DNA from: a virus | Virus record (IMG/VR): IMGVR_UViG_3300044630_004815 | Span: 6,210-70,209 of that record | Length of the DNA: 64,000 nt | Reading direction: 5' to 3' (one strand) | Shown: piece after piece, positions 1 to 64,000 of the stretch | Numbering within the stretch: the first letter of the stretch is position 1 | How the letters are laid out: every line of letters starts with the position of its first letter | Program-made: the position numbers and the translations under genes | Notes under the pieces: model-generated | What the model was told of the DNA's origin: nothing | Database searches by the model: none | Seen by the model: only the letters and a program-made list of their open reading frames with translations

Positions 1-45
1 AGAGAAATTTTTGAGAATGGTAATAGTATTGTCAGAAAGTTTCAT
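1..45 (-). CDS. g45: Sliding clamp gp45, N-terminus only (runs off window edge)
   Basis: Manual translation MKLSDNTITILKNFS resembles the T4 gp45 start; ATGA overlap with the upstream ORF; g46-g45 synteny. Confidence 0.85.
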   Translation of the reverse strand, partial: MKLSDNTITILKNFS

Positions 46-377
46 TTGTTCTCAATAAGGTTAAGGTGATTGATCAAGAGAATAGTATAGTGAAGCACTT
101 TAAACAAGTCTGCTCTCGGAGTCCCCTTTGAATCATACCGATCAATATACTTGGTTACGTTCCCAGCACAAAATCCTTCTCTACGATTATGCTTAATCTT
201 ATCCAAAGTTTGCTGTTTCTCTCCACCAACTTCATCAACATAATGTTGATTATAAGTACTGGAGATATATTGCTCCAGTTGTTTTAGAATTTTGTCTTCG
301 TTATATTTCCAGAATCCATTAGCGTTTCTATTTTCTTGCATATTAAGAGTAATTTCAGTAGAGTTGGAACCAAACAT
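42..377 (-). CDS. Conserved phage protein, DUF3310-like
   Basis: Y..HY and GFCAGNVTKYIDRY..KG...DL.K motifs. Confidence 0.65.
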   Translation of the reverse strand: MFGSNSTEITLNMQENRNANGFWKYNEDKILKQLEQYISSTYNQHYVDEVGGEKQQTLDKIKHNRREGFCAGNVTKYIDRYDSKGTPRADLFKVLHYTILLINHLNLIENK

Positions 378-402
378 AATAAAATTAGATCAGATCTCTA
401 AT

Positions 403-431
403 ATGCTACCACTCAAACATCTAAGAGTCAA
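403..431 (-). promoter_or_regulatory. sigma70-type promoter
   Basis: TTGACT-N17-TAGCAT upstream of ORF 42..377. Confidence 0.55.
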
Positions 432-2139
432 CCATTACACCAAATCCTTTTTGCTTCTGGAACTTAACTACAGAATCAAATTTATCGATCAATTCATCAG
501 TTTTGTGTGAGATTACAAATACGTTAGATTTATTAATCACATATCTAATGATCTTGGTGAAATTATCAGTACCAAAATCATCCAATGAACTATCAAAAAC
601 TTCATCAAGAATTAATAGATTTGTGTTTACTGAATTTTTAACTTTTGCAACTTCTCTCCATGTAAATAATAATGCCAAATCAATTCTCATTTTTTCCCCC
701 TCACTAAAGGAATCATAAGAAAAATCTTCATAAATTGGATTCAGTGCCTTTTCATTGAACTCTTCGTCTAAATTAAAATTAATACAAAAATCTAACAACT
801 CCAAATATTTGTTCAAATTTTTATTAATGATGGGAAGATACTTCTTAATAATGTTTGTCTTTGCTCCACCATCTTTCAACAAAAGATGGATGAACTCGTA
901 GTTCAAAAGTTCCTCTTTTTTCAAAGAGATTTCAGTTATTATTTCATCTAAACTAATATTAAGTTTTTTTAGTTTTTCATGTTCAATATTAGTTTCTGTT
1001 CCTTTAGTGATAAGTTTTTGAATTTCATGTTGCAATTCTTTGTACTGTTTTTCAAGTTCAAAAATTTTAACATTGTTAGAATTGATTTCATTGTTAAGTT
1101 TAGTAATCCTCTTTGAAATTTCTATAAATTTAGATTCATTCTTTTGCTCATCTTGAATTGTATTCTCAAGATCTTGACATGCAGAAGTCAATTCATTTTT
1201 TTTATTTTGAATATCATCCAGTTTATTTAATCTAAATTCATTCTCAATAGATTGAGTACAGGTGGGACAAACCGTATTATGATCAAAAAACTTATGGTCT
1301 TCTGTATAATTTGATATTTTTTGAAGTAATTTAATTTTCAATCCATCAAGTTTTTTCAGTTTATTGGAAGAATTTGATACCTCCTCCAACTGTTCCTGCA
1401 TTTTTTTAATTTCAATTAGATAATTATCATTACTAATTTTGAGATTATTAATTTCAATTTCAATAACTTTTTGTTTATCGGTTTTATGTTCAACATCTTC
1501 ACAATTTCTTTTTTGAAGTTCTTTTATAAAATTTTCTTGAACTTCGATTTTATCCTTACAATTTTCTTTTTTGTATTCCAACTCTCGAATTTCTTCTCTA
1601 AATGTTTTGATGTTTCCCTTGGTTATATCATTCATTGAAGAAAATACTTTAATATCCAAAAGATCTTCAACAACTTCTCTTCTATGCTGAGAAGATAATT
1701 GCATGAATGGAACGAAATTGGAGGATCCGAGGATTACAATTTGAGTAAAAGATTTATAATTCAACTTCAATAGATTTTGTTCTAGCCACTTCTGCTGATC
1801 TACTGAAGATGCTAATTCATCAAGAATTTTATTATTTTTCTGTATCTTAAATATGTTAGGTTTAATTCCACGTATAATTTTATATTGATCACTATTGATT
1901 AAAAAATCAATTTCAACAACACAATCTTTTTCGTTTGTAGTATTGACTAATTGACCTTTTGTTATTTTCCTAAAGGGTTTATTAAACAATACAAACGTCA
2001 ATGCATCTAGTAGTGTGCTCTTTCCTGCACCATTCTGTCCAATAATTAACGTTGAATTGTTTTTGAGTAGATCAATTTCTGTCCAATAGTTTCCAGAAGA
2101 GAGCAAATTTTTATAACGAATTTTCTGAAATTTTATCAT
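421..2139 (-). CDS. g46: Recombination endonuclease ATPase subunit (Rad50/SbcC-like)
   Basis: Walker A GQNGAGKS, CPTC zinc hook in a coiled coil, FSEGE signature, LILDE Walker B. Confidence 0.97.
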   Translation of the reverse strand: MIKFQKIRYKNLLSSGNYWTEIDLLKNNSTLIIGQNGAGKSTLLDALTFVLFNKPFRKITKGQLVNTTNEKDCVVEIDFLINSDQYKIIRGIKPNIFKIQKNNKILDELASSVDQQKWLEQNLLKLNYKSFTQIVILGSSNFVPFMQLSSQHRREVVEDLLDIKVFSSMNDITKGNIKTFREEIRELEYKKENCKDKIEVQENFIKELQKRNCEDVEHKTDKQKVIEIEINNLKISNDNYLIEIKKMQEQLEEVSNSSNKLKKLDGLKIKLLQKISNYTEDHKFFDHNTVCPTCTQSIENEFRLNKLDDIQNKKNELTSACQDLENTIQDEQKNESKFIEISKRITKLNNEINSNNVKIFELEKQYKELQHEIQKLITKGTETNIEHEKLKKLNISLDEIITEISLKKEELLNYEFIHLLLKDGGAKTNIIKKYLPIINKNLNKYLELLDFCINFNLDEEFNEKALNPIYEDFSYDSFSEGEKMRIDLALLFTWREVAKVKNSVNTNLLILDEVFDSSLDDFGTDNFTKIIRYVINKSNVFVISHKTDELIDKFDSVVKFQKQKGFGVMVDS

Positions 2140-2392
2140 AATTTGGAGGAACGACTAGATCATTTGAAGTAATTATAGCATATTCATAATTAAAAGATTC
2201 GCAAGCAATTAATAGAACTTCCTTATCAACTTCGATAACTTCCATCTCAGGATAATTAAGTTCTTCTAACATACAAAGATATCTTTCTGCATCATCATAC
2301 TCTTCAAAAATCATAAGAACATTATCACCATATTCACTTTCTATGGCAAATGCTCCTTCGTCTGGGTTTGATGCAAGAGTAAGTATGTACAT
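2111..2392 (-). CDS. Acidic hypothetical protein between g47 and g46
   Basis: 93-aa ORF tightly packed in the operon. Confidence 0.75.
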   Translation of the reverse strand: MYILTLASNPDEGAFAIESEYGDNVLMIFEEYDDAERYLCMLEELNYPEMEVIEVDKEVLLIACESFNYEYAIITSNDLVVPPNYDKISENSL

Positions 2393-2395
2393 TTA

Positions 2396-3433
2396 TTATA
2401 ATTGATAAGACTCTTGATAAATTGTATTAATCATATTTTTTATCCTACTCTTATTTAAACTAATTTCAGATTCATCCACATATTTTTTTAGTAAAGAAAG
2501 AGTATCTTCAGATCCAACAAATTCTTCATCATCAAAATTTTGATTGATATGAACGGTTTCAATTACTCTAAATTCATATGGATTCACCTGAATTAATTTA
2601 TCAACATATTGTTCATATTTTTTTTGATTGGTTTTATTTTTTACAATCAGTTTGACAATACAATTTTTATACTCATCAAGTTCTTCATTTAGATTATCCT
2701 CATCATAATTAATAATTTTAAAAATTCTATATGGGTTATTAATATACTCGTGCTTTAAGGTTTCGGTATCAAAAATAGTAAATCCACGATTATCATCTAG
2801 ATCACTCCAAAACATTTCATATGGATTTCCTAAGTAAAATACTACTCCATCATTCGATCTAGTATGATAGTGTCCAGAAAATACTTTATTGAATTTATGA
2901 AGACCTTTTGGATCCATTCCGTGATCCATAACTAAATGAGAATTGACCTTGAACCCCGTCAATTCCAAATGTCCCATTGCCACTTCACAGGGACTGTTTT
3001 GAATCATTCTAAGGGCATTCTGCTCGTTCTCAGGTGTAATCCAAGGAAGCATTAGTATATCCAATCCCCCAATTGTAAATTGTTGGGGAGAAGATATTTT
3101 AATTACATTGTCATATTCTGATAATAAGTAATCTACAGAATTTAATTGATTTGTATTTTTGTAGTAAATATCATGGTTTCCAATGATATTATAAACTGTA
3201 ATTCCAAGTGTCTCAAAAGTATCGTAAATATTTTGCTTTGTCCATTGAAGAGACCAATAATCTATCCCCTTACGATTATCAAAGGCATCTCCAAGGTGAA
3301 TTACAGTCTTAATTTTATTTTTAATTAGATATGGAAAAAATATTTCAGTATAAAATTTCTGAAAGTATTCATGGAATGTTTTATTTCCCTTTTTAAATCC
3401 AAAATGAGTATCAGTAATTAGGGCAACTTTCAC
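2396..3433 (-). CDS. g47: Recombination endonuclease nuclease subunit (Mre11/SbcD-like)
   Basis: DTHFG, GD, GNHD and GHYH phosphoesterase motifs; adjacent to g46. Confidence 0.97.
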   Translation of the reverse strand: MKVALITDTHFGFKKGNKTFHEYFQKFYTEIFFPYLIKNKIKTVIHLGDAFDNRKGIDYWSLQWTKQNIYDTFETLGITVYNIIGNHDIYYKNTNQLNSVDYLLSEYDNVIKISSPQQFTIGGLDILMLPWITPENEQNALRMIQNSPCEVAMGHLELTGFKVNSHLVMDHGMDPKGLHKFNKVFSGHYHTRSNDGVVFYLGNPYEMFWSDLDDNRGFTIFDTETLKHEYINNPYRIFKIINYDEDNLNEELDEYKNCIVKLIVKNKTNQKKYEQYVDKLIQVNPYEFRVIETVHINQNFDDEEFVGSEDTLSLLKKYVDESEISLNKSRIKNMINTIYQESYQL

Positions 3434-3448
3434 TTAATTTTTCCTCAA

Positions 3449-3943
3449 TCACAATGTAAATCTATAATTGATCCCATCTTTAATGCTATTCATATTTCCA
3501 AGTTCATATCCCATATCAGATCCATCTGCACTAAACACTTCATCAAATCCAGATCTTTCAATGATTTTGGTTTTAATTTCAAGTTGTTTCTTTTCTTTTG
3601 CAATTCTTCTTAGAAATGCATAGTAAATTACTTGAGTAAAATATGCAAAAGGATTCTTTTTAGTTACATCAAAATTATGAATGTATTGAACACAGTTCTC
3701 AATTCCATCACAAATCATATCATCCTTAAACATGTAATTTACAAAATTTGGTTTGTATGATAAATGATTTGCAATTTTCAAAAAGCACTCCCCAATATAA
3801 TTTGGTATTTTTGGTTTAGGTAGATTTTTATCCTTTGCTTCATCTACCATTTTTTTATAATCAACCAGTGCTTGATGAAATTCTTTATTGCTTACATAAT
3901 GTTCAGATCTTTTCTTTTCTTTTGTCATAACTTTTAATAGCAT
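3449..3943 (-). CDS. g55: Late-transcription sigma factor gp55 (start likely 3943 or 3928, not 4015)
   Basis: HYVSNKEF, YIGECFLKIA, NFVNYMFKDDMI.DG.ENC and NPFAYFTQ motifs; a promoter at 3975-4004 argues for the shorter start. Confidence 0.95.
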   Translation of the reverse strand: MLLKVMTKEKKRSEHYVSNKEFHQALVDYKKMVDEAKDKNLPKPKIPNYIGECFLKIANHLSYKPNFVNYMFKDDMICDGIENCVQYIHNFDVTKKNPFAYFTQVIYYAFLRRIAKEKKQLEIKTKIIERSGFDEVFSADGSDMGYELGNMNSIKDGINYRFTL

Positions 3944-3974
3944 ATTAAATTGTTGATTTCTATAAGTTGTTCTA

Positions 3975-4004
3975 ATTGTACTACAAAAACTAATGTTTTG
4001 ACAA
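3975..4004 (-). promoter_or_regulatory. sigma70-type promoter for g55
   Basis: TTGTCA-N18-TACAAT. Confidence 0.5.
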
Positions 4005-4008
4005 GTAC

Positions 4009-4037
4009 TTGACAACTGTTAGTAAAGTGAGTAGGAT
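4009..4037 (+). promoter_or_regulatory. sigma70-type promoter pointing antisense to the uvsW operon
   Basis: TTGACA-N17-TAGGAT with a TG two bases upstream of the -10. Confidence 0.5.
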
Positions 4038-4068
4038 CACTCTGTTAGGTTTGAAGATAAATTATATC

Positions 4069-4446
4069 TTAATTACTTCTATAGATCTTCTCTAAAGAGT
4101 CTCTTGCGGCATCCACATGAGATATAAGACCCATATTCTTTGTAATCTTTAATTGTGAACTACTTCTAGTAAATTTCCTATGCATGGAAATAATCCTAGA
4201 ATCTTTAACTTCAGTGATTGTAATTATTTTATCAAAATCAATAATGAACATTTCATCATCAGATATGTTCACCCAGGGAATAACTTTATATCCCATAGTT
4301 TTATTTGATTTAGATTGGATATGAGTAATTACTACTGGATTATCTAATAGTAAAAATCTCTTATCATCTTCTTCAGATAGACAAACTAAAGCAAATACTT
4401 CTTCACCTGAAATTAATTTAATTGTTGCATAAAAGTCTTCTTCCAT
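4069..4446 (-). CDS. Conserved T4-like phage protein, probable Sm-like fold
   Basis: IKLISGEEVFA...L.NP...PW pattern; located between uvsW and g55. Confidence 0.7.
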   Translation of the reverse strand: MEEDFYATIKLISGEEVFALVCLSEEDDKRFLLLDNPVVITHIQSKSNKTMGYKVIPWVNISDDEMFIIDFDKIITITEVKDSRIISMHRKFTRSSSQLKITKNMGLISHVDAARDSLEKIYRSN

Positions 4447-5909
4447 TATTTTTTAAAGTTGATTGTAATGATTTCATAATCAAAGTTTTCTTCATTGTAA
4501 ATTTTAATTCTTTCAATTAAATGATTCAATGTATAATTTTTCTTTGATTTATATTTAATTTCATCAGCAATATCATATAGAGTTGCTGAAGATTTCTCTT
4601 TTCCTTTTCTTAAAACTCTTCCGATAGATTGTAGATTTCTTATTCTTGATTTGGAAGGTGATGCGAAGACAACATTGTGTAAGTTTCTAATATTGATACC
4701 TGTACTAAAAGTGCCATAAGAAGCAACAATAATCGCATTTGATTGTTCCTCGGTAATTTTTCTTACCATTTCTCTTTCTTCAGTATCCACTCCACCATGA
4801 ATAAAAAATATTTTTCTATCTTCACTGGCATCTTTATTTATTAATTCATAGAGGGGTTCTCCATGAGTTGCAACCCTATTAAACAATACCAAAGTATTTC
4901 CTTTAAGATCTAAAACTAGATTTTTAATAAAATTATTTCTACGTTCATGTCCAATTAAATATTGAACTTCTTCTTCATAGTCATTAAATTCATGCTCTGG
5001 ATGTGATAGAAGAAGAACTTTAATTTTTAACTGAGATAGGTATCCCTTTTTAATAAGATCATCTGTTTTAATTAATTTGTAAGTAGGACCAAATAATCCC
5101 TCAAGTACCAGTTTGTGAGTTTGAGATCCATCAAGTGTTCCAGTAAATCCAAATCTATATTTTGCATCATGCAATTTATCCATGATACTAATCAATGATT
5201 TAGATTTGAATTGATGTGCCTCATCTCCAATTACTACGTCATAGTTTTGGAAATATGATTTATCTAATTTGTAAATAGATTGCCATGTAGATATTGTAAC
5301 TGGTTTCTCTGCCTCTCTAGACATTCCTCCATATATTTTATGGCAATATGTCTCAGCATTCCATCCATAGTCTTCAAAGTCCTTATACATCTGTTCTACC
5401 AATGATGTGGTTGGGACTACCAACAATATATTCATTCCCCTCTCTACAAAGTATCTGACTACAGAATAAATCATCAATGATTTGCCTGATGCAGTTGGGG
5501 ATAGTAATAACTTTCTTTTGTATTTTAATGCATCATGAACTCCTTGGATTTGATAGTCCCTTGGTTCGTGACTGCAAATACTTTTCATATAATCTCTCAC
5601 ACCCTCCATTGAAATAGAATCATCTATCTCTCCAGGAAGACCATAATATTTGTTTTGATTAAATTCAAAGTTATAGTTGTGATTCTCGCAGAATGTGATA
5701 AGTTTATCCAGTAGTCCAGAATAGATTTCTCCAGTCTGAATATTGAATAAACGTATTTTACCATCCCAGTGCTTACTTCTATATTGAGGCATAAACTTTG
5801 CACCAGGCACATCAAATGTAAATTGATCACTCAATTCATATTTAATATGAGGTTCACATTCGACCTTCAGATAGATTTCATTCTTTTTAGATATGATAAG
5901 ATCAGACAT
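4446..5909 (-). CDS. uvsW: UvsW RNA-DNA/DNA helicase
   Basis: WDGKIRLF, PRDYQ, PTASGKS, DEAH and QSIGRVLR motifs. Confidence 0.97.
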   Translation of the reverse strand: MSDLIISKKNEIYLKVECEPHIKYELSDQFTFDVPGAKFMPQYRSKHWDGKIRLFNIQTGEIYSGLLDKLITFCENHNYNFEFNQNKYYGLPGEIDDSISMEGVRDYMKSICSHEPRDYQIQGVHDALKYKRKLLLSPTASGKSLMIYSVVRYFVERGMNILLVVPTTSLVEQMYKDFEDYGWNAETYCHKIYGGMSREAEKPVTISTWQSIYKLDKSYFQNYDVVIGDEAHQFKSKSLISIMDKLHDAKYRFGFTGTLDGSQTHKLVLEGLFGPTYKLIKTDDLIKKGYLSQLKIKVLLLSHPEHEFNDYEEEVQYLIGHERRNNFIKNLVLDLKGNTLVLFNRVATHGEPLYELINKDASEDRKIFFIHGGVDTEEREMVRKITEEQSNAIIVASYGTFSTGINIRNLHNVVFASPSKSRIRNLQSIGRVLRKGKEKSSATLYDIADEIKYKSKKNYTLNHLIERIKIYNEENFDYEIITINFKK

Positions 5910-5910
5910 A

Positions 5911-6342
5911 TTATATTCCCGATTGGAATTTCAAAAAATCAATTGAATTCTTAATTTGATAAGTTCTATTCGAAATCATTTTTATAATTTCTTCTAGATA
6001 TTTTAATATTGTATCATAATATTCTATTTTCATAAAAATATCTGATAGTTGCTTATCTGCTTCCAGATATCTAGTCATTCCCTCTTTATCTCTTACTTTA
6101 TATGGGAATGGATCTTCTTTATATGTTTCTGGTTCTGCTTTCCCGTTATAATAATTATATCGTTCAAGTTTTTTTTGTTTATATTGAAACTCAGATCTTT
6201 TCCTGAGTAGGGATATGTTGTTGTATATTTCGTAGTATTTTGCGTGCAATGATGGCACTCTCAAAGATTCGTTGTGGAGATTGTCAATATCAATGTTTGA
6301 ATCTTCTTTCCACATTTCTTGAATTTTATCAATATCAATCAT
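5911..6342 (-). CDS. uvsY: UvsY recombination mediator
   Basis: W.ED..ID, LHAKY and RTYQIKNSIDF motifs; synteny. Confidence 0.93.
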   Translation of the reverse strand: MIDIDKIQEMWKEDSNIDIDNLHNESLRVPSLHAKYYEIYNNISLLRKRSEFQYKQKKLERYNYYNGKAEPETYKEDPFPYKVRDKEGMTRYLEADKQLSDIFMKIEYYDTILKYLEEIIKMISNRTYQIKNSIDFLKFQSGI

Positions 6343-6893
6343 ATATTAGGTATAATTTTATAATAAGTATATTTGAAGTTTACTTGTGCTGTAAAGTAAT
6401 TAATATTTTCTTCTGTAGCATCGAAATCCAATGATGATAGGAAAACTGGATACATACCAGTAAAAATTACTGATGCTGATGGATTGAAGTTACTATTTAA
6501 AATTTGTAGACTAGCATCTGATTGTTCATAAAATTCAGTGCTATCTTTTTTAGGAGAATTGGAAACTGTTGAAGTATCCATTAAATCTGCATACTGTTCG
6601 AGACTGTATGGAAATCCTAGTCCAGTCATCCAATTCCAAATTTCCATATAATTCTCTAGACTCTCATCTACAAGGAATCTAAGATTGAAATCACCAAAAG
6701 ACATCTTATCTCCAGGGATATCAATATTTTTTCCATAACGAGTTTGTAATGCTGATCCTAAAGTAATTGCTGGTATGTTTGCAGCATTAGAATAAAAATC
6801 AACCTTAGGTGCTTTATGTAAATTAAATTTAAATCCTACTGGAGATAAAAAATTCTTGTTGGATGGTTGTCCTGCCCAGGTTGTATTTGCCAT
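6339..6893 (-). CDS. g3: Tail completion / tube terminator gp3
   Basis: NFLSPVGFKF, IPGDK and FLVDE.LENY.EI.NW motifs. Confidence 0.9.
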   Translation of the reverse strand: MANTTWAGQPSNKNFLSPVGFKFNLHKAPKVDFYSNAANIPAITLGSALQTRYGKNIDIPGDKMSFGDFNLRFLVDESLENYMEIWNWMTGLGFPYSLEQYADLMDTSTVSNSPKKDSTEFYEQSDASLQILNSNFNPSASVIFTGMYPVFLSSLDFDATEENINYFTAQVNFKYTYYKIIPNI

Positions 6894-6908
6894 AATACTG
6901 TTTCTAAC

Positions 6909-6916
6909 TATTTATT
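6909..6916 (-). promoter_or_regulatory. T4-type late promoter
   Basis: AATAAATA just upstream of g3. Confidence 0.6.
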
Positions 6917-6920
6917 TGCA

Positions 6921-6947
6921 TAAAAAAAGGAGTCCTTTCGGACTCCT
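6921..6947 (-). terminator. Rho-independent terminator after g23
   Basis: AGGAGTCC-GAAA-GGACTCCT stem followed by a T run. Confidence 0.9.
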
Positions 6948-6965
6948 AAAACTATGTGATTTGAT

Positions 6966-8390
6966 TTACATAAGATTTTTTACTTGTACTCTTCTGTAGT
7001 AACGGTTGGTGTTCTGGGCAATTCTACCTGCACCAACATCAGTTCCTTCAGCAAATGGGTTGGCAACCATACCATATCTGGTCTTGAAGCCAATCTTGGG
7101 CTGGAAGGTGTCCTGACCAACGGCACGAACCATTTGGAGAGGAACGTAAGGGCAATAGAACAGACCAGCATCATAAGGATTAGTACCCTTATAACCAACA
7201 ACATAATACTGCTCAGCAGCAAGGTTGGCAGCAAATGGGTCAATGTAAACTCTGAACTTGCCGTTAAGAACACCAGCAAAAGTATTGCCAGTATCATCAA
7301 CATTCAGGTTAGCATTGAGTGCTGGGGTATAATCAAGAAGTCCTGCCATGGTGAGAGCAGAAGCAACGTCAGCAGAACAAAGGATGACGTTACCCTTTCC
7401 TCTACGAGTTCTTTGTGCGATTGCGTTTGCGTCTCTTTCCAGTTGGAACAGAAGACCCTTGAACTTCTCAACTGACCAACGACCGTTGGAGTCAACATCA
7501 AGGTCAAACATACCAGCAGTTGCTACGTTTGTCTGGGCACCAGGCTCAGCAATCTTGTAGATAGTGCGGATAACTTCACGGTTGATCTCAGCAAGAATCT
7601 CGGTTGAGAGAATATTTGCTAATTCAGCCTCAGCATCAAGACCGTGGATTGCCTTGAGGTCTTGTGCAAGTTCAAGGGTGTACTCTGCCTTGAGTGCTCT
7701 GCTCTTTGCGGTAACAGCAATCTTCTCGATGCTGAATGCCATCTGGTTGAACTGATCTCCATCAGCACCACCAAGTGCTTCAGCAGCTTGAGTTGACATA
7801 CCCTGACCAACTCTGTAATCAGTGCCAGCAGCACCAGCAGAGTTTAGAAGTGAGGGGTTAGAACCAGCAGCAAGACCACCACCAACAAATCCAGTAGTAC
7901 CAAAACCAACGGATGCTCCGTCGTCAGCACCACCAGTATAATCACCCTGGGTTAGGTTATAACCACTATCTTGACCAGAGTATGCAGTATCGGGCTCGTT
8001 GTAGAGTGCCTCAAGACCTTGCTGGTTTACATACTTGCTTCTCATCGCAAAGATCAGTCCAGTAGGACCGTTCATTGGTTGAACACCAGCAAGGTCATAT
8101 GCAACCAGATTAGGCATTGAACGTCTGATCAGTGAGATCAGAACGGGGTCGAAACCTGCAACTGGGGATGAAGCACCACCAGAGAATCCAGCAGCACCAG
8201 TGGCACCAGGATCTGTATTAACATTGGGGGCAGCTTCAGTGAGGAATCCTCTTTCCTCTTTTAAAAATCTTTCTTGGTTTTCTAGCAGAACTGCGGTAAC
8301 TGATCTTCTATAAGGGTCTCTGATCTCGTCTAGACCATTTGCCTCAAGAAGAGGTTGCCACTTCTTCTGCAATTGTTCTGAAAGGAACAT
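6966..8390 (-). CDS. g23: Major capsid protein gp23
   Basis: KW.PLL, LLENQE, GVQPMNGPTGLIFAMR, KSRALKAEYTLELAQDLKAIHG and FQPKIGFKTRYG motifs. Confidence 0.99.
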   Translation of the reverse strand: MFLSEQLQKKWQPLLEANGLDEIRDPYRRSVTAVLLENQERFLKEERGFLTEAAPNVNTDPGATGAAGFSGGASSPVAGFDPVLISLIRRSMPNLVAYDLAGVQPMNGPTGLIFAMRSKYVNQQGLEALYNEPDTAYSGQDSGYNLTQGDYTGGADDGASVGFGTTGFVGGGLAAGSNPSLLNSAGAAGTDYRVGQGMSTQAAEALGGADGDQFNQMAFSIEKIAVTAKSRALKAEYTLELAQDLKAIHGLDAEAELANILSTEILAEINREVIRTIYKIAEPGAQTNVATAGMFDLDVDSNGRWSVEKFKGLLFQLERDANAIAQRTRRGKGNVILCSADVASALTMAGLLDYTPALNANLNVDDTGNTFAGVLNGKFRVYIDPFAANLAAEQYYVVGYKGTNPYDAGLFYCPYVPLQMVRAVGQDTFQPKIGFKTRYGMVANPFAEGTDVGAGRIAQNTNRYYRRVQVKNLM

Positions 8391-8438
8391 TTGCTTTTTC
8401 TCCTTGTTTAGTCTTGTTAAAGTGTTTTTAACTACAAA

Positions 8439-8446
8439 TATTTAGT
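8439..8446 (-). promoter_or_regulatory. T4-type late promoter
   Basis: ACTAAATA upstream of g23. Confidence 0.65.
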
Positions 8447-8458
8447 ATAATCTTAAAT

Positions 8459-9583
8459 TCACTTAGAGTATTTACCGAGTGCTCTCAGATAAGCATTCAT
8501 TGAAGGACCGTAATCCTCGTTTGCTTCTTCAACTAGCACTTCTTCTCTTGATGAGTTTACTGGTGATTTCGAAAAATATGACTCTTTTAGAGTCTCCAGT
8601 TTCTCACGATAGTCTACTTCACTTTCAAACTCAACACTTTCGGCAAGACTTGCAAGCTTTTCCTTCTGAGTTAAAGCTAACCCTTCAGAAATATCATTTA
8701 GGATAGTGTCACTAACAGCTTCACTAAGTCTTTGATTTAGTTGAACATTTCTTTCGATTTGTTCGTTGAGTTTTTCTTCCATTTCATCTAGTCTTTCGAC
8801 CATTCCTTCTAATACATCATATTTATCTTCAGGGATTTCTACATAATGTTCTTCAAAAAGACCCTTCAGATTGCTCATGAAGGATTCTGCTAACTGAGAT
8901 TTGATTCCAGTTTCAATCTGAAGTGCGTTCTCTTCGATCCACTCTTCAGAAACATACTCTAGGTAAGAATCAATTCTATCAGTAAGTTCTTCTTTGATTG
9001 CGGTAACTTCTTCTACAAGTTTCTCTGCATAATCTTGCTCATATGCTTCAATAATTGAAACAACCTTGCTCTTAATAGCAGCTTCAAAAATAACTGCTGC
9101 CTTTCCCATAAATTCTGGAGAAAGGTCCTCACCTTCCATTAAAGCATTAATGTCATCTGAGTAATCAACTTTTTCATTTGCAATTTGATCGAGTCTTTCT
9201 TGCAGAGAAAAAGTATCTTCCTCTTCACCATCTTCCACTACTTCCTCTTCTGAGATCAGATCTTCATCTTCAATTTCAGTCTCCTCATAACTCATAGCAG
9301 ACTTGTTAGCATGTGGCATTGCATCAGGTGCTTTTGCACCTTTGTTTACCACATTCTGAACTTTGGAAAGAGTCTTTCCAGGAGTCTTGAGTTTATTGGA
9401 CTCATCATTAGGTCTTGAGTTATGGGGGGTAGGACCACCCAGATCTTCTACTGAGTTATTCAGTCCTTCACCTGGAATATTGCCCTTAGGCATACCTTCA
9501 GCAGGCTTAGCTCCTTTGTTAACTGCAGTTACAGATTTTTTAGTAGATACTTCCATTTCTTGTAAATCGTTACCGACACTCAT
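8459..9583 (-). CDS. g22: Prohead core scaffolding protein gp22
   Basis: Acidic coiled coil, IFEAA, YLEYVSEEW.EEN and LKESYF motifs; synteny. Confidence 0.95.
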   Translation of the reverse strand: MSVGNDLQEMEVSTKKSVTAVNKGAKPAEGMPKGNIPGEGLNNSVEDLGGPTPHNSRPNDESNKLKTPGKTLSKVQNVVNKGAKAPDAMPHANKSAMSYEETEIEDEDLISEEEVVEDGEEEDTFSLQERLDQIANEKVDYSDDINALMEGEDLSPEFMGKAAVIFEAAIKSKVVSIIEAYEQDYAEKLVEEVTAIKEELTDRIDSYLEYVSEEWIEENALQIETGIKSQLAESFMSNLKGLFEEHYVEIPEDKYDVLEGMVERLDEMEEKLNEQIERNVQLNQRLSEAVSDTILNDISEGLALTQKEKLASLAESVEFESEVDYREKLETLKESYFSKSPVNSSREEVLVEEANEDYGPSMNAYLRALGKYSK

Positions 9584-9626
9584 TTTTATTCTCCGAATAA
9601 AATCCTTGATTAATTTATTCTATATT

Positions 9627-9634
9627 TATTTATA
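9627..9634 (-). promoter_or_regulatory. T4-type late promoter
   Basis: Perfect TATAAATA upstream of g22. Confidence 0.7.
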
Positions 9635-9636
9635 AA

Positions 9637-10293
9637 TTATAAATTTGAGAGATAATCTCTAAGGAGTTTGAGTTTATTTTGCTCACTCAATCTTCTTCCT
9701 CTGCTCAATTTTTCTACATTTTCTTTGGTTCTTTGTGCATTCATTTCTCTTAAAATACCACCTTCCCACACCCACTCTTTTCCTTCCATAATTCCTTGAA
9801 CAAATGCATCGGGTGCAGAAGGATCAGCAACAATATCAGCAGCAGTTGATAACATAAAATCTTCACCTACATACTTGATTCCATTCCTTTCATTTAATGA
9901 ACCAATGCCTCTAGAGGAAACACCAAGGGTAACTCCCTCACCTAGAAGAGACTTGGCAATGTTTCCCATTGGAGTATCCAATAATTTTGCCTTTCCAATA
10001 AAGTTATTTCCTTCTCTATGAAGACTGGTAATCATATGAGATACTCTGTCTAAATTCACAGTAGGACCATCGGGATGTCCTAATTCTCCCAATGCTCTTC
10101 CTTTTTGGATAAACGAATCATTATACCTCTTAACTTCTCTTTCGAGAATTTGTAGAGGATAATTTCTACCATTTCTATTTGTACATTCTGCCTGAAGGAA
10201 TGGTCCCTGAATATACAGGGTTTTAATTCCATTTTTTTCTTCAGTAATAATTTCTACTGATTCGATTTCTTCTGTGATTAGTTTCATGGTCAT
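9637..10293 (-). CDS. g21: Prohead protease gp21
   Basis: NRNGR.YP, ALGELGHP, GVSSRG.GS and DIVADPSAPDAFV motifs. Confidence 0.98.
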   Translation of the reverse strand: MTMKLITEEIESVEIITEEKNGIKTLYIQGPFLQAECTNRNGRNYPLQILEREVKRYNDSFIQKGRALGELGHPDGPTVNLDRVSHMITSLHREGNNFIGKAKLLDTPMGNIAKSLLGEGVTLGVSSRGIGSLNERNGIKYVGEDFMLSTAADIVADPSAPDAFVQGIMEGKEWVWEGGILREMNAQRTKENVEKLSRGRRLSEQNKLKLLRDYLSNL

Positions 10294-10820
10294 GACTGGG
10301 ATGTGGTTTGAACTTCTGTGATAGAAACTGTGGATGCGGTTCCACCTACTCCATATGCAGCAACTTTTACACTTCTTGCAACAACTGCTCCAGTTACAGT
10401 AATTATTCCTGTGACTGAAGATGAATTATGATTAATTGTTATGGAAGAATCTGAAACTCCAGTAATTGCAACGTGAGTAGTATTAATTCCCGCAGTTGTC
10501 GCACCAGAGACAGTCACATAATCTCCAACTAAAAATGGATTTCCATAATTCTGACCAAAGGTTACTACAGTTGTAGCACCAGTAGTAATTCCCGAAATTT
10601 GTTGTCTAGCAACTCTTTCTTTTAAAATTTCTGGTTGATATTGAGAAACTAAAAAATCACTTGTAGTTGCTGTTGGGTTTGTGCCAATTGCAACAGCAAC
10701 AGCAGCACCAACTGGAACAATTCTAATAAAACCACTCTGCAGAGAAATTGCAGAACTTTGAGCTGATGCGGCACCTACACTACTCAAAGGTGTTACTGTT
10801 TGTACTATTTTGTGAGACAT
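10290..10820 (-). CDS. Ser/Thr/Val-rich probable virion protein
   Basis: Beta-rich 176-aa ORF in the head cluster (ISGITTGATT...F.VGDYVTVSG); preceded by a late promoter. Confidence 0.7.
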   Translation of the reverse strand: MSHKIVQTVTPLSSVGAASAQSSAISLQSGFIRIVPVGAAVAVAIGTNPTATTSDFLVSQYQPEILKERVARQQISGITTGATTVVTFGQNYGNPFLVGDYVTVSGATTAGINTTHVAITGVSDSSITINHNSSSVTGIITVTGAVVARSVKVAAYGVGGTASTVSITEVQTTSQS

Positions 10821-10845
10821 TACTATAATTAGTCTTTTATTTAAT

Positions 10846-10853
10846 TATTTAGT
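10846..10853 (-). promoter_or_regulatory. T4-type late promoter
   Basis: ACTAAATA upstream of ORF 10290..10820. Confidence 0.55.
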
Positions 10854-12099
10854 AAATTTCTCTCCATCTAATAGAAACCCCAACATTAGTGCTGGTGTCA
10901 CTTATATTACTTACAAGAACTGAAAAGATTTCTGAGTCTGTTGCATCAAAATTTTGTGTTAGGAAATTTTTCTTAGATGATGGACCACTTGATACATCTA
11001 CAGTTGTTGCTGATGGTTTTTGTGAGTTTTGACTTTCACCTGCAGCATAACCACCCATAAAATCTTCAAAATATGCAGTACTAATTCCAGTTGAAGATGC
11101 ATTATATTCAACAACCGATTCATCATTTTCAGATACCCAAGTTCCTGTCGAATTAATTCCAACAGAACTTCTAAATTTTAAAACTTCATATTTTACATTT
11201 CCTCCATTACTAAACACAGAAACATCTTCAAGTTTTACTGTTGCTCTATTTGGATAACCTTTAAATGCATTCTTGAGTCTAATTTTAATAATGGGAACTG
11301 TACTACCAATGCTAACAGTTCTAAGATTTGTTGTATGAGAAAATTCTCTACCTGCCTCAACATACCCACCCTCACTCATTACAGTAGAGCAAATCTGAAT
11401 AAAGGAACCACCAGCACCTACTTGTGCTCCAGTATTTCTAACCTCACATCTTACGGGAAGATTTGGATTGGACATATAAACTGTTGGAATGTGATTTGAA
11501 TTATAAAATTCGTGACAGACCACATTCTTACCATCAATCGAAAATCCACAACGAACTCTACCAACACCTAACCATTCAAAGTCAGTAAAGAATAATTGTG
11601 TTTTAGTAATATCTAATGTAAATCCAGAAGGATCTTGACCATTCAATCTATCCTTATTCCATTGAGATTGAGTAACTCTTCTATCTGAAGCAATCCCAGT
11701 TACATAAGATCTGATTACAAAACTTAAAGTTCCATCTGGTGCTTGCTCAAAGAAAATACCATCTCTGTCATCAAAGTAACCAGTTCTCTTATAGACATTT
11801 TGTTGTGCTGCACCAAAATTAAATGTAGAAAAAATCAATTGAGATTTTCCAGGCATATAATGATGATATCTCTTGGTCTGGTGAATAGTATATCCATTAG
11901 TGCTGATTCCAGACTGTAAAATTGCTGCTGCTTGGTTGACATCAAAAACAATAGTTGCTCCTGTGCCAACTTTAACATCTACAAAATCTGGGTCAATAGC
12001 ATAAAGATGCTTATAATCTCCAAGAGTATATGGATTTGATGTTCTTAATCTACCAAAAGCATCATCTTCTGGTTTCCACGGATTATATAAGTGTGACAT
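10849..12099 (-). CDS. Probable virion accessory protein, beta-rich (start probably the ATG at 12099)
   Basis: DAFGRLRTS.P, Y.PGKS and EWLGVGRVR.GF motifs; inserted in the head cluster. Confidence 0.65.
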   Translation of the reverse strand: MSHLYNPWKPEDDAFGRLRTSNPYTLGDYKHLYAIDPDFVDVKVGTGATIVFDVNQAAAILQSGISTNGYTIHQTKRYHHYMPGKSQLIFSTFNFGAAQQNVYKRTGYFDDRDGIFFEQAPDGTLSFVIRSYVTGIASDRRVTQSQWNKDRLNGQDPSGFTLDITKTQLFFTDFEWLGVGRVRCGFSIDGKNVVCHEFYNSNHIPTVYMSNPNLPVRCEVRNTGAQVGAGGSFIQICSTVMSEGGYVEAGREFSHTTNLRTVSIGSTVPIIKIRLKNAFKGYPNRATVKLEDVSVFSNGGNVKYEVLKFRSSVGINSTGTWVSENDESVVEYNASSTGISTAYFEDFMGGYAAGESQNSQKPSATTVDVSSGPSSKKNFLTQNFDATDSEIFSVLVSNISDTSTNVGVSIRWREIY

Positions 12100-12794
12100 T
12101 AAACTACTCTCCAACCATTTCTATAAACAAAAGTAAGTGAACCATAATCATAAGCAATAAATGCTCTATCTCTGCCATCAATAGTGTTAGAACCAGATGG
12201 GAGGATTGTAATATATCTATTTACTCCCTTGGATGCTTCTCCAAGTTCATCTTTTACTATGTAGGTCTTCCCATTCTTTTTGGGTGTTGGAAGAGTAATT
12301 GTAACTGCTCCTGCATAATTAACTCCAATATAATAATCTTGTGGAGTTACTGTATAAGATGAAGTAGTGATATATTTAAGAGGCATATCCATATATGCCA
12401 AATTCGTTTCACCACCTCCACCTAATGTGGAAAGTTGCTGTTGAATTCTTGATAAGAAAAGACTATAATGCTTTTGGAGATCATCAAGAGTTGCAAACTT
12501 CTGATTTAAAGGAGTAAGAGGATCTTTTTCTTGTTTGGTATTTGATGGTTCAGCAAGAAGTCCTAATGATTTTTCTACCAGTTCTTCCTTTGTTTCCTCT
12601 ACTACCTCTTCTTTATCCTCACAAATTGTGTTATCGATTTCTATTAGAGATTCCTTATTTTCTTTATATTGCTTAGATAAAGGTTTTACAAAGTCTTCAA
12701 AGAAAGAATCTCCAAGAAGTTCTTTTATCTCTTCTTTTCTTTCTTTCTTTGCAGACTTTACTGTTTTAAAGAAGTCTATTAACTCCTTATCCAC
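12099..12794 (-). CDS. Protein with a charged N-terminus and a C-terminal fibre/baseplate-type beta domain
   Basis: LGGGGE linker then YYIGVN...VTITLP...G..YIVKDE.G...TIDG...YGSLTFVY..GW. Confidence 0.65.
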   Translation of the reverse strand: MDKELIDFFKTVKSAKKERKEEIKELLGDSFFEDFVKPLSKQYKENKESLIEIDNTICEDKEEVVEETKEELVEKSLGLLAEPSNTKQEKDPLTPLNQKFATLDDLQKHYSLFLSRIQQQLSTLGGGGETNLAYMDMPLKYITTSSYTVTPQDYYIGVNYAGAVTITLPTPKKNGKTYIVKDELGEASKGVNRYITILPSGSNTIDGRDRAFIAYDYGSLTFVYRNGWRVV

Positions 12795-12797
12795 TTA

Positions 12798-12965
12798 TTA
12801 CTCCTCCCCAACAATATTTCCAAATAATGACTGGGCAACATATGGAGTAATTGCATCAATATTAGAACTTGATTTTGTATACAAAATCTCCTTAATCTTA
12901 TCAGAAATTTGTTCCGATGAATTTCCAGATAAAATAATATCCATCAATTCTGTACTAGATTCCAT
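12798..12965 (-). CDS. Small 55-aa protein after g20 (position of T4 gp67-like prohead core protein); absent from the ORF track
   Basis: Manual translation MESSTELMDIILSGNSSEQISDKIKEILYTKSSSNIDAITPYVAQSLFGNIVGEE; GAGG RBS and late promoter upstream. Confidence 0.75.
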   Translation of the reverse strand: MESSTELMDIILSGNSSEQISDKIKEILYTKSSSNIDAITPYVAQSLFGNIVGEE

Positions 12966-12989
12966 AAATAACCTCAAAAAATTATAAAC

Positions 12990-12997
12990 TATTTATA
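12990..12997 (-). promoter_or_regulatory. T4-type late promoter
   Basis: Perfect TATAAATA overlapping the g20 stop. Confidence 0.7.
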
Positions 12998-14660
12998 TCT
13001 CTGCTGCCTTGCTGTTTATATTCATATCCTTATTGGATGATCCCATATCAGGTTCCATTGGAACTTGTCCAAGCATTTGTCCATTCATACCAGGAACCAT
13101 CGGTTGTCCATCTGGACCAATAGGGGGCATAAGTTTAGGATCTGGATATAAACCATCCTTAATTTCTTCCTTCATTAATTCATTCTCATCGACGATTTCT
13201 TGGTCTGTTTGACGAAGAATCTTACGTCTCACATAGTCTTGTGAATAATAAGTGCCAATGTATGGTTGAATTGCAACCATCAAATTGAGTCTTTCATTCA
13301 TCAACTCAGTATCTTTAAGTTCAGAAAAATGACCATCATATAAGTAATCATATTGAATATGATCACTCATCTTCTGCCAATCTTCTGGAGTTATAATATT
13401 CTTCAGAATGAGTTGAGTCTTTAGCATATCGTGAAAAAGACCACTAAATCTCTTTCTTAATCTTCCAACAAACTTACCAAACATCAATTCATCTCTAAGA
13501 ATCTCTGAAGATCTTCCTAGATTAAATCCTTCATCTGAAGCAGTTCTAGATTCTGGAACATTCAGTGCTCTGAATAATTTCTTTTGGAAATATTGAACAT
13601 CGGTCAACTCTCCAAGATTCTGTCCACCAGGAAGAGTAGTGATCTCAGTGCCTCTACCACCCTCTCTACGGGGCAGCCAGAAGTCTTCCATCATACTCAT
13701 AAACTTCTTGTCATCACGCATTTCACCAGTGTTTGCGTCATAAACAAGTTTATTACGATATCTACCCATAACATCACGTAGATATTGCTCTGCCTTTACT
13801 TTAGGTAGATTGCCAACATCGATGTAGAAGATTCTTCTTTCTGGTGCTCTAGAAAGTCTGTAGATAACAAGAGCATCCTCAATCATCCTAAGTTGATTCA
13901 GTGCTTTAATTGCTTTATGTAAATATGAAAGTGTCAGTTGTCTATTTCTATCTACAAGACCTGAAGTTACATACGTAATAGAATCCCTTGCAATTTTCAC
14001 ACCACGATTAGTTGAACCAACCTTTTGAATAGATCCCTGAGGGTAATACATAAAGTATTCCTCAATCTCTGGTTCAGTGAATGCTGTCATACTATTGGGA
14101 TCTATACTATTAAGATAGTTTCCTCCAAGATTGACTTTGGTATCTTTCTTCTTTTCTTGTCTAATAAATCGAACTTTCAATGCGTCCATATAACGAATAT
14201 CTAAAATTCCTTCCTCAGGTTTTTTTAGATCGATAACTTTATGATATAATAATCTTCCGTCGATATACCAGTTTTTAAATATTTCGTGTGCCTTTTTGTC
14301 GAAATCTAAAAGATCTTTAATATATTTAAATTCTTCTCTGATAATCTTTTTGAGTCCATCACTTGCATTAAGATTACTCAGTTCAATTTCAACTGGAGAA
14401 TCATTCAAGTCACTTACAATTGCCTCATTGACAACATTTTCAATTGCACTATCACATTCTGGGTGAAGTGCCATTTCCCTATATCTTTTAATTAAATCGT
14501 ATTCATTCCTGAATACTCCTTCAATATCTACATATTGCCCATAAAAACCACTAGTCAGATAATAGTCAGCCCCGTCCTCGTTATTTTCGGGGACAGGGGA
14601 GACCGCACCTTTTGGTAATTTATCGTCGTCTTCAATAGAGAAACCAAATAGTCTTGCCAT
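12993..14660 (-). CDS. g20: Portal protein gp20
   Basis: LFGFSI, WYIDGR, YRLSRAPERRIFYIDVGNLPK.KAEQYL and EDFWLPRREGGRGTEITTLPGG motifs. Confidence 0.99.
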   Translation of the reverse strand: MARLFGFSIEDDDKLPKGAVSPVPENNEDGADYYLTSGFYGQYVDIEGVFRNEYDLIKRYREMALHPECDSAIENVVNEAIVSDLNDSPVEIELSNLNASDGLKKIIREEFKYIKDLLDFDKKAHEIFKNWYIDGRLLYHKVIDLKKPEEGILDIRYMDALKVRFIRQEKKKDTKVNLGGNYLNSIDPNSMTAFTEPEIEEYFMYYPQGSIQKVGSTNRGVKIARDSITYVTSGLVDRNRQLTLSYLHKAIKALNQLRMIEDALVIYRLSRAPERRIFYIDVGNLPKVKAEQYLRDVMGRYRNKLVYDANTGEMRDDKKFMSMMEDFWLPRREGGRGTEITTLPGGQNLGELTDVQYFQKKLFRALNVPESRTASDEGFNLGRSSEILRDELMFGKFVGRLRKRFSGLFHDMLKTQLILKNIITPEDWQKMSDHIQYDYLYDGHFSELKDTELMNERLNLMVAIQPYIGTYYSQDYVRRKILRQTDQEIVDENELMKEEIKDGLYPDPKLMPPIGPDGQPMVPGMNGQMLGQVPMEPDMGSSNKDMNINSKAAEI

Positions 14661-14682
14661 ATTATAATTGTAAACTTTCTAC

Positions 14683-14690
14683 TATTTAGA
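14683..14690 (-). promoter_or_regulatory. T4-type late promoter
   Basis: TCTAAATA upstream of g20. Confidence 0.6.
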
Positions 14691-15315
14691 TCACTTGAGA
14701 TGATGGGGTATTATTGGCATCTGCAGCTTCCCACCACTGAACTTGAAGATCTACTGTGAATTCTTCAATTTCATTTTCATTGTTGTATGAAAGATCAATC
14801 TGAGAAACACTAGTTGGGAATACTCCGTGTACAATATACTTTCTCAAGATATCAATCTCACCACCTTGAGTTCCTGGGATATTTAATCCAGTATATGCAC
14901 CCCTTGATAATTGGGTTACATTCATATCAACCATATATTCTGATGGATTAATTGAACCACTTCCATCAGATACTTTGACCATATAGTTCATCCATCTTTC
15001 AAATAGATTTCTCCATTTGAAATTGGTATCGTTAATAACAGTGATGCTCCAAATATCAAAGGTTCTATCACCAGCAATTTTGAGGGTTCTTCCTCTGAAT
15101 GGTACTGGAATTTCTGAAATAGTTGATCCAGGAAGACCAGCAGTTTTGATTAACATATAGTCATCAGATTCAATAGAAATTGATGAATCAAATGGTAAAC
15201 TGAATGTAGACGATGGTGATGATCCAAAACTTACTTCAAATAGATTGCTGCGAGCACCACCACCAGATAATTTAGTCTTAAATCTATCAATTGTTCTTTC
15301 GTTGAAATTAGGCAT
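14686..15315 (-). CDS. g19: Tail tube protein gp19
   Basis: GGGARSNLFEV, VPFRGR.LKIAGDRTF..W and IEEFTV motifs. Confidence 0.97.
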   Translation of the reverse strand: MPNFNERTIDRFKTKLSGGGARSNLFEVSFGSSPSSTFSLPFDSSISIESDDYMLIKTAGLPGSTISEIPVPFRGRTLKIAGDRTFDIWSITVINDTNFKWRNLFERWMNYMVKVSDGSGSINPSEYMVDMNVTQLSRGAYTGLNIPGTQGGEIDILRKYIVHGVFPTSVSQIDLSYNNENEIEEFTVDLQVQWWEAADANNTPSSQVI

Positions 15316-15332
15316 TGTTCTTCTCCTTTAAA

Positions 15333-17942
15333 TTAAACTGTTCCAACAACGGTTTCAAATGAAACACCAGTTCTCGTAGCAACGAATGTCAGTCCGATGT
15401 AATTGATAGAACGAGCTGGTTTTACATAAATGTCAGCAATAAATTCATTTCTATCAATAACAGCAGGAGTATTATTTGTTTCATCACACACTAGTAAGAA
15501 GTCTGTGATTCCTCGTTTTGCCTGCACATCTCTTAGATATGGTTCAACGATATTAATGAAACTTGCTCTTGTCGATGAATCATTAAATTCAAATAATTGA
15601 GCATCAGCAGCACCTCTGATTGCTTGTTCAATTGTAATGAACAACCTTCTGACGTTGATTCTGTCAAATGCTGATGGATAAGATAATGCAGTTTTATCAC
15701 CGAATAGAATTGTTCCAGATCCAGGATAAGTGATGATTGGATTGACTCTATTTGAATAGAGTTCGTCTCTGTCTTCTTGGTTTGGATTATATGCTAGTTT
15801 GATGACATTCTTAAGAGTTCCTCTCACCTTTCCAGCAGGAGAATACCAAGGATACTGATTAATGTCAGTTCTTACACATAGACCAGCAACATCTGCTGAG
15901 CATGGGATGTATACATACTCTCTGTTGAATCTGTCATAGATGTATTGATATCCAGAATCAAATGCTGCATAAGATGATGAAGATAGTGAAGTGAAGAATG
16001 AAAGAATGTTAGGAAGTTTATTTGCCTCTATTGGAACGTTAACAGTTGCTCCTCTGTATGGTGAAATAAATGCTAAACAATCTTTCCTAGATTCTGCTGT
16101 GGAAATTAGATAATTTGCTCTTGATTGCTCAAAATCAATACCACCAGAAGCACTTCCCTGAAGTAAGAAGTTTAATTCAACTTCATTCTCGTTTGCCAGT
16201 TTGTCAATTGCACTAGTAATGTCATTCAACTGTACTTCAAATCCACCAACATTAGTTGCTTGACCAGCAGCAGTTGAATAATCTTTTCCACCAGTGATTG
16301 TAAATGACTTATTTCCAACTGAGTTGAAATGTGTATCATCCGAAGTTTGTCCCCAAACACCTAGTGAGGTTGAAATTGGAGTAAATCCTGACGAGAATTT
16401 GGAAGAAACTTCAGAAACTCCCCAGTGTGCATCAGTTGCAAGTACAGCACCAGCAAATATATAACGTGAATTTGCCTCTAGGTAAGTCTTATAATATACG
16501 TTTTGTGATGGGGAAGTTTGGGCATCCGATGCCTTAGATATATTTCTGAATACTTCTAGAATTTGCTGAGGATTTCCTGAGAAATTTGATGCCCTAGTAT
16601 TGTCAATAATTGCAATATTCAGTGCATCATTACTACCACCCCTATCAGATACATACTGATTAGTTCTTGGTTTTGGTGCAATTGCCTTCCATAGAACAGT
16701 TTGCCTATCTCCATTAGCAGTATTTAATACATACTGCTGATTATACCAGTCATTAATTGCTAGTGGGTAGAGAAGTCCACTGTTTGAAATTGTACTTACT
16801 GTTAAAATTTCATTGGTTGCTGGGTTAATCAGGTAATCTCCAGCATTCACATTTCCTAAAGATGTGAGTTGAACTTGAGTTGTAGTTGAGTTGACTCCAA
16901 CTGAAACTGTAACGTCTGCAGGAAGAACTGATAGGATAGATATTGAAGAACCATCTGGATGATTCGTTGCAGTAGTTCCATAACTTGCTCTAGCAACAGT
17001 AACTGTAGATGTAACTAAATTTGAAATTACAGAAGATACTGTTACAATTTCCGAATTAATTTTTAATTTCTTTGCAGTTGTAATACCAGCATTATATGCA
17101 ACATAGAGAACAGTGTCAGAAGATTGGAACGCATCTGAACCTTGCATGTCCAGAGTTGTTATTCCATCAACATTTAAAGTAGTTAGAGTTTGTCCAGTTC
17201 CAATTGATGCTGCTGAGTATGTGCTTAATCCTGCTCTTACAACTTCTACTGCAGTAACTCCAACCCCAAGGGATCCATTGATGTAAATGGATTCCATGGT
17301 ATTAAAAGAATATACACCTCTTTCGGTGTAATCTTGATTAGTTTCAGTTCCACCAGAACTTACTTTACTTACAACTTTAACATAAAATTCAGAGTTTCCA
17401 ATACCAGAAACAATTCCTTTCAAATGTCCACCAGATTGAATTGATTGGGTAACTCCAACACCAACTGAAATTCCAGATGTATTAATTCCAGAAAAAGTTT
17501 GGTCTGCGAAGTTGTCAATTACACACACTTTAATTCCATCTGCCCAATATCCTGGGTTCTTTGCTGCCCAGTAATATCCAGATGAAATTGTTTCCTGATA
17601 ATTTTCATAATTTTTAATTTTAATGTCAGTTGAAGCAGCACCAACTGCAGCATTGGAGTTCTTCAGATTGTCTGAATCTGCTCTTACTACTTTTAAACTT
17701 CCACCGTAGGAAAGGAAGTTTGATGCAGAATACCAATACTCATAGTGAAAATTGTTCTTTGATGGTGAACCAAAAATGTTCACTAAATCATTTTCAGTTC
17801 TTATTGTAGTTACTTCTTCTACTGGACCTCTCTCAAAAGGTGCTGCAATACCTGCAGCTAAAGGAGAAGTAGCATTAACTGAACCTCTAGTTAAGTCTAC
17901 TTCTCTTATTGTAATCCCTGGAGATGATAAGCTTAAAGCCAT
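15333..17942 (-). CDS. g18: Tail sheath protein gp18 with a large central insertion
   Basis: SPG..IREVDLT, FLSYGG.L.VVR, PWYSPAG..RG and FDRINVRRLF motifs. Confidence 0.97.
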   Translation of the reverse strand: MALSLSSPGITIREVDLTRGSVNATSPLAAGIAAPFERGPVEEVTTIRTENDLVNIFGSPSKNNFHYEYWYSASNFLSYGGSLKVVRADSDNLKNSNAAVGAASTDIKIKNYENYQETISSGYYWAAKNPGYWADGIKVCVIDNFADQTFSGINTSGISVGVGVTQSIQSGGHLKGIVSGIGNSEFYVKVVSKVSSGGTETNQDYTERGVYSFNTMESIYINGSLGVGVTAVEVVRAGLSTYSAASIGTGQTLTTLNVDGITTLDMQGSDAFQSSDTVLYVAYNAGITTAKKLKINSEIVTVSSVISNLVTSTVTVARASYGTTATNHPDGSSISILSVLPADVTVSVGVNSTTTQVQLTSLGNVNAGDYLINPATNEILTVSTISNSGLLYPLAINDWYNQQYVLNTANGDRQTVLWKAIAPKPRTNQYVSDRGGSNDALNIAIIDNTRASNFSGNPQQILEVFRNISKASDAQTSPSQNVYYKTYLEANSRYIFAGAVLATDAHWGVSEVSSKFSSGFTPISTSLGVWGQTSDDTHFNSVGNKSFTITGGKDYSTAAGQATNVGGFEVQLNDITSAIDKLANENEVELNFLLQGSASGGIDFEQSRANYLISTAESRKDCLAFISPYRGATVNVPIEANKLPNILSFFTSLSSSSYAAFDSGYQYIYDRFNREYVYIPCSADVAGLCVRTDINQYPWYSPAGKVRGTLKNVIKLAYNPNQEDRDELYSNRVNPIITYPGSGTILFGDKTALSYPSAFDRINVRRLFITIEQAIRGAADAQLFEFNDSSTRASFINIVEPYLRDVQAKRGITDFLLVCDETNNTPAVIDRNEFIADIYVKPARSINYIGLTFVATRTGVSFETVVGTV

Positions 17943-17979
17943 TTTGACTCCTCTAACTGCTTCATTTTTTAACTAAAAG

Positions 17980-17987
17980 TATTTATA
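17980..17987 (-). promoter_or_regulatory. T4-type late promoter
   Basis: Perfect TATAAATA upstream of g18. Confidence 0.7.
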
Positions 17988-17998
17988 AATTTATCCTT

Positions 17999-19651
17999 TT
18001 ATCTATATTCCCACATGTAGGATCTATCACCATATTCATCAACCTTCCAAATATCCCCATCAGCATCTTTGAATTCTGTTTCATCATCTATTCCAGTAAT
18101 AATGAATCCAAATGGAGACATATCTTGATCAATTTGATTTTTTTGTTCTTCATATAATCTTTTTCTAACATCTTGCTCCGTCAGTTCTTTGAAATAGTCC
18201 TGTGCGACCAACCAAGCATAAATTACAAGGCACATTGCCAAATCATCATTACAACCCTCTTCTGCCTCGAATGAGTTATGTTTCTGGATGAAAGTAGTTA
18301 GTTCACTGATAATCTCATAGTCATTGAAGATGAGTTTGTCCTCTTCGATCATAGTTTTAAGATTGAGACATCCAACTTTCTTAACTGTCTTGGACATCTT
18401 AAGTCCTAGTTGAGTTTTCTTCCCAGAAAATCCTTGCCCAACAATCTGCCCTGCTCTACCTCTCATAGAACACATGAGGAGATTTTGATACTCTAAATCA
18501 TATTGAATAATTGATGCTACTTGGTCTCCAACATCATTGACTTCACAAAGGACAAATGCATTATTGTACGCTTTAGCAACCTCATGTATGATGCTTGGAA
18601 ATAGCATTGGTTTGATTTCATTATTCCTATACTTTGCTACTATTTTGTGTGGGAAAGTTGTAATATCAAATACTACAAATGCAGAGTAGTCATTTCCAAC
18701 TCCTCTTGCTACGTCAACCGTAACTACATAGTCTCTATTTTCTCTTTTCTCTTCATATACATCCAATCCTTTATTTCTTTTAACTGGAGTATCATATACT
18801 AAACTCTTAAGTTTGCTTGGAGCAATTAGAGTGTCAACAGATCCTAAGAATTCGCACTCAAACTCGATCTTAAACTGCTGCTCAGAAGTGTTCGCAATAG
18901 TCTGTGCTTTCCATTTATCATCTCTTCCAGGAACTTCAGTCCAGTGAACATCAGTGGGAACATATTCATTTTTACCCCTTTCTGCATCGTGCCAAAGTCG
19001 ATAAAAATGATTCATACCATGTGGGGTAGAAACAATAATTACCTTTGTTGATTGTCCAGAAGAAATAGTTGGATATACAGATGCAAAGAAATCATCTGCA
19101 AGGTGATTTTGAACGAATGCAAATTCGTCTAGGAATATAATGTTGTATGATCCACCACGAACTGCAGATGCTGAAGTTGATGCTGCCAGAATCTTGGATC
19201 CATTCTCCAGTTCCATAGAACCCCTGTTCCATGCCACAATGCCCTGCTGTAACCATTTGGGAAGGTTCTCATAGGCAGTTTGTAGTCTTTGTAGCAAATC
19301 TCTTGCTGTGGATGCCTTGTTGGCAAGAATAGCAATGTTTACGTTATCATTAAAAATTGCATAATGAAGCAAATAAGATACCACAGTAGTAGATTTGCCA
19401 GTCTGCCTAGGCATCTTGCAAATGTTAAATCTATTATTGTGGAAATTTTTAATTAATTTTTCTTGAAAGTCATAAGGTTTAAATGGTTGTAATCCATGAT
19501 CCAAGGTTACAATTTTAACATAGTTCTTTGCAAAGTATACTGGATCATTCTTGCACTTTACAAATTCTAAAATTTGATCTTGAGAAAATTCAATTGGAGT
19601 ATTTGCTTTTTTTAGAAGCGGGTTTCCAAGATAAATGTTATTATTACTCAT
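17999..19651 (-). CDS. g17: Terminase large subunit gp17
   Basis: YLGNPLLK, PRQTGKST, FLDEFAF, STPHG.NHFY, DVARG and DDLAM motifs. Confidence 0.98.
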   Translation of the reverse strand: MSNNNIYLGNPLLKKANTPIEFSQDQILEFVKCKNDPVYFAKNYVKIVTLDHGLQPFKPYDFQEKLIKNFHNNRFNICKMPRQTGKSTTVVSYLLHYAIFNDNVNIAILANKASTARDLLQRLQTAYENLPKWLQQGIVAWNRGSMELENGSKILAASTSASAVRGGSYNIIFLDEFAFVQNHLADDFFASVYPTISSGQSTKVIIVSTPHGMNHFYRLWHDAERGKNEYVPTDVHWTEVPGRDDKWKAQTIANTSEQQFKIEFECEFLGSVDTLIAPSKLKSLVYDTPVKRNKGLDVYEEKRENRDYVVTVDVARGVGNDYSAFVVFDITTFPHKIVAKYRNNEIKPMLFPSIIHEVAKAYNNAFVLCEVNDVGDQVASIIQYDLEYQNLLMCSMRGRAGQIVGQGFSGKKTQLGLKMSKTVKKVGCLNLKTMIEEDKLIFNDYEIISELTTFIQKHNSFEAEEGCNDDLAMCLVIYAWLVAQDYFKELTEQDVRKRLYEEQKNQIDQDMSPFGFIITGIDDETEFKDADGDIWKVDEYGDRSYMWEYR

Positions 19652-19658
19652 AAATTAT

Positions 19659-20735
19659 TCAACAATTCCAAGCTCTAAGTGATTTATTGATCCTTGAATT
19701 TGGATCATTTGCAGTTTTCTTTGAGGTTAACTTACTTTTCACGCCACTCATTCTGGCACAGAATGATGCTCTTCTTGGGTTTCCTACTTTCTTTGAAGGT
19801 GCTTTCAAATCTGATCCAGGATTCTCCCTTTCATAAGATTTTCTTCCTTTTTCATTAAGACCACCAGATTGATTCTTACCTTCCTTTCTTTGCCATGCAG
19901 CAACTTCAGTCATAAATTGATTGAAAGTTTTTTGTTCTGGAACACAATTAGGAACTACTCTTTTCCCTTTCTTTTTCATTCCAACTTGCTTATACCCAGA
20001 CCAACATGCTTCAGAAACATCTTCATCACTAGACATATATTCTGCTGCAGTATCAATAAAGTCTGCTGCTCTAGTAATCTTGGATTGCACCCAAGCAGGA
20101 AGTTGTTGATCTCCCTTTTTAACTAATTTTCTGAGCATATTGATTGATCTTTCAATTTGATCAAACTCAACTCTTGCCATATATCCTTCATCATCTTTCT
20201 TCTTTCCAGAAGCAATTTCCTTATGATCCTCATGAATTTTTGATTCATTAGCAGGATGAAGTTTTGCAATACTATATTTGTCCCACATTTGTGGTCCCCA
20301 AGAACAATCCATTCTTTTTTCATTCTTTCTACAAAGAAGGCAATACTTTGTATCTTCCTTGTACTGCTGTTCTATATCAACTTCTTCTTTATATCCTTTT
20401 GCATCAGGAACTCCTTTTGAGGGAACGCAATTCGGAACCTTTCTTCCACCCTTCTTCTTCATTCCAACTTGAGTATACCCTTTCCAACAGGGATCCTTGT
20501 CTTCTTTCATGGTAGGTTTCCTTTCTACTTTTTTTAGTTTTGTGTAATAGTCTGGAAGTTCATCTACGTGCTGAAGTGCTGTTATCTTTGCACCACTTTT
20601 ACTTGTGGTATGCTCACCCTCAACCTTAGTTCCCATTTTTACCTGATTAATAATATTATCCAGAGGAACTTTATGCTTCTTGGCAATTTCTTCTGGGGAT
20701 CTATATGGTTTTACGGGACCTTTAGGATCTTTCAT
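19659..20735 (-). CDS. Modular basic protein, probable capsid-internal polyprotein (DUF5661-like and DUF6321-like modules)
   Basis: G.KVE.EHT...ALQH.DE.PDYYTKL module; two CW.GY.QVGMKKKG...VPNCVP repeats; C-terminal AWQRKEGK..SGGLN...RRASFCARM...SLRAWNC. Confidence 0.7.
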   Translation of the reverse strand: MKDPKGPVKPYRSPEEIAKKHKVPLDNIINQVKMGTKVEGEHTTSKSGAKITALQHVDELPDYYTKLKKVERKPTMKEDKDPCWKGYTQVGMKKKGGRKVPNCVPSKGVPDAKGYKEEVDIEQQYKEDTKYCLLCRKNEKRMDCSWGPQMWDKYSIAKLHPANESKIHEDHKEIASGKKKDDEGYMARVEFDQIERSINMLRKLVKKGDQQLPAWVQSKITRAADFIDTAAEYMSSDEDVSEACWSGYKQVGMKKKGKRVVPNCVPEQKTFNQFMTEVAAWQRKEGKNQSGGLNEKGRKSYERENPGSDLKAPSKKVGNPRRASFCARMSGVKSKLTSKKTANDPNSRINKSLRAWNC

Positions 20736-20743
20736 AATAGGTA

Positions 20744-21166
20744 TTATTCTTCTATATTATTTAGAAGTCCTTGTTTTATAAGTTTTGATAACTCGGAAGT
20801 TGATCCAACAAACAATGCATTGTTCACTGTGGTAGGTCCACCCTTAGTTGGAGCATCAAGATCTTTCATCTTTTTCTGAAGATCTAATAATTTATCACTT
20901 ACATCACCAACAGATTTAATAAGTTGTCCAGCAACTTCATATGCTCTTGGATGATCTGAACTTTGAGCAACTTCTAAAATTCCATTAATTGCTTCTTGAC
21001 CTTTCTCAATTAGGTTATATAAATTTGCTCTAGTATATTCATAATCTTTTCTGGGATCATCTGGAATGTTTATAGGTTTACTTTCAACTGGTTCCGCAGA
21101 GACTAACTTAGTCTCAACATTCAATGCCTTTTCAATTCCTTCAAATTTATTTTCTTGCATTTTCAT
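20744..21166 (-). CDS. g16: Terminase small subunit gp16
   Basis: DYEYTRANLY, HPRAYEVAGQLIK and NNALFVGSTSEL motifs. Confidence 0.93.
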   Translation of the reverse strand: MKMQENKFEGIEKALNVETKLVSAEPVESKPINIPDDPRKDYEYTRANLYNLIEKGQEAINGILEVAQSSDHPRAYEVAGQLIKSVGDVSDKLLDLQKKMKDLDAPTKGGPTTVNNALFVGSTSELSKLIKQGLLNNIEE

Positions 21167-22017
21167 TCATCCACATCAATTCCTTGTGCTGTACTATAAG
21201 TTTTGAAATCTACAAAATCTTCCAGTACACCATTAAATCCAAAATCATCTCCAAATTCGATCAATGGATCATCTAGTGAATTAATCACTCCATCATCATT
21301 GTAATCCTGAAGTGCTTTAGGTGTTGAAGTATATCTAACTTCTCGTTTTGCATTGAGAATTGCATCAGTTGCATAATCAACTTGAACTTTCTTAATCAGA
21401 CCAGTTGAATCATCTGGGATTTGATTAAACACATAAGTTTTTGCTGTAAAATTTAATGTGTAATAAAGCAATCTTCTTTGCTTAAAATCTTCTTCATAAG
21501 TATCTCTGAAATTCACACGATTGAGAATAATTGGAATATCTTTTACTTCTGATATTTCTGGAATTAAGTTAACACTAACATTAAATGATGGTTGGAAAAA
21601 TGGAATGATTTGCTCAATAATTTGCAAAACATCATCTTGAATTTTTGATACTATTGTTAATTCGAATCCAATATCATAAGGAACTGGCATATAGATATTT
21701 TTAATTTCTTTACCATCTTCAACACTTGTTCCTTTAAAGGTTTGAATTGTTGATGCCTTTCTGGACGGAGCATACTCTATAGAAATCATTTCAAATGACA
21801 TTCTTGGAAGAGTAGTGGAAACTCTTCTATTTCCATCTGGAGACTGCTCTACTCTTGCTAGGAACTTTTGAATTGGTCCATATGCTAATGGAACCTTTAA
21901 AGTTGAAATTGAATTATTATTAGAATCTAAATGACGTATTGAAATATCATTAAATAGTGTTCCAAAAGCAACTACAGTTTTGTGTATGCATTTATTGTAA
22001 AAATAATTTCCAAACAT
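21163..22017 (-). CDS. g15: Tail sheath stabiliser / completion protein gp15
   Basis: AFGTLFNDI, VPLAYGP.QKFLAR, LPRMSFE and QIIEQIIPFFQP motifs. Confidence 0.95.
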   Translation of the reverse strand: MFGNYFYNKCIHKTVVAFGTLFNDISIRHLDSNNNSISTLKVPLAYGPIQKFLARVEQSPDGNRRVSTTLPRMSFEMISIEYAPSRKASTIQTFKGTSVEDGKEIKNIYMPVPYDIGFELTIVSKIQDDVLQIIEQIIPFFQPSFNVSVNLIPEISEVKDIPIILNRVNFRDTYEEDFKQRRLLYYTLNFTAKTYVFNQIPDDSTGLIKKVQVDYATDAILNAKREVRYTSTPKALQDYNDDGVINSLDDPLIEFGDDFGFNGVLEDFVDFKTYSTAQGIDVDE

Positions 22018-22050
22018 TGTAAAAAGTTCCTAGTTATACTATTTAATGGT

Positions 22051-23421
22051 TTAAAGATCTCCAAATGGATTAATCTCACTGAAATCAATAATATCATCAC
22101 CTTCCTCTTCAATTACTTTATTGTCATCGTATGATGTGGAAGATGTTGGGGTTTCATATGCCTTAATAATATATGTAGCATTAGAAGTTTCTCCAGTGAT
22201 TGTTTCTCCAACAATAAAATCTGTTCCAATTCCAGAAACTTTTAATATTTTTGTATATGGATCCCAATTTTGAACAGTTCCAGTTATATTTCCTATTGAT
22301 GAATTTACCGACTCTCCAAATATAAAGTTGCCAGATGATACAGTTGTACCAGATCCAATTGTGATTGTTGGTGGTGCAGTATATCCAATGCCAGCATTTA
22401 CAATTCTAATTCCAGATACTTCTCCAGAAGAATTTAATATCGATTCTGCAATTGCAGTAGTTCCTCCAGAAACTGGAGATGAGAACGTTACTGGTGGTGG
22501 AGAAACATACCCACTACCAGGAGAGGTAAGTGTAACTACTCCAATACTTCCATTTGTAGAAATGCCAACTGATAGTTTAATTCCATATCCACCACCACCA
22601 AAGAAAGAAATTTTTGGAGTAGTCGTATATCCAGATCCTGGATTCTGAATGTAAACCTTATGCAAACTTTGTTTTGAAAGTAATGTCCTAGAATTGGTCA
22701 TAATACCAACTACTTGACATTGAGTTCCAGAAACTGGTGGATCAACAATTATGGTAGGAGTGGAAGTGAATCCATATCCTTCATCTATAATATCAATTTT
22801 TTGAACTGCACCAGAAACAAGTGAAGTATATGCAGAAGCAGTAGACCCTATTCCTGAGAGTGTTAATGTTGCAGTATATCCAAGATCTTTAAATTGAGTA
22901 TCAATATCATTAATTCCAGTCTTAACTTCATCATCCTCAAACTCATAAACTTCACATCTCAGTTCATAAACATAAGTCTTTTGTAGTTGATAGAATGGTT
23001 TTCTATTTTCTACAAATTTAATTTCCATCAAACTATCAGACAATGGAACATAAATTAAATCACCTTCATTAGGTCTTAGGGAATTCTTAAATGTTCCTAT
23101 TGCCTTCATCAATTCTCCAATATAAAGTTCAAATCTTTCTTTTGATATAATTAGAGTCATTTCATCAGTTACTTTCACTCCAAATTTACTCATCAAAACA
23201 CTATTTGCATCAAATCCCTCATAATTCATAATATATGCTTCTATTGGGAAAGCATTTTTGAATTTGGAATAAATTACATCTCTTATTACTTTTCCTTCTG
23301 AAAATATTTGTCTTGGTAAATAATAAACTTCGGCACCATAAATCTTCAATTGTTCATTGATTAAATCTTGAACAAGACTCTGTTCTGTGTTAGATCCCTG
23401 AAGAAAAAATGAATTTAACAT
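22051..23421 (-). CDS. g14: Neck protein gp14 with inserted G.GYT..P repeats
   Basis: EQ.LVQDLINEQ, YYLPR, RPNEGDLIY.P, PFYQL and DFSE.NPFG motifs. Confidence 0.93.
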   Translation of the reverse strand: MLNSFFLQGSNTEQSLVQDLINEQLKIYGAEVYYLPRQIFSEGKVIRDVIYSKFKNAFPIEAYIMNYEGFDANSVLMSKFGVKVTDEMTLIISKERFELYIGELMKAIGTFKNSLRPNEGDLIYVPLSDSLMEIKFVENRKPFYQLQKTYVYELRCEVYEFEDDEVKTGINDIDTQFKDLGYTATLTLSGIGSTASAYTSLVSGAVQKIDIIDEGYGFTSTPTIIVDPPVSGTQCQVVGIMTNSRTLLSKQSLHKVYIQNPGSGYTTTPKISFFGGGGYGIKLSVGISTNGSIGVVTLTSPGSGYVSPPPVTFSSPVSGGTTAIAESILNSSGEVSGIRIVNAGIGYTAPPTITIGSGTTVSSGNFIFGESVNSSIGNITGTVQNWDPYTKILKVSGIGTDFIVGETITGETSNATYIIKAYETPTSSTSYDDNKVIEEEGDDIIDFSEINPFGDL

Positions 23422-23422
23422 A

Positions 23423-24253
23423 TTATCCTATTAGATCCAATGGAGGTAATTCAAATTCCAACATCATCTTATCTTTAATATCTTGAAGATCTTTTTGAGC
23501 ATCGTCATATATCTGTCTTCCATTAAGCTCAACTCCACCAGGAAGTTTAACACCCTGAAACTTAATCAAATTCTGTCCCCATTGCCTTTTAATTAGGGCA
23601 GTCAAATATAATTTTAAGAAAGAATCATTCCAAACTTTGACAAAATCGTTTGGATCTAAAGTTCTATAACATTCAATAAGAAGATAATCATCAACCTGAA
23701 GAGTATCCCAACTAGTATCTAGATATAAACGATTTTGTCTCTTATTAAATCTAATTTGCCTTTCTGGATTAATGATCCAATCAATATCTTCAAGGTATCG
23801 TTTAGTTACATAGTAATTTAATAGTTCAGTAGAACTGAACCAGTAAATATCATTCAAAAACAATTGATAGTTTACATTGAACAAGTTTGATGCAATAGTT
23901 CTATTGCTAAGTTTAAATACTCTTTCAACTCCAATTACTGAATCTGGAACTGGAATATAATTGCTATTCTCCTCCCAAGCAAAAGTTCCAATTCCAGAGG
24001 AGGCATAAGTAGTGACTATTCCAGCAGAACTTTCTCCACCTCTAGCACGACCTCTATCTTTGTCTTCCTGTGTTAATTTATATTTGAGAAACATTTTTTC
24101 AACTCCATCAAAATGTCTCTCATAAAAATATTGAAGGGCATCATCTACGAGATCATCAATTTGCTCCTCAGCAACGTTTATTTCCAAAACAGGAGCACCA
24201 AGTTTTCTTAGGCAATAATCAACTAATTGTTGTCTTGATGCTGGTTTTGCCAT
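23423..24253 (-). CDS. g13: Neck protein gp13
   Basis: YCLRKLGAPVLEINV, ERHFDG and KRQWGQNLIKF.GV.LPGGV.LNG motifs. Confidence 0.96.
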   Translation of the reverse strand: MAKPASRQQLVDYCLRKLGAPVLEINVAEEQIDDLVDDALQYFYERHFDGVEKMFLKYKLTQEDKDRGRARGGESSAGIVTTYASSGIGTFAWEENSNYIPVPDSVIGVERVFKLSNRTIASNLFNVNYQLFLNDIYWFSSTELLNYYVTKRYLEDIDWIINPERQIRFNKRQNRLYLDTSWDTLQVDDYLLIECYRTLDPNDFVKVWNDSFLKLYLTALIKRQWGQNLIKFQGVKLPGGVELNGRQIYDDAQKDLQDIKDKMMLEFELPPLDLIG

Positions 24254-24272
24254 TATTCCAATACTTTTTAAC

Positions 24273-24280
24273 TATTTAGT
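24273..24280 (-). promoter_or_regulatory. T4-type late promoter
   Basis: ACTAAATA upstream of g13. Confidence 0.6.
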
Positions 24281-24458
24281 TAGATGATAATAAATCTAAT
24301 TTTTGCATAGTTTCTTCAAGACTCAAATATAGTTTTACATAACATTTGCAAATATTTCTCATTAGATCGATATTTGTACATGTATCCAATTCTCTTGAAA
24401 TTTTTTCAAATTCAAATAATTTTGACATACTTTCAAGTTTTAATTCTTCATGATTCAT
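24276..24458 (-). CDS. Small helical protein (weak NblA-like pattern)
   Basis: 60 aa, two amphipathic helices, overlaps the upstream ORF. Confidence 0.7.
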   Translation of the reverse strand: MNHEELKLESMSKLFEFEKISRELDTCTNIDLMRNICKCYVKLYLSLEETMQKLDLLSSN

Positions 24459-24678
24459 TTACAATTCTCCCTAATAAATTTTTAATTTCTTCAATTGAGG
24501 ATTTGATATTAATGAGATCAGACTTAATAATATCAATCTCCTCAGATTTTCTTTGTCTTATTTTTCTATTCCTATCATAATTTGATGATTCTATTGAGTC
24601 TGTATTAATGATGGCATTGGTATCCAAATCTCGCATTAAATTTGGATACCCTTCCACTCTAGCATATTTCTTTTTCAT
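24448..24678 (-). CDS. Small conserved phage protein with a C-terminal coiled coil
   Basis: VEG.PNL.RD..TNAIINTD motif; ATGA overlap with the 2128-aa gene. Confidence 0.8.
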   Translation of the reverse strand: MKKKYARVEGYPNLMRDLDTNAIINTDSIESSNYDRNRKIRQRKSEEIDIIKSDLINIKSSIEEIKNLLGRIVNES

Positions 24679-27600
24679 TTAAGTGCTATTGCTCTTAGGT
24701 CTTTTATAAGTGGGGAATATGCTTGGTTTGTTGTGGTTCCAATAATCTTAATAGCAAAAGATGTAAACTGTGCAATATTATCAGTGCTGAATGAATATTC
24801 TAGATATTGACCAGATAGACTTGGGGGAACAAGAACATCCGATCTGCCATCATTGTTATCTGGATTAATAATTTCATTATTTACATCTAGATTTAAGTAT
24901 CCAGGGAACAGTTCCCAGTTTTGATCTTCATCTGGAGTATCATCTCTAAAGATTTTATAGAGTACTCTAATATCTGAATATGAAGATCTATACGCAGAAA
25001 GAAGAACTTTTAATGATGTGGCAGAATCATTTAAATCTATTCTCTTTGAAAGATAGATAAATGAATTTGGATCATTTACATTTGAATTAACTCTAGAATC
25101 TGTTTGATATGAATCTAAATTGATTGGTTGATTGATCATATAATTTTCTACAAATATATTTGTATTTTGTAGATTAATTATTGGAGAAATATTAGAATTT
25201 GAAGTGTTTAAATTTAATTCAAGAGTAAATGATTTATTGTCATTAAATTGAGCAGAAGGTAAATATTCTAATTCATTTAATCTCGAACAAACCATTCTTG
25301 GAGAATCAAATTTATTGATGCTACTAATTCCAACCGATTGATATCCATTATCTGCGAATGAAACTTCAGATCCATCTACACTAGTAGAAGAAACTGTTCT
25401 GGCAGAGGCAATAATTGATGTTGATGGATAATTGGATACAAAATCTTCATCAAATTCTAATGAACCAAATTGAATATTCTGAGACGCATATACTTCATTT
25501 CCACCACCAAATTTATCTGAAGTAAATGTTATTCCATCATCAACCTTTCTTACATAATAAGAATCAATTGTTGGATCAATAATTCCCTCAAAAGTTGTAT
25601 TAAGTTGAACTAATGAAACTCCATTAAATTCATACTTATAAACTAAAGAGTTAATTTCGTGAGTTATTGGAGTAGTGCCAAATTGTCCTCTAGAAATACC
25701 AGTTAATTGACCAGAACTAGCTGCAGTATACTTAATAATTTCATCTCCAATCTTAATGTATCCAGGACTCAATTCTTCTACTGGTGTTTGATTAAATGAT
25801 GTAAAATTGCTTGTAGATGCACTTGGAATTGAAATTGCAGAAGTTGAAGTCACACTATATTCTGCTTCAAGTTTTACAGGTAATCCATCTGGAGCAATAC
25901 CAGATAGTTCTACAAAATTATTCTCAGAATACATTCCATGATTTGGATGATAAACTCTAATATGTCTTCCATCATTATATGGAGATTCTGCTAAAGTGGA
26001 TAAAGCAGTAATTGGATTTTCTGAAAGTTTATTTTGAATGGACTTGGTTGAAACAGTTGTGTTGGATAAGAATGCAGTTCCACTTGTAGGACTAAATTGT
26101 GCTTTATTTAAAGTAAACTTCAGATCTTCTTCTGGGGTTGGGACCCAAGTAGTTCCATTTTGAGATTTAAATAAAGATCCCAACGAAGGTTGTTTATTGA
26201 TAATAACCTTCTGAACTTCTGGTAAAGATGCTGTTGAAATCTCAACTCCCCCCATTCTAGAAACCCAAACATTATAGTTGTCAGAATCTGAAATAAGCAC
26301 AACTGCATATTCTCTTCCACCCTCTAATCTTGTAAGATTATCGAATTTAAAATTTGTTGCAACAGATGCATCTGTACTGATAGAAATTTGATTTGCGTTT
26401 AAAACTTTCTTGAAATTGCCAACAATTTTATCTGGTCCACCAGGAATTCCAGATGAAACTTCTCTAATTTGTAATTCAACAGGAATAGTTTCATCTTTTG
26501 TTGCAAAGAAGATATCTACTGATGTAATAAATACACCTTCTTCTTCTGGAACATTAAAAGTTTGTGCTAAAGGATCATAATATTTAATTTTGGTAATTAC
26601 TACTTTCTTACCTTCAGAAACAAAATTAGTTTCTGCAGTGCTTGTAAATTCTCCAGGAACCCCAAGTGCTGCTGTTGTAGTTGTAACCTTGGCAGTAGTA
26701 TTGCCAGTTTCAAATTTGATATCAGTTGCCTGTGGATTGGGAATAAAGAATGCTCCAATCAATGTTCCATTGTCATCACTAATTAGTCTAATCTGAGAAA
26801 CCTTTGCTGATGCACCACTAGATGTTCCATATAATTGCATACCATTGGTTATATTTCCAAAATATTGACTTTTAGTTGGAAGTTCTAATGATTCAGTATC
26901 AACATTCAATACAGTTGATTGTGGTCCATATATCGAAGATAGTGCAGTACTTGGTTGATATGGATTAATTGAATATGTTGTTGATGGATTGTTATATGCT
27001 CCAGATTTATGATTTGGAGTACAAAGTCTAAATGAAACAGTATTTCCGTTTGAATCATAACCATTAACAAGTTCACCTACTACAAATGTTCCCACTACAT
27101 TTGTAATTTCAATTAGTTTGGGGAATGCATATGTAGACCCAGTGCTATTGTCTGATAGATTTTTTGAATCAAATATAAAATCAAACTGTGATATTGGTTT
27201 TAATCTAGTTCCGATAAATTCAACATTTCGGGATCTCATATATGGGATTGAGGATATTTTTTTGATCTTCTCAGTAGTTCCCTTCTTCTCACTATTTGCA
27301 ACATCCTTAGTCTTTTTAATTTTAATCTTCCACTTATCTTTATCTGGATTTAGATCTAAATTTCCAGACCAAGTTATAATGTTAAATGGATTAATGTTGA
27401 CAATTCTACTTGCAAATGGTTGTTTTTGATAATTGACTTCAGTATAATCTAATGTCAGTGTATTTCCAGTTACTTTTAGATTAGTAGTAGTATTTGTCTC
27501 AAGACTAAGTTGAGTTCTTTCAGTATCAGCACTTAAAGTATTATTTAAAATTTTTGCTTTAAATGAAATATTAGATTGATCTGATACATCATAAGAACTG

Positions 27601-30600
27601 AAGTTATCAACAAAGAATCCACATTTAAATCTATTAAATCCATCATTATCTTCAATAAGAAGATTTTGGGTGGAAATTTCTAGAAGTGACAATGAAGTAT
27701 AGAATTCTAAATTCTCGACTCTCTTTTCTATGTCTCTAATATTGGACATAGTGTATCTCTTATGATCTGTCAGTTCAATAACAATATCTTCAGAAACATT
27801 AAAGACATATGCAGATGCTGAAATTGTAGCAACATCTAAAACTTCTTCAGAAATCTTTGGAGCAATTGGTATTTCTGTTGGTTCTCCCAATACAATATTG
27901 AAGTTACCATCTTTATCTAATGTAAGTTTATCTGTTCTTGGTAGATAGAACTTATAATCAAATACTATTGACTCATTCGATTTTAAAATTTGAGAAGAAT
28001 TATTAGAACCTGTATTGAATACTCTGGATCCATAATCAAATGGACTCAATGTACTTACAGTATTGTAATTAGCAACTCTTGGTCTAATATCGATAGCATC
28101 TGTATTTCTTACAAAATTGAAGGTAGGAATTTTATTTCCATATAGATTTTGTGGATAACTATCAACAGAAATAATATCCCCAAAATCTGTGTCTTCAAAT
28201 TTAAAATAATCAAATACAATTTTTATTTTTTTAGATATTTCTTTAGATGCATCTTTTTTTATCAATCTACCAATATCATAAAAATGCTTTCTTTGTCCAT
28301 TATCAACGATAAATTCTGAAATAATATTATCTTCACCTGGGGTTACGATGGTTACAGTTGCTTCTGCCTCGGATTCTTTAAATGTGATTACCTCATTAGC
28401 ATTAAATGTATTTTGTGATTTGTATATAAATGAAATGCTAGAACTTGAAACTTTTTCTACACAAATCGCAACTGCTCCAGAAGTATTTCCAATAAAGACT
28501 TCCCCCAGAATAATATTTTCAGTATTTAATCCAGAAATTGTTAATTGTGGAAGTTGTGGATCTGAAGTGGTAGATGATTGGAATACTCCATGAACTTCAA
28601 AAATATCTGGATAATTTAAACTAATTTCTTGATCTTCTACTCTTGTTCCATAGATTGATGAATAAGTTAATCCAGAACCCAAAATTACTGGATTATATTT
28701 ACTTCTATTTAAAGTTACTGATGAGCAACGTTGAAGTTTTTTGTATTTTGATGAAACATTAGATTTAATTTGAGTGACGATTAATTTTGCAGAGGATGCT
28801 GATGCTACTGACAATCCTGTTAGTGATCCAGTTTTACTACCAGAATTTATAGTTACATTAGATTCGTCTAATGTAATATTATTTCCACTGTCATCAATCA
28901 AACAATATCTTTCTTCGTCAAATGCAGCATAAACAAAATCTGTATTTGATAGATTTGGAAGTGTTAATGAATTGCCAGATATAGTCAATCCTGTATAGTA
29001 TTTTTTAACAAAAACACTAGAATTTAAGAAACTTACCTCAGATATATTCGAATTTTCTAATGGTGAATATAATGAAGAATCATCATAATTTCTAATTTGA
29101 GGTCTAATTATATTGATGCTATTTAATTGACCTGTACTGCCAAGATTATTTGTGCAGACATTTGCAACTGAAGCAACTTGAGAAACTGTAATGCTAGTTT
29201 TATTAGCATTTATAGAGTCAATTTTTGCATATACTGGAAGTGATTGTCCAGAAGAAGAATATTTAACTATGTCATTTACTTTAAATCCATTAGCAAATGA
29301 TGTTCCATCTTGTCTTACAATAGTGGCAGTTCCACCACCAACAGTTATAGTTAATGGTCCATTTATTAATGTTGACTCTGTAAGTGAAGAATCTGATGTA
29401 AATGTGCCATCAGAAACTGATTTGACATCCTGAATAGAATAGTCTACTACAGTGGTAATAGTTGATGTAGTGGATATTCCAGATATAATAAGTGGTTCAT
29501 TCTGAATAAATGTTCCAGAAACTTGATATAGTGTTAAATTTTGTCCAGAATAAGTTTTTAAATATCCTGATGCATTACTATATTGTCCTCGGATATAATT
29601 TCCAGTAGAAATACCAGAGATAGAAGTATTTGAAACTAGTTTAGTATATGTTTGAATATCAAAAAGATATAAATTTGACTGACTTGATTCATTTACATAT
29701 GAAGTATTATGATATTCAAAATCATATACCCTTGCTAATCCAATAGCATCTACTGCAGTTGGTAGATTCGTATCGTCAAGTCTAGTGTTGTATAACGTAA
29801 TTGATGAATCAGTGGTAATGCCTATTTTTGGAATATTTGTTATATTATTAACTCTAAGTATATTTCCAGCATAGAAATTTGACGAAGAAGATTCTATATT
29901 TTTTGTCGTTCTTGGTTTTTCATAATCTACTAATTCTGTTGATGTTGGAACTTCATATCCTTTAATATATGCTTTTCCTGGGGATACTTTAAGGGTTGCC
30001 AAATCATCAGAAGGTGTTAATCCACTAGATGTTTTTTGATTATTTGAATATTGACCACCATTGCCTAAATTATCATTTAAAGATTCTAGAGCACTTACTT
30101 TAAATGGTTGCACATAGTAATTTCCAGATTCATCATATGTTCTTCTTGCTAAGACATCAGTGATAAATGCATATGGGTCATTATTATTAATTTTTCTAAC
30201 TACACCATTCTCAACTCTGAATAATTCAATAAAATTATCGTCATCAAAATTATCTAATTCCTTTTTAGTTAAGGCAGTTTCAATTTTTAATCTATCTGCT
30301 CCTGGTGCAGCATAGTTTGAAAATCCTTTTGCATTATCAGTAAGATCAGAATCTTCATCAGAATCTACTATAGATTCAATTACTTGAAGTCCAACTCTAT
30401 ATGATGGAGTATTTGTATAAGCATCTAAAATAATTGTATCTTTAGATATATTTACAAAATATCCTCTGATAAAATAAACACCTTCCTCAATTTTTGCTGA
30501 AGATCCAACAGAAGATGCAGTTCTATTTGTTGGAGATAATACTCGAAATACTGCAGTATCTGTTGCAAATAAAGTAGATCCTACAGTTACGTCAGATTGA

Positions 30601-31061
30601 ACTAATAACTCCTCTCCATCTTGAAATATTTCTGTGTTAAAATCTTCTGAAGATGAATTTTGATACTTAACATAAAGTGCTGTCGTATTTCTAGTCGAAT
30701 TTTCATCCAACTTTGACATCACATATTCAATTTTTGCAGTAACTCCAGTTGTTCTTCCTTTTATTATTTTTCCAACAAAACTATCAAAATATGTCTCAAC
30801 AGAGATCCCCTTATAAGTATCTTCAATTTCTATACAATTGAAAGTTCCATCATAAGCAAAATTTCCTGGAATTACTATTCCACCATTGGAGAAAAATTTA
30901 CTTCCAAATTTTTCAATTTGATTTTGAAGAATTGATTGTAAATTACTTAATTCCCTAGTTTGTACAGTTACTCCAGGTTTGAAAAGAACCTTATAGTAGT
31001 TCTTCTCATCACTAAAATCGTCATAATAAGGACTTACGTTTAGGTTAGTGCTTTGTGGCAT
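24675..31061 (-). CDS. Large virion structural protein (DUF4815/VrlC-like)
   Basis: NLNVSPYYDDF, FKPG..VQ.REL..LQSILQNQ, APGADR, RRTYDESGNY, DPLAQTF and P.IKDLRAIAL motifs. Confidence 0.88.
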   Translation of the reverse strand: MPQSTNLNVSPYYDDFSDEKNYYKVLFKPGVTVQTRELSNLQSILQNQIEKFGSKFFSNGGIVIPGNFAYDGTFNCIEIEDTYKGISVETYFDSFVGKIIKGRTTGVTAKIEYVMSKLDENSTRNTTALYVKYQNSSSEDFNTEIFQDGEELLVQSDVTVGSTLFATDTAVFRVLSPTNRTASSVGSSAKIEEGVYFIRGYFVNISKDTIILDAYTNTPSYRVGLQVIESIVDSDEDSDLTDNAKGFSNYAAPGADRLKIETALTKKELDNFDDDNFIELFRVENGVVRKINNNDPYAFITDVLARRTYDESGNYYVQPFKVSALESLNDNLGNGGQYSNNQKTSSGLTPSDDLATLKVSPGKAYIKGYEVPTSTELVDYEKPRTTKNIESSSSNFYAGNILRVNNITNIPKIGITTDSSITLYNTRLDDTNLPTAVDAIGLARVYDFEYHNTSYVNESSQSNLYLFDIQTYTKLVSNTSISGISTGNYIRGQYSNASGYLKTYSGQNLTLYQVSGTFIQNEPLIISGISTTSTITTVVDYSIQDVKSVSDGTFTSDSSLTESTLINGPLTITVGGGTATIVRQDGTSFANGFKVNDIVKYSSSGQSLPVYAKIDSINANKTSITVSQVASVANVCTNNLGSTGQLNSINIIRPQIRNYDDSSLYSPLENSNISEVSFLNSSVFVKKYYTGLTISGNSLTLPNLSNTDFVYAAFDEERYCLIDDSGNNITLDESNVTINSGSKTGSLTGLSVASASSAKLIVTQIKSNVSSKYKKLQRCSSVTLNRSKYNPVILGSGLTYSSIYGTRVEDQEISLNYPDIFEVHGVFQSSTTSDPQLPQLTISGLNTENIILGEVFIGNTSGAVAICVEKVSSSSISFIYKSQNTFNANEVITFKESEAEATVTIVTPGEDNIISEFIVDNGQRKHFYDIGRLIKKDASKEISKKIKIVFDYFKFEDTDFGDIISVDSYPQNLYGNKIPTFNFVRNTDAIDIRPRVANYNTVSTLSPFDYGSRVFNTGSNNSSQILKSNESIVFDYKFYLPRTDKLTLDKDGNFNIVLGEPTEIPIAPKISEEVLDVATISASAYVFNVSEDIVIELTDHKRYTMSNIRDIEKRVENLEFYTSLSLLEISTQNLLIEDNDGFNRFKCGFFVDNFSSYDVSDQSNISFKAKILNNTLSADTERTQLSLETNTTTNLKVTGNTLTLDYTEVNYQKQPFASRIVNINPFNIITWSGNLDLNPDKDKWKIKIKKTKDVANSEKKGTTEKIKKISSIPYMRSRNVEFIGTRLKPISQFDFIFDSKNLSDNSTGSTYAFPKLIEITNVVGTFVVGELVNGYDSNGNTVSFRLCTPNHKSGAYNNPSTTYSINPYQPSTALSSIYGPQSTVLNVDTESLELPTKSQYFGNITNGMQLYGTSSGASAKVSQIRLISDDNGTLIGAFFIPNPQATDIKFETGNTTAKVTTTTAALGVPGEFTSTAETNFVSEGKKVVITKIKYYDPLAQTFNVPEEEGVFITSVDIFFATKDETIPVELQIREVSSGIPGGPDKIVGNFKKVLNANQISISTDASVATNFKFDNLTRLEGGREYAVVLISDSDNYNVWVSRMGGVEISTASLPEVQKVIINKQPSLGSLFKSQNGTTWVPTPEEDLKFTLNKAQFSPTSGTAFLSNTTVSTKSIQNKLSENPITALSTLAESPYNDGRHIRVYHPNHGMYSENNFVELSGIAPDGLPVKLEAEYSVTSTSAISIPSASTSNFTSFNQTPVEELSPGYIKIGDEIIKYTAASSGQLTGISRGQFGTTPITHEINSLVYKYEFNGVSLVQLNTTFEGIIDPTIDSYYVRKVDDGITFTSDKFGGGNEVYASQNIQFGSLEFDEDFVSNYPSTSIIASARTVSSTSVDGSEVSFADNGYQSVGISSINKFDSPRMVCSRLNELEYLPSAQFNDNKSFTLELNLNTSNSNISPIINLQNTNIFVENYMINQPINLDSYQTDSRVNSNVNDPNSFIYLSKRIDLNDSATSLKVLLSAYRSSYSDIRVLYKIFRDDTPDEDQNWELFPGYLNLDVNNEIINPDNNDGRSDVLVPPSLSGQYLEYSFSTDNIAQFTSFAIKIIGTTTNQAYSPLIKDLRAIALK

Positions 31062-31062
31062 T

Positions 31063-32643
31063 TTAGAACTCTATAATGATTTTAATGTCTTCCCTTTGAT
31101 TTGATGTTCTTGTAATTGTAGATCTGTTGTCTACATACAATATATCACCACTCTTTGTATTTATATCTGGATTAGATAGACCATTAGTAAATGTTTGTCC
31201 TAAATATTCTCCATTATATTGAGAACCACTAATATCTGCCACTTGATATGAAGTTAAATCATTTCCAATAGTTACATTAGATGTATTGAATTGAGAATAT
31301 TGGTATAATGAAGATGTGGTAATTCCAGCAAAATTTGGATTAGTTATATAAGGATCAAACGTTTTTGAAATACCTTGAGATACTTCAGAATAGTAATCAA
31401 CATATTCTTCTCTTGATTGAATATATTTTAAAAATGTTGCCGAACCAATTTCTTCAGCACTAGCAATTACTCCCTTTGCATCAGTTGATGGTTGATTTAA
31501 TTTGTAATCTGATATTCCTGTCAGTCCAGTTGCATTAAGTGCAATTCCATATACACCAGAACCAGTGGTGCCAGTAAAATATGAACTTGAACCATTACTT
31601 AAAACATCTTTAATAATTCCAACCCTTGCAAATTGGTTATCAATAACAAAGTCTGGGTTTGTAATTGGATTTTCAATTCTACTATAGACCAAACATCTAA
31701 ATGCTCCTAATTCCTTATAGATGTCTGCACCATGACCACCAGGGGGAGGAATGATGACATTAAATATGGATTTTTCTGATCCAGAATCTCTAGGAATAAC
31801 AGAATCCAAATCTAATGTAGCATAAGTATATCCAGATCCTGGATTAATAACTTCAACCTTTACTGGATAACCTTCAGAATCAAAAATAACTAGAGCAGTT
31901 CCTCCAGTACCATCCCCCTTTATATTACACGAAACTCCCAATTCTGGATCACTTCCGATTAAATATTGGGTAGATTTTTCAATTAAAATTGTTCTAATTC
32001 CACCATCAATAGCACTCGATCTAACTTCAGATATTGATGCGTTTGTTGAAGTTTTCCAATTACTTGGAACTGGAATATAATCTGTAGAATCAAATTTTAA
32101 ATAATTAGATGGACTTATCGTATAAAGGTACTTCCAAACATATCCATCCCCCCTATCAACATATTCATTTGGATCTGTGTGAGATGGTTCTATTGTAGAT
32201 GGAACTCCGTCCTCATTTCCTGGACCATATCCATTATTTAAACATATGTATACAGAAAATTCACTATTCATTACATAATACTTGCTATCATATAGTCTTG
32301 TTGAACTGGAATTTGGAGTTAAGTTATATGTGCTGTAGTCGTGTCTGTACATATCATAACGAGTGCCAGAATTCCATTCTACCTTTGGAATTGCTCTGAT
32401 TACATCAGTAGATGTAATCTTTTTTACTCCAAGAATAGATTCTTTAAAAGAATTGTGATAATTAAAATTGTCTATTGGATTCTGTGGGTTTGCGTCCCAA
32501 GAAGTCCAATATTCGGTAGGGTTTGGATATCCAATAAAAACATAATAATTTCCTTGAGTGGGATTATCTTCAACGTATTGAATCGAATCTATAAAATTTG
32601 TACAATTTTGTATTTTTAAATTATCAGTTATAATTGCTGGCAT
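31063..32643 (-). CDS. g8: Baseplate wedge subunit gp8
   Basis: YDMYRHDY, VY.CL.N, DGYVWKYLYTI, PPPGGHG.D...ELG and EDIKIIIEF motifs. Confidence 0.92.
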   Translation of the reverse strand: MPAIITDNLKIQNCTNFIDSIQYVEDNPTQGNYYVFIGYPNPTEYWTSWDANPQNPIDNFNYHNSFKESILGVKKITSTDVIRAIPKVEWNSGTRYDMYRHDYSTYNLTPNSSSTRLYDSKYYVMNSEFSVYICLNNGYGPGNEDGVPSTIEPSHTDPNEYVDRGDGYVWKYLYTISPSNYLKFDSTDYIPVPSNWKTSTNASISEVRSSAIDGGIRTILIEKSTQYLIGSDPELGVSCNIKGDGTGGTALVIFDSEGYPVKVEVINPGSGYTYATLDLDSVIPRDSGSEKSIFNVIIPPPGGHGADIYKELGAFRCLVYSRIENPITNPDFVIDNQFARVGIIKDVLSNGSSSYFTGTTGSGVYGIALNATGLTGISDYKLNQPSTDAKGVIASAEEIGSATFLKYIQSREEYVDYYSEVSQGISKTFDPYITNPNFAGITTSSLYQYSQFNTSNVTIGNDLTSYQVADISGSQYNGEYLGQTFTNGLSNPDINTKSGDILYVDNRSTITRTSNQREDIKIIIEF

Positions 32644-32662
32644 TGTACCGTGTCTTTTACCT

Positions 32663-32670
32663 TATTTATT
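32663..32670 (-). promoter_or_regulatory. T4-type late promoter
   Basis: AATAAATA upstream of g8. Confidence 0.55.
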
Positions 32671-35377
32671 ATATTTTTCTCCAAATACTGATTGTTGATG
32701 TTGTAACAGACTGATTGGTTGCACTTGTAGATATTCCAATTACTCCAGAATCAATTGATATTACTTTATAACTATCTGTATATATTGATTCCACGTAATC
32801 CCCAATATTAATATTTGATGTATTAATTCCAATTGTAGATGCTGAGGCAACTGAAAATGAACCAGTTGCAGTTTTTACTGATGTAAATCCAACATCAATT
32901 GAATTTAAAGATTCCCTTGCTTTGCTAATTAGTTCACCACCAATTATTAAATCTTGGTTTTGTGGAGTAAAATCAACTGGTCTATATGTAACAGAATCAT
33001 ACGTTAATCCCTTTTTATTATAAATTTCTGTTCTAAGTTTATCAGAACTCAAAATTTTCTTTACAGTTCTTCTTATTTGAGTTTGTGGATTTTTTTCAAT
33101 ATTCTTTTTGATTTTCAAATTATCCCCTATTTTAATTTTTGGATCAATGTCATATAAGATCATATCTCCAGTACTTCCAGTATAAAAATAAACTTTTACA
33201 GTACTTCCAACTGGTGGAGGTTCACTTAAAATCAATTGAGTTCCCCCATTAAAGGAATATGATTCTCCTGGTATTTGTAATACATCATTGACAAATAGTA
33301 AAATATTCTGCTCAATATCAATTGGAGATCCAGGTAATGTTTCTAGGCTGAGTAATTGGGAGTTTTCTAATAAATTAAATATTTTTCTTGATCCATTTAC
33401 ATAAGGAGTTAAATCATCTAATTTTCTTAAGTTTCCTAAATTCCAAGCAGAAAATGTATCTTTACCAACTTCCAATACTATTATTTTAAGTCTATCTGCT
33501 TCAGTTTGGTCAGATGTTCCAATTGTATTTGGAATAGTCAAAATATCTCCAGTTGAATATCCATATCCTGGATTTGTAAATCTAAATTCTTTAACTTCTC
33601 CAGAATCTGAAATATCAAAAGAAACTTTTGCTCCAATACCAGCAGAAGTTCCAGACAATAAAACATTATCATATTCAAAGGGAGGTTCAATTACTATGCT
33701 TGGAGTTGATCCAATGCCAATATAAGTGCAAGCAACTGACACATTTACTGACACCACAAATCCATCTTGAATAATAGCAGTTCCATACCCACTAATTCTT
33801 TCTCCATTTTGTTCAAATGTCACAGATGCTGCATATCCAGGCAATTGCCTATATCCAGATCCAGAATATGCAATACCTATATTACTATTATCAATATAGT
33901 AAATATCACCAGAATCATTTTTAAATGTTTCATATAATTTTGCTTGCTTAAGTTGTTGATAATTTGATCCACCACTAAGACCATATCCGACAATTATTCC
34001 ACCTCTTGGGAATCCTTTTACATTAACATCATAATCTTTTGGTGCATCTCCCTGAGTACCTATTCCTATAAAGTTAATATTTGTTGAATTTCCTCCAATT
34101 TCTTCAAAATAAAAAGACTCATCAAACTCTGGATACTGGAAAATATTATTGACCAAGATAATTCCATTATCTGATGATATTCCAATAGTAGAAATGCCAG
34201 AAGATTTTAATTCGAATGATGTTGAAATTCCATTAAATTGTGGTGAAATATCATCAAAAACAGTATTGCCCGAATATTCAGATCTTAAGAATGCTCTCCC
34301 CGAGAATGAAGATCCTCCAGAAACATCTAATACATTTAATTTCATTTCACCTATTGGTGTTAATTCATCATATTGTCCTATAGTTGTTGTAAATTCAACT
34401 GGTATTCCAGAAATTGCATTTTGATAATTTTCTGCAAAACTGAAATTATTTTCATAATTTTTAATTGCAAAATAATTTACACCACTATCTAACCCTTGAG
34501 GGGGATTTTGTGTGGACAATCCAACAACAGTTCCTGTTTTTATTACAGAATTAAATATATTGAATGAGAATGTATCGTTTGAAAAATCACTTGCAGATAA
34601 AGTATATGTATACTTCCTACCTTGAAATGGAGAATCTGTAAAATAAATTTTATTTTCAACGATATTATATTGTCCAGACATAATTGTTACTATGTCTGTA
34701 TTTTCATCAAATGGAACTTCATTTGTTCCAAGAATAGTTGGTCCCCTAAAAATGGTTACTGTTCCTACCCCAACATTTGTTCCATTATATTTTACGCTAA
34801 TAACTTTCGCATACTCATCTCCAATTTTCAGTATAGTCCCTTGTGTTATCCCTTCTAATGAATCTAATTCTAAAGTTGTACTATTGACAATAGAATTAAT
34901 TTTAACTGTATTTCCAATTGATATTGGTGATTGGATAATATTATCAATTGCAATTAAACATTTTGAATTCTGCTTATCACATTCAAATGAATGTAATGTA
35001 CCTACTCCAACTGAAGTGAAGTTAACGTATTGATTAGATTCTGCTAAATTTTTTGTTAATGCTATTCGAATCTTTCCATAATCAACAGAAATTGGATATA
35101 CTTCTTCTGGCAAAAATGTTGTCCCCAATATATTTCCTGGACTTGTAGTAGAAATGCCTAAGGCAGATCCACCATTTGGAAATTTATAAGTTAAAGGTTC
35201 TCCAGTATTAAAAAAATGATCTTTTATTGATATGATATCATTTTGAATATCAACAATTGATCCACTTTCTCCATTAAATTCCTTATAAAAAATTGACTCT
35301 CCATTGTGAGTAAGGAGAAAAGAATTTAGTCCAAAAGTATTTGGAACATAAATTGAGTTTGTGGAATTATCTGCCAT
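32669..35377 (-). CDS. Baseplate structural protein resembling the C-terminal part of cyanophage gp7-like giants
   Basis: IDNIIQSP, FDDISPQFNG, ILVNNIFQ.P, PRGGII and FVNDVLQIPG.SY.F.GG motifs. Confidence 0.7.
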   Translation of the reverse strand: MADNSTNSIYVPNTFGLNSFLLTHNGESIFYKEFNGESGSIVDIQNDIISIKDHFFNTGEPLTYKFPNGGSALGISTTSPGNILGTTFLPEEVYPISVDYGKIRIALTKNLAESNQYVNFTSVGVGTLHSFECDKQNSKCLIAIDNIIQSPISIGNTVKINSIVNSTTLELDSLEGITQGTILKIGDEYAKVISVKYNGTNVGVGTVTIFRGPTILGTNEVPFDENTDIVTIMSGQYNIVENKIYFTDSPFQGRKYTYTLSASDFSNDTFSFNIFNSVIKTGTVVGLSTQNPPQGLDSGVNYFAIKNYENNFSFAENYQNAISGIPVEFTTTIGQYDELTPIGEMKLNVLDVSGGSSFSGRAFLRSEYSGNTVFDDISPQFNGISTSFELKSSGISTIGISSDNGIILVNNIFQYPEFDESFYFEEIGGNSTNINFIGIGTQGDAPKDYDVNVKGFPRGGIIVGYGLSGGSNYQQLKQAKLYETFKNDSGDIYYIDNSNIGIAYSGSGYRQLPGYAASVTFEQNGERISGYGTAIIQDGFVVSVNVSVACTYIGIGSTPSIVIEPPFEYDNVLLSGTSAGIGAKVSFDISDSGEVKEFRFTNPGYGYSTGDILTIPNTIGTSDQTEADRLKIIVLEVGKDTFSAWNLGNLRKLDDLTPYVNGSRKIFNLLENSQLLSLETLPGSPIDIEQNILLFVNDVLQIPGESYSFNGGTQLILSEPPPVGSTVKVYFYTGSTGDMILYDIDPKIKIGDNLKIKKNIEKNPQTQIRRTVKKILSSDKLRTEIYNKKGLTYDSVTYRPVDFTPQNQDLIIGGELISKARESLNSIDVGFTSVKTATGSFSVASASTIGINTSNINIGDYVESIYTDSYKVISIDSGVIGISTSATNQSVTTSTISIWRKI

Positions 35378-35382
35378 TTTAA

Positions 35383-38300
35383 TTATAATAGAGGATTAGT
35401 TGATCTTAAAATGCTCTTTTGATAGAATTTTATATCATAAGTTGCCAAATCATTTGGATAGTATGTCAACGTATATGTTCCAGAATTTTGGTCAAATATT
35501 GTATTAAATTCCAGATCATCAAAGTTTCCAATAATTCCATAATTTATATTATTTAAATACTTTTCTTGTTCTGGTATAATATCATAATGAACAGAGTTTA
35601 TTTGAATGATGCTTCTTTGCGTTGTAATACCAACAGTTTTTTGAACTTCAATTACATATTTAGATGCTGCATAGTCCTTTGTTATTGATGAAATCCCAAC
35701 TGGATCTAATGTAGAAGCAGTAAATTGAAGTCTAGAACTATTTAATTTTGCATACTCCAAATCTTGATAACTTGGATTTGTCTGAGAATTTACTAATAGA
35801 TTAGCATTAATATACAAGTATGATCCTATATTTGAAATTGGAGTATAAGTAATTTCAATATTATTTGTAATTCCTGTTGAAATACCTACCTCACCAAGAT
35901 TTCTAATTTCATTTTCTGCATATATTGAAGAAATTATTTGTTGTCCATTATAAAGGAAAGTGAATTCTAAATACTCTTCTATTGATCCGTAAGTTGTAGA
36001 AATACCAACATATACAGTACCAGATTTACAATTTGCCAATGTGCCAATATTAATTCTTTTTTCCGTAGGTGTTACTTCTGAAGAGAATGATGTAGTAATT
36101 GCAACATTACTCAAATTTCCATAATTTACAATTGTTTGATCTGTGTTTAATGCAACTATATCTTTTACGGATCTTGAACTAATAATATTGAAAATATTTG
36201 ATGGAACAAATTCCAATAAAATTTCATTTGAATTATTTGGATTTACCTGGGAAATAAAAGTTCCCAAAGACTCATCCTCAAAATATGAATATGAAACTAA
36301 ATTAATACCATCATTTCTTTTAGATAAGTAGATCTCTGATAATGATGGTAATTCAAAATCAGTATAAATTGATTTGGTTGATTCTATAAATGTAAAATAT
36401 TTTGCAATAAATGTTCCAGATCCAAATATTGGTAAAGTGTCAATTACAATAGTTACTAAAGAAGAATCATTATTAAAATTTGATGAAATATCATCTATAG
36501 ATAAAACTCTGTTTTTTATTGATAATGAATAATCCGTTAATTTTGTACTCTTGAAAGTTAAAATCTCAGAATATAAATTATTATTATCATCAACATCTTC
36601 TAAAACAAGATCGAAATCATTAATAGTATTGGCATTAACGTAGGAATTTATAGAAATATTAATATTTGAATTGTCATTAGAAGTTACTTGATGTCCAGTA
36701 AGATCCTCAGATTCTACTATTAAATCTCCAAATTTCTTCAGTCCAGTAACATGGACCAAATCTGAAACTGGTGAATCCCAATGAATATTTTGTTTATTAC
36801 TTTTCAATGAATATGAAAAATTCTGATAATAGTCGTTATCTGGCAATTTTTGAACTATTTCAGAAAGATTGCCTTTTTGGTCAATCCAACCAATAGGTTT
36901 TGTTTTACTATTAGAAATAGAAAACTCCGAATATTGTGGATTAATTTTGACTATAGTTCCTTCTGAGTTGCTATTTTTTCCTCTAATAATTTGTGACTCT
37001 ATAAATTCTGAAGAATCATAAACCTTAAGGATAGATTTATTTAATGTATCGACAGAATTGTTTATAAGAGTTGTATTTTCTAAAGGCTCATTGGAATAAA
37101 ATTCATTTTCAGAAACTATTACCTCACAATCTGGAAGATCGTTTGAATTTATTACATATGCAAAATTGTATGATATTGGAATACCTGGATCATTTGGAAG
37201 TTCATATCTAATAATAGATTGGTCTGGACTTGAATATGAAGTAATTATCCCAACAACATTAAATGTATTATAAGAATATTTCTCTGAATTATAACCAAAT
37301 CCAGAGGAAACTATTCCCTCAACAAAAATTTTATCGTTTATATTGAATGGAAGTGGATTGGAAGTTGTAAATCCCGAAGATGGAGTCTCCACTCTTAATG
37401 ATACTAAGAAAGTTCCTGGAGAAGTCTCTAAACTAGATGCTTCTATAATTTTAACCCCATTTGAATTCTCGGTAAATATTATTTTATTACCAGTTTTTGG
37501 CAATCCATAACCAGGGTTTGCAATTACAATTTCATCAACTGAAGGACCACTAAGATTACAATATGCACTAAAACTATCATAAATCTCATTCGTATTTTCA
37601 TTATAAAGTTTTACACTTGGGGATGATAGATAATTTGCTCCACCAAAGTTTAAATTTAATTTGGAAACTTTATAATTATTATCAAGGTGTAAGATTGAAT
37701 ATAAATTTGATATTGGTTTTAGTGTTGTGTCTGATGGGTAAATTGAATTGGAAATAGTTTCAATTTTATTAATTTTGCCAATCGTTGTTGTAATTGGAAT
37801 TAATGTAGCATTAATTCCACTACTATTAATTGAAGAAATTGATGGAAGTTTTTTATAATCACTTCCTTTAAATAATAATCTTGTATCATTTATTGGACCA
37901 GTTGTTTGTGAATTTAATATGTTATATGATAATGAAGTATTTCCAATTGCTACATAATTACTTACTTCTGGTTCTGAAGTCAAATTAATTGTAAATGTGT
38001 TTTCTGTTGTTTCTATAATTTCTGAATCTGAATTAAAGATGCTTGGCAATATCTCAATACAATTTGCATTTTGTACACTAGTATCTTGATAAAGATCTTT
38101 TGAAGTTTCAATATTATAGTAAAGTTTATTTGGAGTATGTTCTGTAATTCTTAATGTTAATTTTGTTGAAGTTTTTGTGACTTCAACTCCAGATGTGCCA
38201 TTTCCAATATACTCGTTTTCAAAATTTTCATCAGTATACAGTTTAAATCTAGTATCAGATAAAGTTATTGATGATATGTCAAACTCAACAATTTGATTTT

Positions 38301-41300
38301 TATAAACTGTTAGTTTTGGATTATTTGACGAATCTACTCTAAGTTTTGCAGTTGCTGAATTATAATTGATAGAAAATACAACAGTGGATCCTGTAATAAC
38401 ATTTAAACGTATTACATCACTTAAAGATAATCCATGAGATGATGCAGTGGATACTATAGATTCATTATATAAAATATTTCCAGTAACTACAGATCTATCT
38501 GTTACCAGTTTGTGGAGGTGTCCTGCACCAGAATCATTAAAATATAATAATCCATCGGCAGAACTAATCTTAGTCTTATCATTAGTAAATCCAATAATAT
38601 CATTTCCCAAATCTACAATGTATAAATTTGGAATTTCGTCAATGTATGTTCCAGAATTTAAATTGGTCTGCATACTAAAACCATTTGGATCCATGAAGTA
38701 TGTCACCTTTTCACCATTCTTAAATTTGTGATTTGGCATCCAAATCCCAGCAGTTCTTATAAATCTTGTTTCAGATTTTCCTTGCCCATAAGGAGTTTTT
38801 GTAATGGTATTTCCAGATCCAGGAGTAGTTCCAATTCCAACAGAAATTAAATCAGAATCAAAATAATAGACTTCATTTTTTACGGATAGATCTAATTTTT
38901 GATTTAAATTAAATTGGAACTTATTTGATAATAATTCAACTTCGGATTGTGATGCTGCTGAATTAGAATCATTTTCTCTTAAGACTGTTATTGAATTGTT
39001 TAAATAATCAAATCCAACAACATTTAGTATTTCTGTTCCTATTTTAATTTTTGAATCAATATCAAAATTAGTTATAGAATCGGTAATTGTTATTGAAGTT
39101 AAAATACCACTGTTTGCTGGCAATTCTTTAGTTAATTTGGATTTAAATTGCTTAAATGCAATTTTTTTGGTTCCTTCCAATGATGAATATGCTGATGAAG
39201 ATATTCCAGTTATATTGATATAATAATTGTCTTTTATATTAAGAGTTGTAGAAGCAATTCCAGTAACAACATTATTTGTCTGGACAAACGTAACTTGAGA
39301 TTCTGAGAGTGTTTGTGAAGATATGCTTGTTATTCCAACACCCATTAATTCACTGACTTCTGCAGATGCTCCAAATCCACCTGTCACTTCATTATTGAAG
39401 ATAATTTTATCTCCAATAGAATATCCATTACCAGAAGAAACTACTTCAATATCATCAACTGTTCCACTTAAAGTACTTAATACAGTAAGATCTTCCTTAT
39501 AAATGTTTGGATAGAAGTCAAAATAATCATAATAATTTTCTTTATCTTGAATATAATATGGAAATGTGTGCTTAACAATATCTAAAGTATTAAAATCTAA
39601 ATCTTGACTATAATTTAAATCTAAATTGTCTTCAACTAGTGAATAATTATATTCTGGACCAATAAAATATGGGAAAGTAGATGTTGCAAAATATGCATAA
39701 ACCCCATTTGGATACTCTGGAGTAATGCAATATCTTCCATTGTTTTCATCTAGTGTGCCAAGATCTTTAACGAAAGTATAGTCTTCTATGCAATCAAGAT
39801 TTGAAGACTCTGAAATTATAGGTGATTTTCTAATCTTTCTATAACTACTTGTCATTTTAATGATATCACCACTTCCATCTACATTTTCATATGCATATGG
39901 ACCATAAATTGGACATCCATCATATGACCAACCAATGATTGGAGAATGAGAATTGCTTGTAATATTAAAATTTCCTGATAGAGTTGGAGTTAAATAATAT
40001 ATTCCTATATTATTTTTGTTCTGATAATAGTTTTCTCCAACCAATAATCCACGATTTAAAATTGTACTTGAATATTTCGATACTTCATTAAGAGTCCAAT
40101 ATTTAATATTTGCTTTAAATTCTGCACCAGACCCTTCATTTTTTGCTAATAATTTTGTATACTGGTCATATCCAATTCCAGAACTAATAACTTTAATCTC
40201 TGTGATTTGACCGTCTACAATGACTGGATGAAGTTTTGCTCCTACTCCAGATCCAATGACTTCAATATTTACTGTATTATAATATCCATACCCAGGATTG
40301 AAAATAATAACTCTCACAATCTTTCCATTTGAAATGATTGGTTTAAAGGAAGCAGATTTTCCTTTAACTAAATCAATTTTGGGAGCATATTCGTAGTTAA
40401 ATATATTAGAACCATATTGTTCAGAATTAATTATATTAACTTTACTTATAGATCCCTTTACTTTTGGATATAATTCTGCAGAGGATCCAATGGTTGAAAT
40501 TCCTAATGTACTTAATCTTCCAGTAATTTCAGTTCTAATTGGGGAATATGAAAAATAATGAATACTAGTAGAATTTGAAGCATTAATGATAATAGGAGTA
40601 TTCAAATCCTTAGTTGAGGACAGTTTAAATTTGTCATCATCAATTTTGATGACATAATAGTATTGAGATGTATTTAATATAGAATTGCCAGTGTATGAGT
40701 ATGAAATTTCATCCCCAGAAACAAATCCATGATTTTCAAATTCAAATATTTCATCATAATGATTAATATTTGCCTTCTTTAATGGAAGTTTCTTATATTT
40801 AAATTGAGTTTCTATATCAATGATATTAACAGAATCTACAACATTTACTAATTTCACTGAAGTAAACTTTTGAAGTCCCTTTCCACGAGTTCTTAAATTT
40901 ATAGTTCCAATTCCAGCAAAGGCATCCTCTTTAGTATTTGCCAATCTAAATGATGTTCCTGCTCCAACATCAAAAATATAATAGATTGAATTATTGGAAA
41001 GAAATTCAGTTCCAGTTCCAATTCCAATTGGAGTGTTGCCAAAAGTCTCATAAATTACACCATCTCCAGGGAATAGTTTATGAGGATAGTCAAGAATAAA
41101 TTTATTAATCGGATCTAAAGTAACGACAACATCAGAATCATCTGCATTAAAAGAAAGTTCTCTTTGAACCTTCTTCATTTTTACTTCTGTTCTTACTGAA
41201 TCATTTCCACCACCTTTTACCGTAACTATGGGAGTCTCAATATAATCAAATCCAGAATCAATTACTGCAATTGATTCGATATCTCCACTTAATTCTGGGG

Positions 41301-43614
41301 TAATGATTGATGTAAAATTAGTATCAGAATTTATTTTAAATTCTGGAGGATTTAATAGATCGTATCCATTTCCAGGATCTAAAACATCAATTGATGTTAT
41401 CTCTCCATTATAAAGTCTATCAAATGATTTGTAGTTTTGAATTTCAACACCATTTGCAAGTATTCCAATAGATCCTACACGAGTTGGAATTTTTTCCTTT
41501 GGAAATGTTACTGATTTTGGTATTTTTTTAAATAATTTTGTGGAAGTAAAAGTATTACCATAAAGTTTTGATAATATTAATTTTAACGTATCAACATACC
41601 CAGAAGTTGTAGAATTATTTTCATCAACTTTCTCAGCAAAATTTATATAATTTCCATTTATAATATCATTTTTTGTGAATGCTAATTTGATTTCATTTGA
41701 ATCAATTTTTTTCACATACAATGACAGTCCTGTAGTGATTCCAATGGCATTTTTAAATCCTGGAGTTCCTGCAATATTTTTAGTTGTATAATTTGAAACC
41801 GTAATAAGTTCACCATCATAAAATGTATGCTGACCATAAATTGAACTAGATACTCCAGAAGTTGGAGTTTCTAATTCAAATTCAAATTCTCTTTTATATG
41901 GATTAATATTTCCTGAGAAAAATCCATTTGAGGTTACATAATAGTTTTCTGAATCTTCATATGAATCTTGAATATTAATAGAAAATTTATTATTAATTTC
42001 TGAATATTGATTTGATGAAGATTTAATTACTTGTCTTTTGAATTTAATGATATGATTCAAAGTTAAATTCTGTGATCCACTAATTGTAAATTGATTAGAT
42101 GTTTCGGAATTTGAATTACTTACAACACAATCATATACTTTTCTGTTTGTGGTTGCACTAAAAACTTCTAAAACATCCCCATTTTTCAAATAGTGTGGAT
42201 ATTTTGTTTTGACTTTACCACTATTTTTACTTATTCCATATTTTCCTTCTGGTATTTCATCATAAACTTCTCCTGCATGAATAATTGCTGGCACATTATA
42301 ATGCAGTGAGTCGGTAAAAATACTTTCTTTAGTGGAACCAAGATTATCTACTTTTAGAAGATCATTTTCATAAGCAAGAATAGTATTTGTATTATCAATA
42401 GAAGATAGAGTATTTAAAAGTCTAAGACTTACAACGTTGTCAATATTGCCATTTTCATATGAGTATACAAAATTTGAAGCATATATTGGAGTTGATGATA
42501 CTATTGAAGTAGTGATGCCTACACAGTCCAGAAACTCGGTGTTAGTCTTGTCTGAGTAAGATACCACCAAATCCCCTACATTGAGGGTTCCTGACTGTTT
42601 AAACCCTATTGTAGAAACTGCAGAGATTGTATTGCTATTGGCAGAAACTTCCGAAGTGCAATAAGTTTTAGGAGTAATGTTAAATTCACCAAATATTGAA
42701 CCCTTTGGATTTAAATTATTTGAATATCCAGAAAATATATCAACATTATAATATTGATTTCCATTTAATGTTACAGAACTTACTTTGTAAATAGAACCAT
42801 TTGCTGGCAGGATGTCTCCATTTTCATCTTGATATAATGTCTGCCCATTTAACTGCAGTGGATCTCCACTAATTACCTCACAGATAAATCTTTCAGCAAC
42901 AATCCACTGATCGTCAGATGTTGTAAATAACAGATCTCTTGGTTTAATTACTTTTACGTCTTCACCATAAAGGACTTTGAATAAAATTTTAAATGCTTCA
43001 TCAGTTCCTTTGGTCTGATAGAAACTCTTTACCTTACTGATGAAATTTGGAGCATTGATTCTCGAATCAAAATCTAGTTCTTCAAATCCAGGAGAAAATT
43101 GATATTTGGTTTTTTTGAAGAACTCTAATAGAAATAAGTTACTTAGATTTTCTACTGAAGAATTAATTAAATGTTCTTCTGTTTCTGTGGATGAAAATTT
43201 TAAATATTCTGGATTGTCTGGATCGGAAAGTGATTCAATTCCACTAAATCCCCGTATACAACCAGTAAAGGTATTTGTAGTAATTCCAGTATAAGTGATA
43301 ATTTCATTATCGATCTTCAGCAGACCATATTGACTTGGCCAACCATTTGTTGAATTGACATAAATTGCATCATCAAAATAAGAAACTTCCTGAGATAATG
43401 TAGTAGATTCAATTAAATTTTTAGAGTCAAAACTATCAACATTCTTATAGTCAATTATATTCTCAACAATATCAACTGTTGCACCCTGATATTCTTGGGA
43501 GATATAATATTGCTTTAAAAATTCTGCAAGATTAGGATTTTCTGTGAGAATAAATTCTGGAATTTGATTCTCAATTACTTCACTAATTTTTACTACTTTT
43601 TTATCTTGATTCAT
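35383..43614 (-). CDS. g7: Baseplate wedge initiator gp7-like giant protein
   Basis: IENQIPEFI, FL.QYY.SQE, FY..KGT, HSPIIGW.YDG.PIYGPY, LDENNGR.C.TPEYPNG.YAYF and DNDYYQNFSYSLKS motifs; between g6 and g8. Confidence 0.8.
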   Translation of the reverse strand: MNQDKKVVKISEVIENQIPEFILTENPNLAEFLKQYYISQEYQGATVDIVENIIDYKNVDSFDSKNLIESTTLSQEVSYFDDAIYVNSTNGWPSQYGLLKIDNEIITYTGITTNTFTGCIRGFSGIESLSDPDNPEYLKFSSTETEEHLINSSVENLSNLFLLEFFKKTKYQFSPGFEELDFDSRINAPNFISKVKSFYQTKGTDEAFKILFKVLYGEDVKVIKPRDLLFTTSDDQWIVAERFICEVISGDPLQLNGQTLYQDENGDILPANGSIYKVSSVTLNGNQYYNVDIFSGYSNNLNPKGSIFGEFNITPKTYCTSEVSANSNTISAVSTIGFKQSGTLNVGDLVVSYSDKTNTEFLDCVGITTSIVSSTPIYASNFVYSYENGNIDNVVSLRLLNTLSSIDNTNTILAYENDLLKVDNLGSTKESIFTDSLHYNVPAIIHAGEVYDEIPEGKYGISKNSGKVKTKYPHYLKNGDVLEVFSATTNRKVYDCVVSNSNSETSNQFTISGSQNLTLNHIIKFKRQVIKSSSNQYSEINNKFSINIQDSYEDSENYYVTSNGFFSGNINPYKREFEFELETPTSGVSSSIYGQHTFYDGELITVSNYTTKNIAGTPGFKNAIGITTGLSLYVKKIDSNEIKLAFTKNDIINGNYINFAEKVDENNSTTSGYVDTLKLILSKLYGNTFTSTKLFKKIPKSVTFPKEKIPTRVGSIGILANGVEIQNYKSFDRLYNGEITSIDVLDPGNGYDLLNPPEFKINSDTNFTSIITPELSGDIESIAVIDSGFDYIETPIVTVKGGGNDSVRTEVKMKKVQRELSFNADDSDVVVTLDPINKFILDYPHKLFPGDGVIYETFGNTPIGIGTGTEFLSNNSIYYIFDVGAGTSFRLANTKEDAFAGIGTINLRTRGKGLQKFTSVKLVNVVDSVNIIDIETQFKYKKLPLKKANINHYDEIFEFENHGFVSGDEISYSYTGNSILNTSQYYYVIKIDDDKFKLSSTKDLNTPIIINASNSTSIHYFSYSPIRTEITGRLSTLGISTIGSSAELYPKVKGSISKVNIINSEQYGSNIFNYEYAPKIDLVKGKSASFKPIISNGKIVRVIIFNPGYGYYNTVNIEVIGSGVGAKLHPVIVDGQITEIKVISSGIGYDQYTKLLAKNEGSGAEFKANIKYWTLNEVSKYSSTILNRGLLVGENYYQNKNNIGIYYLTPTLSGNFNITSNSHSPIIGWSYDGCPIYGPYAYENVDGSGDIIKMTSSYRKIRKSPIISESSNLDCIEDYTFVKDLGTLDENNGRYCITPEYPNGVYAYFATSTFPYFIGPEYNYSLVEDNLDLNYSQDLDFNTLDIVKHTFPYYIQDKENYYDYFDFYPNIYKEDLTVLSTLSGTVDDIEVVSSGNGYSIGDKIIFNNEVTGGFGASAEVSELMGVGITSISSQTLSESQVTFVQTNNVVTGIASTTLNIKDNYYINITGISSSAYSSLEGTKKIAFKQFKSKLTKELPANSGILTSITITDSITNFDIDSKIKIGTEILNVVGFDYLNNSITVLRENDSNSAASQSEVELLSNKFQFNLNQKLDLSVKNEVYYFDSDLISVGIGTTPGSGNTITKTPYGQGKSETRFIRTAGIWMPNHKFKNGEKVTYFMDPNGFSMQTNLNSGTYIDEIPNLYIVDLGNDIIGFTNDKTKISSADGLLYFNDSGAGHLHKLVTDRSVVTGNILYNESIVSTASSHGLSLSDVIRLNVITGSTVVFSINYNSATAKLRVDSSNNPKLTVYKNQIVEFDISSITLSDTRFKLYTDENFENEYIGNGTSGVEVTKTSTKLTLRITEHTPNKLYYNIETSKDLYQDTSVQNANCIEILPSIFNSDSEIIETTENTFTINLTSEPEVSNYVAIGNTSLSYNILNSQTTGPINDTRLLFKGSDYKKLPSISSINSSGINATLIPITTTIGKINKIETISNSIYPSDTTLKPISNLYSILHLDNNYKVSKLNLNFGGANYLSSPSVKLYNENTNEIYDSFSAYCNLSGPSVDEIVIANPGYGLPKTGNKIIFTENSNGVKIIEASSLETSPGTFLVSLRVETPSSGFTTSNPLPFNINDKIFVEGIVSSGFGYNSEKYSYNTFNVVGIITSYSSPDQSIIRYELPNDPGIPISYNFAYVINSNDLPDCEVIVSENEFYSNEPLENTTLINNSVDTLNKSILKVYDSSEFIESQIIRGKNSNSEGTIVKINPQYSEFSISNSKTKPIGWIDQKGNLSEIVQKLPDNDYYQNFSYSLKSNKQNIHWDSPVSDLVHVTGLKKFGDLIVESEDLTGHQVTSNDNSNINISINSYVNANTINDFDLVLEDVDDNNNLYSEILTFKSTKLTDYSLSIKNRVLSIDDISSNFNNDSSLVTIVIDTLPIFGSGTFIAKYFTFIESTKSIYTDFELPSLSEIYLSKRNDGINLVSYSYFEDESLGTFISQVNPNNSNEILLEFVPSNIFNIISSRSVKDIVALNTDQTIVNYGNLSNVAITTSFSSEVTPTEKRINIGTLANCKSGTVYVGISTTYGSIEEYLEFTFLYNGQQIISSIYAENEIRNLGEVGISTGITNNIEITYTPISNIGSYLYINANLLVNSQTNPSYQDLEYAKLNSSRLQFTASTLDPVGISSITKDYAASKYVIEVQKTVGITTQRSIIQINSVHYDIIPEQEKYLNNINYGIIGNFDDLEFNTIFDQNSGTYTLTYYPNDLATYDIKFYQKSILRSTNPLL

Positions 43615-43615
43615 T

Positions 43616-45490
43616 TTAGTTTCTTATTTTTGACTCTGTGGTATAACTCGATTCTGGAACAAATCTGCTTCCAGATGCATTTTCACCAGATGATATAATA
43701 TCTTTTGTGAGAGTAATATTACTGCTTCCTACATCAAGTTTTAAGTAAACTGATTTCTTAGCAATAATATCATTTGAATATGGAGTTGCTTCAATTTGAA
43801 TGATGTTGTTTGGTACTAGAGTAGAACTCACATTTATATTATCTATATTGATTTCACCAGTAATATAATCAACCGTTCCAACAGTATTTGATTGAATTAC
43901 AACTTCATTATTTTTCAATGAGAATAAGAATAATGATCCTGTTTTTAAATCAGAATTTGGTTTATCTGAAATATAAACAGTTTCTGTGTTTCCTTGAATC
44001 TTGAATCCAGTCGTTCTTATATTGTAACCACTTGTAGAAGCATTAAATCTATTTTCAAAACACACCTCATAATTTGCTGGACCAGATACTACACCAATAT
44101 TTCTTCTAATCTTAATTCGAGTAATGTTTGATGTAATTGAATTACTTGTTGAATCGATTATTCTAAGTGATTTACTATATTTAAATCTTCCTCCAAACTT
44201 ATTCAGGTCAGAAGAATTGGAATATGTATCTAAAGAATTATAAATTCTTGATTCTAAATCACTTACAGACCCGACTAGATTTGAATTATAATAAATTGTA
44301 GAATCCATTTCTACGTACAATACGTTAATATCAACAAATTTAACTTTAATACCTGCCACAGAATACTGTTTCAGAGAATTTAAAATTGTTTGTTTTGTAA
44401 ATTCTGACAGGTAATCAGAATTTTTTGGTTTTACTGCCAAATACACTGTCCCATATTGTGGTGGGGATAGTTCTTCACCTCCATATGCGGTCACAGACTC
44501 TATATTTGGGTAGATTGAAGGCAATAGTGCCTCATAGTCATTTGCAGTAACTGCTCGGTATTGGGAAGAATACAGTCTTGGAGCATAGTATCTTACAGAT
44601 TCTACAGATTGAATGCTATCTCCATTTGATGCAGACTCATTTGTGATAACGGATCCCGCATTTCCACTTAAATTTGTTGTATTATTTCCAAAAATGGTTC
44701 CAGAGAATGTAAAGTTGGATGGTCCATTGCCATCTTTTCCATCAGTAGTGATATAAGTTACGGTAATTGTGCTTTGATCTTCTGGTTTTTTGCCAAAAAT
44801 CCCATCCCCAAAGAAAATTTCATACTTTTCATCAGAAACTTCGTGAACTAAAAATACTTGAGACTCAGAATTTACTCCAATTATGTTATCAATGTATGAA
44901 TATTCAGAAGTTGTACCAGATTTTTCTACTTTTACTCGAATTGTAGAGGTATCGATGTAAGGATTTGGTAAAATATACTTCTGATTGGGTTGTGAATTAT
45001 CAATAGTAAAGGTTTTTGTTAAAAAAGTTCCTTGATAAATGTCTATTTCATTAAAAAGTGCTTCTTGCTCATCAACTCCTACAGTAATATCTTCTGGAAT
45101 TGAAAAAATAAAGGTAGTATTATCCTGATTTCCTGTGCAAACAATTCCTGCCTTTAGTGTTGCAGTTTTAATTGCAGTATTTGTAATACCAGTTACATTA
45201 AAAGAAATATTTGCCTTTGCTGCTCGTCTAGAAAGGGGTACAAACCCTATGTTCCTTGCAAGAGATACAACGTTCTCTCTTAGGGTAGCACTGTCCAGGA
45301 ATGCCTCATTGGCAACCATATTGCTGTTATACGCAGTCAAATATGTGTTGTATGCAAGAATGTCAATTAGAACCGATAGATTAGATCCTTCAAAGTCAAA
45401 GTCAGTGAAAGTACTATTTGCTCTGAGATAATCTTTAATGGATGACTTTACTAGATCAAAGTCTAGATTTGTGAATTGAGTAAATTCCAT
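43616..45490 (-). CDS. g6: Baseplate wedge subunit gp6
   Basis: LDFD..K, FTDFDFEGSNLS.LID.LAYNTY, FGDGIFG and RAVT..DY motifs. Confidence 0.96.
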   Translation of the reverse strand: MEFTQFTNLDFDLVKSSIKDYLRANSTFTDFDFEGSNLSVLIDILAYNTYLTAYNSNMVANEAFLDSATLRENVVSLARNIGFVPLSRRAAKANISFNVTGITNTAIKTATLKAGIVCTGNQDNTTFIFSIPEDITVGVDEQEALFNEIDIYQGTFLTKTFTIDNSQPNQKYILPNPYIDTSTIRVKVEKSGTTSEYSYIDNIIGVNSESQVFLVHEVSDEKYEIFFGDGIFGKKPEDQSTITVTYITTDGKDGNGPSNFTFSGTIFGNNTTNLSGNAGSVITNESASNGDSIQSVESVRYYAPRLYSSQYRAVTANDYEALLPSIYPNIESVTAYGGEELSPPQYGTVYLAVKPKNSDYLSEFTKQTILNSLKQYSVAGIKVKFVDINVLYVEMDSTIYYNSNLVGSVSDLESRIYNSLDTYSNSSDLNKFGGRFKYSKSLRIIDSTSNSITSNITRIKIRRNIGVVSGPANYEVCFENRFNASTSGYNIRTTGFKIQGNTETVYISDKPNSDLKTGSLFLFSLKNNEVVIQSNTVGTVDYITGEINIDNINVSSTLVPNNIIQIEATPYSNDIIAKKSVYLKLDVGSSNITLTKDIISSGENASGSRFVPESSYTTESKIRN

Positions 45491-45897
45491 TAGTATCTTG
45501 TTGGTTGTAATACAAAGGTTATTGCTTGTGTAGGAACAGCAAGTCCAACTATATCATAAACAATATACACTTCGAGTTCATTCTCATCTGGTCGTAAATT
45601 AACATTTACTTGCCTTAATATTACTCTAGGTTCGAAATTTGTAATTGTAGTTCTAATTTCTTCAGTAATTGGATCTACAACTTGACTATCTGCAAGTTCA
45701 AATAACATATTCTCAACATTAGAACCTAAGAGTCGGTTAAAAAATCTTTCCCCGACTCTAGTTCTAACTAAATTCATCACAGATCTTTTAATTGCATCCT
45801 CATTCGTGAGAACAGCAATATCATTCGTTACAGGATGTCTTTTGAAGGACAAACTGACATCTTTAAAATATTTTGATACTGCGATTTCTACTGGCAC
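45490..45897 (-). CDS. g25: Baseplate wedge protein gp25
   Basis: D.SLSF..HP.T.D, AIKRSV.NLV.T..GER.F and FEPRV motifs. Confidence 0.95.
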   Translation of the reverse strand: MPVEIAVSKYFKDVSLSFKRHPVTNDIAVLTNEDAIKRSVMNLVRTRVGERFFNRLLGSNVENMLFELADSQVVDPITEEIRTTITNFEPRVILRQVNVNLRPDENELEVYIVYDIVGLAVPTQAITFVLQPTRY

Positions 45898-45919
45898 GTT
45901 AGGTTAGACAATATATTTG

Positions 45920-45927
45920 TATTTATT
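45920..45927 (-). promoter_or_regulatory. T4-type late promoter
   Basis: AATAAATA upstream of g25. Confidence 0.6.
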
Positions 45928-46165
45928 GAGGTTTTCCATAACAAGGTTCAGTTCCATAACTCCAATCGTCATAATCTTCATCATTACGAATTTTTTCATG
46001 AAGAGATGTTTGTTCTTTTAAATGATGCTTTTTGCCAATATCATCATTTACAATTTCTTGAAGTATTCTTTTTTCTTGAATTGAATTGTAATCAGTTGAG
46101 AGTTTTGTAGTTCCCCACATTTGATACATGTAATTTGAATCTCGATCTACTGGAAGATTTGACAT
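45923..46165 (-). CDS. Hypothetical protein
   Basis: 80-aa ORF, collinear with neighbours. Confidence 0.75.
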   Translation of the reverse strand: MSNLPVDRDSNYMYQMWGTTKLSTDYNSIQEKRILQEIVNDDIGKKHHLKEQTSLHEKIRNDEDYDDWSYGTEPCYGKPQ

Positions 46166-46199
46166 AAGTTTTACCTAATTCGAAGTGAATTAGAACTTT

Positions 46200-46418
46200 T
46201 TACGGGGTTCCTATCCCGAAGTCTGTAATTTTGTCTCTATGGAAGGTTAGGTTTTTTTGTATTCTAATATCTGAGTTTTTAAATGTCCAACAATACCCTC
46301 CATTATCTAGGAACACAACCCATTCAAGATCATGCTCCTGAGAACGGTCAATTAAAAAAAATGCCCAGCCTGGACCTTTAGGGGTCAAGACTGGGATTTG
46401 TGGATTCAATTGAATCAT
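46200..46418 (-). CDS. Hypothetical protein
   Basis: 72-aa ORF (QLNPQIPV.TPKG.GWAFFLID). Confidence 0.75.
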   Translation of the reverse strand: MIQLNPQIPVLTPKGPGWAFFLIDRSQEHDLEWVVFLDNGGYCWTFKNSDIRIQKNLTFHRDKITDFGIGTP

Positions 46419-46562
46419 TTATCTTCCTTGTCCTCTGTAACGTTTCTTTGCTCCATTACGAGAAGATGCAGATAGTTTAGTATGTTGAGAACAACCCTGA
46501 CGAGTCTTCTTTGGTTTGCTCTCAATTACAACCTTACCATTAAGTGAAGGACGTTTTGCCAT
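46419..46562 (-). CDS. Small basic protein, 47 aa (not in the ORF track)
   Basis: MAKRPSLNGKVVIESKPKKTRQGCSQHTKLSASSRNGAKKRYRGQGR; GAGG RBS. Confidence 0.75.
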   Translation of the reverse strand: MAKRPSLNGKVVIESKPKKTRQGCSQHTKLSASSRNGAKKRYRGQGR

Positions 46563-46567
46563 AATTT

Positions 46568-46738
46568 TTAAACCTCAGTACTTGTACATTCTACCATAAT
46601 ATCCTCTGGGTTGGGAACCCCTGTCTCATAAAATTGTTGGGAAAGATCATCCATGATGTTGAGCATTTCTTCTTCAGAAACACTCTTATGAATGATTCTT
46701 CCCTTACATAAGATATCAAATGATTCTTGTCTTTTCAT
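46568..46738 (-). CDS. Small acidic protein, 56 aa (not in the ORF track)
   Basis: MKRQESFDILCKGRIIHKSVSEEEMLNIMDDLSQQFYETGVPNPEDIMVECTSTEV fills the gap in the operon. Confidence 0.7.
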   Translation of the reverse strand: MKRQESFDILCKGRIIHKSVSEEEMLNIMDDLSQQFYETGVPNPEDIMVECTSTEV

Positions 46739-47477
46739 GTCCTACTCGAACTTGGGGATGGCACCAAATTTCAAAATCACATTTACGAGTGGCATCAAGA
46801 CAGAATGAGACATCTTCACCACACATATCTTGTACTTCTCCAGAATCAAAAACTTGCATTTGAGGAGCAAACCAAGGATACTTCATCTCAGGATGTTCAA
46901 ACACACCTTTCTTAATCAGTACCCAACCAAATCCAGTATAGTCAACGGTGAATGGTTTCTTTCTATTTGAGATAGTATCTACCATCTCGTGATTCATGAC
47001 TCCACCATTATTCTTAAAGTCACTTTCATCTAACCAATGAGCAACAGAGGTGGTTCTACCATCTTCCGTTGCATACCAACCACAGGCAATGTCCTTATCC
47101 ATTTGTACCATTGCCCAGAAGGCATCAGTATTGAATACAATGTCACTATCAATCCATAGTTGATAATCATACTGTAGATTGCCCTGCCAAGGTAGTTGAT
47201 CTGGTCCTGAGAGAACATTTGCACCAAGTACTTTACAACGTGCAAAATTAACCATTGAAGAGTAGTCTTGACTAATTTGAATACTTGCACCAGATTGTAC
47301 AAGATCAAAACAAAGTTGAACAAAACTCTTTAGAAACCGATATGAAACTCCTCGTCCAGGAAGACAGAATACAATTGTCTTTCCTTTAATTCTTTCTTTG
47401 CACTCATCAAGATTAAAAAGTGGTTGCTCTTCTTCTTGTTCTGGTGCTTTTGCTTTTACAGTAAATCCTTTTGCCAT
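46716..47477 (-). CDS. GT-A fold glycosyltransferase-like protein
   Basis: V.FAR, LWIDSDIVF (DxD), TGFGWVLIK..VFE, GEDVSFC and VGHEK motifs. Confidence 0.75.
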   Translation of the reverse strand: MAKGFTVKAKAPEQEEEQPLFNLDECKERIKGKTIVFCLPGRGVSYRFLKSFVQLCFDLVQSGASIQISQDYSSMVNFARCKVLGANVLSGPDQLPWQGNLQYDYQLWIDSDIVFNTDAFWAMVQMDKDIACGWYATEDGRTTSVAHWLDESDFKNNGGVMNHEMVDTISNRKKPFTVDYTGFGWVLIKKGVFEHPEMKYPWFAPQMQVFDSGEVQDMCGEDVSFCLDATRKCDFEIWCHPQVRVGHEKTRII

Positions 47478-47528
47478 AAAATTTATTCAGTGATTTGATA
47501 TATCGTATCACTTCATATGATACTCCAC

Positions 47529-47536
47529 TATTTAGT
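47529..47536 (-). promoter_or_regulatory. T4-type late promoter
   Basis: ACTAAATA upstream of the glycosyltransferase-like gene. Confidence 0.55.
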
Positions 47537-47601
47537 TTTGGTCAATCACCCCTCCTATCTGAAAGAGAAATTGCGGACCTAAAACGCATAAGACAACACA
47601 A

Positions 47602-47952
47602 TCACTCACAATCTATCTCCACACCATCAGTAAGATCTTTTAGTCTATCAAATAAATCTTGATTTAGTGGAATAAGTTCCGTCTTACCAGTCTCCACATC
47701 ATCTACCAGTTGTTGCAGATACTCCAGAAAGTGCCTGGGATAGGTATTGTCTTCCCCAAGAGACACCCAGAACCATTCATAACATTCTGTGTAAGGGTCA
47801 TCACTAGGAAGCAGTCCATAGTCCTTGTAGTTGCCTGTCATCAGATCTGCCCATATTCTATAAGCTCCTCTGATAGATTGCCACCCAGTCATCCAACAAT
47901 GACCTATCCAGTATTCCCACCAGTTGATTTTACTAGTCATCACATACCTCAC
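47602..47952 (-). CDS. Trp-rich hypothetical protein
   Basis: 116-aa ORF; start may be the ATG at 47940. Confidence 0.7.
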   Translation of the reverse strand: MRYVMTSKINWWEYWIGHCWMTGWQSIRGAYRIWADLMTGNYKDYGLLPSDDPYTECYEWFWVSLGEDNTYPRHFLEYLQQLVDDVETGKTELIPLNQDLFDRLKDLTDGVEIDCE

Positions 47953-48166
47953 AGTTGATAATTAAAAATTCTTCTAATTGAAAATCTGTGGAAAACCCTG
48001 CACTAATCATATTGTGAATATCTGTGAGAGCACCCTGGCATTGTGCCAAGTCACCTTCACAAAATACACGATCTCTTGCAATCAACCTATAGACCATTTT
48101 TTCCATCAGAAATTTTTTTATATATGTTCCATCCAAGTATCTTTGAGGTCTCCCACAGGCAAACAC
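47933..48166 (-). CDS. Hypothetical protein (true start probably internal, MEKMVY)
   Basis: ATGACTAG overlap with the downstream ORF. Confidence 0.5.
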   Translation of the reverse strand: MFACGRPQRYLDGTYIKKFLMEKMVYRLIARDRVFCEGDLAQCQGALTDIHNMISAGFSTDFQLEEFLIINCEVCDD

Positions 48167-48461
48167 TAATATAACTCACCTCATCCCAAGGACTTGTCTC
48201 TGTGCCCCACACAGTATTATACAAAAACCTCACAGGAGTTTTTTTACCCCAAAAAATTTTTTTAAGCATTTGAAATCACTCTCTCGATTTGTCACCTCTG
48301 TAGGTTGGATAGGACCCTTTTTTTATAAATCGCATTACCGCATAATATAATACAACAACCCCCGATATAACTGTCGATGGACGAATCAGAATACTGCTCT
48401 ATAATTATGCACGAAGTGCAAGTATAAACAATAGACTGTCAAATAGTACTGTCACGAGGTC

Positions 48462-48528
48462 CTCACAGACTCACAGTTATTAACTCACAGTGGACTCACA
48501 GTTGTTTATATTCACTGCTGTCTCACAG
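48462..48528 (+). repeat. Five CTCACAG direct repeats (iteron-like)
   Basis: Copies at 48462, 48470, 48484, 48495 and 48522. Confidence 0.85.
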
Positions 48529-48530
48529 TT

Positions 48531-48559
48531 ATCATACATCAGATGACGTATTCTGTCAA
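48531..48559 (-). promoter_or_regulatory. sigma70 promoter firing through the CTCACAG repeats
   Basis: TTGACA-N17-TATGAT. Confidence 0.7.
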
Positions 48560-48744
48560 CCCTGTAATACCAAGTGCATAAGTAATGCCCCTATATGACT
48601 ATTAAGAACACGAAAAGTTGGGATATACCTATAACTTGTCAGAGGACTATTACAGGTCATTCTAGACACCTCTCAGTGTATTATACTAACACGAATTGAG
48701 GACGTATTTGATAACGTCAAAATGGACGATATAGGGGTATAAAG

Positions 48745-49008
48745 TTTTCCACAGGTTTTTCCACAGGTTTTTATAAGTTTTCCACAGGGTTGTGGAAAAC
48801 TATCTGTCACAAGGGGTATTGACAGATCTCGGAGTTTGTGATACATTGTGGGCCAAGATCACAAGAACATGAGGCATTTACATACATTCTCACACAATAA
48901 CAAATCATTCACATTTACCTCACAATTATACACAGCAAACAAATAAACACATCACAAACACTTGAAATGGACGATATAGGTACACATTCTCCACAGGGTT
49001 GTGGAAAA
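48745..49008. repeat. Cluster of DnaA-box matches (TTTTCCACA)
   Basis: Forward at 48745, 48757 and 48778; reverse at 48791 and 49000; one-mismatch TTCTCCACA at 48987. Confidence 0.75.
48819..48847 (+). promoter_or_regulatory. sigma70 promoter into a non-coding A/C-rich tract
   Basis: TTGACA-N17-TACATT with extended -10 TG. Confidence 0.65.
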
Positions 49009-49054
49009 CTATAACCATTTTATTTACACATTAAAATAAAACAATAAGTATAAC

Positions 49055-49282
49055 TTATTCTCCGCAATGCAATGATTGAATGTATACAATATCATCATAC
49101 AATGCATTACAATAATGATATTCTACCCATACTGATTCATCATTCATCCATTCATCTTTACTCATTGCATCATTATACTCTCTGAGTCTAAGCATTGATA
49201 GTCCTCGAATCACTCTATCAATATCACTGGGATGAAGAGTAATACGAATACCATTCTCAAACCTTACATAATCATCAGTCAT
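49055..49282 (-). CDS. Hypothetical protein
   Basis: 75-aa ORF, ATGACTGA start. Confidence 0.65.
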   Translation of the reverse strand: MTDDYVRFENGIRITLHPSDIDRVIRGLSMLRLREYNDAMSKDEWMNDESVWVEYHYCNALYDDIVYIQSLHCGE

Positions 49283-49840
49283 TTTGTTTGAAGAATTGCT
49301 TGTACAATGAGTAGAAGTTCATTACCATCTTGTGCTTTAGATAGTAATTTGATTTGTTCTTTTCTTTTCATATCAGTTAGACATTACCTTATAGAATAGA
49401 GACTGATAATTATCTACATCTAGATCATCTTCATAATCATTACCATCATAGAAAGAAAGAATGGTCTGTAGAACATTAAGTTCTTCAGGTGTGAATCGGA
49501 AAATCAATTCAGTCATCATTTGTTGATCAGAGTTTGAACTTCATCGAAAGACTTACACTGTCCTGCTTTAATTGCATTGGTGATGTTGTAAGTCACAAAT
49601 CCACATCGTTCAGTATTTGGATCACAGATTGCATATCCAGGTTGTTGAGTCTGAATATCGAAAACAGTTTTAATCAGCATTGTTAAATCAGAAATTGTGA
49701 AGATTCAGGGGCATACAAGAGATAAACTTGTAACCAGCAAGATTACCAAAGTTTTGAGTAGTTGCCTTATACTCAGATGTTGCAAGAATCGTTTTGGTGT
49801 GATTCGTATTGCAATGCTGATAGATGAACTTTTGAATCAT
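49279..49840 (-). other. Run of four micro-ORFs (49279-49371, 49373-49516, 49516-49680, 49688-49840)
   Basis: Manual translation gives abutting 30-54 aa ORFs. Confidence 0.6.
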
Positions 49841-49861
49841 TTGTGAATGAAAGAATAAAGA

Positions 49862-50035
49862 TCAAACAAGAGAGAGTGCATCTTTCTTTTGTTTTGGATT
49901 CTGTGTTTGTTTAATCCAAGTGGACTTGCGATTTGAATTGATCTGTGAAGGGAGTTTAGATTTACCTTGCACATCATTCACAAGTTGAATGAAATTGATA
50001 AAGAATTGCTTCTCCATCCGTTGCTGCGTGGTCAT
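49862..50035 (-). CDS. Hypothetical basic protein (start MTTQQR)
   Basis: Start placed downstream of the promoter at 50058-50086. Confidence 0.65.
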   Translation of the reverse strand: MTTQQRMEKQFFINFIQLVNDVQGKSKLPSQINSNRKSTWIKQTQNPKQKKDALSLV

Positions 50036-50057
50036 CTCTTGAGTCTGAACTTCGTTC

Positions 50058-50086
50058 ATCATAGCACGGATTGAGGGGTTTGTCAA
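50058..50086 (-). promoter_or_regulatory. Early sigma70 promoter
   Basis: TTGACA-N17-TATGAT with extended TG. Confidence 0.8.
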
Positions 50087-50145
50087 GGGGGTAACGGTTG
50101 TTCTACCTATCAGCATCCCTGATGGGTATAGAAACTGTGTTGTGA

Positions 50146-50325
50146 TTAAACTAATTCCCAGCGATAACCAGTTGAAAGACCATAATTATCAAAAATCACT
50201 GTGCGTTTGATAATGTTGGAATCAAGCATAGGTTGAATTGCTCGCATCCGTTGTGAATAATTTAGAATATCATTAGTATTTCCAATCTCTTCAAGAATTG
50301 CAGATTGTGCTTTAGTGAACTTCAT
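50146..50325 (-). CDS. Hypothetical protein, 59 aa (not in the ORF track)
   Basis: MKFTKAQSAILEEIG..., directly after a promoter cassette. Confidence 0.65.
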   Translation of the reverse strand: MKFTKAQSAILEEIGNTNDILNYSQRMRAIQPMLDSNIIKRTVIFDNYGLSTGYRWELV

Positions 50326-50347
50326 CTCTCATCTCTGAACTCCGTTC

Positions 50348-50406
50348 AGTCTATCATGCCAGAGGGGTCTGTGCTCATTTACTGTGCCACTAGAACAAGT
50401 GGCACA
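50348..50406 (-). promoter_or_regulatory. Palindrome-promoter cassette 1
   Basis: TGTGCCACT-N6-AGTGGCACA, 29 bp from TAGACT. Confidence 0.8.
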
Positions 50407-50418
50407 TGGTATAAGAGA

Positions 50419-50667
50419 CTAGAGTTGAGACAGCACCCACATCATCGCAGACACTTCCTGTTTATTATTCCATCCACTTACATCTTCAGTCATATTACCA
50501 TTGGGTCGAAAGATTGCAACCTCATAAGTATTGTCATTGATGTTACCATATAATCCACAAGCAGGAGGACCAGCAACTACGGAAATCTCCCAATCATTGC
50601 TGAACTTATATCTTGCTTGCACAGCATTAGGAATATTGTGCGGAACAAATGTAAGTTGATCAAACAT
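50419..50667 (-). CDS. Conserved phage hypothetical protein
   Basis: F.N.W.ISVV...GLYG...YEVAI pattern. Confidence 0.7.
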   Translation of the reverse strand: MFDQLTFVPHNIPNAVQARYKFSNDWEISVVAGPPACGLYGNINDNTYEVAIFRPNGNMTEDVSGWNNKQEVSAMMWVLSQL

Positions 50668-50672
50668 TGCCT

Positions 50673-50888
50673 TCATGCACAAACAGAATAGAGTTGATTA
50701 AACTTATATCCACCATCATCATCTTGTGCCTCATACACAATGACAGTTTCACCAGACAATTCTACACTCCAATCAAGTGCATTTTCTTTTGCATCATCTA
50801 CATCAGAATACCATTCCGCATCAATCAGATCAAAAGAAACAGGACAAGAAACAAACATTAAATCAGACTCGTGAATAAGGATTAGCAA
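50673..50888 (-). CDS. Acidic hypothetical protein
   Basis: ORF track; start may be MFVSCP. Confidence 0.65.
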   Translation of the reverse strand: MLILIHESDLMFVSCPVSFDLIDAEWYSDVDDAKENALDWSVELSGETVIVYEAQDDDGGYKFNQLYSVCA

Positions 50889-51111
50889 GTTGCGGAATTG
50901 TATTGAAATCTATAATCTCATACGGAATAGTATGATTGAGATAGTTATTGATCTCAAGATGCATCTCAACTCGATTGAGAAACTTCTTGGATTGTGTCTG
51001 ACCCATAAAGGTAAGAATCTTCAGACACCATTCTTTTGATACATCACCAAATGGTGTCTTGATTGGGTAGAAATCAACTACCATGTTGCCATCTTTAGAT
51101 TGAAGTTTCAT
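50863..51111 (-). CDS. Hypothetical protein
   Basis: 82-aa ORF in the operon. Confidence 0.7.
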   Translation of the reverse strand: MKLQSKDGNMVVDFYPIKTPFGDVSKEWCLKILTFMGQTQSKKFLNRVEMHLEINNYLNHTIPYEIIDFNTIPQLANPYSRV

Positions 51112-51114
51112 AAT

Positions 51115-51561
51115 TCAATACTCAGTGTCAAAAACAAAACCATTGTTATAAACACAACCGAGATTCTCGAAAGTGTTTTCCCAATCAATCTCAACAAAAG
51201 AAGGGAACTCAACAGAATAACAATCAGTCACATAGTTTTCTGCATACTGTGCTTTAGAATCCCATTCTCCACGGTAAGCATCCATAAATCCACCAAGTTC
51301 ATCAACACCAAACTCTTCAATGAAAGTATCTACTGCATTGTAAGAGTAAGTTTCACCTGCATCGACATACTCATCATAATGAGCACAGAAAGAATCAACA
51401 CCGTGTTCTTGAATGAACTCAAGCATATCATCAATGTAGAAGTTTTCATCAATGAAATCTTGAATCTGATCTACTACCATTTCATCGAGAACTTGCTTAT
51501 AGTTCTCACTGGTAAGATCAGAGTAATCTACAGTTTCTTTCACGTTCGGAAGGGAGATCAT
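51115..51561 (-). CDS. ArdA-like antirestriction (DNA mimic) protein
   Basis: Very acidic; C-terminal DAYRGEWDS..QYAE...P.FVEIDWE...NGFVF resembles the ArdA C-terminus. Confidence 0.6.
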   Translation of the reverse strand: MISLPNVKETVDYSDLTSENYKQVLDEMVVDQIQDFIDENFYIDDMLEFIQEHGVDSFCAHYDEYVDAGETYSYNAVDTFIEEFGVDELGGFMDAYRGEWDSKAQYAENYVTDCYSVEFPSFVEIDWENTFENLGCVYNNGFVFDTEY

Positions 51562-51584
51562 TGGTTTCTTTCGATTACTCCGTA

Positions 51585-51643
51585 ATCATAGCATGGCAGG
51601 GAGCACTGTGCTCATTTACTGTGCCACTAGAACAAGTGACACA
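51585..51643 (-). promoter_or_regulatory. Palindrome-promoter cassette 2
   Basis: TGTGCCACT-N6-AGTGACACA, 29 bp from TATGAT. Confidence 0.8.
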
Positions 51644-51839
51644 TCTCATCATTGGACTCACTGGTGCTTCCATTAACATCATCAAACCAAGTGTCGAGTG
51701 AGTTAAAGATTTCAGTTACAATAGAATCAGTAATTGAATCAATGTGTGGTTCTGAATTGTGCTTAAATGCACGTTGGTATCCATACCTTACACCTTCTTC
51801 AATTGCCATTTCTAATACGGCACGGAACTTAGGTTTCAT
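51627..51839 (-). CDS. Hypothetical protein
   Basis: 70-aa ORF (LE.AIEEGV.YGY.RAFKH). Confidence 0.7.
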   Translation of the reverse strand: MKPKFRAVLEMAIEEGVRYGYQRAFKHNSEPHIDSITDSIVTEIFNSLDTWFDDVNGSTSESNDEMCHLF

Positions 51840-51973
51840 TTGACGTTTTGTTTTGCAGTTTCTTGATAGTATGCCTTAAACATTTTATCATCACGTTGAA
51901 TCAGAAATGAATTCCAACCAACAATAAAAGTAAAAGCAATCAGTCCTGCAACGAGATACTTACGATTCATCAT
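51836..51973 (-). CDS. Small membrane protein, 45 aa
   Basis: MMNRKYLVAGLIAFTFIVGWNSFLIQRDD...; ATGA overlap. Confidence 0.6.
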   Translation of the reverse strand: MMNRKYLVAGLIAFTFIVGWNSFLIQRDDKMFKAYYQETAKQNVK

Positions 51974-51976
51974 AGT

Positions 51977-52183
51977 TTAATTCACAGCAAGGACAAGATG
52001 AGCAACTCGATTCTCAGGAACAAACTCCTGAAGTTTATCATTGATAGTATAAAATTGATTCTGCATGTTGAAATAATACATTGCAAGACCAGAATCACAT
52101 GCATTCTCTGCCTGAGATAGTTTTATCTCAAGAGCAGCAATAATATCAAGCAACTCACCAGATGTGAAAGAAATAGAAGTCAT
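51977..52183 (-). CDS. Hypothetical protein
   Basis: 68-aa ORF. Confidence 0.65.
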   Translation of the reverse strand: MTSISFTSGELLDIIAALEIKLSQAENACDSGLAMYYFNMQNQFYTINDKLQEFVPENRVAHLVLAVN

Positions 52184-52461
52184 TTAACGTCAAAAATGTC
52201 GAACAGTTCTCGTTGTGTTTGAGTGAATAGTGTATCCTCTGGAGGATAATTGTAGAGTTCCAACTCAAACTCTTTGTAGAAGTAAAGAATGTCTCGCAGA
52301 GCAATCAATTGCTTCTCACTCAAAACTTCTTCGATTGTCAGTACAGTATCAAGCATAGTTTCAGTAATCAGTTCCATCGTTTTGACATTGTTGAATCCAG
52401 TAAGAATAGGCAGGAAAGTTTTGTGGATGATCTCGATCCCTGCTATACCAATTAAATGCAA
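52180..52461 (-). CDS. Hypothetical acidic protein (start likely MELITE)
   Basis: ORF track; ATGA overlap with the next gene. Confidence 0.6.
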   Translation of the reverse strand: MHLIGIAGIEIIHKTFLPILTGFNNVKTMELITETMLDTVLTIEEVLSEKQLIALRDILYFYKEFELELYNYPPEDTLFTQTQRELFDIFDVK

Positions 52462-52530
52462 GATTCACTCTGTTCTCTGGAATCCGCAAATAAGGAATGG
52501 AAGACAAATGTGGAATGTAAGTCACCTTTT

Positions 52531-52608
52531 CTTTGCTTGTGTCCCTGTATTATAGGGCATCAGGGGGCACTGTGCTCATTTAGTGTGCCACTAGAACAAG
52601 TGGCACAT
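52531..52608. repeat. 78-bp direct repeat copy A (palindrome-promoter cassette 3)
   Basis: Identical to 55179-55256; contains TATAAT and the palindrome 29 bp away. Confidence 0.9.
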
Positions 52609-53846
52609 CATACACACAACTCACCCCTCACAAAGATAGCATTTACCACACTTTCAAGTTGACGAGCAATCTTGTCACCATAGTTATTCTGCACAGGAAC
52701 AGTAATAGTGCCAAATGGTTTCTTATAAAATGCAAACTCACCTGCCTTCATCTTACCATCTGCAATTGCTTTACGGTCATCCTTGTTCATACGAATCACA
52801 CGACCAATAGTTTGTGCCATCTCAATGATAGGAAGATTGCGAAGCATAATGCAATGAGTCAGACCGTGAACATTCATACCCTCAGACAAGATGCTGTAAT
52901 GAAATACAATGAACTTCTTATCAGGATCAGCACCAAACTCATTCATCTTGTCAAAGAATACTTCACGAGACACTTTCTGTTTGTCGATATAAGCACCATG
53001 CTTAGAAGTGATGTGCATAATTGTATAACCCATATCATTGAGTTGTTGAAGCAGATCACTCTCAGTAAACATTGCCCAGATTACTTTAGTGCTAGGAGCA
53101 GCAACAAGAACCTTAGGAACAGTATTCTCATCAATCTCTGAAAGAATACCAACAATGTTCTCTGCATCTACAAATGCAGCATTTTCCTTTGTGCGAATCG
53201 TTTGTGCTTCATAAGGCACAATCTTAGGAGGAATGATGCTGCCAGCATCAATCAGTTCTTGTGCAGGAATAGAGATAATCTTCTCACCATACACATCAGT
53301 ATTGTTCATCGACTCCTTGTTATTGTTGAACTTAGGAGTCGCAGTGAAGAAATAAGCATTGTCTGCAACTGCAGATGTATGAGCAATACCTACAAAGTTA
53401 GATGGTTTCACACAATGGTGTGCTTCATCGAAATACACAATATCAATTTCAATGTTTGCTTCATTCACACGACCAATCGAATTGTAAGTGGTGAAGATAA
53501 AGTGATGCTTTCCACTTCCGATTGCAGTGTCATTGTATTCTGCAATGACAGATGAACGTGTAGAGGATTGATGATGAGTTTCTCCACTATGAACGTGCAT
53601 GTAAGAAACATTTTGGTCTTCGAGATAGTCTTCGAACTCTGAACAGAGTTGATTTGCAAGAAGAATACGAGGTGCGACAACAACAATCGTCAGAGGATTA
53701 TCTGCGATTGCAAGTCGATATTTTACATCTTCCATCATTACGACAGTTTTACCACCACCAGTAGGAATATAAACTGTTCCCTTGGAATGTTCTTTAATGG
53801 CATCAAGAGTGCGTTGTTGATAAGGAAGGAGAGTCAGCATCAGCAA
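52608..53846 (-). CDS. Superfamily 2 DEAH helicase (ResIII-like)
   Basis: L.PYQ, PTGGGKT, APRILLANQL, DEAHH, TATP, LSEG.N and QTIGRVIR motifs. Confidence 0.9.
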   Translation of the reverse strand: MLMLTLLPYQQRTLDAIKEHSKGTVYIPTGGGKTVVMMEDVKYRLAIADNPLTIVVVAPRILLANQLCSEFEDYLEDQNVSYMHVHSGETHHQSSTRSSVIAEYNDTAIGSGKHHFIFTTYNSIGRVNEANIEIDIVYFDEAHHCVKPSNFVGIAHTSAVADNAYFFTATPKFNNNKESMNNTDVYGEKIISIPAQELIDAGSIIPPKIVPYEAQTIRTKENAAFVDAENIVGILSEIDENTVPKVLVAAPSTKVIWAMFTESDLLQQLNDMGYTIMHITSKHGAYIDKQKVSREVFFDKMNEFGADPDKKFIVFHYSILSEGMNVHGLTHCIMLRNLPIIEMAQTIGRVIRMNKDDRKAIADGKMKAGEFAFYKKPFGTITVPVQNNYGDKIARQLESVVNAIFVRGELCV

Positions 53847-53862
53847 TCAATTCAATAGGACT

Positions 53863-53920
53863 ATTATAGCACCTTCTGGGTGCCTGTGGGGAGTTTATGG
53901 TCAGTGCTACAAGTGGCACA
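53863..53920 (-). promoter_or_regulatory. Palindrome-promoter cassette 4 (degenerate)
   Basis: ATGGTCAGT-N6-AGTGGCACA, 28 bp from TATAAT. Confidence 0.7.
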
Positions 53921-53936
53921 TAGTATAGTAAATAAG

Positions 53937-54008
53937 AGCCCCCGATCTGATTCGAACAGACGACCAATGGTTTACAAAACCATTGCTCTACCACTGAGCT
54001 ACAAGGGC
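53937..54008 (-). tRNA. tRNA-Thr(UGU)
   Basis: Cloverleaf: GCCCTTG/CGGGGGC acceptor, ATGGT-TTTGTAA-ACCAT anticodon arm, GTTCGAATC T loop; no encoded CCA. Confidence 0.95.
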
Positions 54009-54023
54009 ATAAAATTATTTGAT

Positions 54024-54338
54024 TTATTTATCCCAGTTTGACCAAATAAACCACAGAATCAAACCAATTCCACCAAATAGTAGAATATACTTCCAAGCAA
54101 AGATAATGAATGCAATTAACAGTAAACCTAGAATACCTGCACCATCCATAGAATCTGATGATGAACTATTGCTATCATCAGATGATTGTGATCTATAGCA
54201 GGGAGTTGCATTTAATAGTTTACCACCAGTGCTAGATTCTGCAATGCTTTTTGCATCATTATAATTATATGCCTCAACTGTCAAGTGTTGAAGATAGTTT
54301 GAAGGCATACGAACGGTACAATCCCATTCATTCATCAC
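54024..54338 (-). CDS. Membrane protein with a Ser-rich linker
   Basis: C-terminal hydrophobic helices. Confidence 0.7.
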   Translation of the reverse strand: MMNEWDCTVRMPSNYLQHLTVEAYNYNDAKSIAESSTGGKLLNATPCYRSQSSDDSNSSSSDSMDGAGILGLLLIAFIIFAWKYILLFGGIGLILWFIWSNWDK

Positions 54339-54472
54339 ATAAACTCCATCATATAATAATCAACAGTAACTTCAAGAAATGCTGCTTTCATTTCAATTTC
54401 CATTGCATACTCATCTGCAATTTGTTCATCATCATTACTTTCACAGAAGAGATCGAGAGTAGATTCGTGCAT
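54335..54472 (-). CDS. Small acidic protein, 45 aa
   Basis: MHESTLDLF...EVTVDYYMMEFM. Confidence 0.65.
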   Translation of the reverse strand: MHESTLDLFCESNDDEQIADEYAMEIEMKAAFLEVTVDYYMMEFM

Positions 54473-54513
54473 TTTGTTTTGTTGAAAAATAGTATTAATA
54501 ATGAACTTAAACA

Positions 54514-54894
54514 TTAAAACTGAATTGGTTCAAGAGTTGGTTCAGGAAATCCAAACTCAACAGGAGAAACTTCTTCAAGTTCATTTGTATCTGGATTCTG
54601 CCTATAGGTGTGCAAAGAACCCTCTAGAGTATTATTAAGAGACTCATTCACCTTTTCATCTTGGACAGACTCATTATACTCAGTTTCTTGAGTGTTGTCA
54701 ACTACATCAAAGATGATGAGATTGATACAAGCATCTTTAGCATCTTTGAGTGTCTTTGTAACATGCTGAGGAGTGTCTACAACATCAGTTACAATCCACT
54801 TAGCAGCAGATGCTTTACGAATGAATCCAACAGTATTAGAATCCTTTTGGACTTCGTAGATACCAGCAGACAGACGAGGGAAAGTGAAAGTCAT
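54514..54894 (-). CDS. Hypothetical protein
   Basis: 126-aa ORF. Confidence 0.7.
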   Translation of the reverse strand: MTFTFPRLSAGIYEVQKDSNTVGFIRKASAAKWIVTDVVDTPQHVTKTLKDAKDACINLIIFDVVDNTQETEYNESVQDEKVNESLNNTLEGSLHTYRQNPDTNELEEVSPVEFGFPEPTLEPIQF

Positions 54895-54930
54895 AATGAA
54901 GAAGTGTGAATTGATTAAGTTGAATGTGAA

Positions 54931-55170
54931 TCAGCAGTATTCGGGAAGAATACAGAAAGAAGCACAGAAACTACGAACCCAGTTCAAGGTATCAGCATAG
55001 CAACGTGGTTCAGACATTACCATACTTGTATCCTTGCGAGGATTGTAAGCAACAGCAACATAACTGTAGAAATCAGGAGATTGTTCAATCTCTTGAATCC
55101 ACATTTGATTCACATTACCAACTTGCCAATCCCAACGGGACACGGTGTAGTGAAAAACATCAAGAACCAT
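54931..55170 (-). CDS. Hypothetical protein
   Basis: 79-aa ORF immediately after a promoter cassette. Confidence 0.7.
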   Translation of the reverse strand: MVLDVFHYTVSRWDWQVGNVNQMWIQEIEQSPDFYSYVAVAYNPRKDTSMVMSEPRCYADTLNWVRSFCASFCILPEYC

Positions 55171-55178
55171 CTGGTTTC

Positions 55179-55256
55179 CTTTGCTTGTGTCCCTGTATTA
55201 TAGGGCATCAGGGGGCACTGTGCTCATTTAGTGTGCCACTAGAACAAGTGGCACAT
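55179..55256. repeat. 78-bp direct repeat copy B (palindrome-promoter cassette 5)
   Basis: Identical to 52531-52608. Confidence 0.9.
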
Positions 55257-55260
55257 GGCA

Positions 55261-55443
55261 TCACTTTGTGGACTCTTTCATCAAAGATATTCTATCCAAT
55301 TGATTTGGATAAACTAAAATGCAGACATCTCTTACTTTAGAATCAAATCTAGCAATACACACAGTAATATAATCCTCAGAAATAAATCTAACTGTTCCTG
55401 GGATTCCTTTGTAATAAACTTCTAATCCTTCTGAGATTACCAT
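55261..55443 (-). CDS. Small SH3-like hypothetical protein
   Basis: G..V.YKG..G.V.F....YIT.C pattern. Confidence 0.65.
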   Translation of the reverse strand: MVISEGLEVYYKGIPGTVRFISEDYITVCIARFDSKVRDVCILVYPNQLDRISLMKESTK

Positions 55444-55449
55444 ATCATA

Positions 55450-55668
55450 CTAATTTGGCAAATTGCAATATGTATAAGTTTGTTTTGGTTCTAAGAAATC
55501 ATCACCAAAATCAGAAGATTTGCAAATGTTTTTGATCTTTTTTGCTTTGTTATAAAAGGTTTCAAGATCTTTAATAATTTCATCCAAATCATCATCAGTG
55601 TTTCCAAGTAGTGCATCATTGATTCTATCAAATGCAGCAGATGTTTGTAGAGTATGATTGAATATCAT
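55450..55668 (-). CDS. Hypothetical protein
   Basis: 72-aa ORF. Confidence 0.65.
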   Translation of the reverse strand: MIFNHTLQTSAAFDRINDALLGNTDDDLDEIIKDLETFYNKAKKIKNICKSSDFGDDFLEPKQTYTYCNLPN

Positions 55669-55790
55669 TTTATCACCTCAAGTTTGCGTTTGATATGTTG
55701 CAATGCTTGCTTTCTTGCTTTAAGTCTTGCTTTACAAGTTCCTTTGGTATTCTTTTGTTTACCTGAGTTGTGTTGCCAATTTGGAGTCAC
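55665..55790 (-). CDS. Small basic protein, 41 aa (GTG start)
   Basis: MTPNWQHNSGKQKNTKGTCKARLKARKQALQHIKRKLEVIK; AGGA RBS. Confidence 0.6.
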   Translation of the reverse strand: MTPNWQHNSGKQKNTKGTCKARLKARKQALQHIKRKLEVIK

Positions 55791-55812
55791 TGTTCTTTCC
55801 TTGTGTTCTTAC

Positions 55813-55871
55813 ACTATAGCACACTCACCTTCTATGGGGTGAATGTGGTGGACACTTGCAAGAGTGGCACT
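55813..55871 (-). promoter_or_regulatory. Palindrome-promoter cassette 6
   Basis: GTGGACACT-N6-AGTGGCACT, 29 bp from TATAGT. Confidence 0.75.
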
Positions 55872-56346
55872 AGATGTAGACATACTCTTTCCACTCAGGA
55901 ACATTAGATTTATTTAGTGAGAAGATAATCTTGTTCACTGGTCTTTGTGGTTTCTTCATCAATTTCATTCCAGTGTGCTCAAGAAGTTTATCACTCTTCT
56001 TTGTATTGCAAGAACAACAAGCAACCACAAGATTTTCCCAAGTATCTTCACCACCACGAGATTTGGGAATAATATGGTCAATTGTGAGTGATCGAGTAGA
56101 TCCACAATATTGACATTTATTATCGTCACGTTTGTAAATCATTGCTCTGCTTGGACGATCTTGCATTAGTGTTTCATATGGCAACTTAATGTAATTGACT
56201 AATCGAATCACTCTCTTACCGAGTGCTTGTGCTTTATTTTTGAGTAGCAAAACTACTGCTCTTTTCCAATCACAAAAATTGAGAGGTTCAAAACTTGCGT
56301 TTAGAACAAGTATAGTTTGATTTGGTTCAATTTTTAAGTAGTCCAT
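55870..56346 (-). CDS. HNH endonuclease (McrA/COG1403 bacterial type)
   Basis: LVLNASFEPL, RD..KCQYCG, LTIDHIIPKSRGG..TWENLV..C..CN.KK motifs. Confidence 0.92.
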   Translation of the reverse strand: MDYLKIEPNQTILVLNASFEPLNFCDWKRAVVLLLKNKAQALGKRVIRLVNYIKLPYETLMQDRPSRAMIYKRDDNKCQYCGSTRSLTIDHIIPKSRGGEDTWENLVVACCSCNTKKSDKLLEHTGMKLMKKPQRPVNKIIFSLNKSNVPEWKEYVYI

Positions 56347-56395
56347 CGACCTTTTGCGTGTTTATAAGATGAAGAGATTCTAACTCCCTCAGTAT

Positions 56396-57166
56396 CTAGA
56401 TGTCAAAGAATTTATCTGGATTGAATCCAGTATTTTGACCAGGATACCCACCAGGATTACAAATTACATTACACTGTTCAATCATATAATCAAAGTGATT
56501 GTGAGTGTGACCATGAACCCAGTATTTAATTTGTGGATGATTGATAATTATCTCATCAAGATTACTACAATAAGCACCGTTAGCATGTTTCTTGTATTCT
56601 TGAGGAACCGATTGATAACTCGGAGAATGATGACTGATAACAAATACATTGTCATTCAGTGTTTGTAATTGATTCAGTAGATACTTCTTACTTTCCTTAT
56701 GAAATGCAAGAGTATCATCTGCTCTCAATTTACGATACTTACCACCAATACGAATGACTTTGTAATCATTCATATTGCACTCTGCTTCCATCATCTCTAG
56801 AGCATTTTCATTACGAAAATCAGTCCAAAGTGTGAAACCAATAAAGTTCCAGTTGTTGATAGTTATTGTGTCATTATCAAGAAGATGAAAATTATGAGGG
56901 AGATTCTCTTTTATTTTCTTCTTTGCCCCTTCATAATTGTATCCATAGAACTCGTGATTTCCCATCACATAAAGAACTTTATCATAATTCTTATTGCAAT
57001 CATTTAAGAATCTATCATAGACTGCATGAATATATCCATCAGTCTTAAAATGCTTGGCACAAAGAATGTCTCCAGCAAGAACTAGAACATCACCTTCACC
57101 AACATCAAAGATTTGACAGGCAGTAAAATGTTCAAGATGTAAATCACTAAGAACTTTAAGTTTCAT
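56396..57166 (-). CDS. Calcineurin-like metallophosphoesterase
   Basis: SDLH, LAGD, GNHE, TLWTD, HH.PS and HGHTH motifs. Confidence 0.92.
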   Translation of the reverse strand: MKLKVLSDLHLEHFTACQIFDVGEGDVLVLAGDILCAKHFKTDGYIHAVYDRFLNDCNKNYDKVLYVMGNHEFYGYNYEGAKKKIKENLPHNFHLLDNDTITINNWNFIGFTLWTDFRNENALEMMEAECNMNDYKVIRIGGKYRKLRADDTLAFHKESKKYLLNQLQTLNDNVFVISHHSPSYQSVPQEYKKHANGAYCSNLDEIIINHPQIKYWVHGHTHNHFDYMIEQCNVICNPGGYPGQNTGFNPDKFFDI

Positions 57167-57180
57167 TGTTATAAAAATAA

Positions 57181-57254
57181 CGGGTTAGGAGGGACTCGAA
57201 CCCCCGACCAATTCATTAGAAGTGAATTGCTCTATCCATCTGAGCTACTAACCC
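57181..57254 (-). tRNA. tRNA-Arg(UCU)
   Basis: GGGTTAG/CTAACCC acceptor, ATTCA-CTTCTAA-TGAAT anticodon arm, GTTCGAGTC T loop. Confidence 0.95.
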
Positions 57255-57256
57255 AT

Positions 57257-57333
57257 AGACCCTCTGGTTTGTGCATTGTTAAGAGGCATAGAGGGTGTGG
57301 GACTTACTTAAAGTTTGGACCTTTAATGCCCCT
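57257..57333 (-). ncRNA. Two-hairpin structured RNA, abiF-like candidate
   Basis: GGGGC/GUCCC with UUAAAG/CUUUAA hairpin, then ACCCUCU/AGAGGGU with UGC/GCA hairpin; family call from memory only. Confidence 0.45.
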
Positions 57334-57338
57334 AGAAA

Positions 57339-57590
57339 TTAACCGTTAAGGACTTGAGGTTCGGAATCCTCTGCGTCAAGTTTATTTAGAACATACTGAA
57401 TGGGTTTCAGTTCTTCCTTGAGGTCATTCTCAAGTTCCTTGAAAGTCTCAACCAGTGCCTCAAAGAGTTCAGAACCAGTCAGGTCTTCATAATCACAATC
57501 ATCAAAGAAGTTTTCACGGAAATACTCCGTGAGTTGGTTTTTCAGATTTTCAACAATTTGACGAGAAGCAGACTTGCAACGACGTGCCAT
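57339..57590 (-). CDS. Acidic helical hypothetical protein
   Basis: 83-aa ORF. Confidence 0.7.
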   Translation of the reverse strand: MARRCKSASRQIVENLKNQLTEYFRENFFDDCDYEDLTGSELFEALVETFKELENDLKEELKPIQYVLNKLDAEDSEPQVLNG

Positions 57591-57623
57591 AATAAAGAAA
57601 AAAGTTAGTTAGTTAAACTGTAA

Positions 57624-57848
57624 TCAGACGTAAGTTACATTGCCTTCAGCATCAGTGAGGGAAACATAACCGTCATCCTCAGAATCCACAGGTTCAGAAT
57701 AGTTCTCAAGCACAGTGGAATCATAATTGTCCAGTGCTTCAATGAGTTCAGCACCAGTCTCTGCTTTAGTCAGATTGACAATCAGTTGAGAACCCGCAGG
57801 GTTGGTATCAACGATTTCAGCAGCAAGAGCAATCAGTTTAGCAGACAT
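57624..57848 (-). CDS. Acidic hypothetical protein
   Basis: 74-aa ORF. Confidence 0.7.
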   Translation of the reverse strand: MSAKLIALAAEIVDTNPAGSQLIVNLTKAETGAELIEALDNYDSTVLENYSEPVDSEDDGYVSLTDAEGNVTYV

Positions 57849-57892
57849 TTAGGAAAAAGTCAAGGTTAATATTTGGGCATTGTTATACCCAA

Positions 57893-57964
57893 TTGGAATG
57901 GTGAGAGTTGAACTCACGACTTCTGCGTTATCAGCACAGCACTCTACCACTGAGTTACATTCCA
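57893..57964 (-). tRNA. tRNA-Ile(GAU)
   Basis: TGGAATG/CATTCCA acceptor, CTGTG-CTGATAA-CGCAG anticodon arm, GTTCAACTC T loop. Confidence 0.9.
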
Positions 57965-57973
57965 GAAAAGAAA

Positions 57974-58111
57974 TCAAATACTCAAAGGGTATTCAATCTC
58001 ATCTTCGTCAGGAAGACCAAATTCAAGACTAATATAGTCTTCATAATCAATACCGAGATACTTTTGAGCAAAATCCTCGTAATCATCGTGAAGAACACAA
58101 GTGTCAATCAT
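57974..58111 (-). CDS. Very acidic 45-aa protein (start MIDTCV)
   Basis: AGGAGG RBS downstream of cassette 7. Confidence 0.7.
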   Translation of the reverse strand: MIDTCVLHDDYEDFAQKYLGIDYEDYISLEFGLPDEDEIEYPLSI

Positions 58112-58139
58112 CTTGAAACCTCCTTGACTCGATGAATAC

Positions 58140-58198
58140 ATCATAGCACGTTCAGGACCGTCTGGCAAGTGATATGTGCCACTAGAAGAAGTGGCACA
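58140..58198 (-). promoter_or_regulatory. Palindrome-promoter cassette 7
   Basis: TGTGCCACT-N6-AGTGGCACA, then TTGCCA-N17-TATGAT. Confidence 0.85.
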
Positions 58199-58203
58199 AG
58201 GTA

Positions 58204-58383
58204 TTAAACATCATAAAACCTATTTTGCCTCAGTTCATCTTGATAAGTTTTATTTTCCCACTCTTCATTCCAAGGAACAGATAACATAAAATTATAATGT
58301 TCCATCCAACGACTAGAAAGTTCTAGGATTGTGTTATAATTTTCAAACTTATCGTAGAACCCAGTTGAATCAAGGAGTAACAT
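58204..58383 (-). CDS. Hypothetical protein, 59 aa (not in the ORF track)
   Basis: MLLLDSTGFYDKFENY..., exactly fills the space between cassettes 8 and 7. Confidence 0.65.
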   Translation of the reverse strand: MLLLDSTGFYDKFENYNTILELSSRWMEHYNFMLSVPWNEEWENKTYQDELRQNRFYDV

Positions 58384-58405
58384 GGTTTTGATTGATTACG
58401 AAGTA

Positions 58406-58464
58406 ATTATAGCAGTGTTTGGAGTGCTGTGCTCTTTTATTGTGCCACATCTACAGGTGGCACA
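58406..58464 (-). promoter_or_regulatory. Palindrome-promoter cassette 8
   Basis: TGTGCCACA-N6-GGTGGCACA, 29 bp from TATAAT. Confidence 0.8.
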
Positions 58465-58697
58465 GTGCCATCAAACTGCTCCAGCAGTTCTGGATTGTAT
58501 TCTGCAACCTCTTTAATCAGTTCGGCATCATTGTAAGAATCAAGATTGCCTACCAAAGTATCATAAGCAAACGACACTAGAGTATCCATATCCATTCCCT
58601 CTACGATAAGAGAGGCATAGTCTTCAATCAGTTGATCTCGGTCGAAGTTCATTTTGTTGAATTTAAGGATTTCAGTGTAAAGGTCAGTCATAATCAA
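58437..58697 (-). CDS. Acidic hypothetical protein
   Basis: DRDQLIEDYA..IVEGMD.DTL pattern. Confidence 0.7.
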   Translation of the reverse strand: MIMTDLYTEILKFNKMNFDRDQLIEDYASLIVEGMDMDTLVSFAYDTLVGNLDSYNDAELIKEVAEYNPELLEQFDGTVPPVDVAQ

Positions 58698-58918
58698 TAA
58701 GATGAATCAATTTCGGCAAGTTTTTTCTGTTGCCTCAGATCCTTAACAATCAATTGCAATTCACAAATGTCCTCATTTAGAATTGTGAGGTCATCATACA
58801 TCATTTCTGCTTGATATACACTTCTACATTTTTTATATTGCTTTTGAAGTTTATCAAACTTTTTCTTTGCTTCCTTGAGTTCTTTTTCGTACTCTTGAAT
58901 AGATTTTGAATAATTCAT
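58694..58918 (-). CDS. Coiled-coil hypothetical protein (start MNYSK)
   Basis: ORF track; ATGA overlap. Confidence 0.65.
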   Translation of the reverse strand: MNYSKSIQEYEKELKEAKKKFDKLQKQYKKCRSVYQAEMMYDDLTILNEDICELQLIVKDLRQQKKLAEIDSSY

Positions 58919-59046
58919 TTGCGATAAGGACTGAACCAATAAGAACGGAAAACTGTAATAACAATAATAGCAGTACTAATGATACCAACCAAACCAATAA
59001 TGGTAGTTGCATCACCATTGAAATTGAATGTGTCTATGGACATCAT
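58915..59046 (-). CDS. Small single-pass membrane protein, 43 aa
   Basis: MMSIDTFNFNGDATTIIGLVGIISTAIIVITVFRSYWFSPYRK, following cassette 9. Confidence 0.65.
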   Translation of the reverse strand: MMSIDTFNFNGDATTIIGLVGIISTAIIVITVFRSYWFSPYRK

Positions 59047-59065
59047 TTGAGTGATTTACTTCGTA

Positions 59066-59124
59066 ATCATAGCACCTTTACGGTGCGAAATCAAGTGATA
59101 GTGGACAGTGCCAAAACTGTCCAC
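59066..59124 (-). promoter_or_regulatory. Palindrome-promoter cassette 9 (variant arms)
   Basis: Perfect GTGGACAGT-N6-ACTGTCCAC, then TTGATT-N17-TATGAT. Confidence 0.8.
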
Positions 59125-59263
59125 CGTTATACTTATGTAGTCAATTATGGACTAGGATCAAAATAAACGATTTCTTCCAATGCAGGAAGAATCTTTATGA
59201 ACCAGGAAATGTTAGATGGGCAACAAGAAGTCAACAACAAAGAAATAGGAGAAATTCAAAAAA

Positions 59264-59533
59264 TTAAATGTTCCAAGTCCCCCGTTGAATCATAATCTTT
59301 TTAATCTCAGTAAACACAAACTTTTTCAGTTTAGCATCTTCAGTTGTCTCATATGCAAGATAGAGTCTTTTCAGATAATCTTCTTGTGTGCAAACTTTAA
59401 CTACTTTTGCATCGGTCATTCCAATATCACGCAAAGGAGAACCTGCTTTAACTTTTGCCCTACCAAAATTGCCAGATACAGAACCTTGAGTGCGAAGTTT
59501 AGGTTTGATTTTAGAAAGATTGGAAGCAGTCAT
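59264..59533 (-). CDS. Basic hypothetical protein (start MTASNLSK)
   Basis: KIKPKLRTQG.VSGNFG..KVKAGS; start placed after cassette 10. Confidence 0.7.
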   Translation of the reverse strand: MTASNLSKIKPKLRTQGSVSGNFGRAKVKAGSPLRDIGMTDAKVVKVCTQEDYLKRLYLAYETTEDAKLKKFVFTEIKKIMIQRGTWNI

Positions 59534-59555
59534 TGCCCTTTTTGAGTATGCACTC

Positions 59556-59615
59556 ATTATAGGGTAGAACCTACCCCATTGGGGGGTGGTCTGTGCCAGT
59601 TCCACAAGTGTCACA
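59556..59615 (-). promoter_or_regulatory. Palindrome-promoter cassette 10
   Basis: TGTGCCAGT-N6-AGTGTCACA, 30 bp from TATAAT. Confidence 0.75.
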
Positions 59616-59735
59616 GGCATCTTTCATAAGTTTTTTCAATTTCTGTTTGCCATATTCAGTGAGTTCGTATTTCTTATTGCGAAGTTGCTCTACCTCTTCT
59701 TGAGTGAGATCCACCCACGGCATATCATCGTTCAT
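59571..59735 (-). CDS. 54-aa protein, paralog of 61104..61292
   Basis: LTQEEVEQLRNKKYELTEYGKQKLKKLM. Confidence 0.65.
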   Translation of the reverse strand: MNDDMPWVDLTQEEVEQLRNKKYELTEYGKQKLKKLMKDACDTCGTGTDHPPMG

Positions 59736-59965
59736 TTGTTCTTCTCACAATACAGGAAATACTTGTACTCGGCAACTTGGTGCGGTGCATATCTTACTAC
59801 ATCGCATTCTTTGTACTTATCAACCACTTCAAATGATGAAGAATTCAGTGGTTTATCACCACCTGTGGAAAGATTAATAATCACAAGAAAGATTATACCA
59901 AAGACAACAAAGACACCAGCAGCACTGAGAAACTCTTTGAGAGCATACTTATCTTCTTCAGTCAT
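59732..59965 (-). CDS. Membrane-anchored small protein
   Basis: TM helix then FEVVDKYK.CDVVRY. Confidence 0.7.
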   Translation of the reverse strand: MTEEDKYALKEFLSAAGVFVVFGIIFLVIINLSTGGDKPLNSSSFEVVDKYKECDVVRYAPHQVAEYKYFLYCEKNK

Positions 59966-60144
59966 TGTTCCCAAGCATAAGATTTTAGAAATTCATTATC
60001 TCTTTGAAGTGTTTCAATTTTATCATACAAATCATCAATAATTTCAATCAAGGCATCATAATCAATCGTTTCAGTTGTTCTACCATCCTCCATATCCTCA
60101 TAGTAGGAATACTGGAGTTGTTGTTTTATGTTTCGTTCAGTCAT
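59962..60144 (-). CDS. Hypothetical protein, paralog of 61461..61643
   Basis: MTERN...DNEFLKSYAWE. Confidence 0.75.
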   Translation of the reverse strand: MTERNIKQQLQYSYYEDMEDGRTTETIDYDALIEIIDDLYDKIETLQRDNEFLKSYAWEQ

Positions 60145-60890
60145 CGTAGCATCCCCTTAATTTTTTCAAGACAATGATTAAATCCATCAACAAGTAATTC
60201 AGTATTTACATTCTGACTTCCTGCTGCTGATTGTTCTTTCGGCAACCAGTCCTCCACCAAATCTACAACATCATTACAAGCATCAAATTCATAACCAAGT
60301 TCATCTACCAATCTATTAAAAAGTTTTTGTGCTTGGTATTTTTTAATCAACCTATCCACAACCTCATCCATAGGTTTTGGATTATCCTTTTCATCCCATT
60401 CTACTTCATCATAATACTCTGGTTCATCAGGACACTGTGGTTCATCAAACTTTCCCTTCTTCACATCATTAAACCACACACCTTCAAGCAAACGATGAGT
60501 TTCACCATCACTAATATTAACCATCAGCATACCATCAACAGTATGCTTTCTCTTATACCAAGTATGACTCTTATCATTAAATTCATAACGATAATAATTC
60601 TCACCATTATAAGAGACAATCTCAAATTTACCACCAAGTTCAAAGTTCATTCTTGGTGGTTGAGATTTATGTGTCTCAATCTCTTTGAGGAGGTCAAGTT
60701 TCTTTTGTAATACTTTTATTTCTGCTTCGGTCTTTTCAATATCAGATTTGAAAGTCATTTGTTTAAAATAAGGAGTAGCATCCATCACACCATCTTTCAT
60801 TGCTTGTCTAAAGGCATTACGGAGACCAGTATCGACTTGCTCTCTTTTCTCTGCTTCTTCAAACATCTCATCAGGATAAGGTTCAGTCAT
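60141..60890 (-). CDS. Mosaic hypothetical protein
   Basis: 249 aa; N-terminal module shared with 63109..63390. Confidence 0.75.
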   Translation of the reverse strand: MTEPYPDEMFEEAEKREQVDTGLRNAFRQAMKDGVMDATPYFKQMTFKSDIEKTEAEIKVLQKKLDLLKEIETHKSQPPRMNFELGGKFEIVSYNGENYYRYEFNDKSHTWYKRKHTVDGMLMVNISDGETHRLLEGVWFNDVKKGKFDEPQCPDEPEYYDEVEWDEKDNPKPMDEVVDRLIKKYQAQKLFNRLVDELGYEFDACNDVVDLVEDWLPKEQSAAGSQNVNTELLVDGFNHCLEKIKGMLR

Positions 60891-61111
60891 AAGTCCTCCA
60901 ATTCATTCGCAAGTTCAAGAATATCCTCACAATACAGCAATCCACCAACTCTACATTGCTCTACTACCTCACGAAGAACAGCAGCATACTCACAGTTCAC
61001 ACGAGCACTCATAGGGTCTTTCTTGCCCTCACGGATGAGTTTTCCCAGAGGAACACCACCATCCACTACTCTATGTGCGGCATCTATTACTTTTTGTGCT
61101 CTTTCAGTCAT
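60887..61111 (-). CDS. Hypothetical protein (start MTERAQKV)
   Basis: ATGACTGA junction at 61104-61111. Confidence 0.7.
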   Translation of the reverse strand: MTERAQKVIDAAHRVVDGGVPLGKLIREGKKDPMSARVNCEYAAVLREVVEQCRVGGLLYCEDILELANELEDL

Positions 61112-61292
61112 TTTGTGCCTCTTGTTTTTCCATAAGTTCTTTGAGTTTTTTCCGTGCATAATCCGTGAGTTCATATTTTTGATTTCTCAATTCATCAATT
61201 TCATTTTGAGATAGAAAGAAACCATCTGGAAGATTTCCAAAGTCCTCTTTGTCCCATTCTTGGATTTGTTCGTCTGTGTATTCTTCACTCAT
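61104..61292 (-). CDS. Hypothetical protein
   Basis: 62 aa; paralog of 59571..59735. Confidence 0.7.
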   Translation of the reverse strand: MSEEYTDEQIQEWDKEDFGNLPDGFFLSQNEIDELRNQKYELTDYARKKLKELMEKQEAQND

Positions 61293-61464
61293 CTCTTATC
61301 TCCTTTAACCATTTAGCAAATTCAATCCATTTTGTATCGTTGAATGCTTCTTGGAGAACTTCAGCATTAGGTTCGTGGTTTATTCTATAAATTAACATTT
61401 TCATCTCATTACGAATAAGAACCCGATGCCTATTAACCATTTCGCATATTTGAGCATCAGTCAT
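61285..61464 (-). CDS. Hypothetical protein (start MTDAQI)
   Basis: ATGA overlap. Confidence 0.65.
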   Translation of the reverse strand: MTDAQICEMVNRHRVLIRNEMKMLIYRINHEPNAEVLQEAFNDTKWIEFAKWLKEIRDE

Positions 61465-61643
61465 ACTTCCCACGCATAAGATTTTAGGATTTCGTTGTCT
61501 TTTTCCAGTTGCTCCACTCTTTCTACCAAATCTTGAAGAATAAGAATTAAAGCAGGATAGTGAATGTTTTGAGTATCATTTCCCCCTTCCATATCGGTAT
61601 AGGTGAAATATTGAAGTTCTTTCTCAAGGTTGCGTTCAGTCAT
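61461..61643 (-). CDS. Hypothetical protein (start MTERNL)
   Basis: Paralog of 59962..60144. Confidence 0.75.
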   Translation of the reverse strand: MTERNLEKELQYFTYTDMEGGNDTQNIHYPALILILQDLVERVEQLEKDNEILKSYAWEV

Positions 61644-61821
61644 TTTCAGTTCCTCCATAATAATGTTGTGCGTTGAGTGTTCTCCACATTACAATCTGTT
61701 CAAAACATTCCCCAAGATTGCGACAAACAAAACTATCTTCATCTATTCCATCAGGACCATCCCAGATTGTAGCAGTATATCCTTTGGTTGGATGTGGTGT
61801 ATAAGTGATTTCAATCTTCAT
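61636..61821 (-). CDS. Hypothetical protein
   Basis: 61 aa (DGPDGID...LGECFEQI). Confidence 0.7.
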   Translation of the reverse strand: MKIEITYTPHPTKGYTATIWDGPDGIDEDSFVCRNLGECFEQIVMWRTLNAQHYYGGTEND

Positions 61822-62056
61822 TATTCGTCAGTCCTACTTCAAGTCCTTCCATTCTTCCCATATTATAACCCATAACAAACGCAGAGTGAACCCACTTATA
61901 CATCAAATCCTGACGGGTCTTCACATCTTCTACCTCCGCATCATCATAGAACCATTCACTACGAAATGAAAAACCACCACAAAGGTCGTTGAACCATTCC
62001 TGAAATGCTTCTTCAATTGTATCATCAAATTCCCAATCTTTTGTAGGATGCGTCAT
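61811..62056 (-). CDS. Hypothetical protein (start MTHPTK)
   Basis: ATGA overlap; F.EWF....GFS.RSEWFY.D pattern. Confidence 0.7.
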   Translation of the reverse strand: MTHPTKDWEFDDTIEEAFQEWFNDLCGGFSFRSEWFYDDAEVEDVKTRQDLMYKWVHSAFVMGYNMGRMEGLEVGLTNNED

Positions 62057-62241
62057 AAGTCTAATGGTTGCTGGGGGTCTTTTTTCCAAGTTTCCTTATA
62101 AGTAATCCACCGTTCCACACCAATTTCTTGTTGAGCAACCCAGTGTATTCCATTCTCATCAATCGCATCAAGATAATGAACACCAGTCTTGGGGCAGATG
62201 ACTCTGGATACTTGTGTGAATTTTAGTTTGTTAGTCATCAT
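62053..62241 (-). CDS. Hypothetical protein
   Basis: 62 aa (KTGVHYLDAIDENG.HW). Confidence 0.7.
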   Translation of the reverse strand: MMTNKLKFTQVSRVICPKTGVHYLDAIDENGIHWVAQQEIGVERWITYKETWKKDPQQPLDL

Positions 62242-62431
62242 CAGAACTCCAAGTATTCATTTTGGTGCTTACATTACTACTTTCCCAACCTTCATCGTAT
62301 CCTACTTTGAAACCTTCTGTGTAGATTAATGCAGAAAATTTCAAGAGTTGTTTTTTGGTTGATGTAATATTATCTGGAAATTCATCAAACCCACAGGTTT
62401 TAGCAAGTTTTAGGATTTGTTCGTCAGTCAT
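62231..62431 (-). CDS. Hypothetical protein
   Basis: MTDEQILKLA..CGF. Confidence 0.7.
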   Translation of the reverse strand: MTDEQILKLAKTCGFDEFPDNITSTKKQLLKFSALIYTEGFKVGYDEGWESSNVSTKMNTWSSDDD

Positions 62432-62787
62432 TCTTCCAAACTCTTAATACATTTTTGAATCAGGTCGTTCCACCTCTTTGGAGTAAGTTTCTCACTCGCA
62501 TAAGAACTCCTAAAAGGATACTTATACCAAGTCAAACGGAAGTTTTCACTTGGGATTTGAAAGTTAGGTTTATCCATTTCATCTTCTTCATCACCCCAAT
62601 AATAAGGACGGATGATAAAGAAGTCGTTGGAGAAATGTGGAGTGTATCCATAATCTTTTTCTCCTGTCTTTTCTGTGATCGCATCAATCAGGATTTGGAA
62701 TGGACCACCCATCCACTTCTCACGAGGAACACTATATTCCTCTGTGGCATTTCCAAATAACATTTGCCCAAGTTCAAGTTCAGTCAT
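62428..62787 (-). CDS. Hypothetical protein (start MTELELGQ)
   Basis: GGAG RBS; F.IRPYYWGD...PNF...WYKYP.R pattern. Confidence 0.75.
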   Translation of the reverse strand: MTELELGQMLFGNATEEYSVPREKWMGGPFQILIDAITEKTGEKDYGYTPHFSNDFFIIRPYYWGDEEDEMDKPNFQIPSENFRLTWYKYPFRSSYASEKLTPKRWNDLIQKCIKSLEE

Positions 62788-62788
62788 T

Positions 62789-63031
62789 TCAATCTCCAAG
62801 AACACCAGACCTTACACTTTCCACACCATCAACATATCCCCTATCATACTCATCACCTGCTCCAATATCATAACCAATACCATATGCTTTATCAGCAACT
62901 ACAAGAGCAAACTTTACAGCAACCTCACGAAAGGCATTATTCATAGCACCAGTCATAACACCAGCACCAAGAGTATTCATTCCAAACTGGGTTCCATTAC
63001 CCCAGAGTTCAATAAGTTCTTGTTCAGTCAT
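62789..63031 (-). CDS. Hypothetical protein
   Basis: GAGGA RBS directly after cassette 11. Confidence 0.7.
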   Translation of the reverse strand: MTEQELIELWGNGTQFGMNTLGAGVMTGAMNNAFREVAVKFALVVADKAYGIGYDIGAGDEYDRGYVDGVESVRSGVLGD

Positions 63032-63054
63032 CAGTCCTCTGTGTGTATGAGAGT

Positions 63055-63113
63055 ATTATACCACTCACAGAACCCCACAGAGCATCCCTTGTGCCAGTTC
63101 TTCAAGTGTCATT
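63055..63113 (-). promoter_or_regulatory. Palindrome-promoter cassette 11
   Basis: TGTGCCAGT-N6-AGTGTCATT, 29 bp from TATAAT. Confidence 0.75.
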
Positions 63114-63390
63114 TCTTCTCCACCCACATACAATCAAAACAAATTCGCATCATAAACCTCACAAAACGATTAGGAACTCTTCCTTCTGCTGGTGTATAAG
63201 CAATACCATAATTAGCATTTGGACGATTGCCGAACATATAGCAAGTCCAGTTAGATTGTTTTGGTTGACTGATTTTGAAAGCATCAGCAGGAATTTTGAA
63301 TACACCCTCTAGTTTTGCTTGTTTCATAGCATCACGAAGACCAGCATCTACTTCTTCTGGTGTTTGTGGTTTTGGTTGAAATTCAGTCAT
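63109..63390 (-). CDS. Hypothetical protein
   Basis: 93 aa; ATGACTGA start. Confidence 0.7.
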   Translation of the reverse strand: MTEFQPKPQTPEEVDAGLRDAMKQAKLEGVFKIPADAFKISQPKQSNWTCYMFGNRPNANYGIAYTPAEGRVPNRFVRFMMRICFDCMWVEKK

Positions 63391-63517
63391 TTTTCAATTC
63401 TCTGTTAATAATGTCTTTGACTACATTATACTTGATTTTATCAATTTCTTCATTCACCCACTTCTTCACACCCTCATTCATACTTTTGAGTGTGGTTTCC
63501 CATTCTTCGTCAGTCAT
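63383..63517 (-). CDS. Hypothetical protein, 44 aa (not in the ORF track)
   Basis: MTDEEWETTLK...ELKND, bounded by two ATGACTGA junctions. Confidence 0.65.
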   Translation of the reverse strand: MTDEEWETTLKSMNEGVKKWVNEEIDKIKYNVVKDIINRELKND

Positions 63518-63681
63518 CGTTCAGCAACCACGATAAAGTCATTCATAGAAATACTCCTCTTACTTTTAGCAAGAATACCTTGATTTGGGAAATAAGGAAC
63601 TGCTACAAGATTATAGAATGGTCTCAACTGCTCATAGAGAGTATAAAGGTGTCCGTCTTTCTTGTATCGGTAGAGTTTCAT
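63514..63681 (-). CDS. Hypothetical protein, 55 aa (not in the ORF track)
   Basis: MKLYRYKKDGHLYTLY...; ATGA overlaps at both ends. Confidence 0.65.
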   Translation of the reverse strand: MKLYRYKKDGHLYTLYEQLRPFYNLVAVPYFPNQGILAKSKRSISMNDFIVVAER

Positions 63682-63884
63682 AGTGCCTCCACATCATAAG
63701 AGATTTCATTTAGTTCTTGAGCAATATGAAGGTGCCAAGGTTCATTTTCAAGCACTCCATCTCTATGAATGATAGAAGAAATCACACGAATAGAAGATGC
63801 TAATGCTTCTTTCATATCATCGGTGGGTTCTACAATCAATTCTGCTTTGAATGTTTCCCAGATTTGATATGCGGTGTTAGTCAT
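63678..63884 (-). CDS. Hypothetical protein
   Basis: 68-aa ORF. Confidence 0.7.
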   Translation of the reverse strand: MTNTAYQIWETFKAELIVEPTDDMKEALASSIRVISSIIHRDGVLENEPWHLHIAQELNEISYDVEAL

Positions 63885-64000
63885 CGGTCAAAGTATCCAG
63901 AAGGTTTGTAATCACTAATGTATTGAGTTTTTAGTTGAATATCAAATGGGTCAATATCAGGGTGTTTTTCTTTGATGAAGGTTTTACACTCATCACGGGT
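63881..64000 (-). CDS. Hypothetical protein, C-terminal part (start outside window)
   Basis: Open frame TRDECKTF...GYFDR* ending in an ATGA overlap. Confidence 0.55.
   Translation of the reverse strand, partial: TRDECKTFIKEKHPDIDPFDIQLKTQYISDYKPSGYFDR

What the first reader, a model, noticed from the sequence alone, without database searches (positions are those of the whole stretch)
59958..63884. Micro-gene array joined by a universal ATGACTGA start/stop junction
Seen: in about 3.9 kb, minus-strand ATGACTGA (plus-strand TCAGTCAT) occurs 11 times, at 59958, 60137, 60883, 61104, 61457, 61636, 62424, 62780, 63024, 63383 and 63510. ATGACTAA occurs at 62231 and 63877. Roughly 0.1 copies of a given 8-mer would be expected by chance. 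Every copy is a gene start (MTE, MTD, MTN). The 8-mer has stops in both other frames (A-TGA and AT-GAC-TGA), and upstream genes use both (4-nt overlaps, or 8-nt overlaps ending ..ND*). More copies occur at 49275, 49509 and 58684. Inference: a standard connector that terminates an incoming ORF in either alternative frame and translationally couples the next gene. It could serve as the crossover point for an integron-like, plug-and-play cassette array with no dedicated integrase in view.
Basis: partly seen in the sequence, partly recalled or inferred. Interest (0 to 1): 0.8.

Follow-up and report, generated by a model that had tools for sequence, protein, structure and literature searches.

The report
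Shared start/stop junction in cyanophage genes
A run of tiny unknown genes in a freshwater T4-like cyanophage all begin with the same eight letters, which stop the previous gene in either reading frame, start the next one, and mark the points where related phages gain, lose or swap single genes.

Summary
ATGACTGA occurs 11 times on the minus strand in 59958-63517, against about 0.3 expected, and each copy is a gene start. The window is part of a T4-like freshwater cyanomyovirus. The array corresponds to the S-PM2 'ORFanage' of small orphan genes.

The motif is specific to this gene pool:
- 561 copies on the coding strand against 14 on the other strand, in 80 related loci.
- 14 copies in the S-PM2 ORFanage.
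- No cluster in Syn9 or T4.

The constraint acts on nucleotides, and it fits selection for a second out-of-frame stop. ACT is linked to a following GA or AA, and GAC is preferred over GAT. Both stops are used: 4-nt and 8-nt overlaps both occur, and 21 of 29 gene families use both in different genomes.

Gene gain, loss and swap breakpoints between related phages fall on start codons. Indels are flanked by direct repeats of the motif more often than a local null predicts (21 of 62 against 10.5).

Three results go against a dedicated system:
- Starts with ATGA alone break just as sharply.
- Motif genes are not measurably more mobile.
- There is no integrase or attC-like site.

Verdict: a translational-coupling connector that probably also serves as microhomology for gene shuffling. 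It is integron-like only by analogy. No experiment has tested this.

The parts
59571..63884 (-). Array of 18 co-oriented small genes (44-249 aa), all starting with ATGA. 11 start ATGACTGA, 2 ATGACTAA and 1 ATGAGTGA. It corresponds to the S-PM2 'ORFanage' gene pool.
   Evidence: ORFs. The gene caller reproduces the hand annotation. 6 of the 18 proteins have S-PM2 ORFanage homologues, in scrambled order. There are almost no family matches.
63877..63884 (-). ATGACTAA start (MTN). The upstream gene ends at the first TGA (4-nt overlap).
63510..63517 (-). ATGACTGA start (MTD), 4-nt overlap.
63383..63390 (-). ATGACTGA start (MTE). The upstream gene ends at the second TGA (8-nt overlap, ..KND*).
63032..63108 (-). 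The only real intergenic spacer in the array (77 nt). It holds a TGGTATAAT element that looks like an extended -10 box.
   Evidence: Sequence context. The consensus scan did not list it because it lacks a -35 match.
63024..63031 (-). ATGACTGA start (MTE) that follows the spacer. Neither stop is used by an upstream gene.
62780..62787 (-). ATGACTGA start (MTE). The upstream gene stops 1 nt before the ATG.
62424..62431 (-). ATGACTGA start (MTD), 4-nt overlap.
62231..62238 (-). ATGACTAA start (MTN). The upstream gene ends at the TAA (8-nt overlap, ..DDD*).
61636..61643 (-). ATGACTGA start (MTE), 8-nt overlap (..TEND*).
61457..61464 (-). ATGACTGA start (MTD), 4-nt overlap.
61285..61292 (-). ATGAGTGA start (MSE), a variant that keeps both stops. 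8-nt overlap.
61104..61111 (-). ATGACTGA start (MTE), 8-nt overlap (..AQND*).
60883..60890 (-). ATGACTGA start (MTE) of the 249-aa gene, 4-nt overlap.
60137..60144 (-). ATGACTGA start (MTE), 4-nt overlap. In related phages the same 17-nt junction follows the same upstream gene family but precedes 4 different downstream families.
59958..59965 (-). ATGACTGA start (MTE), 4-nt overlap.
58684..58691 (-). Outlying ATGACTGA gene start (MTD).
49509..49516 (-). Outlying ATGACTGA at a gene start (MMTE or MTE).
49275..49282 (-). Outlying ATGACTGA gene start (MTD).
19906..19913 (-). ATGACTGA copy that is not a gene start: an internal in-frame Met of the 358-aa ORF 19659-20735.
50486..50493 (-). ATGACTGA copy inside ORF 50419-50682, in frame. 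Not called as a start.
61104..61643 (-). Block A (g12-g13-g14), paralogous to block B at its first and third genes. The middle gene is unrelated. Similarity between the first genes runs up to the shared ATGACTGA and ends there.
59571..60144 (-). Block B (g17-g18-g19), the paralogue of block A.

Best explanation
ATGACTGA (ATG ACT GA-A/C, reading Met-Thr-Glu/Asp) is the shared 5' end of a pool of small, tightly packed, co-oriented orphan genes. They lie in the hyperplastic 'ORFanage'-type region of T4-like cyanomyoviruses, mostly from fresh water.

The motif works first as a start/stop overlap junction. TGA at nt 2-4 and TGA (or TAA) at nt 6-8 end the upstream ORF, whichever of the two alternative frames it is in, directly on top of the next start codon. 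A ribosome that terminates there can then reinitiate. This matters because only about half of these starts have a Shine-Dalgarno-like element.

The same 8-9 nt, sometimes up to 17 nt, recur at many junctions, and both gene ends lie inside them. A crossover between two copies therefore leaves both flanking genes intact. The motif is thus the place where single genes are deleted, inserted or swapped, probably by the phage's general recombination or by replication slippage at microhomology, with no dedicated recombinase.

Shown here: the anatomy, the use of both stops, the nucleotide-level bias, the restriction to this gene pool, and breakpoints at start codons with motif direct repeats. Inferred: that translation is actually coupled, and that the repeat raises the recombination rate rather than merely marking the recombinants that survive.
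For: Enrichment and strand bias:
- 561 copies on the coding strand against 14 on the other strand, in 1.24 Mb of 80 related loci.
- It is the commonest start 8-mer: 237 of 2224 first-ATG ORFs, and the majority start in 68 of 723 protein families.

Signs of stop-codon selection:
- The second codon is ACT in 485 cases, against ACA 45, ACC 59 and ACG 14. Internal Thr codons are only 47% ACT.
- After ACT the next two bases are GA in 49% and AA in 21% of cases. After the other Thr codons GA is 19% and AA 16%, close to background.
- Counting one vote per family gives OR 5.6, p=1.6e-5.
- Other second codons ending in T show the same link (OR 2.0, p=3e-10).
- Variants found within motif families mostly keep the stops while changing the amino acid: ATGACTAA 43, ATGAGTGA 12, ATGAATGA 10, against ATGACCGA 8.
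- At position 9, GAC outnumbers GAT (25% against 6%), although GAT makes up 78% of internal Asp codons.

Use of both stops:
- 4-nt overlaps number 613 and 8-nt overlaps 141.
- ATGACTGA accounts for 20% of 4-nt-overlap starts and 41% of 8-nt-overlap starts, but only 2-5% of starts after gaps of 11 nt or more.
- 21 of 29 motif families use both stops in different genomes.

Restriction to this gene pool:
- S-PM2 has 26 forward copies, 14 of them in the 9.5-kb ORFanage.
- Complete relatives carry one cluster of 5-8 kb each.
- Syn9 and T4 have no cluster and no excess of a stop at nt 6-8.

Breakpoints:
- When the upstream neighbour differs, identity falls from about 90-100% to about 30% exactly at the ATG.
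- 67 of 111 indels between loci at least 85% identical run from start codon to start codon.
- After deduplication, 21 of 62 have direct repeats of 8 nt or more, against 10.5 expected from a local null (p=9e-4; rank test p=1e-4).
- In replacements, homology resumes at offset 0 from the ATG in 79 of 217 cases.
- One 17-mer junction lies between 5 upstream and 6 downstream families.
Against: - No experiment supports any of this, and coupling is only inferred.
- ATGA-only starts have equally sharp breakpoints. With no intergenic space, selection for intact genes could by itself place surviving breakpoints at start codons.
- Upstream-neighbour diversity is no higher for motif genes (0.70 against 0.675, p=0.36).
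- 24 of the 62 start-to-start indels have the motif at neither end.
- The indel and replacement events are not phylogenetically independent. The association of start types at replaced genes (OR 3.2) is confounded by local motif density.
- The single documented S-PM2 ORFanage deletion (5,799-15,339; passages of PMC4503421) ends inside ORFs, not at the motif.
- Where the second stop is unused, its T at nt 6 is hardly better conserved than other third codon positions (86% against about 79%, 26 families).
- 33 of 785 starts that follow a gap of 11 nt or more still carry the motif.
- The preference for C at nt 5 is not explained by the stops.
Confidence: 0.62

Rival explanations
1. Plain N-terminal or second-codon preference. 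ATG-A-C and an acidic third residue would be favoured for efficient initiation, low mRNA structure or removal of the initiator Met. The stops would be incidental.
For: - A at nt 4 and C at nt 5 are general bacterial preferences (Tang 2010, as cited in passages of PMC5850271).
- 72% of all called starts here begin with ATGA (table).
- 33 of 785 starts after gaps of 11 nt or more still carry ATGACTGA.
- These proteins are rich in Glu and Asp (17.5% of internal codons).
Against: - ACT is linked to a following GA or AA, but ACA, ACC and ACG are not.
- GAC is preferred over GAT, against normal usage.
- Variants within families change the amino acid but keep the stop.
- The motif does not cluster in Syn9, T4 or the rest of S-PM2. 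S-PM2's other genes are translated in the same host as its ORFanage.
- It is rare in large genes.
Confidence: 0.1
2. Error-proofing traps. The two out-of-frame stops would catch ribosomes that start or slip into the wrong frame at a reinitiation site. This extends the proposal that ATGA traps +1 shifts.
For: - In 4-nt overlaps, where the second stop is not needed, a frame+2 stop sits at nt 6-8 in 35% of 613 junctions, against 6-11% at later positions.
- The ATGA trap model is published (PMC5850271, abstract and passages).
Against: - The T at nt 6 is barely more conserved than other third codon positions when the stop is unused.
- The trait is specific to one gene pool and absent from equally packed small-gene clusters of Syn9 and T4.
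- A general error trap should not be confined to one gene pool.
Confidence: 0.1
3. An operator for an RNA-binding regulator. A RegA-like translational repressor, or an endoribonuclease, would recognise AUGACUGA on the mRNAs of one co-regulated class of early genes.
For: - The motif covers the start codon of one gene class.
- RegA homologues are present in S-PM2 and in a complete relative of this phage.
- T4 RegA binds at the start codons of early mRNAs (recalled, not from any call).
Against: - The variation keeps stop codons rather than a fixed sequence. G and A interchange freely at nt 7, and nt 5 varies among C, T, G and A.
- There is almost no conservation outside the 8-9 nt.
- Syn9 has RegA but no motif cluster.
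- Conservation is weak when the stop is unused.
Confidence: 0.06
4. A true site-specific cassette system, integron-like, in which a dedicated recombinase acts on the 8-mer.
For: - One orientation, genes without their own promoters, and a repeated junction.
- Indels flanked by the motif.
- Synteny shuffled gene by gene relative to S-PM2.
Against: - No tyrosine recombinase in the contig or in a complete 246-kb relative, and no GIY-YIG endonuclease in the contig.
- No structured inverted repeats at the junctions.
- Breakpoints are equally sharp at ATGA-only starts.
- 24 of 62 start-to-start indels lack the motif at both ends.
- The laboratory deletion does not end at the motif.
Confidence: 0.03
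5. Shared ancestry. The genes would be paralogues that inherited one N-terminus.
For: - Some true paralogues exist in the window: g12/g17, g14/g19, and the N-terminal parts of g5 and g16.
Against: - 68 BLASTP-distinct families share the start.
- Information content drops to near zero after nt 9.
Confidence: 0.04

Closest known systems
Start/stop overlaps (ATGA, TGATG) with translational coupling by termination-reinitiation in bacteria and archaea (PMC6728339 and PMC10666635; abstracts seen in the listing)
   Same: Co-directional genes overlap by 4 nt (ATGA). This is the dominant junction type here too (613). An 8-nt overlap is the next most common type.
   Different: Here one fixed 8-mer supplies stops for both alternative frames. 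It is shared by dozens of unrelated genes of one mobile gene pool, and it shows synonymous-site bias for the second stop. Coupling has not been measured here.
[quoted passage not shown]
   Same: A short repeated element next to small orphan genes in hyperplastic regions of T4-like phages. Indels and replacements between close relatives end at the repeats, and no dedicated recombinase is involved.
   Different: [quoted passage not shown] This array has essentially no intergenic DNA, and the repeat is the start/stop overlap itself. Puxty et al. judged PeSLs unlikely to explain shuffling in the S-PM2 ORFanage (passages).
S-PM2 'ORFanage' (Puxty et al. 2015, PMC4503421, passages; Clokie et al. 2010, PMC2984593, passages)
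   Same: The same gene pool: 6 of the 18 array proteins have ORFanage homologues. The same start motif is present, as 14 ATGACTGA and 3 ATGACTAA starts. The pool is linked to fresh water and its synteny is scrambled.
   Different: The passages I read do not mention the motif, and they call the shuffling mechanism unclear. The S-PM2 genome paper (Mann et al. 2005) is not held, so I could not check it.
Integron gene cassettes
   Same: An array of promoterless genes in one orientation, separated by a recurring junction, with gene-by-gene turnover.
   Different: There is no IntI, no attC or attI, and no structured sites. The junction is 8 nt of coding sequence.
A at the fourth position as a trap for +1 frameshifts (PMC5850271, abstract and passages)
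   Same: ATGA places a TGA in the +1 frame immediately after the start.
   Different: Here a second stop lies in the other frame at nt 6-8. It is confined to one phage gene pool, and real upstream genes use it.

Membership tests
ATGA-type start/stop overlap junction (translational coupling) | Adjacent co-directional genes whose stop and start codons overlap (4 nt ATGA, 1 nt, or 8 nt) | tested here: met
   In the window, 10 junctions overlap by 4 nt and 5 by 8 nt. In related loci the counts are 613 and 141.
ATGA-type start/stop overlap junction (translational coupling) | Translation of the downstream gene depends on translation of the upstream gene | not testable with these tools
   No RNA or ribosome data. 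All runs found were DNA. About half of the overlapped starts lack a Shine-Dalgarno-like element, which fits coupling but does not prove it.
Integron cassette array | IntI tyrosine recombinase encoded next to the array | tested here: not met
   PF00589 gave 0 matches in the 70-kb contig and 0 in a complete 246-kb relative that has a 12-copy array. The contig is only about 35% of a genome.
Integron cassette array | attC recombination sites (imperfect inverted repeats) at cassette ends | tested here: not met
   Of 7 inverted-repeat pairs in 59500-64000, none recurs at the junctions. All recurring direct repeats centre on the start motif.
Integron cassette array | Promoterless cassettes in one orientation behind a common promoter | tested here: inconclusive
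   All 18 genes share one orientation and are overlapped. Promoter-like hits are only slightly above shuffles (32 against 21.4, sd 4.5). One spacer holds a -10-like element.
PeSL-mediated modular shuffling (T4-type phages) | Intergenic composite of an early promoter and a stem-loop flanking the mobile ORFs | tested here: not met
   There is only one 77-nt spacer in the array. The 7 terminator-like sites in 57000-64000 are not at the junctions.
PeSL-mediated modular shuffling (T4-type phages) | Indels and replacements between close relatives that end at copies of the repeated element | tested here: met
   67 of 111 indels run from start to start. After deduplication, 16 of 62 have the motif at both ends and 22 at one end. 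Repeats of 8 nt or more occur in 21 of 62, against 10.5 expected.
PeSL-mediated modular shuffling (T4-type phages) | Circular excised intermediates | not testable with these tools
   Only assembled contigs were available.
S-PM2-type ORFanage gene pool of T4-like cyanomyoviruses | Homologues of ORFanage ORFs, inside a T4-like cyanophage genome | tested here: met
   6 of the 18 array proteins match S-PM2 p030, p032, p042, p046/p049 or p048. blastn hits only Synechococcus phages. T4-like head, tail, terminase and gp46-like genes lie in the window.

The most novel reading that the evidence does not exclude
The 8-mer, with its longer forms such as the 17-nt junction found between 5 upstream and 6 downstream gene families, would be a self-propagating universal adaptor. 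Both gene ends lie inside it, so any crossover between two copies gives two intact, translationally coupled genes. A pool of single-gene cassettes could then circulate among freshwater and some marine cyanomyoviruses without any recombinase. Captured genes would acquire the Met-Thr-Glu/Asp N-terminus as a by-product. On this reading the motif's fixed codons reflect descent of the connector, not selection on each protein.
Probability: 0.3. Interest if true: 0.8.

Novelty: new variant of a known kind. Interest (0 to 1): 0.6.

Why it matters
Hyperplastic regions full of small orphan genes are where T4-like phages keep their host-takeover and counter-defence repertoire. How those genes are shuffled one at a time is an open question. 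For the S-PM2 ORFanage, the published discussion calls the mechanism unclear and judges PeSLs unlikely.

A coding-sequence connector that guarantees termination and reinitiation in either frame, and also provides microhomology, would explain three things at once: the zero-spacer packing, the exact gene-boundary mosaicism, and the odd shared N-terminus. S-PM2 can be grown in culture, so this can be tested directly. The motif is also a practical marker for finding starts and cassette limits in the unknown genes of cyanophage metagenomes.

Tried and rejected
- Family searches of 10 array proteins gave almost nothing. PHROGs returned only two unknown-function families and a weak coiled-coil-like hit. 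Pfam returned one match below threshold.
- A full-text search for the 8-mer returned 2,526 papers, and all 15 listed were primer-type matches. Searches on cyanophage plus translational coupling plus ATGA, and on ORFanage plus S-PM2 plus overlapping plus stop codon, found no paper whose listed title or abstract concerns this motif. Mann et al. 2005 is not held. Supplementary files were not consulted.
- Test for a three-frame stop design: in-frame stops within 9 nt upstream are no commoner at motif starts than at other ATGA starts (23% in both).
- Shine-Dalgarno content does not differ between motif starts and other overlapped starts (49% against 51%).
- Neighbour-diversity test of extra mobility: not significant.
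- A first hand-picked comparison of repeat lengths (9 events chosen by eye) was replaced by the systematic version.
- Metagenome contigs from four lake-water runs are short and fragmented here. Of the 15 joints listed (8 more were not shown), 6 have an end within 1-2 nt of a start motif: 60144, 61111, 61635, 62233, 62432 and 63390. However, the matching sides are only 21-43 nt at 90% likeness, so this is a weak hint only.
- I looked for microhomology at the S-PM2d deletion ends and saw nothing clear.
- The script did nothing useful.

Full report
**What is there**

The window is bases 6210-70209 of a 70,209-base virus contig. All large genes lie on the minus strand. They include T4-type major head protein, portal, tail sheath, large terminase, a baseplate wedge protein, a gp46-like nuclease subunit and helicases. 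blastn of 59900-64000 against phage records hits 12 records, all of them Synechococcus phages. The best are S-SRM01 and S-PM2, each covering only 5-9% of the query. The stretch is held by lake-water and freshwater metagenomes (24 runs from 21 studies). The window therefore belongs to a T4-like freshwater cyanomyovirus.

**The observation**

- ATGACTGA occurs 17 times in the window, 16 of them on the minus strand. None of 100 shuffles reached that number (mean 5.3).
- Eleven copies lie in 59958-63517, at exactly the coordinates given.
- ATGACTAA occurs twice and is not enriched on its own.
- A simple gene caller reproduces my hand annotation. From 63884 down to 59571 there are 18 genes of 44-249 aa.
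- All 18 start with ATGA: 11 with ATGACTGA, 2 with ATGACTAA and 1 with ATGAGTGA.
- Ten junctions are 4-nt overlaps and five are 8-nt overlaps. One start follows a 77-nt spacer that holds a -10-like element, and one follows a 1-nt spacer.
- Two further minus-strand copies (19906, 50486) are internal Met codons.
- The proteins are orphans.

**Is it peculiar to this window? No, but it is peculiar to this gene pool**

- Relatives of the 249-aa protein brought in 80 IMG/VR loci. These hold 561 copies on the coding strand and 14 on the other strand, in 1.24 Mb.
- In 46 dereplicated sources, ATGACTGA is the commonest 8-mer at first-ATG ORF starts (237 of 2224) and ATGACTAA is second (103).
- Counted by protein family, so that relatives do not inflate the numbers, 68 of 723 families have ATGACTGA as their majority start and 26 have ATGACTAA. 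Only 2 of the 96 families of 200 aa or more have ATGACTGA.
- S-PM2 has 26 forward copies, 14 of them inside the 9.5-kb ORFanage.
- Four complete or nearly complete relatives each show one tight cluster.
- Syn9 (5+1 copies) and T4 (2+6) show no cluster. Their small-gene regions show no excess of a stop at nt 6-8.
- Six of the 18 window proteins have S-PM2 ORFanage homologues, in a different order.

Because the rest of the S-PM2 genome lacks the motif, a host-wide preference in translation cannot explain it.

**Amino acids or nucleotides?**

- Thr at codon 2 is ACT in 485 cases, against 118 for the other three codons together. Internal Thr is only 47% ACT.
- After ACT, the next two bases are GA in 49% and AA in 21% of cases. 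Each of these makes a stop in the +2 frame. After ACA, ACC or ACG the figures are 19% and 16%, which match the internal Glu+Asp and Lys+Asn content.
- The link holds per family (OR 5.6, p=1.6e-5). It also holds for other second codons that end in T (OR 2.0, p=3e-10).
- Within motif families, the common variants keep the stops while changing the residue: ATGACTAA 43, ATGAGTGA 12 and ATGAATGA 10.
- Position 9 is A in 66% and C in 25% of cases, so GAC beats GAT even though GAT makes up 78% of internal Asp codons. I cannot explain this last point. It may reflect descent from a few connector versions.
- There is almost no conservation outside nt 1-9.

**Are both stops used?**

- Across the loci, 4-nt overlaps (613) and 8-nt overlaps (141) are the two commonest junction types.
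- ATGACTGA makes up 20% of 4-nt-overlap starts and 41% of 8-nt-overlap starts. After gaps of 11 nt or more it makes up only 2-5%.
- In 21 of 29 motif families with at least four motif-bearing members, some genomes use the first stop and others use the second.
- In 4-nt overlaps the second stop is present in 35% of 613 junctions, against 6-11% at later positions. Yet its T is not much better conserved than other third codon positions (86% against about 79%).
- That combination fits frequent change of the upstream neighbour better than it fits a constant function such as an operator or a frameshift trap.

**Breakpoints**

- When the same gene has different upstream neighbours in two phages, identity drops from about 90-100% to about 30% exactly at the ATG. 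This is true for motif genes (525 pairs) and equally for other ATGA genes (538 pairs).
- Between loci at least 85% identical I found 111 distinct indels. Of these, 67 run from one start codon to another.
- After deduplication, 21 of 62 have exact direct repeats of 8 nt or more across the two starts, against 10.5 expected from local pairs of starts (p=9e-4; rank test p=1e-4). Sixteen have the motif at both ends, 22 at one end and 24 at neither.
- In 401 distinct replacements, homology resumes at the ATG itself in 79 of the 217 cases where the right boundary lies at a start.
- One upstream gene family, with an identical 17-nt junction, precedes four different downstream families. Another 17-mer sits between 5 upstream and 6 downstream families.
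- Inside the window, two paralogous three-gene blocks share their first and third genes but differ in the middle gene. Similarity between the first genes ends at the shared 8-mer.

**What speaks against a special recombination role**

- Motif genes do not have more diverse neighbours (p=0.36).
- ATGA-only junctions break just as sharply.
- With no intergenic DNA, selection alone would leave breakpoints at start codons.
- The events are not independent, and the start-type association at replaced genes is confounded by local motif density.
- The one documented laboratory deletion of the S-PM2 ORFanage (5,799-15,339; PMC4503421) ends inside ORFs.
- No integrase was found in the contig or in a complete relative. 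No GIY-YIG enzyme was found in the contig. There are no structured repeats at the junctions.

**Conclusion**

The motif is a start/stop connector with stops in both alternative frames. Both stops are used, and the motif is shared by a mobile pool of small cyanophage genes.

Its most likely mode of action is termination-reinitiation coupling. A probable second role is as microhomology at which general recombination or replication slippage adds, removes and swaps single genes while leaving both neighbours intact.

It resembles PeSL-mediated shuffling and integron arrays in outcome, but it belongs to neither family.

I found no description of the motif in print in the searches. The S-PM2 genome paper could not be read.

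Noticed in passing
window 63109-63390 and 60141-60890 (minus strand): The N-terminal 30-40 residues of the 93-aa and 249-aa proteins resemble each other (a D-x-G-L-R-x-A...G-V stretch). Metagenome contigs join the two regions at 60821 and 63350, probably because of this similarity.
   Followed up: partly
window 59962-60144 / 61461-61643, and 59571-59735 / 61104-61292: Two pairs of paralogous small genes sit in a duplicated three-gene block whose middle gene differs. The first pair matches PHROG 16080 (unknown function) and S-PM2 p048.
   Followed up: partly
window 53936-54008, 57180-57255, 57893-57964 (minus strand): Three phage tRNA genes, Thr(tgt), Arg(tct) and Ile(gat), lie just downstream of the array. 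I did not examine whether the Thr tRNA relates to the ACT second codon.
   Followed up: no
window 60881-60898 and 63022-63039: Two junctions share 17 of 18 nt: a Shine-Dalgarno-like GAGGA, a spacer, the 8-mer and two more bases. This is longer than the 8-mer alone.
   Followed up: partly
motif starts in the 46 dereplicated sources (related loci plus the window's own contig): After ATGACTGA the ninth base is A or C in 91% of cases, so GAC outnumbers GAT although GAT is the usual Asp codon. G is nearly absent at third codon positions near the start. This is unexplained.
   Followed up: partly
window 59732-59965 (minus strand): The 77-aa product has a hydrophobic stretch (VFVVFGIIFLVIINL) that suggests a membrane protein. 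Most of the other array proteins are acidic.
   Followed up: no
window 59000-64000 in runs X1-X4: Public lake-metagenome assemblies break into pieces of 150-1100 bases across the array, with many single-base variants. This indicates high microdiversity of the region in nature.
   Followed up: partly
window 56396-57166 (minus strand): A metallo-phosphoesterase gene (PHROG 1649) lies between the small-gene region and the next block. Its start is ATGAAACT, not the motif.
   Followed up: no
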